30,780 nucleotides of DNA, taken from a virus (lineage: Duplodnaviria > Caudoviricetes). The stretch is taken from IMG/VR virus record IMGVR_UViG_3300011338_000680, positions 1-30,780 of that record, one strand, 5' to 3'. This document shows, piece by piece, positions 1 through 30,780 of this stretch; the first letter of the stretch is position 1; the number at the start of each line of letters is the position of its first letter. The notes beneath the pieces were generated by a model. That model was not told where the DNA came from, searched no databases, and worked only from the letters and a program-made list of their open reading frames with translations. The translations under genes were made by a program, and so were the position numbers.

Positions 1-919
1 GAAACTGTTCGGTACCTGAAAAGGAGACAACAGCAGCTGCAAACTCCGAAGCAAGGCTTGGGTTGTCAGCACTGATTTTATCAAGAGCGCCTCTCAGCTC
101 TTTGTGCATCTGGCTAGGGGGAAGGGTGTAGAGGTATTGGATCTGTTCAGCCCAGTTATTACCCTTTAGAATTCCATCAACGGGTGTAACGTTACCATAG
201 GTCTTGTACCAATCGTAGATACCGAATGAAGCAAAAGTCTTGGCTTTGTCTACAAACCATCCACCCCAGCTTTGCTCTTTTGCTTGAGCAGCAAAGTCCT
301 CAGCAGCAGATTTAGCAATCTCCTGTTTGGTAGTAAGAGTTTCAGCAATCTCAGACATCGTAGCAACGTGCTCAAGGTCGTGTTTGATCGCTTCTGTAAG
401 AACAGATTCGGCTGGGTTTCCAAGACTGGGAACCATACTGATGAAGGACTTTGCGTAGGCCTTCTCAAAGATAGTTGCAGGGTCATTCTTAGGCTGGCTA
501 CGAATGATCTGTTCAACTAACTTTGGATCCCACGTGTTTAGCGAGCCATCAGAAGCAGCTTGTTTAATTACACTAATTTTGTTTGCCTGATCCTCGGCGT
601 CTTTTTGAGCTGCAACAGACTCACGAAGGCTTGCCTCTTGACCAGTAGCTAGTGAGTTAGAAACAATTTCAGCTCCAGGAGCTTTATCTCCTAGAGCAAA
701 AAGAACCTTAGCCGTGCGCTGGTCATTAGCCTCACCTAGAACAGCTGGACGATCCCCTTTGTCAATGATGGAAAGCTTCTGCTGCTCTGGAGCAGTCTCT
801 TCAAGAGAGATAGCCCCATCAATAGCCAGAGGCTTTTCAGCTGGGACCATTCCTCCAAACGTCAAAGAAGAGGCGTCTAGCTCTTCTGGAGTTTTAGTAA
901 CTTGAGATTCAGTAGGCAT
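1..919 (-). CDS. Large internal virion (ejection) protein, N-terminal part; runs off the window edge
   Basis: Not in the ORF track. ATG at 919 just after the stop of 922..1485. Open frame MPTESQVTKTPEELDASSLTFGG...KEQSWGGWFVDKAK...AAAVVSFSGTEQF continues to the window end. Ala/Glu/Gln-rich, positioned after nozzle/GNAT/small ejection protein as in T7-like podoviruses. Confidence 0.75.
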   Translation of the reverse strand, partial: MPTESQVTKTPEELDASSLTFGGMVPAEKPLAIDGAISLEETAPEQQKLSIIDKGDRPAVLGEANDQRTAKVLFALGDKAPGAEIVSNSLATGQEASLRESVAAQKDAEDQANKISVIKQAASDGSLNTWDPKLVEQIIRSQPKNDPATIFEKAYAKSFISMVPSLGNPAESVLTEAIKHDLEHVATMSEIAETLTTKQEIAKSAAEDFAAQAKEQSWGGWFVDKAKTFASFGIYDWYKTYGNVTPVDGILKGNNWAEQIQYLYTLPPSQMHKELRGALDKISADNPSLASEFAAAVVSFSGTEQF

Positions 920-921
920 AC

Positions 922-1485
922 TTAAGCGTTACCACCAACCTGGTAAATATCGTTTGACTGTGTCCAGCCGCCGTTATCTGTTCCGTCAAAGAAGCCACCA
1001 AGCTTGCCCCAACCGAAGTCAGCAATCTTTCCAATACCTCCAGCCGATTTGGCAAAAGCATTAATCAAAGACATACGGCCAGCTGTACGAGCCTGAGACT
1101 GGGAGTTATCCCAAAGGGCCTTACCTCGGGCTCCTTCAAGAGCATAGAGCTGTTCAGCCAACTGCTCGTTCTGGTTAATACCTTGGAGGTTCACAGTAGC
1201 TTGGTCAGAAATTGAAGCAGTAGCTCCAGCAAGAGCTGAAGTATTAGAAGCACCGGCGTTAGCAGCGTTATTCTCTGCTTGAGCTGTAGCTACCTGGGAC
1301 TGACGGATGACATCACGCCTGCGTCGTTCTGCATCCAGACGGACTTGCTGCATACGAACAGCGTTTTCCATCATGGAGATCATAGCTATGTTGGAGTTGT
1401 TACCTCCGCCACTGCGACCAAGCAAACCAGACATGAGGCCGCCAGCAGTCCCCAAACCGGTTATAAGAGTAGAAAGGGCAGCCAT
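922..1485 (-). CDS. Small internal virion/ejection protein (T7 gp14-like position)
   Basis: Gly-rich hydrophobic N-terminus (TGLGTAGGLMSGLLG), Ala/Gln/Asn-rich helical body, synteny downstream of nozzle and GNAT genes. Confidence 0.65.
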   Translation of the reverse strand: MAALSTLITGLGTAGGLMSGLLGRSGGGNNSNIAMISMMENAVRMQQVRLDAERRRRDVIRQSQVATAQAENNAANAGASNTSALAGATASISDQATVNLQGINQNEQLAEQLYALEGARGKALWDNSQSQARTAGRMSLINAFAKSAGGIGKIADFGWGKLGGFFDGTDNGGWTQSNDIYQVGGNA

Positions 1486-1949
1486 TAAACTATTTCTTTC
1501 AAGTAAGACACTTCTTTTGGTTCGTACCCAAAGCGTTCCAGGAGGGAACCCACTTTAGATCCATTTAGAGCCCCAAGGGACTGCATCTGTATAAAGGAGC
1601 TACCCTCCATGCTGGCCCAGTGCTCAAAGGCCCCCAGGAGCTCCAGAGCGGCCTTAGAACGGCCTCTGAACTCGGGGGCTATCCACCACATCACCTCGGC
1701 AGCTACTAGCTCGGAAGAGAAAAGAGCCTGAGAGAGATGGCCAGCTATGATACCTATAGGTGTATCTTTAGATAAAGCTAAGATACATATCCTTTCATTT
1801 TTGTCTCCTTCTAAAAAGAGACGAATAAAAGAATCGATCTTAGCTATATCATAAGGGAGGTCTCTATAAGGAGACTCCTTTAGGAACTTAAGACTAAACT
1901 CCAGTACAGTGGAGTAATCGTCTTTATCTGCTATCTTAAGAGTTATCAA
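1485..1949 (-). CDS. GNAT-family acetyltransferase-like virion morphogenesis protein
   Basis: GNAT-type pattern WWIAPEFRGR..A..LL..FE.WA and terminal LLERFGY. Coupled to both neighbours. Confidence 0.75.
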   Translation of the reverse strand: MITLKIADKDDYSTVLEFSLKFLKESPYRDLPYDIAKIDSFIRLFLEGDKNERICILALSKDTPIGIIAGHLSQALFSSELVAAEVMWWIAPEFRGRSKAALELLGAFEHWASMEGSSFIQMQSLGALNGSKVGSLLERFGYEPKEVSYLKEIV

Positions 1950-4108
1950 GGAGATTTGTTCTGAGTTTCAAACCTAGTCCAACCAGCAAGGTTAAACGGT
2001 TTTCCAGTGACAGACTTAAACCGAAGTTGAAGAGCTTTTCCTGTACCTCTAACCTTTAGCTTTCTTACTCGGTAGGCTCGTTTCTGCTCATCAAATTCGA
2101 TAAGCTGGGTAGCCCCATATCTACCGGAAGCAATAGAGGTTCCGTAATCCCATACAGATTGAAGCTTAATCGTTGACTGGTCTTTATTTCCAAGGACGAT
2201 GGAGATATAATTATCTTGGAAAGTAGCTAAAGTCCCAGTTGGAACTTTATACCCAGTTGTGAATGAACTCTCGTAGTCTTTACCCACACTGTCAAAAGTC
2301 TTAAAGTCGAAGTAAGACGTATCCAGTGTTTCTGCAAAAGTCGTATTGTACTGTCCACCAGAGTTTGAAGAAACCACATATTTGAAGACAGAGGCGGTTA
2401 GAGCAGTAACATTAGAGCGGCTTACAATGGGCTCTCCATTATCATCTAGTACAGGATTCCCGTTTGTATCATAGGTATAAACATCAGTAAGTGAGGTAGA
2501 CGGCCCCCTAATTGTAACTAGACCATTAATTTTAACTTCTTGGTTTGGAAAGGACCAGTTGTAGAATGCTTTAGAAGAAGTATTGTAGATTAGTGCCGAG
2601 TTAAACTCATATTTATGGGCAACCGTGGTTATTGGAACAGCCCTATAAATCCATTGTACCTGTTTCGTGATTACGTTATAAGCGCCTTTTACATACTTTT
2701 TATTCTCTACAGGAATCGTAGAAAAGAATTGCTTAATCGTTCTTTCTGAAATGGATTCCACCTGGGCAGCACCAGCTTGGTTTACCGAGGTAATCGCGTA
2801 GATACCGTCGTTATTCCACCACATGGGAAGACCATCAATATCTACGAAAGATGAACCAGTGAGAGCTGGGATCGAGGTAACTTTTCTGATACTAAAGTCA
2901 TTTGGAGAAAAGCCAAGACCTTGGTTTCCGGTAATCGCCCATACGCCATTCGTAGAAAAAACCAGAAGGGAGGTCTGGATAACTACAAGCTTGACGATTG
3001 AACCAACATCGAGGATGTCAATCGTTCCACCATCAGTGGCTAGGAGGTCAAAGAGGTACTCATTGGTCGGATCATTCTGTTGGTGACAAAGACCGAAGTA
3101 AAGAGGGTCTTTTGCGATCTGAGAGTAGTAAATGGTTGTTGCGAACCCATTAGCGTCTACACCAGCATACCACACACGTCCTGCAAAGAAAGCAGTGGAC
3201 TTAGGTCTAATACCTCCAGAAGATACTACGGGAATACCAGTAATACCTGATACCGTTGATCTGTCGATGTTAAAAGCATCGTAGACATAGTGCCCCTTAG
3301 GAGCTGGGGTATTACCTCTTAGATTGACAGTATTAAGGGCAAAGTCAATAATCTTATTTGGATCTCGGAAGAGCCAAAAGACGTCAGCATTTGATGGATA
3401 GTTAGCCTTAGCAGCACTTTTAAAGTAGGCATTAAAGCCGGCGTAGCCATTCTTCCAATAGTTGACTAGATCCCAACCTTCAGGAGTAATGCCCCAACCT
3501 TGGTTAAATAGATTATATTTATGTTCATTCGTTAAAGTAGTTGGTCGGGTGTCCCAGTTAGTGCCAAGTTCATCCACGATACCCTTCATATCACGGACTT
3601 TCATATTGATAGCCGTACCAGAGAATGTACCAAGACTGGAGTTATAGGAGACGTAGAATGGCGTACAGTTAGGATGAACTACAAATAGATACCCCTGGCC
3701 ATAGGAGAATTGACACTCACTGAGGGGGCTAAGTGTCGGGCTACCAGTAGCAAACGTAGAGATATCCACCACACTAGCAAATGCCCCAGCAGATACTGGA
3801 GCAGTGTTTGAGACTAGATAAAAATACAGAATGCTACCGGCCTGGAGGACAACGATGTGTGTGTCAGCCAAACCAGCAGCATTCTGCCAAAGAAAGGTAT
3901 TTACCGTGTTGCCTGCACGGTCAATGAGTTTTAGAGAAGAGCTAGGTTCGTAGTCAACCCCAAGGCGTCGGTAAACGTCACCTTTTGGGTGGAAGACACA
4001 GTTATTAGTTTCAGTACAAGCGTTCTCAGGGAAGTTGAGACCAGTAGCTTCTGTAATTAAACCATTGATGAAGTTGTGTTCAACTGAAACTTTAATAGCT
4101 CTGGGCAT
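1946..4108 (-). CDS. Tail tubular protein B / nozzle
   Basis: 720 aa, beta-rich. N-terminal NFINGLITEATGLNFPENA, internal AFFAGRVWYAG and LLVFSTNGVWAITG are typical of podovirus nozzle proteins. Follows the adaptor gene. Confidence 0.8.
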   Translation of the reverse strand: MPRAIKVSVEHNFINGLITEATGLNFPENACTETNNCVFHPKGDVYRRLGVDYEPSSSLKLIDRAGNTVNTFLWQNAAGLADTHIVVLQAGSILYFYLVSNTAPVSAGAFASVVDISTFATGSPTLSPLSECQFSYGQGYLFVVHPNCTPFYVSYNSSLGTFSGTAINMKVRDMKGIVDELGTNWDTRPTTLTNEHKYNLFNQGWGITPEGWDLVNYWKNGYAGFNAYFKSAAKANYPSNADVFWLFRDPNKIIDFALNTVNLRGNTPAPKGHYVYDAFNIDRSTVSGITGIPVVSSGGIRPKSTAFFAGRVWYAGVDANGFATTIYYSQIAKDPLYFGLCHQQNDPTNEYLFDLLATDGGTIDILDVGSIVKLVVIQTSLLVFSTNGVWAITGNQGLGFSPNDFSIRKVTSIPALTGSSFVDIDGLPMWWNNDGIYAITSVNQAGAAQVESISERTIKQFFSTIPVENKKYVKGAYNVITKQVQWIYRAVPITTVAHKYEFNSALIYNTSSKAFYNWSFPNQEVKINGLVTIRGPSTSLTDVYTYDTNGNPVLDDNGEPIVSRSNVTALTASVFKYVVSSNSGGQYNTTFAETLDTSYFDFKTFDSVGKDYESSFTTGYKVPTGTLATFQDNYISIVLGNKDQSTIKLQSVWDYGTSIASGRYGATQLIEFDEQKRAYRVRKLKVRGTGKALQLRFKSVTGKPFNLAGWTRFETQNKSP

Positions 4109-4121
4109 TATTCAACTTTAA

Positions 4122-4364
4122 TTAATTGACTTCGATTGTTTTGACTTCCTTCTTTGTCTTAGCTAGGTAGTTCTCTACTGCTTTCTTAGCTTCGTCAAAG
4201 GAGGTATAGCTGCCTTTTAGTTCTTCTGGAACTGAACCTCTTTCATAGGCGCAATGCCAAAAACCGTAAGGATCTGTTCTACGTACATGAAGAGTGTTCT
4301 TATCGAGAACAAACTTCCGGTCGGTGGAAAGGTCTTTGTCTCCAGTAAATTCGTCAAAGTTCAT
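4122..4364 (-). CDS. Hypothetical protein between tail adaptor and nozzle
   Basis: 80-aa ATG ORF filling the gap in the late operon. Confidence 0.7.
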   Translation of the reverse strand: MNFDEFTGDKDLSTDRKFVLDKNTLHVRRTDPYGFWHCAYERGSVPEELKGSYTSFDEAKKAVENYLAKTKKEVKTIEVN

Positions 4365-4370
4365 TATGGG

Positions 4371-5144
4371 CTATTTTCTCCGTCCGTATCCTTGAATCTG
4401 ATTATACCAAGGCCACTCATGTTCAACGGAGTGCTTTGAGGATTGGGTCTTAATCCTAGCTCGGCGTTCCGCTTTTTCAGCTTTTGCGTGAACCGTTTGT
4501 TTCAGTTCTGCAAAAGCTGTAGCCTTAGACATATTAAAAAGAAGTGACTCGTACTTGCTGTCTTTGAAGGGGATAAAGCCATCTGAAACTTCAAAAGCAG
4601 GTGTCTTCTTACCGTAGCAAAGTGTCTTTGAACTCTGCAAAGTAACATCGAAGTCGGTGTTTAAAGCGTTAAAAACAACCTTTCTATTGTCAAAGGTTGT
4701 GTAGTACTCAGGAGCACGGTCTGTATAGTAGAGAAGGTCTACTGTAGCTCCTTCAGTAGGAAATACAAAAGATCCGATATTCGTTTCAGTTGTTACATAA
4801 GACTGAACAATACGAAGAAACTCGTCAATCGGAAGATAAGTAATACGTTCAAACTGTTGGTAGTTACTAACAGATGGGTCTATTTTATTGTACTTGATCC
4901 AATCAACGTTTTCAATGTTATCGGGTAAACCCATAACGACAGGCTCACCAGGATCAGTAGAAGCGTCCAGACTAAAGAGAGTATACTCGTCAGGAAGCTC
5001 GATTTCAGTTAGAATGTCGTAGTAACAATTCTTAACGATGTTAGCTACTTGTTGAGCCTCAATCGTGTCTCCAACCGAGTTAACCTCATCAGAGTCCATT
5101 GAGGACAGAATATCTTGTACAAGTTCAATGAGGCTGCGAGGCAC
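4371..5144 (-). CDS. Tail tubular protein A / adaptor
   Basis: GTG start. N-terminal LIELVQDILSSMDSDEVNSVGDTIEAQQVA resembles podovirus adaptor N-termini. Size and position fit. Confidence 0.8.
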   Translation of the reverse strand: MPRSLIELVQDILSSMDSDEVNSVGDTIEAQQVANIVKNCYYDILTEIELPDEYTLFSLDASTDPGEPVVMGLPDNIENVDWIKYNKIDPSVSNYQQFERITYLPIDEFLRIVQSYVTTETNIGSFVFPTEGATVDLLYYTDRAPEYYTTFDNRKVVFNALNTDFDVTLQSSKTLCYGKKTPAFEVSDGFIPFKDSKYESLLFNMSKATAFAELKQTVHAKAEKAERRARIKTQSSKHSVEHEWPWYNQIQGYGRRK

Positions 5145-5316
5145 TTAACTTATCCCAGATTGCGTTGTGCTTTTTTATTTCTATAATGGTATCTCTGGTG
5201 TCTTTCTGGTCCCAACCAATGGGTTTAAAGATCTCAGTACAGAGGTTACTTACTTTTGGTACGCTCATACTTGTCGTGACGCAAGACGCTAGAAGGGTCC
5301 CGAGTAAAACCATCAT
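5125..5316 (-). CDS. Outer-membrane spanin (Rz1-like lipoprotein), 63 aa
   Basis: Re-started at ATG 5316: MMVLLGTLLASC has a hydrophobic segment and lipobox LAS-C. Overlaps the 3' end of the i-spanin candidate in another frame, the classic Rz/Rz1 arrangement. Confidence 0.7.
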   Translation of the reverse strand: MMVLLGTLLASCVTTSMSVPKVSNLCTEIFKPIGWDQKDTRDTIIEIKKHNAIWDKLSASQPH

Positions 5317-5488
5317 CAAGTTGTTTGCGTACTTTGTCAGCCTCGGAGAGTGCCGCAGCTTGCTGAGCCAGGATGTCTGCAATTACCTTTGCCTCGCCTT
5401 GTTTGATTAGTTCGTTTTCACGAAGCCAAGTTAGAAGCTGGCTGAGAAGCTGGGCGATAACTAAAGCTAGCTTCGCCCAGGTTAACAT
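5246..5488 (-). CDS. Inner-membrane spanin (Rz-like)
   Basis: N-terminal TM segment (LALVIAQLLSQLLTWL) followed by a helical/coiled-coil region. Start overlaps the holin stop (TAATG). Confidence 0.7.
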   Translation of the reverse strand: MLTWAKLALVIAQLLSQLLTWLRENELIKQGEAKVIADILAQQAAALSEADKVRKQLDDGFTRDPSSVLRHDKYERTKSK

Positions 5489-5661
5489 TACTCACCCTTG
5501 GAGATTGCAACCCGAAGGGTACCAACACCGGCTGCAGCTTCAAGAGCGTAAACCCATTCAGGGATTACGATACCATAAGCCTGAAGACCAGCAGTGACCA
5601 TAGCAAGTGCAATCACAATATAGGTCTTCTTACCATTTAGAAGTTCAAGAATCTTATTCAT
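5488..5661 (-). CDS. Holin-like membrane protein, 57 aa
   Basis: Not in the ORF track: MNKILELLNGKKTYIVIALAMVTAGLQAYGIVIPEWVYALEAAAGVGTLRVAISKGE. Two hydrophobic segments, located between endolysin and spanins. Confidence 0.7.
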   Translation of the reverse strand: MNKILELLNGKKTYIVIALAMVTAGLQAYGIVIPEWVYALEAAAGVGTLRVAISKGE

Positions 5662-5665
5662 AATT

Positions 5666-6148
5666 TTATCCTACTGTTGCATACTGGAAATGCATTGCAT
5701 CTCTACGACCTGTCCAGTCTCCACCCCAGATCCAACCTTCTTCTTTGAATGTCTTTACGACAAGACTATCAGACTTAAAGTTGGTCTTAGAAGCAGGAGC
5801 CGCTAGAGGGTTATGAGGGGCGTCAATATCGATAGCTAAAGCATAACTGTGCATTGATGGATGAGAGCCACCTCGGATCATTCGTACTGCAAATGAGCCT
5901 GAGAAACAGTCACAACCCGCAGCATGGATCTTAGATTGAGTATGCCCACAACGATCCCAAATCTTAGTAAGAACCGAAGAGAGGCTATTTGCAGCAACTT
6001 TGTTAATCTGGATAGACTTAATTGGTATATCACCCATACTCATTACCCAAGGTACTGGAACTCGTACGAGATTCTTAGCACCCCAACCAGAGATAGATGG
6101 ATTACCAAAAAGTTTTAGACATTCAGACTGTTTAGGAAGTTTAGCCAT
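5666..6148 (-). CDS. Endolysin, peptidase M15 family (L-Ala-D-Glu peptidase-like)
   Basis: Zn-binding SMHSYALAIDID (SxHxxxxAxD) plus WGGDW...RDAMHFQ. RBS AGAGGA upstream. Confidence 0.88.
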   Translation of the reverse strand: MAKLPKQSECLKLFGNPSISGWGAKNLVRVPVPWVMSMGDIPIKSIQINKVAANSLSSVLTKIWDRCGHTQSKIHAAGCDCFSGSFAVRMIRGGSHPSMHSYALAIDIDAPHNPLAAPASKTNFKSDSLVVKTFKEEGWIWGGDWTGRRDAMHFQYATVG

Positions 6149-6157
6149 TAGTCCTCT

Positions 6158-6193
6158 AAAGAGGGGAGGGGCCTTTTATAGCCCCTCCTTTTT
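6158..6193 (-). terminator. Intrinsic terminator-like hairpin after the capsid/decoration genes
   Basis: GGAGGGGC (6165-6172) / GCCCCTCC (6181-6188) stem. Short U tract on the minus strand and T run on the plus strand. Lies directly after the TAA at 6195-6197. Confidence 0.6.
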
Positions 6194-6194
6194 G

Positions 6195-6689
6195 TTAGAC
6201 GCTACCCTTCGACCAGCGAACGCGGATCGAGAGCTTGCCAGCAGTGAAGGCGGCCGTACCGTACTTGGCAGAGATCAGCGCCGGGAAACCCGGAGTCGAG
6301 CCAATCTTTGCACCAGCACCCGTCTAGCCAAGCGTAAGCGTGGTACGATTACCAGCGTTACCAAACGTAGCAACAGCCAAAGCCGAAACAAGACCCGTGG
6401 CCGAAATAGCCGTGGTCGTGTCCGACTTATAGAGGCCCACAGAAAGGGTAGCCGAACCACCAGAGGTGGCAGAGACGAGCGTCTCAAGTTCTACTGCTTC
6501 AATGAAGGCGTCCTTCGGGAGGAACGTCGAGTAGTTAAGAATGGCGTCCGAAGAGGTAAGCGTAGTCAGGTCAAGAGTGATAACCGTCTCGCGCGTAGAG
6601 CCAAGCGTACGGAACTCACCAATCGTACCAGCAGTAGCCTCTTCAGGACCGAACTTGACGTACAGACCGTCAGAATTATACCAACCCAT
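6195..6689 (-). CDS. Capsid decoration / minor capsid protein, interrupted by an in-frame TAG at 6324-6326
   Basis: MGWYNSDGLYVKFG..., Thr/Ala/Gly-rich, directly after MCP with capsid-like codon bias. The frame continues past TAG for 42 codons (TGAGAKIG...AAFTAGKLSIRVRWSKGSV) to TAA just before the terminator. Confidence 0.75.
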
Positions 6690-6714
6690 TAGTTATTATC
6701 TCCTATAGTATTAA

Positions 6715-7661
6715 TTAGACCTGAGAGGCGTCAGACAGAACCGTAACCAGGTTCTCAGGACGGTACAGCTTGTAGCCGTAGCGGCACGTCGTGACGTACT
6801 CTTCGCGCTGGAGGTCCTTGTTATACTCGGAGTCAACCTTCGGGGCCTGGCGAACCGAACCGACGAACGGCAGAACATCAGGAGCAGCGGAGAAGAAGTA
6901 GTTAGCAACACCATTCGTCACCGAACGCGAGTTGACCGTCTCCGAGATCGAGCGAGGGAGGTTGACCGAGGTATAGACGTCAAAGCCATAGATGTTAGCA
7001 ATAAACTTCATACCCGTGCTCATACCATCACGCACGATACCTTCCCAACGCGGGTTGTTGGAGAGGTTCACGATGTTGGTCGTGGTAGCCAAAGCGTACT
7101 CAACCGAAGGATCAACAATCGCAACCAAATTGGTCATCGGGACGTTGGCCTTCTGGAGGGCATACTTGGCCTTAGCAAAGTCCTGGGGAACCATGACATT
7201 GTTGGTGCCAGCAGCCACCCAACGGTGGGCAGCCGAATTGATGTTGTTCAGATCAGAGGCAGTCTGACCAGCGTTGCCCAAGGCAAGCACATCAACTTCC
7301 ATCGCCTTAGCGATAGCACGATGCTGCTTCGGGCGAACGAACTAACAAGGCGGGACATATAGAATCTGTCCTGCTTCATCTTGTTCGTAATGTACGTAGC
7401 CGAGGACTTGTACTTGTTAATGGTGAACGTGAAGTTACCAGTATCCATCGCAGTGTAGCGAATTGCCTGACCTTCATCGTAGTCCAGCACTTCAGCCTGA
7501 CCGATAGACGGGATATTCAACGTATCGCCATCAGGGAAATCAGAGATCATGTCCACGTATTTCGTGGCAAAGAGCTCTTCGAGAAGAACCTCCTTGATCT
7601 GGGCAGACCAGAGGTTAGAACGAACGAGGTGTTCGTTGGTACCATAGCTAAAACCAGCCAT
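6715..7661 (-). CDS. Major capsid protein (about 315 aa), split by a 1-nt frameshift near 7333-7334
   Basis: ORFs 7248..7661 and 6715..7302 join as ...MSRLVSSF[x]PKQHRAIAKAMEVD... if one base is inserted (TTC G-C CCG). Motifs DFPDGDTLNIPSIG and C-terminal RYGYKLYRPENL. Follows scaffold, RBS AAGGA. Confidence 0.9.
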
Positions 7662-7686
7662 TTAAATTAGTATTCCTTTTGTTAAA

Positions 7687-8451
7687 TTAGGTGTCGAAAA
7701 AGGTTTCTCCCAAACGAAGTGCATCCTGGTGGAGCTGGTTCTGAACACTAGGCGACCAATAAGTACTAGGGTCTTTAGCTTTTAGGTCGTTGTAGTAAGA
7801 CATCTTACGATCACCAGTAGGGGTGAAACCCTTTACAGGAGCCATCTGGCGTCCCTGCGGAGGGGTAAAGAGGCCATTTGTGTTAGAGGCAGTAGGTTGC
7901 TTAGGAGTCTCATTCTCAATTAGCTTAAGGAACGCTTTGGGCTGCTCCTTTGCGAGATTGTTGAGAAACTCTTCACCAACGCCAAGCGTAGAGGCTGCTT
8001 CTTTGAGATGGGTTGCGAACTGAGGTCCATACTTCTCTTCAAGAGATGAACGGACGAAGTTCAAGTTAGCTTCCTGAGTACGGAGCTTGTCAGCCTGGGA
8101 GAGACGCTGTTCGACAAGTCGAGCAATGTCTTCTTCCGTAATCTGCTTTGCTCCACCTTCTCCATTACCGGATGGCTGGTGGCTACCGGATTCGGAATTG
8201 GGTGTCTCACTTCGGGGAGTAGAGATTTTGTCCATCATCTGCTCAATCGTGAGTCGAGTATTCAGTTCTTGTCGAATTCCACCTAGTTCACCTTTCAACT
8301 GTTCGATGAACCTATCGGATTCAACCTTTGCCCTGGCAAGGTCTTCCTGGGACTTAAACTTCTTTCCTTCACCAACAAGCTCTTCAAAGTAGTTCTTATT
8401 AGTGTCGGTAGGAGGGTTATTGGTATTCGTCTGGGTAAAAAGATCGGTCAA
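7687..8451 (-). CDS. Capsid scaffolding protein
   Basis: TTG start. Charged helical protein with LVGEGKKFKSQEDLA and C-terminal YWSPSVQNQ. Immediately upstream of MCP. Confidence 0.75.
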   Translation of the reverse strand: MTDLFTQTNTNNPPTDTNKNYFEELVGEGKKFKSQEDLARAKVESDRFIEQLKGELGGIRQELNTRLTIEQMMDKISTPRSETPNSESGSHQPSGNGEGGAKQITEEDIARLVEQRLSQADKLRTQEANLNFVRSSLEEKYGPQFATHLKEAASTLGVGEEFLNNLAKEQPKAFLKLIENETPKQPTASNTNGLFTPPQGRQMAPVKGFTPTGDRKMSYYNDLKAKDPSTYWSPSVQNQLHQDALRLGETFFDT

Positions 8452-8459
8452 TCTTTATC

Positions 8460-8723
8460 CTATTTAATAAACTCCAGGAGGCTCCGAATTTCCTTAAGTG
8501 CAGCTTTTTGCCCTAGTCTGAATGCTGCTTTATGAGACCAGGAAGGACTATCAAAGTCCGAAGGGGAGACCTCTTGGTTGTTAATGGTAATTTCTTTCTC
8601 TTCTATAAGGTCATACAGGCGAGAAAGGGCTACTACGCTATTACGGATAATAGCTTCCATCTCTACCTTTTTCTTAGGATCAGAGATGCTTTTGGTCCAA
8701 TGGACCGGAAGAGACTTACTCAC
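8460..8723 (-). CDS. Hypothetical head-module protein between portal and scaffold
   Basis: 87 aa, GTGA overlap with the portal stop, motif DFDSPSWSHKAA. Confidence 0.7.
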   Translation of the reverse strand: MSKSLPVHWTKSISDPKKKVEMEAIIRNSVVALSRLYDLIEEKEITINNQEVSPSDFDSPSWSHKAAFRLGQKAALKEIRSLLEFIK

Positions 8724-10552
8724 TTAGGTGGTAGAGGTTGTTGCTGTTGAATGTCTTGTGGCTTTTCTCCAAACATGTCTCGGTCATAGTCATCAGGAGA
8801 AATACCGGCAGGGGTTTGATTCTCCATAGCTACCTGTTGCTGGTGGGCCTGGAGAAGCCTCTGCGAGTCTGCTTGCTCAGAAATACGGACAAACGGTTGC
8901 ACAATTTCGTAGTCCTGGAGCTCAAGAAGGTCTTCAAATACCTTGGCCATTTTGATACCAGAGAAGTGAACCTTCACTTGGGGATCTTGGCCTACTGCTG
9001 AGTTGAAGAAGTTGTTGAGGTTCTGAACCCGTTCTGCCTTCTCAGCAAAATGTCTAGCTGCAATAGGACGAATACGGCCAGTACCAGTAATGTCATCTGG
9101 GGAGAGTGTCTGAAAGATCTCCGTCTTGTATTCATCATCAATAAAGCGAATGGATGCTTGCGACATATTGCGACGTGCAAGCTCTAGCATCGCATTGAGA
9201 AGGGGTTCTAGAATGAACTCTTCAAACTGAGCAATCTTGTTAGCAAAGATACGAGAAGCTGCGTTCTCTAGCCTCTGAACCTCGTAGGCCGTCTTTTCCC
9301 CAGGGGTACGGAATCCCATAGCCTCCTTAGGGGAACCAGCCATTTCCTCCATACGCTTCTCAAGCACCTCGCTTTCCCTGTTTGCCTGGAGGGCTTCAAC
9401 AGCTGGACTGAGAATGGAAACGTCTCCATCATCTCCCACAAAGATTCTTTCAAAGGGACCCCACTTGAAGTCTTCCACATACCCTTTGATTTTGAGGGGA
9501 GGGAAGGCAGTTAAATCAAAGACGTCAGCTTTGAGGTTCTCAACGTGGTCAATGCGGTACTGCATACCAACCAAGTTATCGAGAGGACCCATCGCCCAGA
9601 GGTTATCTTGGCGAGGTCTCCAACCACAATGGTAGATTGGAGGATGGCCAAAGAATGAGGGATTAGGGCCTTTATAGATGACCTTATGCCGGTCAGCGAC
9701 TACAACAACATAATTGCGAAGGAACTCGTCCTTTTCATCGTCATAGATGTCACCGTAGAAGGTGAGCAACTCACAATAGTCAGAAGTCAGGTATGCCCAG
9801 TAGGAGGTGAAACCATCCACACGATAGGCGTCGTTCTTGTTCTTGTCTGGCCCACCAGTGAAGTTAGCCGCATGGTTGCGGATGTTCTTCATGTACTGCC
9901 AGAGCTCTTCGTACTGGGGACGGGTATCGTCTGTAGAGAAACGCTCAAGCAGCTCTTTGACTTCACCCTTGGTGACAAGGGAACGAATGATCTTAGGAGT
10001 CTGGGTGTAGTCTGAACCAGTAGGGTTCATGACGGTATCCAGAGCTGAGATACGCCTTGGGACCGGTCCTACATAACCAACTTTGGTCTTGCCATCCTCT
10101 AGGAGCTGAGTTTCGTCTTTCCATTCTGCGGTGACAAAACAGTTGCCCATATCGATGTAGTCAAGAACTAGTTTTGCAATTTCCTTTTTGAACTGGTCCT
10201 GATCAATTACCCAGGACATATAATTAATGATGGCTTCCTTTTTATCAAGAGAAGCTTCATTACCTCCTTCCCACACAAGCCACTTGCGCTTGGGAAAAAG
10301 GGATGCCATATAGTTTGCGTAAAGGTTGTCTCGAATCTGACACAGCTTGGGAACAGTTGTAGTGTTCTTCCAAGGTAGAGTTGAATTAGTTGTCTTACGG
10401 GTATCAGTTGCATAGATGTACTGACTGAGTTCTTCCCACTGTCTCAACTTTTCTTGGCGATAAATATCCCATTGAATGTAATACTGGGAAATCTTAACAC
10501 CAAGGGTATCTTCGGAGATAACCTTAGTAAGGTCTAATACACGACCAACCAT
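8720..10552 (-). CDS. Portal protein
   Basis: 610 aa between TerL and scaffold. Motifs LPWKN.TT.PKLCQIRDNL.ANY, WAMGPLDNLVGMQYRIDH.ENLKAD and MGFRTPGEKTAYEV. Confidence 0.9.
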   Translation of the reverse strand: MVGRVLDLTKVISEDTLGVKISQYYIQWDIYRQEKLRQWEELSQYIYATDTRKTTNSTLPWKNTTTVPKLCQIRDNLYANYMASLFPKRKWLVWEGGNEASLDKKEAIINYMSWVIDQDQFKKEIAKLVLDYIDMGNCFVTAEWKDETQLLEDGKTKVGYVGPVPRRISALDTVMNPTGSDYTQTPKIIRSLVTKGEVKELLERFSTDDTRPQYEELWQYMKNIRNHAANFTGGPDKNKNDAYRVDGFTSYWAYLTSDYCELLTFYGDIYDDEKDEFLRNYVVVVADRHKVIYKGPNPSFFGHPPIYHCGWRPRQDNLWAMGPLDNLVGMQYRIDHVENLKADVFDLTAFPPLKIKGYVEDFKWGPFERIFVGDDGDVSILSPAVEALQANRESEVLEKRMEEMAGSPKEAMGFRTPGEKTAYEVQRLENAASRIFANKIAQFEEFILEPLLNAMLELARRNMSQASIRFIDDEYKTEIFQTLSPDDITGTGRIRPIAARHFAEKAERVQNLNNFFNSAVGQDPQVKVHFSGIKMAKVFEDLLELQDYEIVQPFVRISEQADSQRLLQAHQQQVAMENQTPAGISPDDYDRDMFGEKPQDIQQQQPLPPK

Positions 10553-10767
10553 TAGCGAATATTATCTTCCTGGTCAGAGCCAAAAGTTGTGGCTACAGCT
10601 TGTTCTGGGGACACGCCAATGGCTCTACCCCGAGGATTAATTGTAAAAGACCGCCCTTCACCCATTGCGCCGATCGGACTAGTTGCGGCTATTAGAGTGT
10701 TAGGATTAGGATCGTTCTTTGTGTAGTCCGAAAGATTGCCTGAGCTAGGATGAGTCTTCTTAGTCAT
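10552..10767 (-). CDS. Small hypothetical protein, paralogue of 10760..10975
   Basis: 71 aa, coupled to portal. Shares THPSS and FTI.P..RA.GVS.E.A...T with its neighbour. Confidence 0.7.
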   Translation of the reverse strand: MTKKTHPSSGNLSDYTKNDPNPNTLIAATSPIGAMGEGRSFTINPRGRAIGVSPEQAVATTFGSDQEDNIR

Positions 10768-10975
10768 CTCGCTCGTAAGTTTTCTTTATAGCCTCTTCAG
10801 CAGAGACACCAGTAGCTCTATGGTAGGGTTCAATGGTGAACGTTCCTACAGAATAACCGTCTTTATCTGGGGTTGTTGTACCCTGACGATCTCCAGGAGT
10901 CCTGGAAGAGGGATGCGTGGGAAGATCTGCATGATCATACTGACCACCACTAGAACCTTTAATACCTTTTGCCAT
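10760..10975 (-). CDS. Small hypothetical protein, paralogue of 10552..10767
   Basis: 71 aa, starts just after the TerL stop, same shared motifs. Confidence 0.7.
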   Translation of the reverse strand: MAKGIKGSSGGQYDHADLPTHPSSRTPGDRQGTTTPDKDGYSVGTFTIEPYHRATGVSAEEAIKKTYERDD

Positions 10976-10978
10976 GTG

Positions 10979-12535
10979 TTAGGCTACGCCTCCGAATCTC
11001 TGGTTTGTGTTGAATGGAAGAATGTTGGAGGCTCCTCTAAGGGCTACTCCAGAAGGGGCTACGCAAGAGTCAATACAAGAAGCCAAGCAGTCCTTGACGT
11101 CATCATGAGCAGGATTGGTTAGAACTAGTTCTTCTTCAAGGATCTGGCAGTTACCTCCTTGATAATGCCAGACCTGTCGATTGTTGTATCGAGGTTGAAG
11201 AATGGCTTCAATACGCTCTTCTTTAGAACCTTGGTGTCGATTTGGTTTGAAGTCCTCAACTGATAGAGCAAGACCATGAGGACGTATATAGTTCTGTTTA
11301 AGGTCATTAACGATCACTTGCTGTGCTGTAGTGACCTCAGCTCGGATTTTCCTGAAGTCCCACTTCTGGTGAAGTTTTAGGATCTTGGTAAAATAATCTG
11401 AAATCTTATCTGTTTTGAAACGTTCTATATCAAGAACATAGTAGTTGAAGTCTGCGTCAACTCCCACCACGACAATGGCTGTGTAGTCAGCTTTCCTACG
11501 TAACGAAAAAGCAAAGTCCACAGCTGCAAAGACATTTAACCGCTTGTGCTTAAAGAACCAACGTCCATCCACTCGATGAAGAAACTTTTGGTCGTAATAC
11601 TGAAAGAGATCACGGGAAATAGCAGCAGACTCGGAATCATTTGGATCATTGTAGTACTGTGCTCTAAACTGGACCCTATCTAGATACTGTGCTCGCTTTT
11701 TAGCTAGAATTTTAGCATCAAAACCAAACCACTTACCGTCATAACGCTGTTGTCGTGGCCAAAGGAACTGACCAGTTCCATCACCAATGTCCTCAACTTG
11801 CCGCTCAAGGACTTCATATAAGGGTTCAGAATCAACGATTTCTCCTTCATCATCATAGATATCGACGGCCATAGAAGACAGATCGTTATAGAGATCCTTC
11901 GGGTGGTACCTGGTGCCAACCACCCACTCTTCAGCATCAGAGCCTTCAATCGAAGAAAGTAGAGAGTACTGACTCTTTACCTTATCTCGTCCGTCTTCTG
12001 TATAAGCATTTTCGTAAACAACAACATCATCTAGTACGGCAATATCACAGTGCATACCTGTGATCGTGGTTGTAAGTCCAGCAGAGAAAACAGTTGGATC
12101 TCGGACTGCCTCAGCTTTACGGAGTGGGTGGTCTACAGCGAATTCGCTCTCAGTCCACTTCTCCCTCATTCCCTCCATTTGGTTGACCATGTTTGGCCAG
12201 TAGAAGGTGTAAATATCTGAGGTAAGGATATCTTTAATAAACTTAAGTTGTTTTTGAGCCAGGTTAGCAGTAGACGAGATATAAAGAACACGTATCGCTG
12301 GGTTACGAGTTATCTCCCAAGCAACACGATAAGCCACTAGAGCTGACTTCCCGTGATCACGAGGAAGGAGAAGGAGCTGGTGACTTTTAGCATTTCCTCT
12401 AGTCCACCAATTTATAACTTCAGAATGAACTGACCCAAGGACACGTTGGGGGTGAACAAGTCTGATAAAACTCTCTAGGTCAGTTTCGGCTTGCTCTCGG
12501 ATTTGGTCTTTCTTTGAGCGATTAGGATTTGCCAT
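10979..12535 (-). CDS. terL: Terminase large subunit
   Basis: Walker A LPRDHGKS, Walker B IAVLDD, coupling motif VVGTRY, nuclease acidic motifs AVDFAF and HDDVKDC. Confidence 0.95.
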   Translation of the reverse strand: MANPNRSKKDQIREQAETDLESFIRLVHPQRVLGSVHSEVINWWTRGNAKSHQLLLLPRDHGKSALVAYRVAWEITRNPAIRVLYISSTANLAQKQLKFIKDILTSDIYTFYWPNMVNQMEGMREKWTESEFAVDHPLRKAEAVRDPTVFSAGLTTTITGMHCDIAVLDDVVVYENAYTEDGRDKVKSQYSLLSSIEGSDAEEWVVGTRYHPKDLYNDLSSMAVDIYDDEGEIVDSEPLYEVLERQVEDIGDGTGQFLWPRQQRYDGKWFGFDAKILAKKRAQYLDRVQFRAQYYNDPNDSESAAISRDLFQYYDQKFLHRVDGRWFFKHKRLNVFAAVDFAFSLRRKADYTAIVVVGVDADFNYYVLDIERFKTDKISDYFTKILKLHQKWDFRKIRAEVTTAQQVIVNDLKQNYIRPHGLALSVEDFKPNRHQGSKEERIEAILQPRYNNRQVWHYQGGNCQILEEELVLTNPAHDDVKDCLASCIDSCVAPSGVALRGASNILPFNTNQRFGGVA

Positions 12536-12541
12536 AAGTCA

Positions 12542-12766
12542 CTAGTGGTGAAATAGGTTATAGAAAGCGTTGGTTACATCTTTAAAGAAGGCGGTGATTC
12601 CCGCAACAACACCAAAGAAAAGCCAGATGAACTTTCGCCCAGCCTTTTGCTCGGCAATAAATTCCAATATTGGTTTTTGGTTCTCTTTTAGTTCCTTTAG
12701 GTCTTCTTTGATTGAGGCGTTATCGGCTTTTAGAGAGGCGATAGTTTCAAGTGTTCTTTCGTCCAT
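12542..12766 (-). CDS. Small coiled-coil protein with a C-terminal TM helix (holin/antiholin-like)
   Basis: N-terminal coiled coil then FIWLFFGVVAGITAFF. Confidence 0.55.
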   Translation of the reverse strand: MDERTLETIASLKADNASIKEDLKELKENQKPILEFIAEQKAGRKFIWLFFGVVAGITAFFKDVTNAFYNLFHH

Positions 12767-12779
12767 TCTTCTATTCTTA

Positions 12780-13961
12780 CTACGACACGTTCAAGAACGG
12801 CTGCAAAAGAATCAAAGTAGGGCTGACAACATGGTATTTCCAAATATCAATAGCATTAGCCGTAGTTGTACCCGTCTTAGCGACACCATTCGCAGTCTTA
12901 AAGTAGCTACCCCAAGCAAGTGTTCTAGTACCAGTAGCATCCTGTTGAATACGGATCACACCCGTTTGACCAACCTTTATATTGGTAGGGTTAGCTATAG
13001 TGACGTTACCAGTAAGGGTGACACCAAAGTTAATACCAGTGTTAAAGTCAGGTGTAACAGTCGCAGAATACGTGAGGACGGTTTCAACCATAGCTCCCCA
13101 GTACTGGTCTACCTGTACAGCAGTATTAGCTAGGTTTGCCTGAAACTGAGCAGAAGACGCATAATTAAGAAATGGTGCCCACGAGCCACCTGAATGTTTA
13201 AACTGGATTACACCACCGCTGTCTCGTAAACCATACCCGGACGAACCATAGGTTCCACTCCAGTTAAGGTACTGACCAGCGGTAATACCTAAACCACTAG
13301 GGTTGACTCTAGACATCTCAGTGATATCAGAATAAAGGATCAGGTACCCACCAAGTCCATACAAACTGGTGTAATTTAGTGGATAGGCGTCAATAATTGA
13401 CTTAGCGTTTTTAACATCACTAGCTAGAAAATGGTTAGCTGCCGTCTTCGCGAAACGGAATGCATCTACACCAGCATCACGAAATGTAAAACCAGCTCTG
13501 TATCCAGTTCCACCATTTAAATAGAAGTCAGTAGTACCACCAGTATCAATTGTCTGAAGACCTGACCAGGTGTTGGCAGTCGATAAAAGGGTAGAGTACC
13601 TTCCAATAGGAAGAGCACCAGAAGAGATATTGCTAGCGTTAGTTGTATCGGTGGTGGCTGAAGGGGCTAGGCCACTGATCGCTGCTACAGGAATAGACCC
13701 AACACCAGGTGGGGTACCTGAAAAGGTGGAAAGAAGATTGTTTACATCTTGCATCCTTGCTGGCTCAAGCTGGCTAGCTGGGGAGGAAAGATTCAAAATA
13801 CGCTTGTTATTCATATCCAGATTGGCTGTCATCTGGTTAGGAGACACACCATCTCTGGAAACAAGAGTATCTAGAGCACTCTCAATCTGCGTAATGATAC
13901 CGTTAATAGCCGCAGGAGCATTTACAAGAGTGCTGAGACGGTTGAAAGTAAACTTAGTCAA
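12780..13961 (-). CDS. Tail fibre / receptor-binding protein
   Basis: N-terminal anchor-like SRDGVSPNQMTANLDMNNKRILNL..P. G/T/S-rich shaft. C-terminal VTLTGNVTIANPTN...IQQDATGTRTLAWGS domain is common in phage fibres. Confidence 0.8.
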   Translation of the reverse strand: MTKFTFNRLSTLVNAPAAINGIITQIESALDTLVSRDGVSPNQMTANLDMNNKRILNLSSPASQLEPARMQDVNNLLSTFSGTPPGVGSIPVAAISGLAPSATTDTTNASNISSGALPIGRYSTLLSTANTWSGLQTIDTGGTTDFYLNGGTGYRAGFTFRDAGVDAFRFAKTAANHFLASDVKNAKSIIDAYPLNYTSLYGLGGYLILYSDITEMSRVNPSGLGITAGQYLNWSGTYGSSGYGLRDSGGVIQFKHSGGSWAPFLNYASSAQFQANLANTAVQVDQYWGAMVETVLTYSATVTPDFNTGINFGVTLTGNVTIANPTNIKVGQTGVIRIQQDATGTRTLAWGSYFKTANGVAKTGTTTANAIDIWKYHVVSPTLILLQPFLNVS

Positions 13962-13966
13962 TTAGT

Positions 13967-14692
13967 TTATGAACCCTGTCTAAACTGAAACTCTGAAATC
14001 CACGGACTTGAGTTTGTGCTACCAGACACACCAGTTAGAGCATAGTACTTCCAACCAGTAAGATTACCACTTAGGCTAGTCATGACTACTGGAGTAGACG
14101 GATTGGAGAGCGCAAAACTCGATCCAATATCTGTCCAAGTAGACCCATCGTTGGATCCTTGCCACTTCCAAGTACCTAGAGCTGATCCAACACCAAGAAC
14201 GGTATGAAGCTTGGCCTCATCGATATAGGCTGTAGCTCCATTAAAATAGAAAATAAGCTGACGTCCAGCAGCAGCTAGAGCGTTATTAAAGTATACACCG
14301 GTATCGGAGATGTTTCCATTAACCAGTTGGGACAACGTGCCAGTCATAAGACCAGGTGTTGCTGAGACAGTTATCTGTGAAGTACGATCAGTTGTGATGT
14401 AGACGAAGTTAGTTGGAATGTAGGTGAACCCAGAAACTCGCAGAGCTCCGTTGTTCTCTACGTTTGAGGTTACACGAAGAGCCCCATTTTTGGCTACCCT
14501 ACCAACTACTGAACTACCAGTAGCGTCTTCAACGTAGATGGAACCGTCAGGGGCATTAACCCCACAGAAACCAGACCCAGGAGCCAAAGTGTAATACATT
14601 GACCCATCTGGGGCGTACCTACCAACAAAACCAACCCCAGGGGATTGTGTTAGTCGTACCTTTCCGTCTACGTCATAAATTCCAAAAGCCAC
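13967..14692 (-). CDS. Virion accessory protein with a C-terminal discoidin (F5/8 type C)-like domain
   Basis: N-terminal short repeats (GRYAPDGSMY / GVNAPDGSIY / AKNGALRV / ENNGALRV). C-terminal WKWQGSNDGSTWTDI...WKYYAL...ISEFQF pattern. Confidence 0.65.
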   Translation of the reverse strand: MAFGIYDVDGKVRLTQSPGVGFVGRYAPDGSMYYTLAPGSGFCGVNAPDGSIYVEDATGSSVVGRVAKNGALRVTSNVENNGALRVSGFTYIPTNFVYITTDRTSQITVSATPGLMTGTLSQLVNGNISDTGVYFNNALAAAGRQLIFYFNGATAYIDEAKLHTVLGVGSALGTWKWQGSNDGSTWTDIGSSFALSNPSTPVVMTSLSGNLTGWKYYALTGVSGSTNSSPWISEFQFRQGS

Positions 14693-15057
14693 TAGTGTAG
14701 ATTCTCTAGTTTGTAGATTGTCTTTAGGTAAACAGCTGAGAGTTCATCCAGGATGTTCTCTAGGGCTGAAACGTTTTTACAAATCTTGGATCGATTCTTG
14801 TTAATCCACTTGATGTCGTCTTTGAGACGTGAAAGGATGTTCTTTGCAGACTCTTCGTCTTTTTCATCCTCTGGGAGTTTCTTACCAATCAGACCAAAAG
14901 CTGCTTGGTAATCCTCAACCAGGTCGTCTAAAGGTTCAAGGACTGAATCATAAAAGTCATTGAGAGCCATGTGCTCCGCGTAGGAGGTGGTATTCCAATG
15001 GGAGTGGTGTGCTTCGTTTCTGGAACAGAAGACCATAGCCACAAGTTCGGTAATCAA
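14692..15057 (-). CDS. Ferritin/Dps-like four-helix protein (DUF5856-like)
   Basis: AHHSHWNTTSYAEHMALNDFYD...DDLVEDYQ and LENILDEL....KTIYKL match the phage Dps-like pattern. Confidence 0.75.
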   Translation of the reverse strand: MITELVAMVFCSRNEAHHSHWNTTSYAEHMALNDFYDSVLEPLDDLVEDYQAAFGLIGKKLPEDEKDEESAKNILSRLKDDIKWINKNRSKICKNVSALENILDELSAVYLKTIYKLENLH

Positions 15058-15058
15058 T

Positions 15059-15610
15059 TTACTGGAGCCCTTTTAGGTTAAGAATACGATCAAAGTCCCC
15101 AGAGATCCTCTCCTGGGCGCTAGCAAGCTCACTGGCGGCCTTTTTGATGTCTTCCTTGGTAGGTCTACCTCTGCCGTGCTTTTGGCCCTCCTTGGGCTCC
15201 CAGCCCTTCTCCAGGAGGTACCTGTTGGCCATGAAGGATTCTTTGGAGGTGGTCTTGGCTTCGGTTTTGATCCGCTGGAGGGCTTTAGACTTCATTCGGA
15301 GCTCCAGCTCCTTTCTCCATCGTTCGATGTAGGGTTTGAACCAGGAAGTGGCACAGAGCATCTCCCAGTGCTCCCACCCATCTACGTACTTTTGGGATAC
15401 CTCCCATTCCGTAGGATCATCAGTCTCCATATAGAGCCTGTAGAGAGACGGATACTCTCGATAGTCAATGTCTTTGAGCGTATATAAAACACTTGACTTG
15501 TCCGCCAAAGTCTGTTCGTAAAAGAGTCCCTTTAGGAGTCTAGCATTATTAATTTTGTTTCTAAATTTATTAGTAAATTTTGGGCTAGGCCCTAGAAGCA
15601 AAGAAGACAT
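15059..15610 (-). CDS. terS: Terminase small subunit
   Basis: First gene of the late arm. LFYE...LY..Y....DPTE...W.HW..L...WF...I..WR.EL and GRPTK resemble PaP3/cobavirus-type TerS. True start is uncertain. Confidence 0.7.
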   Translation of the reverse strand: MSSLLLGPSPKFTNKFRNKINNARLLKGLFYEQTLADKSSVLYTLKDIDYREYPSLYRLYMETDDPTEWEVSQKYVDGWEHWEMLCATSWFKPYIERWRKELELRMKSKALQRIKTEAKTTSKESFMANRYLLEKGWEPKEGQKHGRGRPTKEDIKKAASELASAQERISGDFDRILNLKGLQ

Positions 15611-15685
15611 GGATGAAATGAAATTACCTAAGGAGATTTCTTAAGATACTTTAAGTTCTAAGAAACCTAAAAACTACTAAATAAA

Positions 15686-15765
15686 AAGGGAGTAACTTAA
15701 GTTTTATCTTATGTTACTCCCTTAGGATACGCTCTTAGTAATTACCTAAGGGAATACCCTTAGGT
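15686..15765. repeat. Two inverted repeats in the late-arm leader
   Basis: AAGGGAGTAAC (15686-15696) / GTTACTCCCTT (15713-15723) and perfect ACCTAAGGG-AATA-CCCTTAGGT (15744-15765). Confidence 0.8.
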
Positions 15766-15774
15766 CTATACCTT

Positions 15775-15803
15775 ATGATATACCCCTTTGAAAGTATTGT
15801 CAA
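15775..15803 (-). promoter_or_regulatory. Sigma70-type promoter facing the structural arm
   Basis: Minus strand reads TTGACA-ATACTTTCAAAGGGGTA(17)-TATCAT, about 165 nt upstream of terS. Confidence 0.75.
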
Positions 15804-15917
15804 GTAGTTTCATAAGATAAAGGGTATTAGAGGAATTTCTGCTAGAAAATCTTGAGGTGAAGTTCACCTAGATACAACTAACTCAACCCCCTCTATACCC
15901 CCTAGAGAGGTTTCTCT

Positions 15918-15947
15918 TTGAAATCACATATAGAAATTTCTTATAGT
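15918..15947 (+). promoter_or_regulatory. Candidate sigma70 promoter facing the early arm
   Basis: TTGAAA-18 nt-TATAGT. Confidence 0.4.
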
Positions 15948-16544
15948 AGTATCTCTTTGGTAGGTAGGACTCTCTTCTCTTGGTGTATTACACCCAAAGA
16001 TACACCTTATTTCCCTATCTCATTGAAATTACTCATGTTACCTCTTATGCAATCTCCCAATAAAGACAACGAAGGATACGCCCTTACACTCTCTATAGTA
16101 AAATACATCCTTTGAAACATACCAAATATTGTATATCTAGAAGTATACCTTATAGGCGAATCCCTTCGCTTACGCTTCGGGAACGGGCTACTCATGAACA
16201 AAGCCTCTTTCAGAGTCTTTGCCCTTCGGGTGAGTATCCCTTTCGCATCCACCGGATAAATTGTTGATAACTACGTAGGCTGATCACCTCACACGCTCCA
16301 AGTGTAGTACGACATCACCGATCTTGCAGACTGCGGATGCATTGGGGTTAGTCATCTCATTACATATCATGGTGGTCTGCCTTTATTGTTGGAGGGTACC
16401 TACGCGTACTCACTCATCAAGTGGTGGGTCCTCGCCATGCTCGCTTCGCTGCGCGTGGCTCCGGTCCCGAGCTTCGCTCGCACTTGATTCGCTCCGTTCG
16501 CTCCGGTCCTTATCCTCCAACGGCAGACACCAACATAGATAAGT

Positions 16545-16756
16545 AAAGAGCTGCCGACTAAGCCCCAGCGATCAGCGGATTCTGCATTGGTGCAGCGGTA
16601 CGCAACCCGGATCGTGTGAGCTGACCAGCCTCTGGCGAAGTGATATTAGCTTCGCTAAGCTTGTTTTAAACTTATAAAATGCTAATGACCTTAGCCCACG
16701 TAAGACGATAGAGATCTAATCCTCTCGGCTGCTTGTCAGTTTGTCTTGGGCTCTTT
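16545..16756 (+). ncRNA. Candidate structured ncRNA (motif copy A)
   Basis: Closed by AAAGAGC/GCTCTTT. Internal stems CGATC/GATCG, CTGCA/TGCAG, GGT/ACC, TTAG/CTAA. Core shared with 18716-18820. Confidence 0.45.
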
Positions 16757-16837
16757 GTTCCTTTTCAAATGGAGAAATCAAATACGCAAAGTACTAAATA
16801 AAAGAAATGTGAGCTATAAAGATCATAGGAGCAAACA

Positions 16838-16969
16838 ATGAACCAAGCCTTGCATTGCTTCCACTACTACGCCCATCATCGAGATTACGCAGCTTATCGT
16901 GATCTCATTCGTCCTATCTTTATCTTCTTCTGGGACAAAGCGTCCTACTACTGGGGAATCAGCCAATGA
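16838..16969 (+). CDS. Small early protein, 43 aa
   Basis: Not in the ORF track. RBS TAGGAG, MNQALHCFHYYAHHRDYAAYRDLIRPIFIFFWDKASYYWGISQ, ATGA-coupled to the next ORF. Confidence 0.6.
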   Translation: MNQALHCFHYYAHHRDYAAYRDLIRPIFIFFWDKASYYWGISQ

Positions 16970-17121
16970 ACACACTCATCCAATACATGGACAGCGAGTT
17001 CCTCATGGGAATGCTCATCGCTGTCTTGGTAATAGGCTACAGCGTAGCTTGTTACCTCCACGGGAAGTCACATCGGCTTCCTATCACCACTCGCCGGAAA
17101 ACACCGCATATCAACATCTAA
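16966..17121 (+). CDS. Small early membrane protein, 51 aa
   Basis: Not in the ORF track. MNTLIQYMDSEFLMGMLIAVLVIGYSVACYLHGKSHRL..., one TM segment and a basic tail. Confidence 0.6.
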   Translation: MNTLIQYMDSEFLMGMLIAVLVIGYSVACYLHGKSHRLPITTRRKTPHINI

Positions 17122-17157
17122 CCCATAAAACTTAATATAACTAACAGGAGACAACTA

Positions 17158-17361
17158 ATGCACACTCAATCACAAGGCTTTAAGCGCATCAACCAATCCC
17201 CCCTTTACAAACTCAACGAACGCATTATCGTGCTTCAAAAATCACTTATGACTCTTTCCAACCTCTACGATCACTCAGAACGCCCTGAAGAGCAACTAGC
17301 TTTGGAGAATGCCATCACATCAATCAAATCAGAAATCTCCCGTCTCACAACGCGCTCGTGA
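17158..17361 (+). CDS. Small early coiled-coil protein
   Basis: RBS AGGAG, ATG, helical heptads. Confidence 0.7.
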   Translation: MHTQSQGFKRINQSPLYKLNERIIVLQKSLMTLSNLYDHSERPEEQLALENAITSIKSEISRLTTRS

Positions 17362-17534
17362 GAAAGCAAGGATCGCTGCCAGCTGCGCGCCTACGGCTGC
17401 TCGCTTCGCTGCCCGCCTCCGGCGGCCTTCGGTCCTTGCTTCTCCCGCCCGGTTGTGAGCCTGGGTTTGGGTAAAGAGAGAAGAATATCTCGATACAACA
17501 GCAACATCAACTGAACATAAAAGGAAATACGAAC

Positions 17535-18068
17535 ATGTCTACCAAGAACGTTCTCGCCAACTCGGCCTACTTCGCCTCTGCTCTTACTTCCATCGAGCCT
17601 CTCATCAACGCCCTGAACATGGACGTTGGAGAAGGCGATCAGGATACGGGTCACGAACGCCCAAGCCAGAAGGACATCGGCATCCGGATTATCCTCGGTG
17701 GTATCTGTCAGGTGATCCACAACCAACTTTATGGTGACTACACCACAAGCACTGGTTCCAAGGTTCCGAATGTCTACCGTCGCTTCATGGATTCGGAAGA
17801 ACAAGTCGGCTCCAAGGAATTCCAGGAACGAGCCGAAAATGGTGTACTCTCCAACGCCGACATGAAGGCGCTCGACTGGTACGCCAAGAACGAAGCTCGC
17901 TTCAACTGGCTCTCCGAAATGGACAACGTCTACAAGGAACTCTACCAGCAGGCAACCGGCGAAACCTGGAAGCCCTACGAACGCAAGGCGACCGAGTCCA
18001 AGCTCGACGACAAGCGTAAGGCACTTCTGGCTCGCATCAAGAGCGAGAAGGAAGTCGCTGCTGCCTAA
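17535..18068 (+). CDS. Early hypothetical protein, probably highly expressed
   Basis: RBS AAGGA. Strong C-ending/AAG codon bias like the capsid gene. 177 aa. Confidence 0.85.
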   Translation: MSTKNVLANSAYFASALTSIEPLINALNMDVGEGDQDTGHERPSQKDIGIRIILGGICQVIHNQLYGDYTTSTGSKVPNVYRRFMDSEEQVGSKEFQERAENGVLSNADMKALDWYAKNEARFNWLSEMDNVYKELYQQATGETWKPYERKATESKLDDKRKALLARIKSEKEVAAA

Positions 18069-18090
18069 TCCCTCCTACGAGAGGTGACTA

Positions 18091-18177
18091 GTGACCTGAG
18101 CAAGTCACGACACAAAAACTGCTCACCTAATTCAATTATGACCTGAGCAAGTCATGATTATCAATAAACTGCTCACC
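18091..18177 (+). repeat. Two tandem H-type pseudoknot repeats
   Basis: GTGAC-CTGAGCAA-GTCAC...AAACTGCTCACC and ATGAC-CTGAGCAA-GTCAT...AAACTGCTCACC. Loop TGAGCA is complementary to downstream TGCTCA. Confidence 0.8.
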
Positions 18178-18182
18178 CTTTT

Positions 18183-18256
18183 GGGAGCGTAGTCCAAGTA
18201 GAGACGGCTCGACAAGAGACGCAATGTGTTGGTATCAAATCCAACCGCTCCCACCA
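18183..18256 (+). tRNA. Atypical tRNA / tRNA-like RNA, anticodon not confidently assignable (possibly CAA)
   Basis: Acceptor stem GGGAGCG/CGCTCCC + A + CCA, D stem GTC/GAC, T stem GTTGG/CCAAC. T loop TATCAAAT (8 nt) and the anticodon arm are non-canonical. Confidence 0.7.
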
Positions 18257-18431
18257 AATTAGATAATACCGCTTGACGGCTTAGGCTAGCTACCCGTCAG
18301 GTAGTAAAAGACCAGGATACCGGAAGCGTCCTGGCGCTCTCATAAGGAGTCCAAACCACTTCCATCGTTTTTGACCAGGGAAGACTAGGGCAAACACCCT
18401 TCCTATCATAAACACCACATGAGACCTTCCT

Positions 18432-18704
18432 ATGCCATTCAAATCATGGATCTCAACACAAAACCCCAGAATCACAACCACAAATACTCCAATCGACCCT
18501 TGGGCACCAGGTAAAAAAATAAAATACAAAATTGCCGATTTAGGAATTGGAACAATAACAACTTTTGAAGATGCTAAAACAAAATGGGGACAAAGTATAG
18601 TAAATAACTACGGCGATGAAACAGTTTGGGCTTATTGGACCAATGCTAACGAAAGCCGTCCATTACAAACTCCCCGTAACCGTCTAATTCCCCTGCGCAC
18701 CTGA
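18432..18704 (+). CDS. Hypothetical protein
   Basis: 90-aa ATG ORF, A-rich codon usage like neighbouring genes. Its TGA stop lies in pseudoknot copy 3. Confidence 0.6.
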   Translation: MPFKSWISTQNPRITTTNTPIDPWAPGKKIKYKIADLGIGTITTFEDAKTKWGQSIVNNYGDETVWAYWTNANESRPLQTPRNRLIPLRT

Positions 18705-18838
18705 GCAAGTGCAAACAACTTAAGCTATAAACTAAGCCTAACTCCCGTTTGCGGCAAAGTACCACCCTCGGGTGAGAAACACCTATAGTACGGGTAAGAG
18801 CGACCATTGACGCTGAGTTGCAGAAAAAACTGCTCACC
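18697..18838 (+). ncRNA. Third pseudoknot copy with an inserted structured domain (motif copy B)
   Basis: GCAC-CTGAGCAA-GTGC (18697-18712) ... AAACTGCTCACC (18827-18838), enclosing a domain closed by CAACTTAAGC/GCTGAGTTG. Confidence 0.6.
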
Positions 18839-18874
18839 TAATTCATCATAAGTAGCATAAACGGATCTCACATC

Positions 18875-19615
18875 GTGAAGAAACTCGTCTCTAAAACCTC
18901 CTTTCCAATTTACGATACACAAATTCCTTGCAACATCCTCATGGGATGGGAATATGAAATCGACGATCCAAAAATACGCACTACCGATACATGGAATCGT
19001 CAAATAAATAGAATCAAAACTGCCTTTGGTCCTATAGGACACGAGCTCCAATTTCGTTGTGATGGTGGACATTACAATGAAAAAACAAGAATAATGACTC
19101 ACGGTATCGAAGTCTGCTCTCCAGTAGCACCACTCTTCCTATTGAAACATTGGGCTACACAACTCAAACCATTTACTGATAAAGCCAAACATCACAATGG
19201 CAACCACAACAACGGTGGCATCCACATCAATATCTCTAAAACAGCCTTCACAGCCAAACAATGGCCAAAAGTAAAAGAGTTTCTTCACAACACAAAGAAC
19301 TACCACCTTCTCTTTCAACTCTCTGATCGCCAGCAACAAAAATTCAACCTCAACGCCCCTCAAAATTTGATTACCTGTGAATTTAGCAAATACGGAATTA
19401 TTACAGCTACTAAGACCTACGCCTACGAACTCCGTATGTTCGGGGCTCACTCAAATACCTTCCTTCCAGCACTTGAATTTGCTGATGCTCTCTTCCGATT
19501 TGCAGCCACTGTCAAAATAATCACCCCAGACGGCTTCTTCACCTGGGTAGATCAACACAAAAAGTACCAAATCCTTTCAGCCTATATCCATCAGAAGTTG
19601 GCCGATACCAAATGA
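18875..19615 (+). CDS. Amidoligase (glutamine synthetase-like COOH-NH2 ligase)
   Basis: Ordered motifs GWEYEI, CDGG, GIEVCSP, GGIHINIS, YELRMF. Confidence 0.8.
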   Translation: MKKLVSKTSFPIYDTQIPCNILMGWEYEIDDPKIRTTDTWNRQINRIKTAFGPIGHELQFRCDGGHYNEKTRIMTHGIEVCSPVAPLFLLKHWATQLKPFTDKAKHHNGNHNNGGIHINISKTAFTAKQWPKVKEFLHNTKNYHLLFQLSDRQQQKFNLNAPQNLITCEFSKYGIITATKTYAYELRMFGAHSNTFLPALEFADALFRFAATVKIITPDGFFTWVDQHKKYQILSAYIHQKLADTK

Positions 19616-20571
19616 CCTTTCGATTCATCATCAGGCCAGCATCGATTCGTACCACTCCCCGTCTGCTCAAAGAAGCCCTGGGAGCTGAACGAACTCTTCG
19701 TTGGCCTGGCCCGTCTAGAGTAAAACCCAGTTACCAAAAAGATTTCTTCCTTACTTATCCACCAATCGAAGAGCTAGAAGAATATGCCCAGAGTTTTGGT
19801 TCAAATGCCCGATGGAATGGAAGTAATACGCGGAGTGTACTCCGAGAGGGACATTCAAACCTTCCTCAATGCTCATTGGATAGTTACGCCTCTGCCCGAA
19901 CCTTCGCCAGCTCCACCAAACCCCTACAGAGACGTATACTCGCAGACTCAGGGTACCCAATACCCTGGACCTCAACAGTCCGCCGCAACATCACCTCAAT
20001 GGACGGACAGCAGACTTCTCAATCCTTTGGTAATCCCCGATATCCCTCTACCCCAGGGTTTATACTGGGCATGGAACAGCCACAACAATCGGTGGAACCA
20101 AATGATGTCGGCTCCTACATCGTCAGGCCCCTCAGGCACACAAGAGGTCAGGGCTGGCGTCTCACCAGCTCTCCGACAGACTTTGAAGAGGGACGGGAAT
20201 ACATTCAAGAAATTTATCCAAAAAACCATGAATACCGGGTAATCGCTGTTCGTGGTATGCCCTTAGTCACACTCTACAAGCGACGACCTGAAGGAACCCC
20301 TCACGATCAACCTTGGAACCACACCAATGGATCTTCGTTTGTTACTGTTTCTAATCCCGATAATGATCGTCTACGATACACTGACGTATACGAGAAAATA
20401 AAATCCACTGATCTCTTCAAGAGTCTAGATCTTATCGGTCTCGACATAATGATTGCAAGTCGTGGTCAATACGTAGTTACCGAAGTCAACTTGTGCCCTG
20501 CAGTGACACTAGAACACAATCTCCAAAGGATCAAAGCTCATGTCGATTCTGATTCGTTCGTCTCTCGATAG
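19612..20571 (+). CDS. ATP-grasp peptide ligase-like protein
   Basis: K..QR..L...G.PIPWT, IVRPLRHTRGQG, EYIQE, EYRV, WNH.NG, IGLDIM, VTEVNLCP. ATGA-coupled to the upstream gene. Confidence 0.8.
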   Translation: MTFRFIIRPASIRTTPRLLKEALGAERTLRWPGPSRVKPSYQKDFFLTYPPIEELEEYAQSFGSNARWNGSNTRSVLREGHSNLPQCSLDSYASARTFASSTKPLQRRILADSGYPIPWTSTVRRNITSMDGQQTSQSFGNPRYPSTPGFILGMEQPQQSVEPNDVGSYIVRPLRHTRGQGWRLTSSPTDFEEGREYIQEIYPKNHEYRVIAVRGMPLVTLYKRRPEGTPHDQPWNHTNGSSFVTVSNPDNDRLRYTDVYEKIKSTDLFKSLDLIGLDIMIASRGQYVVTEVNLCPAVTLEHNLQRIKAHVDSDSFVSR

Positions 20572-22306
20572 CTCCGAATACGTTTCTCTTCCTAATCTTA
20601 TTGATGTATTCAATCCAACCAAGCATCGTTGCTGGAACAATGGGTTTACTGTTAATCGTGTCACCGCTGGACAGTGGCGGTCCATCATGCAGTGTTTTTG
20701 GACCAGAGAAAACATCAACAATATGGACGAGTTTTATCGTCCAGTAGTTTTTGATTCATTGCTAATAACTCCTAGCACTGAACTTGTCACGATTATTTCT
20801 GAAACAGTTCGGCTTCTACCTGACGATGCCCTGTGGTTCTTTAACTTCTGTAAAGTCACTCGACGTGGTGGAAATTGCCGACTGGAGACGATTAATTGGT
20901 CTAACTTTAGCCATGACAACCAATTCTCATTTGGTTGGGACATAGTTACTTCAAACCACTCAAACGCTACAGACCTCGCGGCCAAAATTTTGGAAACCGC
21001 AAACCACTTTAATACCTTTGTTAACCAAAACCAAGATAAACGGTGTTACGACTGGCTCAGGAGCGTGTTCAACTGTGCAAACCTCTTTTTTACAATGTGT
21101 ACTGGTGGCGAATACGCCAACAGCAATCGAGAAAGATATAACGCAGAGAATCTGCGTAGAGAATTGCTAGTTAATACTGAAGCAACACTTTCTTTCAATC
21201 GTAATTTAAGCTCACTAACTGTTACAATTCCAATCACCTACGCAAATCGTAACCAACTTTACAGTATTTTTCCGTACTCTACCGACATCACTACCATGAT
21301 TCCCGGCAAGAAGAAGTTGCCAACCGAAGGCACCCCGATTCATGTAGGTGTAGAACTGGAAGTATCTACCGATTACGATGTAGCTCACTTGATTGATGCT
21401 TCCGCAGAACTCTTCTTCATTGCTAAACAGGACTCGTCTATCACTGGCAAGAAACTAAACCGTATGGAACTGGTTACAGTTCCAGCATCGTTTAAATACC
21501 TAAAGAAACAATACGCTCACTGGTTTAACAATCTTGATTATCGTAATTTCGACTGTACTACTGAAACCAATAATGGAATGCACGTCCACATCGATAGGCT
21601 CGCATTTGATGACGACTACCATATCCGTAACTTCTGCTGGTTCATCAATAATCCTGCGAATACTCCATTCATTGTAGCCATGTCTGACCGTGGTTCTCTG
21701 GAGGCTATGAGGAACTACACACCCTTCCTTCAGTTTCCCAATAACAGCTCCAGAACTACAGCTTTCAAAAGCTGCCACAGGCTACTAGATGGGCATCGTG
21801 GAGCTACCAATCTCAAAAACGGATGGGCAAACGCCAAGACGGTAGAGGTTCGTATCTTCCGAGGCATCGTCAGCTACGCTGCCATTGTCAAAAATCTGGA
21901 ATTCGTCGAGTCTTTGTTTCACTTCACTCAGAGCTTGCGCAGCTACCGTGAACTGTCTCTTGGTTACTACATCAAATGGCTGTTCAACACTCCTCCCAAC
22001 AAGTACTCAATTCTGAAGAAGTTCATCCAGAGTCATGACCTTGATCGATTCCTGCTTGTTGCAGACATCAAGGATCTCATCTTTAACGAAACCGACCCTG
22101 AAAAAATCGCAAAGATTTTGATGGGGAGTAAGCTTCATATCACTAACGACCATATCACCTATCTAAACCGTGGTCGTAAACGTACCTTCACCCTGAATAA
22201 GGACACAGGCCAGATCAATGTAATCAAGACTAATATCTTTAAACTCGCTGACCTTGACATTGACTTGGCCAAACGCATCAGCGGCAACGTAACACGAGCC
22301 GCTTAA
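20540..22306 (+). CDS. Second amidoligase with a long N-terminal extension
   Basis: C-terminal half has VGVELEV, KQDSSI, MELVTVP, NNGMHVHI and TVEVRIFRG. Confidence 0.85.
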   Translation: MSILIRSSLDSSEYVSLPNLIDVFNPTKHRCWNNGFTVNRVTAGQWRSIMQCFWTRENINNMDEFYRPVVFDSLLITPSTELVTIISETVRLLPDDALWFFNFCKVTRRGGNCRLETINWSNFSHDNQFSFGWDIVTSNHSNATDLAAKILETANHFNTFVNQNQDKRCYDWLRSVFNCANLFFTMCTGGEYANSNRERYNAENLRRELLVNTEATLSFNRNLSSLTVTIPITYANRNQLYSIFPYSTDITTMIPGKKKLPTEGTPIHVGVELEVSTDYDVAHLIDASAELFFIAKQDSSITGKKLNRMELVTVPASFKYLKKQYAHWFNNLDYRNFDCTTETNNGMHVHIDRLAFDDDYHIRNFCWFINNPANTPFIVAMSDRGSLEAMRNYTPFLQFPNNSSRTTAFKSCHRLLDGHRGATNLKNGWANAKTVEVRIFRGIVSYAAIVKNLEFVESLFHFTQSLRSYRELSLGYYIKWLFNTPPNKYSILKKFIQSHDLDRFLLVADIKDLIFNETDPEKIAKILMGSKLHITNDHITYLNRGRKRTFTLNKDTGQINVIKTNIFKLADLDIDLAKRISGNVTRAA

Positions 22307-22345
22307 CCACCACTTTATCCTAGATTAAAAAGGAAATCTACCTTC

Positions 22346-23589
22346 ATGTGTGTTATCATCGTCCGTAATCCAGGCATCGAGATCGATCCTGAAAAGATCA
22401 GCTCAGCTTGTGAAGTCAACCCACATGGCTTTGGCGTCTCCATCGTAGACCGAGGAAAGCTTGAGACAATCAAGTATTTCAACGAAAAGGGAAATGACGC
22501 CAAAGAACTATTGACAATTTTGGACCAGGAAAAAGATAATCTTGTCTTTGCCCATCTTCGCTTCTCTACCAAAGGTGCCAAGAACCAAGACAATTGTCAT
22601 CCATTTCGCATCTTCCAAGATGGTATCATGAGGCTTACCTCATGCACAACGGAACTATCTCAAGCTTCGGCAACGATACAATCTCCGATAGCCGTGAATT
22701 TGCAGAAGAAATTCTCGCACCTTTGACAGAAGCTTTCTTTGAAATTGATGATTTAAACGTTTTCGACAACAAGACATACCAAGCTATCGTCGAAAAGTAC
22801 CGTCCAGGCGGTTCAGTCTTTACACTCTACGATTCCCAAGGCAAATACCTGAACTTGGGTTCTGGTGTTCAGTATGACGGTTGGTGGGCGTCTAACACCT
22901 ATTCGTTCAACCGAACTCATCGAACTTCCAACAATAACAATTCAACTTACTACTACACCTCTTCTGAAACCAACGATACCAATCCGTGGGGCTCATCCCA
23001 CGATAAAACACTCAACAAACATTTTGAAAAAACCCCACAATGGCGTCTAGGTGACTATTACAATAGTTTCAAAGGTGAATGGGGCCGTTGGAATGCTTCT
23101 CATTGGAGCCCCAACATTCCTCTTTCTAAGCTAGACAAACGTACTACGCATTGGGTGAAGACGGAGGTGAAGACGAAGGAAACGGGAAAGCACCTCACCA
23201 TCGTCCAAAATACCGACGCAAAGACGTCTTCTACAAACGCAACCATCGCAAACGCTAACTCAAAGAATATAATGGCTCAACTAAAAGAAGACTGTGCCGC
23301 TATTGGTCAAGCTATCCACCACGCTAAGAAGTCTAACCTCGATCCTGCTGAACTCACCCCTCCTGAAAAGCGAATGACATTTGCTGAATTTGCAGAGCTC
23401 AACAGTCTTGAAGATGTCAACGTTCTTGATGAAGAACAGTTGTATGAACTTGCTGAACGATGGCCTCTCGCCACTACAATGCTCCTCATGGATTTGATCC
23501 ATGCTCTTTACACCAAGAAGATTCATGACAACATTCGAGCTGCCGGTGAACAGCAGCAAGATGAACAAAAAAAGGTTATCAATCAGTGA
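22346..23589 (+). CDS. Class II (Ntn) glutamine amidotransferase, split by a 1-nt frameshift near 22624-22625
   Basis: MC start (Cys2), NPHGFG, AHLRFSTKG and NCHPF in frame 1, then MHNG and SDSREF in the next frame. One inserted base (GGT -AT CAT GAG) gives a protein of about 414 aa. Confidence 0.85.
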
Positions 23590-24227
23590 CTATTAGAGAC
23601 TTATTCCGACATACCCCTGCCTCTCCTAATCCTGTTACTGACTTCTGCTGGAGGGGAGAAAGCGACTATGCCGATTGTGAAGACCTGACCAAATTCATGG
23701 CCTACGCAACTGAACAAGGGGCATACACCCAGGATCTTCCAGACCTTATGAAGCAGGAACGCCAACTCATCTTTGCCTATGGCACTCTTCGAGAGGGCTT
23801 TCTTCGTCATCAAACTTTGAAGCACCAGAAATTCATCGGATATGGTTCTACAGATAATCGTTACAACATGTTCATTACTAAAAACCACAAGGCCCCGTAC
23901 CCTGTGGTTATGCTTGAAGGCCGAGCAGACAAGGTGGGTTCAATCTTCGGTGAAGTCTACTCAGTAGTTCCGAGTTGTTTGCAGGCGCTCGACTACCTTG
24001 AAAGCAATGGGTCGATCTACAAAAGGCACCTCACGGCCATCCACATCGGCAACAAAGACGGTTCAGTAAAGACTCTCTACGCTTGGATGTACAAAGGTAT
24101 GAGGTCCTTCTGGGGCTCTCGTCAGTCCATGCTTGCCCAGGTTGAGCCTTGTACTACAAAGAACAGTGAAAAGGACCGTCGTTACTACATGTTTCGTCAT
24201 TCTGATATTGCCAAGGTCACAGCTTAA
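23586..24227 (+). CDS. Gamma-glutamylcyclotransferase (AIG2-like)
   Basis: IFAYGTLREG, GEVYSV, LDYLES...YKR, AWMY. Confidence 0.88.
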   Translation: MTIRDLFRHTPASPNPVTDFCWRGESDYADCEDLTKFMAYATEQGAYTQDLPDLMKQERQLIFAYGTLREGFLRHQTLKHQKFIGYGSTDNRYNMFITKNHKAPYPVVMLEGRADKVGSIFGEVYSVVPSCLQALDYLESNGSIYKRHLTAIHIGNKDGSVKTLYAWMYKGMRSFWGSRQSMLAQVEPCTTKNSEKDRRYYMFRHSDIAKVTA

Positions 24228-24241
24228 ATAAAGAAGTTATT

Positions 24242-24481
24242 ATGTCTAGATGTACAATTTGTGATTACCTCCAAGGTTATGGTTCTGAACTACACGACAT
24301 TCCAAACCGATGGAACAAACGTGTCAAATGGAGATTGAAGTTTAACGAATACCAATGTGATGATTGTTACAATGAGATCAAAGGACTGGAATGGGAAGAA
24401 CGAGAGTTCAACGAAACAATCAATCCTAAACAAGAAGATCATTCTCTACCGCCAACCTTGTCCCCACTGCCAATCGAGTGA
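24242..24481 (+). CDS. Small Zn-finger-like protein
   Basis: CTIC...CDDC. The 3' part overlaps the primase N-terminus. Confidence 0.6.
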   Translation: MSRCTICDYLQGYGSELHDIPNRWNKRVKWRLKFNEYQCDDCYNEIKGLEWEEREFNETINPKQEDHSLPPTLSPLPIE

Positions 24482-26027
24482 CGCCTACCATGTTTATGCT
24501 GATGGTCATGGTCATTGTTTTAGTTGTACTGTTACTGACAAACAAGCGCCATTAGAATATTTCGAGAATTTACCTGAGGTTAGGACACTTCCTATCATAA
24601 ATGAAATGACAACCATAGACCCAACTTCCTACTCCTACCAATACATCCCTCTCAGAGCAATCACAAAAGAAACTATGGTCGCCTACAATGTCCAAACTAA
24701 AGTGGACAACGAAGGCAAACCTCTAGAAATTGCATTCCCATATAGCTCAGATGCTCTCAAAATTCGAAAGATTGACGAAAAAATCTTCTACTCGAAAGGA
24801 GATATGAAAAGTGCAACCCTCTTTGGTAAAGACAAATTCTCCAAAGGCTCAGCCAGAAGTATCACAATCACAGAAGGTGAGTTCGACGCGCTTTCCGTAT
24901 ATCAAATGCTTGGGAGCGCATACCCAGCTGTCTCAGTCCGCTCTGCGTCTTCTGCAACAGCAGATTGCAAACACGAGTGGGAATACCTAAACTCCTTTGA
25001 AAAAATCTACCTCTGTTTTGACAATGACGAACCAGGTAAAAAGGCAAAAGCTAGTGTAGCTCGTCTCTTTGATTTCAATAAAATCTATGATGTAGACCTA
25101 AGCCAATACAAAGACGCCAACGCTTATCTTGAGGCAGGTGAAACGGATGTCTTCCGTCGCATCTGGTGGAACGCCAAACGTTTCCTTCCAGAAGGTATCC
25201 TGTCTTCTTTCTCTGAATTCAATAGTATTATTGATACGGAAAAGAAGAAAGATGCAGTCGCTTACCCTTTTCCGACTGTTCAGGAGATGACCTACGGCAT
25301 CCGCACTGGGGAGGTGGTGCTTATAACAGCTATGGAGGGTATCGGAAAAACCGAAATCATTCGAGCTATCGAGTACCACCTCCTCAAAATCACAGAAGAT
25401 AATATTGGAGTTATCCACCTTGAAGAAGACAAAGAGAGACTACTTAAAGGGCTGGCAGGATACGAGCTTAAGCAGCCCGCCCATCTCCCAGATGTTCCTG
25501 TCTCTCGTGAAGAAATCAAAGAAGCACTTCATAAAACTATTAGAATTGATAATCGACTACACATCTATAATCATTTTGGCTCTGATGATCCTGATGTTAT
25601 TCTTGATATCATTCGTTTTCTTGTTGCCAGTTGTAATTGTCGATATGTATTTTTCGACCACATCACTATGGCAGTGTCTGGTCTCGGCGATGAAGACGAA
25701 AGAAAAGCCTTAGACTATATTTCTACCCGTCTAGCCATGATGGTAAAGGAACTAGATTTCGCACTCATTCTTGTCAGTCATGTCAATGATGAAGGTAAGA
25801 CTCGCGGTTCAAGAAATATCTCTAAGATCGCGGATTGCTGGATTCATCTGGACCGAGACCAGCAAGCTTCAACAGAAGAGCAGCGGAACACTACTTATCT
25901 TACATTTAGAAAAAACAGATTCGGAGCGCGCACAGGTCCAGGAGGTAAATTACTTTTTGATATCTCAACCTTCATGATTGAGGAAGCTGATCCTCAGAAA
26001 ATGTCTCTCCCACCGGTAAATCCATGA
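24357..26027 (+). CDS. Primase-helicase (T7 gp4-like); start uncertain
   Basis: Zn ribbon PCPHCQSSDA...HCFSC, TOPRIM ITEGEFDAL / CFDND, SF4 helicase AMEGIGKT, FFDHI, VSHV, RGS, KNRFG. Confidence 0.95.
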   Translation: MMIVTMRSKDWNGKNESSTKQSILNKKIILYRQPCPHCQSSDAYHVYADGHGHCFSCTVTDKQAPLEYFENLPEVRTLPIINEMTTIDPTSYSYQYIPLRAITKETMVAYNVQTKVDNEGKPLEIAFPYSSDALKIRKIDEKIFYSKGDMKSATLFGKDKFSKGSARSITITEGEFDALSVYQMLGSAYPAVSVRSASSATADCKHEWEYLNSFEKIYLCFDNDEPGKKAKASVARLFDFNKIYDVDLSQYKDANAYLEAGETDVFRRIWWNAKRFLPEGILSSFSEFNSIIDTEKKKDAVAYPFPTVQEMTYGIRTGEVVLITAMEGIGKTEIIRAIEYHLLKITEDNIGVIHLEEDKERLLKGLAGYELKQPAHLPDVPVSREEIKEALHKTIRIDNRLHIYNHFGSDDPDVILDIIRFLVASCNCRYVFFDHITMAVSGLGDEDERKALDYISTRLAMMVKELDFALILVSHVNDEGKTRGSRNISKIADCWIHLDRDQQASTEEQRNTTYLTFRKNRFGARTGPGGKLLFDISTFMIEEADPQKMSLPPVNP

Positions 26028-26206
26028 AGAAAATCCGATACTTTTGCTCTAATTGTAGTTCCACCGACATTGTTTGGGATGCCTGGGCGTCTTGGAATGA
26101 GGAAAAACAAGTAATGGAGCTCGAAAATACATTCGATGATTGTTTCTGTAACGAATGCGAACAATCGTCCAAAGAAGTTTCTGAAGAAGAGGTAGAAACA
26201 GAATGA
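26024..26206 (+). CDS. Small acidic Zn-ribbon protein
   Basis: CSNC...CNEC, ATGA-coupled on both sides. Confidence 0.7.
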   Translation: MKKIRYFCSNCSSTDIVWDAWASWNEEKQVMELENTFDDCFCNECEQSSKEVSEEEVETE

Positions 26207-26523
26207 GTATTATTACTCCTAAACAACTCGCGCATAGATGGAACTGCTCTGTATTTCATATCTACAAACTATGTCGCGAAAACCTAATCCCTCACTTCAG
26301 GCTTGGCACCCGAATCATTCGTTTCCAAACTGAAGAGATTGAAAAGTACGAATGTCAAAACTCGTCCTCTACCGAGGTAAATGGTGCTTTTATAGCCGTA
26401 CAGACTCAGGCACTCCCATTCGCCGGTCCCTCGGGACGTCTGATCGAGCAAAGGCTGAACGAAGGACAGCAGACTTTCAGAACCTCCAGCTTCTTCGTAC
26501 CTCCAGTAACAGGTGAACGGTAG
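26203..26523 (+). CDS. Excisionase-like HTH DNA-binding protein
   Basis: ITPKQLAHRWNCS..HIYKL....LIPHFRLG.RIIRF...EIEKYE matches the Xis/HTH_17 pattern. Confidence 0.8.
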   Translation: MSIITPKQLAHRWNCSVFHIYKLCRENLIPHFRLGTRIIRFQTEEIEKYECQNSSSTEVNGAFIAVQTQALPFAGPSGRLIEQRLNEGQQTFRTSSFFVPPVTGER

Positions 26524-26594
26524 CCGATCTCTGGAATGCCCGTAGGAAGGCTTTAGAAGGCCATAAGGTGGCATCCAATAAGCAATGGAGTTAA
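26352..26594 (+). pseudogene. Truncated tyrosine-integrase N-terminal fragment overlapping the xis-like gene
   Basis: +2 frame reads MSKLVLYRGKWCFYSRTDSGTPIRRSLGTSDRAKAERR...SNR*TVADLWNARRKALEGH...QWS*, with an internal TGA at 26514-26516 and no catalytic domain downstream. Confidence 0.6.
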
Positions 26595-26598
26595 TCTA

Positions 26599-26859
26599 AT
26601 GAATTATAGAGAGTTTATTAAGAAAACCTATCCAATTAAACACCCCACCCCAATCAGATATATTCCTCCAAAGCACAAGAATGGAAAAATAGATTGGGCC
26701 AACGTTCCTCTTGGCACTCAGATTATAACAAGAGACTGGGCTGGAAATACCTTTAAAGGCACTCTCATCAGTGTCCATCCCAGAACTCTACAACTCCGTA
26801 TTCCTGGTCGTGATTATCCATTTTATTGTCTTCGTAGTGAGGTTATTCGTGTTGGATAA
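26599..26859 (+). CDS. Hypothetical protein
   Basis: RBS GGAG, ATG, 86 aa. Confidence 0.65.
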   Translation: MNYREFIKKTYPIKHPTPIRYIPPKHKNGKIDWANVPLGTQIITRDWAGNTFKGTLISVHPRTLQLRIPGRDYPFYCLRSEVIRVG

Positions 26860-27415
26860 ATCAACTACATCAGCGAACGTGGAGGATGGGCCACATGAAG
26901 TCAAACTACCCTCCGGCTGGCTTGCGCGTGATGTTGCCGCAGCCGCCGCACGACTCAAACCGAAAGGAGGTGATGCCGATGAGCGCCCGTCCAATAACGC
27001 ACGACATGCTACCAGCCCCGGCGTAACAACCGGGGCGAGCGCGGTGGAAGATGATCTTTGCGGTCGTCTCAGAGTCTATGCGCTTGCGGAGGACATTATG
27101 TCGTCCGAACGCCGCGATCTTGAAACCGCCGCCACCCGTATCCTCTCCCTATCCGCGCAGCTAGCAGAGGCGCGAAGGGAGAATGACAACGAGTGGTTGC
27201 CTATCGAGAGCGCGCCGAAGGATGGGACGCATTTGCTCGCGATTGTTGATGGAGACGTGCGTCGCATAGCTTGGGGAAAGACATCACACATTCCTATAAT
27301 CGGTTTTTGTTTGGCTGATCAGGGTGCGGAGGATTTTGATCTATGTGATCCCACCCACTGGCGTCCGCTTCCCGTCCCTCCCGCCGCCATTCACACAGGA
27401 GACGATGATGAATAA
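26852..27415 (+). CDS. DUF551-like modular phage protein (probable TTG start at 26852)
   Basis: C-terminal EWLPIESAPKDGT...PTHWRPLPVPP is the DUF551-type motif. GC-rich. Confidence 0.7.
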   Translation: MDKSTTSANVEDGPHEVKLPSGWLARDVAAAAARLKPKGGDADERPSNNARHATSPGVTTGASAVEDDLCGRLRVYALAEDIMSSERRDLETAATRILSLSAQLAEARRENDNEWLPIESAPKDGTHLLAIVDGDVRRIAWGKTSHIPIIGFCLADQGAEDFDLCDPTHWRPLPVPPAAIHTGDDDE

Positions 27416-27644
27416 CTTCTTCACGAAATTCGCCGCGATCTACCTATGCCTATGGTTGGTCACATGGCCTGCGTTGTTGGCCGATCTACAAGCCGACCGG
27501 CGCGACAAGGAGTCTGCGGATCGCAACTACCGCCATGACATCAGCGTGGCGATGTTCTGGGCTATGCTTCCGCCGATGTGGGTCGCGACGCCGTTCTGGA
27601 CAGACTTCTACAGCCACGGGTTTCAGTTTGGAAGGAGACGTTGA
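27405..27644 (+). CDS. Small membrane protein
   Basis: RBS AGGAGA then MMNNFFTKFAAIYLCLWLVTWPALLA, with two hydrophobic segments. Confidence 0.6.
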   Translation: MMNNFFTKFAAIYLCLWLVTWPALLADLQADRRDKESADRNYRHDISVAMFWAMLPPMWVATPFWTDFYSHGFQFGRRR

Positions 27645-27721
27645 TGCCTAACATTGACGCGAAGAAGATCGGGGTCCTACGCCGCGCCCGCACCGCCTTG
27701 GAGGGCCGCGACGATGGGTGA
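27644..27721 (+). CDS. Very small ORF (25 aa), possibly a gene remnant
   Basis: TGATG coupling, RBS AGGAG, MPNIDAKKIGVLRRARTALEGRDDG. Confidence 0.4.
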   Translation: MPNIDAKKIGVLRRARTALEGRDDG

Positions 27722-27821
27722 GGGGAAGTATCTGGATATTGAGCGCGAGCTTTATCGCATCTGCAAACGCCTACAACGACGCCCACTTCTCGCCATTCTC
27801 ATCGCCAAGAAGGGGTGTTAG
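27714..27821 (+). CDS. Very small basic ORF (35 aa)
   Basis: RBS GGAGG, MGEGKYLDIERELYRICKRLQRRPLLAILIAKKGC, ends just before the HNH ATG. Confidence 0.45.
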   Translation: MGEGKYLDIERELYRICKRLQRRPLLAILIAKKGC

Positions 27822-27823
27822 CC

Positions 27824-28153
27824 ATGGGCTTCTCAACTTTACTTTTGGCCGCGCATGGTCGCCCCTGCCCGTACTGCGAGTGCATCATGCACGTCCCGCC
27901 GCGCGGGAGAAAAAAGCGGACGCGGCACCCGCGATTTCCAACACGCGATCATGTCATCCCGCGCTCGGTGATGCCCGGACAAGGGACTGTGGTCGTCTGC
28001 AACACATGCAATCGCGACAAGGCTAACAAAACGATCACTGAGTGGGTCGCCTCACTCGACGCCAAGGGCGACCAACGCGCTGGTATCGTTCGGGCGTTTG
28101 TCGAGAAGAATCCGAATGTTAGAATTAGCCCGATATGCGATCCGGTCGGGTGA
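27824..28153 (+). CDS. HNH endonuclease
   Basis: CPYC...TRDHVIPRS...VVCNTCNRDK. Confidence 0.85.
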   Translation: MGFSTLLLAAHGRPCPYCECIMHVPPRGRKKRTRHPRFPTRDHVIPRSVMPGQGTVVVCNTCNRDKANKTITEWVASLDAKGDQRAGIVRAFVEKNPNVRISPICDPVG

Positions 28154-28300
28154 AGGGACCACCTTTCACTTAACTTATTATTTTTGATTCACTTATGTTA
28201 TTTCAACTTCTGAAATCTTTGGTTTAATTTCCCCACTTTGCCCTTTGTTTTATTCAAGTGAACAAAGGAACACTCCTCCTTTTAAACCAAAGAAAACCAA

Positions 28301-28501
28301 ATGGCTAAACCCTTGGCTCCCATACTGGAGCGTGCTAATATAACCTACCGAATGCGCCACCTTAGGGCTCTTATTAAAGAGCTTGAGAGCGAGCCTCAAT
28401 CTCCTGAACGAGACAGCCTACTTGATGCACTAAGGTACGAATTGGACACCTTGCGCCATCAATTTGTGTTTCTCGTTATCTCAGACATTCCAAAGCATTA
28501 A
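28301..28501 (+). CDS. Hypothetical protein
   Basis: 66-aa ATG ORF directly upstream of the polymerase. Confidence 0.6.
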   Translation: MAKPLAPILERANITYRMRHLRALIKELESEPQSPERDSLLDALRYELDTLRHQFVFLVISDIPKH

Positions 28502-28510
28502 CTCAAAACC

Positions 28511-30379
28511 ATGTTTGTTGTCGTAGACACTGAAACCGAACGCCTTGTCAATCCCGAAAAACTGTGGCTAGTTGTCTGTACTGAGGTAGAGACAGAGAGA
28601 GTTCATGTCTTTCGGAACCTCCATGATCCGGCTAGTAGTGTGGATCGGGAACAATTTCGGTCCTTCGCTAAAAAAGTATCTGGGTGGATTGGCCACAACA
28701 TCATTGGCTTTGATCGGGCTGTCCTTGAACGTCTTGCTGGGGTGTCTATTACTCCTGAAACAATTATGGATACCCTTGTTATTAGTCGTTTGCTTAATGC
28801 TGGTGTACAAGGTGGCCATAGCCTAGAAGCCATTGGTGAACGATTAGGGTATCCTAAGATATCCTTTAGTGATTTCTCTAAGTACTCTCTTGAAATGGAA
28901 GAGTACTGCATAAGAGATACCCTAGTTACTCTTAAGTTCTTTAGGTCTGTAGAGGCTTATATCTTCTCTAAGCAATGGAAAGATAGCCTTAGGTTAGAAC
29001 ATGACATAGCTTTTATTTGTGAAGAGATGAAAACTAATGGTTTTCACTTTAACTTTAAGGAAGCTCAAAAGTTACACCAAGAGATATCTCTTAAGGTAGA
29101 CGAACTTTCCAATAGCCTGAGTCTGTCTTTCCAACCCAAGACTGCCCTCATTCGAGAGATCAATCCTAAAGCCACCAAACACGGCACTATCTCAAAGGTA
29201 GACTTTAGGTGGACTAATGACCTGACCCCTTATTCCGTAGGCGCTCCCTTTTCTCTCATCGAATGGATACCCTTTAACCCTGGGTCTCCAAAGCAAGTAG
29301 TGGAGCGTCTCAATGAATCAGGTTGGCAACCCTACGAAAAAACCAAAGGCCATATCCAAGCTGAGAGGGAAGGGGACTGGGAAAAACTTAAGCATTACCT
29401 GACCTATGGCTGGAAAGTCTCAGAGGAAAATCTTAAGACACTTCCTAAAGAGGCTCCAGAAGCGGCTAGGAAGCTCGTGGAGTGGCTTACCCTCAATAAC
29501 CGTAGGGTAGTACTGGAGAGTTGGTTCAAGGCGTACCAGGAGGCTTCCCAGAGGATCCACGGTACCTTCCGCCACATAGGGGCCTGGACCCACCGGATGG
29601 CCCATAGCGATCCCAACATGGCTAACATCCCGGCAGGAGACAATCTGTACGCCCATGAGATGCGAGCTTTGTGGGACGTACCAAAGGACAAACTCCTGGT
29701 AGGTGTGGACGCTGACGGCATCCAGTTACGCATTCTAGCTCACTACATGAACGATCCTGTGTTCACCAAAGCCCTAGTGGAGGGACGGAAAGAAGACGGA
29801 ACAGACGCCCATACCCTTAACAAAGAGGCTCTTGGGTCTGTCTGCAAATCTAGGGATGACGCCAAGACATTTATCTATGCGTTTCTTTTGGGTGCTGGTT
29901 TGCTCAAGGTGGCTCAGATCCTCGGGTGTTCCGTAAGCGAAGCAAAAGAGGCTGTAACCTCTTTCCTAAACCGCATTACCGGGCTAAAGTATCTTAAGGA
30001 GGATGTTATCCCCAAAGATGCCCGAAAGGGGTACTTCATTGGCCTCGATGGTCGAGCAGTCCTGTGTGACTCAGAACACCTCATGTTAGCTGGCTACCTT
30101 CAGAATGGAGAATCAGTCATCATGAAACGAGCCAATGTCTTGTGGAGGAACCGACTACTAAAAGAAAAAATACCATTTAAACAAGTCAACTTTGTACACG
30201 ATGAATGGCAACTTGAAGTTCCTAATGATCAAGAACTAGCACTTTATACAGCTAACATACTGGCCGATTCAATTAGACAAGTCGGTGAAGACCTGAAACT
30301 CAACTGTCCTATGGCAGGATCTTTCCTCAACCAACACAAACAACTGGCCATTGGTGCCAACTGGAGTATTACCCACTAA
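28511..30379 (+). CDS. DNA polymerase, family A, with 3'-5' exonuclease
   Basis: ExoI VDTET, ExoII GHNIIGFD, ExoIII YCIRD, motif A DADGIQLRILAHY, motif B RDDAKTFIYAFLLG, motif C VHDE. Confidence 0.96.
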   Translation: MFVVVDTETERLVNPEKLWLVVCTEVETERVHVFRNLHDPASSVDREQFRSFAKKVSGWIGHNIIGFDRAVLERLAGVSITPETIMDTLVISRLLNAGVQGGHSLEAIGERLGYPKISFSDFSKYSLEMEEYCIRDTLVTLKFFRSVEAYIFSKQWKDSLRLEHDIAFICEEMKTNGFHFNFKEAQKLHQEISLKVDELSNSLSLSFQPKTALIREINPKATKHGTISKVDFRWTNDLTPYSVGAPFSLIEWIPFNPGSPKQVVERLNESGWQPYEKTKGHIQAEREGDWEKLKHYLTYGWKVSEENLKTLPKEAPEAARKLVEWLTLNNRRVVLESWFKAYQEASQRIHGTFRHIGAWTHRMAHSDPNMANIPAGDNLYAHEMRALWDVPKDKLLVGVDADGIQLRILAHYMNDPVFTKALVEGRKEDGTDAHTLNKEALGSVCKSRDDAKTFIYAFLLGAGLLKVAQILGCSVSEAKEAVTSFLNRITGLKYLKEDVIPKDARKGYFIGLDGRAVLCDSEHLMLAGYLQNGESVIMKRANVLWRNRLLKEKIPFKQVNFVHDEWQLEVPNDQELALYTANILADSIRQVGEDLKLNCPMAGSFLNQHKQLAIGANWSITH

Positions 30380-30591
30380 TGAAGCTTTTTGAAATTACCT
30401 TTTCGTTCCTGGACCCGACCAAGGCTGTGGGAACGTTCGCTGCTGAATCGGAAGAGGACGCTATCAACAATCTAAAGGCCCAACTTGAGGGCCAGGTCGA
30501 ACGACTGGCGATCGAAGCTGTCGAAGAAGTAGAATTTCCTACGATTACCCCTGCTGAGACAGAAGAAGCTGTCTCTAAAGTTCTTAACTAA
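30379..30591 (+). CDS. Small acidic hypothetical protein
   Basis: TAATG coupling to the polymerase, 70 aa. Confidence 0.7.
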   Translation: MKLFEITFSFLDPTKAVGTFAAESEEDAINNLKAQLEGQVERLAIEAVEEVEFPTITPAETEEAVSKVLN

Positions 30592-30666
30592 CAACTTTTA
30601 AAGGTACAACTTTTATTATGGCCGTAAGGCCCATCAAAGTAACACCAAGTTTAAAAGGTAAATTTT

Positions 30667-30780
30667 ATGGCTACCAAGTTTATTGATTTGACCGGCACTG
30701 TAAAGTGGGTAAAGACCCGTAAGCCGGATGAAAAGTATAACAACTGGACTCTGAACTTCTACCCTGATGAACGTTCTCGT
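30667..30780 (+). CDS. Probable ssDNA-binding protein (gp2.5-like), N-terminal part
   Basis: MATKFIDLTGTVKWVKTRKPDEKYNNWTLNFYPDERSR, open to the window end. G..KW....PD.KY..W pattern and position after the polymerase. Confidence 0.55.
   Translation, partial: MATKFIDLTGTVKWVKTRKPDEKYNNWTLNFYPDERSR

Follow-up and report, generated by a model that had tools for sequence, protein, structure and literature searches.

Comparative evidence identifies a short element of the plus strand, copy B, as a real and uncatalogued structured RNA within the 30,780-nt stretch of phage DNA analysed here (the window). The comparisons show that two of its stems, P3 and P4, are kept by compensatory changes in relatives, and the element lies within a small pseudoknot, occupying its long loop; this knot recurs in the window and in other phages. 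An initial annotation had paired copy B with a second element, copy A, as an undescribed structured phage RNA. That proposal stands for B, whose stems covary in orthologs and strain variants and which matches no Rfam model, whereas membership of A and B in one family is probable only. The features discussed are collected in Table 1.

Table 1. Features of the window, with positions in nucleotides from its first base
Feature	Position	Strand	Description
Copy C	16266–16400	−	Inverted, diverged partner of 16512–16634 (nhmmer E 1e-5)
DNA mini-hairpin word cluster	16443–16477	−	GCGAAGC/GCGCAGC words between arms; strand opposite early genes
Upstream part of A arm	16512–16556	+	CGGCAG/CTGCCG helix (16521–26/16551–56), kept in relative L082
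Copy A	16548–16627	+	H1, P2, P3, P4, 14-nt linker, GACC; also 3′ arm of long inverted repeat
A H1	16548–16565	+	GAGCU / 8-nt loop / AGCCC
A P2	G16562–C16621, C16563–G16620	+	
A P3	16569–73/16610–14	+	CGAUC/GAUCG
A P4	16582–16595	+	CUGCA-UUGG-UGCAG
A GACC	16623–16626	+	
Terminator-like hairpin	16633–16657	+	Directly after A; consensus match only
Pseudoknot copy 1	18091–18124	+	Short loop; just after ORF 17535–18068
Pseudoknot copy 2	18138–18174	+	tRNA-like fold ≤10 nt downstream
Pseudoknot copy 3	18697–18835	+	GCAC/GUGC stem; loop GAGCA pairs with UGCUC (18831–35)
Copy B	18722–18806	+	H1, P2, P3, P4, 14-nt linker, GACC
B H1	18722–18739	+	AAGCU / AUAAACUA / AGCCU
B P2	G18736–C18801, C18737–G18800	+	
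B P3	18744–48/18790–94	+	CCCGU/ACGGG
B P4	18763–18774	+	CACC-CUCG-GGUG
B GACC	18802–18805	+	After 14-nt linker
Gene directly 3′ of copy B	18875–19615	+	No family match of its own

The window derives from a Zobellviridae-like podophage, in a 30.8-kb viral record that is about 67% complete. The minus strand carries the structural genes (1–15610); early and replication genes start at around 16900 on the plus strand, and head, portal, terminase, primase-helicase and DNA polymerase are among the PHROG matches. The phage primase is encoded at 24357–26027. Citrobacter phage CVT22 and Lentibacter ICBM are among the cultured phages that the gene at 15059–15610 matches (30–39% identity), phages assigned to the family Zobellviridae. 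A conserved block at around 15830–15900 is found again in relatives and probably marks the genome end. Orthologous loci are marked by the 8 homologues of a 177-aa gene. The product of the gene that follows copy B has weak similarity to amidoligase-like ORFs of relatives, and the gene is the first in a series in which the ATP-grasp, amidoligase and glutamine amidotransferase matches are weak and a gamma-glutamyl cyclotransferase is clear. ARAGORN returned 0 genes.

Inserts orthologous to copy B, here called D, occupy the same knot position in three related loci (L001, L036 and L058) with approximately 43% identity to B (31/72), and in L001 and L058 they precede the same gene as B does. A covariance model built from D alone had B as its best match in the window (16.7 bits, E 0.02). 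In the B+D alignment, which comprises only three sequences and was fitted to the structure, 6 of the 12 pairs changed on both sides and 97% of cells pair, compared with 31–46% in slid controls. A strain contig from run X13 carries independent changes of the same kind: in P3 the pairs 18745/18793 and 18746/18792 both go from C–G to U–A, and in P4 the pair 18765/18772 does likewise while the P4 loop becomes UUCG; the base at 18739 is missing from this contig. The U–G wobbles and UUCG loops point to B acting as plus-strand RNA, and DNA mini-hairpin words were absent from 18070–18870. Taken alone, B folded no better than its own shuffles (z −0.4 to −0.9), the predicted probability of P3 and P4 was only around 0.12, and RNAalifold on the B family preferred H1 over P2/P3; the structure is under-determined because the family was found in only 3–4 lineages. 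A contig from run X16, whose library type is guessed as RNA, covers B, although contigs cannot show transcription.

The enclosing H-type pseudoknot (stem-CUGAGCAA-stem ... UGCUC) occurs three times in the window, and its third copy, which holds copy B in its long loop, overlaps the stop codon of the ORF at 18432–18704. The initial annotation had not noticed that B lies inside this repeat. Across the phage loci scanned we collected 42 distinct rows of the knot, a few of which, among those with long inserts, are chance matches; the stems covary, and the long-loop inserts, of 4–119 nt, are unrelated in sequence among phages. The finding of the same loop with unrelated cargo suggests display, so that this tiny pseudoknot common to many phages may be a scaffold for interchangeable RNA cargo. 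In L014 the knot adjoins a tRNA, lying just upstream of it, and its placement after stop codons and before a tRNA or tRNA-like fold would fit the protection or marking of processed RNA ends. Neither the motif nor the knot was described in the literature searched, nor did we find a description of a structured RNA nested in a separate repeated pseudoknot. The candidates of PMC10690425, a source available in part, may include the motif, with four of its six listed supplements giving no motif match.

The pattern from which A and B were originally recognized proved to be a mixture of sound and unsound parts. Two copies of ACTAAGCC begin at 16557 and 18731, with no further exact copy in the window, the words GCGG and GAGC(T)GACCA are present in both elements as described, and the 5-bp stem is Watson–Crick paired in each, as CGATC/GATCG in A and CCCGT/ACGGG in B. 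The shared chain of words is by itself ordinary and at chance level, with approximately 21 pairs per random window strand compared with 34 and 41 on the real strands. Requiring in addition a Watson–Crick 5-bp stem in both copies left a single pair in the real window (A/B) and none on 40 random window strands; when G–U pairs and a flexible register were allowed, a 5-bp stem was also seen in 6 of 19 chance genome matches. The outer closing helix AAAGAGC/GCTCTTT assigned to A is probably wrong: its first strand lies at 16545 and its second only at 16750, 123 nt beyond the motif, and the closest helix that could close A is AGAG-CTG/CAG-C-CTCT; the outer helix assigned to B has one pair broken in the X13 contig. 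An inner GGT(G)/(C)ACC hairpin had been drawn in both copies and is probably wrong in both: in B it is missing from the orthologs and a strain variant at 18772 breaks its pairing, and in A a strain variant at 16607 does so, these breaks being among the strain variants listed, so that a compensating change might be concealed, although one carried by the same contig would be expected to rank equally. Nor are the supposedly conserved words CC, GCGG and GAGC kept in the B orthologs, which have TT, GAGA and TGAC instead.

A 5′ hairpin (H1), the word CUAAG, the two stems, a linker of 14 nt and GACC recur in A and B, more than expected at random in tests that were fitted, and the spacing from P4 to P3 is exactly 14 nt in A, B and D. 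In 1.1 Mb of sequence, a descriptor derived from B and D had matches at A, B and D alone; its background was 2 matches in 300 random windows. H1, which the initial annotation had not used, keeps a common register in A, B and D as well as in the ortholog of A carried by the relative L082; a descriptor built on it matched only the A and B loci in the 1.2 Mb scanned (background of 4 in 1,500 windows), and its inner three pairs were also found in 2 of 19 chance matches. Both descriptors were fitted after A had been seen, with a background of 0.003–0.007 per window. They took the place of a covariance model of A and B because MAFFT aligned the two in a register different from that first proposed. 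Support for a single RNA family comes from these fitted descriptors and from the count of word chains with stems in both copies, whereas the remaining comparisons gave none: under the B+D covariance model (three sequences) A scored at most 1.4 bits, the local alignment of A with B scored 26, below the null median of 36, and RNAalifold on four A-type arms returned 0 common pairs. P3 is missing from the L082 ortholog of A. Weighing these sequence comparisons, we lean towards homology, with A a probable paralog of B.

Copy A is also one arm of a much larger structure, which the initial annotation had not noted. With its inverted partner at 16266–16400 (copy C) it pairs as a hairpin of approximately 370 nt, the fold of 16150–16780 has a z-score of −8.5, and the local helices of A have a probability near 0 when arm C is present. 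The same A/C architecture is found in L082, where the arms track each other. Contigs from the RNA-library runs X15 and X20 cover A, and here again contigs cannot show transcription.

This setting raises a substantial, if minority, possibility that only B is an RNA motif and that A is the arm of a long hairpin in minus-strand single-stranded DNA, its likeness to B being coincidental. Such an arm might serve in priming, in terminal-repeat duplication or as an ejection signal, and this reading of A is compatible with any reading of B. Long inverted repeats of unrelated sequence stand at the same place in several relatives, and mismatches between the arms, read on the early-sense strand, are more often A–C than G–T (46 versus 19 in 15 pooled alignments; only 4 versus 2 in the window itself). 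In 12 left ends, chosen as those of the closest phages with enough sequence and including the window, GNA mini-hairpin words were in excess on the strand opposite the early genes (61 versus 13, or 42 versus 11 when the word that might be UUCG in RNA is set aside), and this strand bias suggests a role for single-stranded DNA at the left end. Mini-hairpins of the GCGNAGC type have been described at sites of phage replication and at N4 promoters (PMC13037366, in excerpt). The words clustered with strong strand bias around copy A are those of the G4, ssiA and N4 vRNAP sites described there; the parallel concerns the setting of A, not of B, and a priming or promoter role here is putative. An RNA polymerase match was absent from the 33 ORFs scanned. 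The negative covariance model, A/B alignment and RNAalifold consensus also fit an A that is DNA only. Against this, H1, CUAAG, P2, P3, P4, the 14-nt linker and GACC of A match B and D at low background, and two differences between C and A (G–C to C–G in P2 and A–U to C–G in P3) keep the local fold yet are mismatched in the long hairpin.

Copy B matches none of the catalogued classes examined. A cmscan search against Rfam 15 gave 0 matches in the window at gathering score, matches at E up to 10 across 15600–19000 were at chance level only, and the D inserts had no Rfam match. The initial statement that A and B fit none of hammerhead, twister, pistol, hatchet and HDV was borne out, their defining words or topologies being missing from both. 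The hammerhead core has the consensus CUGANGA, stem II, GAAA; CUGANGA is missing from A and B, and the CUGAUGA of D has no GAAA after it. HDV-like ribozymes, theta included, form a nested double pseudoknot of P1, P1.1, P2, P3 and P4 with L3 and J4/2; an L3-like word occurs in D only, not in A or B, and inspection found no P1/P3 partners. The loop B strands of the hairpin ribozyme are AGAAACA and GUAUAUUA, and AGAAACA is present in B only, not in D or A. For pistol, defined by a 6-bp pseudoknot of the P1 loop with the P2/P3 junction, no such pairing is kept across A, B and D and Rfam gave no match; a candidate pistol-like CUAU/AUAG pairing was rejected, being broken in a strain variant.

Twister offers a closer likeness. 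Its L1 is a UAA/GA loop at the cleavage site, and the short P2 here is likewise flanked by a conserved UAA (5′ side) and GA (3′ side), in a phage-type setting. UAA/GAN is a known loop motif, for which a literature search gave nothing. Twister is a double-pseudoknot ribozyme (PMC6154101, in part), recognized by an L4 loop that forms the pseudoknots T1 and T2 with L1 and L2. An L4 loop of the T-NNN-AAGC type is in none of A, B and D, in L058 (UUCG-AA) no T1-like pairing is left between the P4 loop and the nucleotides that follow GA, the second pseudoknot is missing and Rfam gave no twister match. Twister sister shares the order P1, conserved internal loop, P2 and variable inner stems, as far as the excerpted text of PMC5660989 describes it; there L1 is G5 C6 A7 A8 G9 / G59 C60 U61 C62 A63 U64 and the SL4 loop is G29 U30 G31 C32 A33 A34 G35, whereas these L1 and SL4 residues are missing here, where the two strands read RCUAAG and C(U)GACC. 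The SL4 word was not found, and the GCTCA matches are not on the 3′ side of L1 in the plus strand. Hatchet requires a 3- or 6-bp P1 hairpin, a conserved P1–P2 linker and a P2/P3 bulge; the 6-bp hairpin of A before a conserved linker, with stacked stems ending in a variable hairpin, recalls this arrangement (PMC4604424, in part), whereas B and D are without that hairpin, the conserved residues are outside P2 rather than in a P2/P3 bulge, and Rfam gave no match.

Three further resemblances were set aside. A group I intron P7-like pairing (CUAU/AUAG) has no G-binding pair in B and its helix is broken in a strain variant, a tRNA-like 3′ end (GACCA) is contradicted by D, which ends in GACCC, and by the missing acceptor partner, and a loop-E (AGUA/GAA) beside P4 is confined to B. 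Motifs near ribozyme-associated phage genes are known as RAGATH. Those that do not cleave are likewise covarying intergenic phage RNAs in the available portion of PMC6765202, with the differences that no Rfam model matches here and that B is nested in a separate repeated pseudoknot.

We tentatively favour a reading in which copy B is a putative protein-binding module, either decoy or regulatory, displayed in the loop of an end-protecting pseudoknot. On this proposal the region of B, a small folded RNA within a long knot loop between early genes, would be transcribed and processed; the knot would shield the end produced by processing and so keep B stable, and the binding surface would be made up of the conserved strands CUAA and GAC. 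Copy A would probably be a further member of the family, in addition to its place as an arm of the long hairpin close to what is likely the left genome end. Should B bind a host protein, it would be a candidate RNA decoy among tRNA-like neighbours.

It is unlikely that the elements are instead a new self-cleaving class, cutting a polycistronic early transcript through a CUAA and GAC internal loop beside P2. The conserved unpaired nucleotides do flank a short helix while peripheral stems vary, and the copies are dispersed among early phage genes, as bacterial ribozymes are also reported to lie near phage genes (PMC6765202, in part). Other motifs found in the same way did not cleave, according to the same excerpt, and A and B are without the words or topologies of hammerhead, twister, twister sister, pistol, hatchet, hairpin or HDV. 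A cut in the loop would, moreover, split the enclosing knot, which is why we prefer the protein-binding module to cleavage and also to a two-state switch. If B does cleave, it would define a new ribozyme class.

The switch, which we regard as distinctly improbable, would act in cis: the central strand (AGCCC, AGCCU, AGUUC or GGUUC) would pair first with the 5′ strand in H1 and later with a look-alike 3′ strand in P2, and would so control termination after A, or read-through to the run of genes that follows B. In D the two partner strands changed along with the central U (A in each), and constrained H1 and P2 states differ by 0.4–1.2 kcal/mol in A and B; in D and the L082 ortholog of A, however, the states are approximately 5 kcal/mol apart. 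A terminator-like hairpin follows A, and the gene after B is the same one in the window as in L001 and L058, but no expression platform overlaps B and the number of terminator-like sites is what chance would give (3 found, 3.4 expected).

A broader conjecture, also unlikely, is that A, B and D make up an RNA class of a new kind, self-cleaving or strand-exchanging, built around a CUAA/GAC core and plugged like other cargo into a universal knot scaffold, the second copy being silenced by an inverted antisense copy at the genome end. That everything is chance resemblance without selected structure is barely credible: the word chain is common at random and isolated folding z-scores are unremarkable, yet the independent compensatory changes in P3 and P4 largely refute it for B.

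Our searches, which are insensitive to remote members, found the family only in this small phage group. In prokaryote genomes the originally proposed pattern had 19 matches, fewer than the approximately 60 estimated by chance; its exact form in IMG/VR gave nine loci representing one stretch antisense to a gene, and a single locus that looks like coding sequence, all of which we rejected. The pattern derived from B and D matched three IMG/VR loci, two being known D copies and the third a chance match antisense to a giant-virus capsid gene. With default filters, the B+D model found no new member over 91 loci (826 kb), and over 8 and 7 further loci it found D only. A core pattern, which specifies an 8-nt loop so that the L082 ortholog of A cannot match, hit 2 of 44 whole viral records, both with D. 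A blastn search of cultured phages gave nothing relevant, and a loose descriptor run on 80 related loci gave noise.

Copy B thus offers an uncatalogued phage RNA, supported by covariation, with defined stems and natural variants ready for assays. Sequencing runs with window DNA, from which runs X15–X20 (a small share of words) were excluded as habitat evidence, bore a riverine metagenome label or coded names.

A hairpin motif whose stems covary is conserved in the left ends of L082, L083 and L085, three loci of related phages. A pattern search recovered it from three of 45 relatives in addition to the window, and Rfam gave no match for it. The block with C-runs, which is kept in the close relatives viewed, is likely to be a terminal repeat or packaging site. 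The repeated plus-strand word CTTCCTATCA(T), which many relatives also carry, is a candidate phage promoter or protein site.

Directly 3′ of pseudoknot 2, the second of the three small H-type knots in the window, lies a tRNA-like fold (z −3.2) with a 7-bp acceptor stem, a T-arm, a shrunken anticodon arm and an ACCA end, and with a counterpart in the related locus L058. ARAGORN did not call it as a tRNA, and the fold is possibly a tRNA decoy. A further series of stable hairpins lies between the fold and the ORF at 18432, and the stretch 18070–18430 as a whole looks like a non-coding RNA cluster. Two other long inserts in the pseudoknot loop, in L049 and L083, matched neither Rfam nor the covariance model of copy B and its orthologous inserts; the L049 insert contains a TCCCAAGC word and a TAAG...GACC layout.

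Features of the window and of related loci
Feature	Locus	Position	Strand	Detail
Hairpin motif	window	16187–16240	+	GGG-CUACUCA-UGAACARAG...CUYUG-CCCUUCGGG-UGAGUA-UCCC
Block with C-runs	window	15830–15910		GAATTTCTGCTAGAAAAT...GAGGTG..TTCA, then C-runs
Repeated word	window	17078, 18400, 18427, 24589	+	upstream of early genes
tRNA-like fold	window	18183–18256	+
tRNA-like fold counterpart	L058	1742–1826
Hairpin series	window	18262–18400
Pseudoknot loop insert	L049	2502–2639		119 nt
Pseudoknot loop insert	L083	4520–4628	−	91 nt
GNA mini-hairpin words, second cluster	window	17365–17450	minus
Early protein	window	17535–18068	+	177 aa
Major head protein	window	6715–7661	−	137 + 195 aa
Glutamine amidotransferase-like gene	window	22346–23589	+	126 + 331 aa

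The second mini-hairpin cluster lies within an inverted repeat upstream of the early protein gene, an arrangement resembled in L001, L058, L082 and L083. The early protein has no family in Pfam or PHROG, and 81 relatives were found among protein representatives (E up to 0.001). The major head protein is encoded by two overlapping ORFs, each matching phrog_267, a split that reflects a frameshift or a sequencing error. The two ORFs of the glutamine amidotransferase-like gene also overlap, possibly through a frameshift.

Follow-up and report, generated by a model that had tools for sequence, protein, structure and literature searches.

A widespread family of predicted phage RNA pseudoknots with a clear position relative to stop codons

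Three short repeats in the early region of a phage genome belong to a real and very widespread family of phage RNA pseudoknots, whose fold is predicted, whose placement follows a clear positional rule and for which we found no match in existing catalogues. The pseudoknot is not special to the phage in which it was noticed, a 30.8-kb linear virus record (the whole stretch of 30,780 nucleotides analysed is called the window below). Covariation, G-U usage, strand and spacing support an H-type pseudoknot that acts as RNA and has a modular loop insert. As to its role, we give roughly even chances to the explanation that the pseudoknot is a barrier at the 3' end of the RNA upstream of it, or a processing boundary for this RNA.

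Three copies in the early region of the window

The terminase of the window shares 67% identity with the one from Celeribacter phage P12053L, Lentibacter and Roseobacter phages being comparably close, and on this similarity we take the phage to be cobavirus-like; a blastn search of the whole region against cultured phages returned nothing useful. Structural genes run leftward and early and replication genes rightward from about 16.9 kb, with the pseudoknot cluster in the early part. Two overlapping minus-strand ORFs (7248-7661 and 6715-7302, spanning 6715-7661) both match PHROG 267, the major head protein, a split that suggests either a frameshift or a fault of assembly. A long imperfect inverted repeat (16277-16355 with 16555-16631), a candidate RNase III-type stalk, lies in the non-coding gap that separates the two genome arms. 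The motif CTTCCTATCA, possibly a promoter element, recurs 5' of early ORFs at 17077, 18399 and 24588, and also in the relatives L103, L488 and L489; its five matches with one mismatch allowed, against 2.1 expected, are alone not significant.

The three copies have only their head and tail in common. Each has a stem, P1, enclosing the 8-nt loop CTGAGCAA (beginning at 18096, 18143 and 18701) and, further 3', the tail AAACTGCTCA (beginning at 18116, 18166 and 18827), in which AAAC is followed by the 3' strand of a second helix, P2, complementary to the loop. The P1 stems of copies 1, 2 and 3 are GTGAC/GTCAC, ATGAC/GTCAT and GCAC/GTGC. Copy 1 (18091..18125, plus strand) has P1 at 18091-95/18104-08, the loop at 18096-103, AAAC at 18116-19 and the P2 3' strand at 18120-25. 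In copy 2 (18134..18175, plus strand) P1 can be extended to at most 9 bp (18134-18159), the loop occupies 18143-50, AAAC 18166-69 and the P2 3' strand 18170-75. Copy 3 (18697..18836, plus strand) has P1 at 18697-700/18709-12, the loop at 18701-08, AAAC at 18827-30 and the P2 3' strand at 18831-36. The linkers ahead of AAAC measure 7, 10 and 114 nt; the earlier note was right that they are short in copies 1 and 2 and long in copy 3, where its figure of roughly 105 nt has to be revised.

A descriptor made of a stem of at least 4 bp, an 8-nt loop, AAAC and a loop-complementary tail matches the window three times and has no match in any of 100 shuffles, which confirms the three copies first noticed by inspection. 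A covariance model run over the window recovers the same copies (E 1.4e-5 for copy 1 and 1.9e-6 for copy 2) and no further credible one, and Rfam, at E 1, has no match in the window for the pseudoknot copies or the insert. Within the window P1 alone varies, and the covariation of P2 comes from homologues.

The copies had been described as lying just after ORF stops, just before a tRNA-like gene and just before an amidoligase operon, a description that stands in part. Copy 1 starts 22 nt past the stop of a 177-aa ORF (17535..18068, plus strand), the stop that precedes the cluster; this ORF has no Pfam, PHROG, PADLOC or NCBIfam match, and none of its eight homologues has a Pfam domain. Copy 2 lies just before the tRNA-like element, ending 7 nt 5' of it. 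Copy 3 contains the stop: the TGA of its loop doubles as the stop codon of a 90-aa ORF (18432..18704, plus strand); the corresponding stop in two relatives, L103 and L488, precedes P1 by 9 nt. The ORF that comes first downstream of copy 3 (18875..19615, plus strand, 246 aa) has no family match in Pfam, PHROG, PADLOC or NCBIfam, and holds short motifs, spotted by eye, that we take to be amidoligase-like. The amidoligase label itself goes back to a weak Pfam match of ORF 20540-22306 (E 4e-4, below the cut-off).

The tRNA-like element (18183..18256, plus strand) ends in CCA and has a cloverleaf-like predicted fold with an abnormal anticodon arm, a 5-nt anticodon loop and an 8-nt T-loop; both ARAGORN and Rfam miss it. 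It is kept in the relative L488 (562-635), with a compensatory change in the acceptor stem and likewise directly after a pseudoknot copy, and is absent from the equivalent site in L103. It is a possible tRNA mimic or RNase P substrate. On its 3' side, positions 18262-18395 are hairpin-rich (folding z -1.59) with a possible loop-tail pairing; this stretch is missing from L103 and L488, both of which carry another pseudoknot copy there.

Predicted fold and spread of the family

The window copies are members of a sequence family of about 30 nt, whose commonest form takes only about 28 nt. The fold that we infer has a P1 of 4-5 bp, a loop 1 of 1-2 nt, a P2 of 5-6 bp, one unpaired base and AAAC within loop 3. 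A relaxed search pattern, in which four P2 positions are partly free, gave 124 matches, with six P2 positions paired in 55, five in 42, four in 17 and three or fewer in 10. We aligned the 70 matches with the shortest linker, near-duplicates having been removed by eye. The named pseudoknot is paired in 94.7% of cells, against 83.6% in shuffles, and has 87 cells with double-sided changes, against 29.9; none of 500 shuffles reaches either observed value, and slid controls pair at 22-39%. Double changes occur in two of the four P1 pairs and in four of the six P2 pairs, the other four of the ten pairs being fixed by the search pattern and therefore uninformative. The P2 pair 9-27 has 20 double changes and is unpaired in none of the 70 sequences. 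The family thus has the two crossing helices of an H-type pseudoknot, each with compensatory changes; the earlier note had considered that loop and 3' segment might fail to covary in homologues, and they do covary.

In P2 there are 26 G-U and 8 A-C cells, an excess that singles out the motif strand and favours RNA. A descriptor scan of the loci, which also captures unsearched neighbours, gave 232 copies, 27 of which have a broken first P2 pair; the U is required and the base before the P1 3' strand varies, so loop 1 may be CU. The near-invariant C, U and AAAC are largely fixed by the search patterns. The family resembles luteoviral frameshift pseudoknots in its C loop of one base and in an A-rich loop that ends in AAAC, and by this likeness we would expect base triples at loop 1 and minor-groove contacts of AAAC. 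The compact H-type fold with coaxial stems is shared with these and with the gene 32 pseudoknots of T2 and T4, as described in part of PMC3014915. In contrast, the gene 32 pseudoknot serves as a 5' operator and lies 67 nt ahead of its start codon, whereas the family has no fixed distance to a start and no open recoding frame.

The exact pattern (linker of 8-35 nt) is found in 102 IMG/VR stretches, about nine of which lack the stem by eye, and the relaxed pattern in 121 stretches from 4 of the 64 IMG/VR parts, which leads to an estimate of about 2,000 overall. In GTDB, 125 stretches came from 53 of 64 parts, with titles including Bacillota, Bacteroidota, Cyanobacteria, Proteobacteria, Patescibacteria and others. 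These hits passed a crude 70% flank filter alone and are not phylogenetically independent. A reversed-order pattern returned mostly coding noise. Cultured carriers include Arthrobacter phage Amigo, Mycobacterium phage Labelle, Paracoccus phage ParMal1, the cyanophages S-RIM4, S-EIVl and Ma-LMM01, and phages of Lactobacillus, Bacillus and Staphylococcus.

Rfam has no match among 60 family loci (E 5 in 20 short loci), a result to be read with the facts that covariance models ignore pseudoknots and that the element is short. We found no published description of the pseudoknot family: there is none in passages of PMC5737381 and PMC10085705, and motif string searches had no match in supplements to PMC2864571 or in three of the six supplement files of PMC10690425. 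The motif may sit in the candidate lists of Weinberg 2017 or Fremin 2023.

One candidate was STAXI (RF01728), given in part of PMC2864571 as a simple repeated pseudoknot near ssb and antirestriction genes. Both are simple, repeated pseudoknots with such neighbours, but their sequences differ and STAXI is listed for Enterobacteriales only. We rejected this assignment, as the consensus differs and the STAXI model finds nothing in the window genome at E 10. The resemblance of context also recalls the structure in single-stranded DNA once proposed for STAXI. For our family such a DNA structure is barely credible, given the G-U strand bias, the strict sense orientation and the spacing set by stops, and the same observations largely refute the suggestion, raised in the earlier note as one that would tell against an RNA role, that the element works as a DNA site.

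The motif was also found in a type III-A CRISPR array of the genome G001 (C1:1029054-1038700; L358-L359), where five of 140 spacers contain loop and tail and many other spacers are hairpins. The crRNA would pair with the motif strand in all five, the direction of the repeats being inferred. A passage of PMC8860593 reports that type III-A systems prefer hairpin-forming DNA. Given this preference, and since the genome has no RT match, these spacers are not evidence of abundant RNA.

Placement relative to stops, starts and tRNAs

The placement of the copies was analysed with ORFs defined as simple open frames rather than as predicted genes. For the 153 non-redundant hits that have sufficient flanking sequence, the ORF on the upstream side shares the strand of the copy in 112 cases and lies on the other strand in 13; on the downstream side the numbers are 112 and 12. 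In each of 52 multi-copy loci, a set that includes relatives, all copies are on one strand. The loop starts 8-15 nt past the stop in 57 of 127 hits and 2-7 nt past it in none (34 further hits, outside the 127, have no ORF stop within 120 nt). The 8-15 nt class comprises 11 of 17 hits in Bacillota, 25 of 41 in other bacteria and 21 of 69 in viral records, with none at 2-7 nt in any group, and a looser descriptor places only 1 of 167 at 2-7 nt. Distances set in abruptly at 8 and peak at 10, against a flat opposite-strand control. With a 4-bp stem, P1 starts about 4-8 nt after the stop. A ribosome with a stop codon in its A site has its unwinding site near message position +11; the gap between stop and P1 is about the edge of such a terminating ribosome and matches this site. 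In 7 of 161 copies the open frame ends at the loop's own TGA, as in copy 3 of the window. These cases speak against a barrier, as the ribosome would melt P1.

Such spacing could also mean that the pseudoknot works from the mRNA entry channel to influence the terminating ribosome, with effects on termination, recycling, re-initiation or stalling, in the manner of REP hairpins within 15 nt of a stop. The narrow peak in loop position, 9-11 nt past the stop, points that way, and part of PMC12306157 reports that REPs at most 15 nt from a stop stall ribosomes. We nevertheless find an action on the ribosome unlikely, because 70 of the 127 hits lie more than 15 nt from the stop and many copies sit in tRNA clusters or arrays with no nearby stop. 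The spacing would suit recoding by readthrough or frameshift as well, but TAA is the stop in 42 of 62 close cases and most frames close within a few dozen codons at most, and on these grounds we rejected it; no slippery heptamer is evident by eye upstream of the knots.

The anchor is the stop, not the following start. In long gaps (n=51), 23 copies are near the upstream stop against 8.2 expected, 4 near the downstream start against 12.9 expected, and 24 near neither. This preference weighs against a roadblock that would stop RNase J in the 5'-to-3' direction and protect the downstream message, as the xrRNAs of plant viruses and flaviviruses do; so do the frequent placement of copies 5' of the next promoter-like site or tRNA and their abundance in records of Bacteroidota and gammaproteobacteria, groups that are not known to have RNase J. 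In its favour, copies in temperate phages of Bacillota are often directly 5' of scaffold and capsid genes, where protection of downstream RNA would make more sense than a barrier for the RNA upstream, and RNase J and 5' roadblocks are established in Bacillota (part of PMC3997798). Overall, we regard this roadblock as highly improbable. Family matches of 97 flanking ORFs (drawn from 70 upstream and the first 75 of 83 downstream candidates, with duplicates and close relatives removed) comprise scaffold in 6, DUF932 in 3, ArdA in 2, minor head in 2, ArdC, Hsp20 and a few others.

Sequences just past the knot are peculiar. The first 7 nt after P2 contain 6% G, against 22% overall, and a U-rich run directly follows P2 in 33 of 253 copies, against 5 of 253 forty bases on. 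Some early regions have the order ORF, knot, promoter-like site, ORF; overall, promoter-like sites are weakly enriched after the knot (13 of 211; controls 5, 9 and 4). For many copies the next start follows at a distance of 16-40 nt. The U-rich runs and the location at gene ends, sometimes before promoter-like sites, might indicate a transcription pause or partial terminator, with P2 forming on nascent RNA as a terminator stem, with or without a U-tract. Yet 220 of 253 copies have no U-tract, a distance of 16-40 nt to the next start leaves no space for a promoter, and Bacillota, in which a terminator may overlap a stop, also keep the gap between stop and knot. A pause or partial terminator is thus, in our view, unlikely, and an obligatory terminator does not fit the scarcity of U-tracts (33 of 253) and the many copies 16-40 nt before a start. 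In the window, no terminator-like site was scored after any of the three copies.

Several copies precede tRNAs. A tRNA begins 1-21 nt 3' of the end of the copy in 12 of 253 cases, and the copy follows a tRNA in one; in phage Amigo, the ssb stop is followed by the knot and then by tRNA-Gly. In the crAss phage cr7_1 (L361, 773-1129) a permuted tmRNA gene has a copy within its intervening segment, with 2 nt between the end of the copy and the predicted mature 5' end. The arrangement ahead of tRNAs is reminiscent of MALAT1 and MEN-beta, in which a triple helix is followed by the tRNA-like mascRNA and RNase P would make the guarded 3' end: in both cases a compact multi-helix element may stand directly 5' of a tRNA or tRNA-like unit. 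Unlike our family, the MALAT1/MEN-beta element is eukaryotic, has a U-A-U triple helix and is much larger; there is no sequence relation, and most family copies have no adjacent tRNA.

Adjacency to tRNAs also raises the question of whether the knot makes the cut itself, as a self-cleaving ribozyme, or marks it as a recognition signal for an endonuclease such as RNase P, E or Y. The end of the cr7_1 copy, 2 nt short of the mature 5' end of the tmRNA, and the high conservation of single-stranded positions would fit a ribozyme or cut signal. On the other hand, about 28 nt is far below the size of known natural ribozymes, the spacing ahead of tRNA 5' ends ranges between 1 and 21 nt, and there is no Rfam ribozyme match in the 60 loci scanned, so we judge this possibility distinctly unlikely. 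Small ribozymes do occur at intergenic and tRNA-adjacent sites of phages, such as the theta (minimal HDV-like) ribozymes, which part of bioRxiv 2023.06.13.544163 describes as double pseudoknots that have a catalytic C and lie at tRNA 3' ends. Theta ribozymes are, like our family, small phage pseudoknot RNAs beside tRNA genes, but the family has a single knot and is at tRNA 5' ends (12 against 1). Among known self-cleaving ribozymes (hammerhead, twister, pistol, HDV/theta, hairpin and hatchet), Rfam matched none to the element or the insert, and a comparison with their cores by eye gave no likeness either.

The earlier note had proposed three roles for the RNA, as nuclease roadblock, processing signal or decoy, and had drawn an analogy with type III antitoxins. 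A roadblock or processing boundary fits the positions best, while the decoy and the antitoxin analogy are unsupported. Like the family, type III antitoxin RNAs (ToxI, CptI, TenpI) and phage pseudo-ToxI are small H-type pseudoknots of phage intergenic DNA that can occur in tandem. Their layout, as set out in part of PMC3401426, is one of tandem near-identical repeats of 34-57 nt, a terminator and a toxin gene, whereas in the family identical repeats do not follow one another head to tail, the layout of terminator and toxin gene is missing, Rfam gives no antitoxin match (at E 1 for the window and at E 5 for 20 short loci) and no toxin gene is adjacent. Only 3-4 of 45 distinct contexts hold true tandem junctions, arrays have different inserts, and no ToxN, CptN or TenpN family is among the 97 flanking ORFs or seven window proteins; a free-standing mimic would not need terminator or toxin. 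A decoy or ligand for a protein (a type III antitoxin mimic, or a site for ribosomal protein S1), released as a small stable RNA, might find favour in the arrays of 2-4 units with different loop-3 hairpins at an orthologous early locus, in the early neighbours, including ArdA, ArdC and DUF932 genes, and in the known mimicry of ToxI by a phage (part of PMC3475682). Still, most copies are single and anchored to stops, and one consensus extends over many phyla whereas ToxI sequences vary greatly with the toxin (part of PMC3401426), which makes a decoy very unlikely.

A 3'-end barrier or processing boundary would account for these placements as follows. The knot would have to stay folded on a translated message and would be placed as near the stop as the terminating ribosome allows. 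Cleavage by RNase P, whose established role is to cut at tRNA 5' ends, at a following tRNA, by an endonuclease in the G-poor tail, or else termination, would create the downstream end. Exonucleases acting 3' to 5' would then trim the G-poor tail and halt at P2. The anchoring to stops, the position before tRNA 5' ends and sometimes before the next promoter-like site indicate that the element belongs to the RNA upstream, and structured 3' ends resist 3' exonucleases (part of PMC3997798). In one freshwater RNA run, searched with L021, contigs span the upstream ORF and the knot and two continue 131 nt past it; their depth is greatest at the 3' end of the ORF, which is also its most conserved part, and contig depth cannot rank positions. 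Other observations argue against a barrier: the tmRNA segment that contains the cr7_1 copy is presumably discarded, and a plain hairpin would serve equally, which leaves the near-invariant C, U and AAAC unaccounted for.

The barrier would have a counterpart in the REP and intercistronic 3' stem-loops of enterobacteria, short structured elements just past stops that are tied to mRNA stability and, within 15 nt, to ribosome stalling (part of PMC12306157). The family shares their location 3' of stops on the coding strand. In contrast to REPs, palindromes in hundreds of chromosomal copies, its members are phage-borne pseudoknots in strictly one orientation, with 1-3 copies in each of the five bacterial genomes tested (150 candidates scored in each).

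Inserts in loop 3 and implications

In copy 3, a domain of 114 nt (18713..18826, plus strand) is inserted in loop 3. The split form recurs at the same site, with a homologous insert, in three relatives (L103, L376/L490 and L488), and other relatives have different hairpins in the same loop and clusters of 3-4 units with differing inserts at the early site. Loop 3 is thus a real insertion point. Folded alone, the insert has no significant structure (z -0.68); a UUCG-capped hairpin within it covaries between L103 and L488, and the four-sequence consensus is dominated by three close relatives. The cores of hammerhead, hairpin, twister and pistol ribozymes, compared by eye, do not fit the insert. 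Among 15 long-linker hits, only two, both of the window lineage, are clear long-loop forms, nine are tandem short copies and four, doubtful or mixed, have no short tail; shorter hairpin inserts in loop 3 were seen in six of eight hits of another search. At the orthologous early site, L489 (G004:C1:330-640, minus strand) has four units, of which three carry loop-3 hairpins that differ from one another; its contig ends in a tmRNA-like T-arm. In L368, L375, L369, L372 and L367, pairs or trios of knots flank other structured domains of 60-100 nt, and some variants expand loop 2, not loop 3.

In the lineage of the window phage, where loop 3 holds inserted domains, a single knot would thereby grip a cargo RNA at its two ends. 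On the boldest reading, the linkers between units would be cut and each knot would hold both ends of its own cargo. We can therefore put forward, tentatively and as a proposal with clearly less than even chances, a two-part picture: across phyla, the minimal pseudoknot would set and protect RNA 3' ends, placed by the footprint of the terminating ribosome; in one cobavirus-like lineage, it would have become a natural clasp locking both ends of exchangeable cargo RNAs (hairpins and the 114-nt domain) in early-expressed arrays beside a tRNA mimic.

The control of the life span of single cistrons within the long early and late transcripts of phages is poorly known. The family would be among the most widespread uncatalogued RNA motifs of phages, found in phages of Bacillota, Actinomycetota, Cyanobacteria, Bacteroidota and Proteobacteria and in Patescibacteria genomes. 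The spacing rule predicts that copies moved to less than about 4 nt from the stop would fail. At about 30 nt, the pseudoknot is easy to probe, mutate and solve, and might serve as a compact RNA stabiliser or scaffold.
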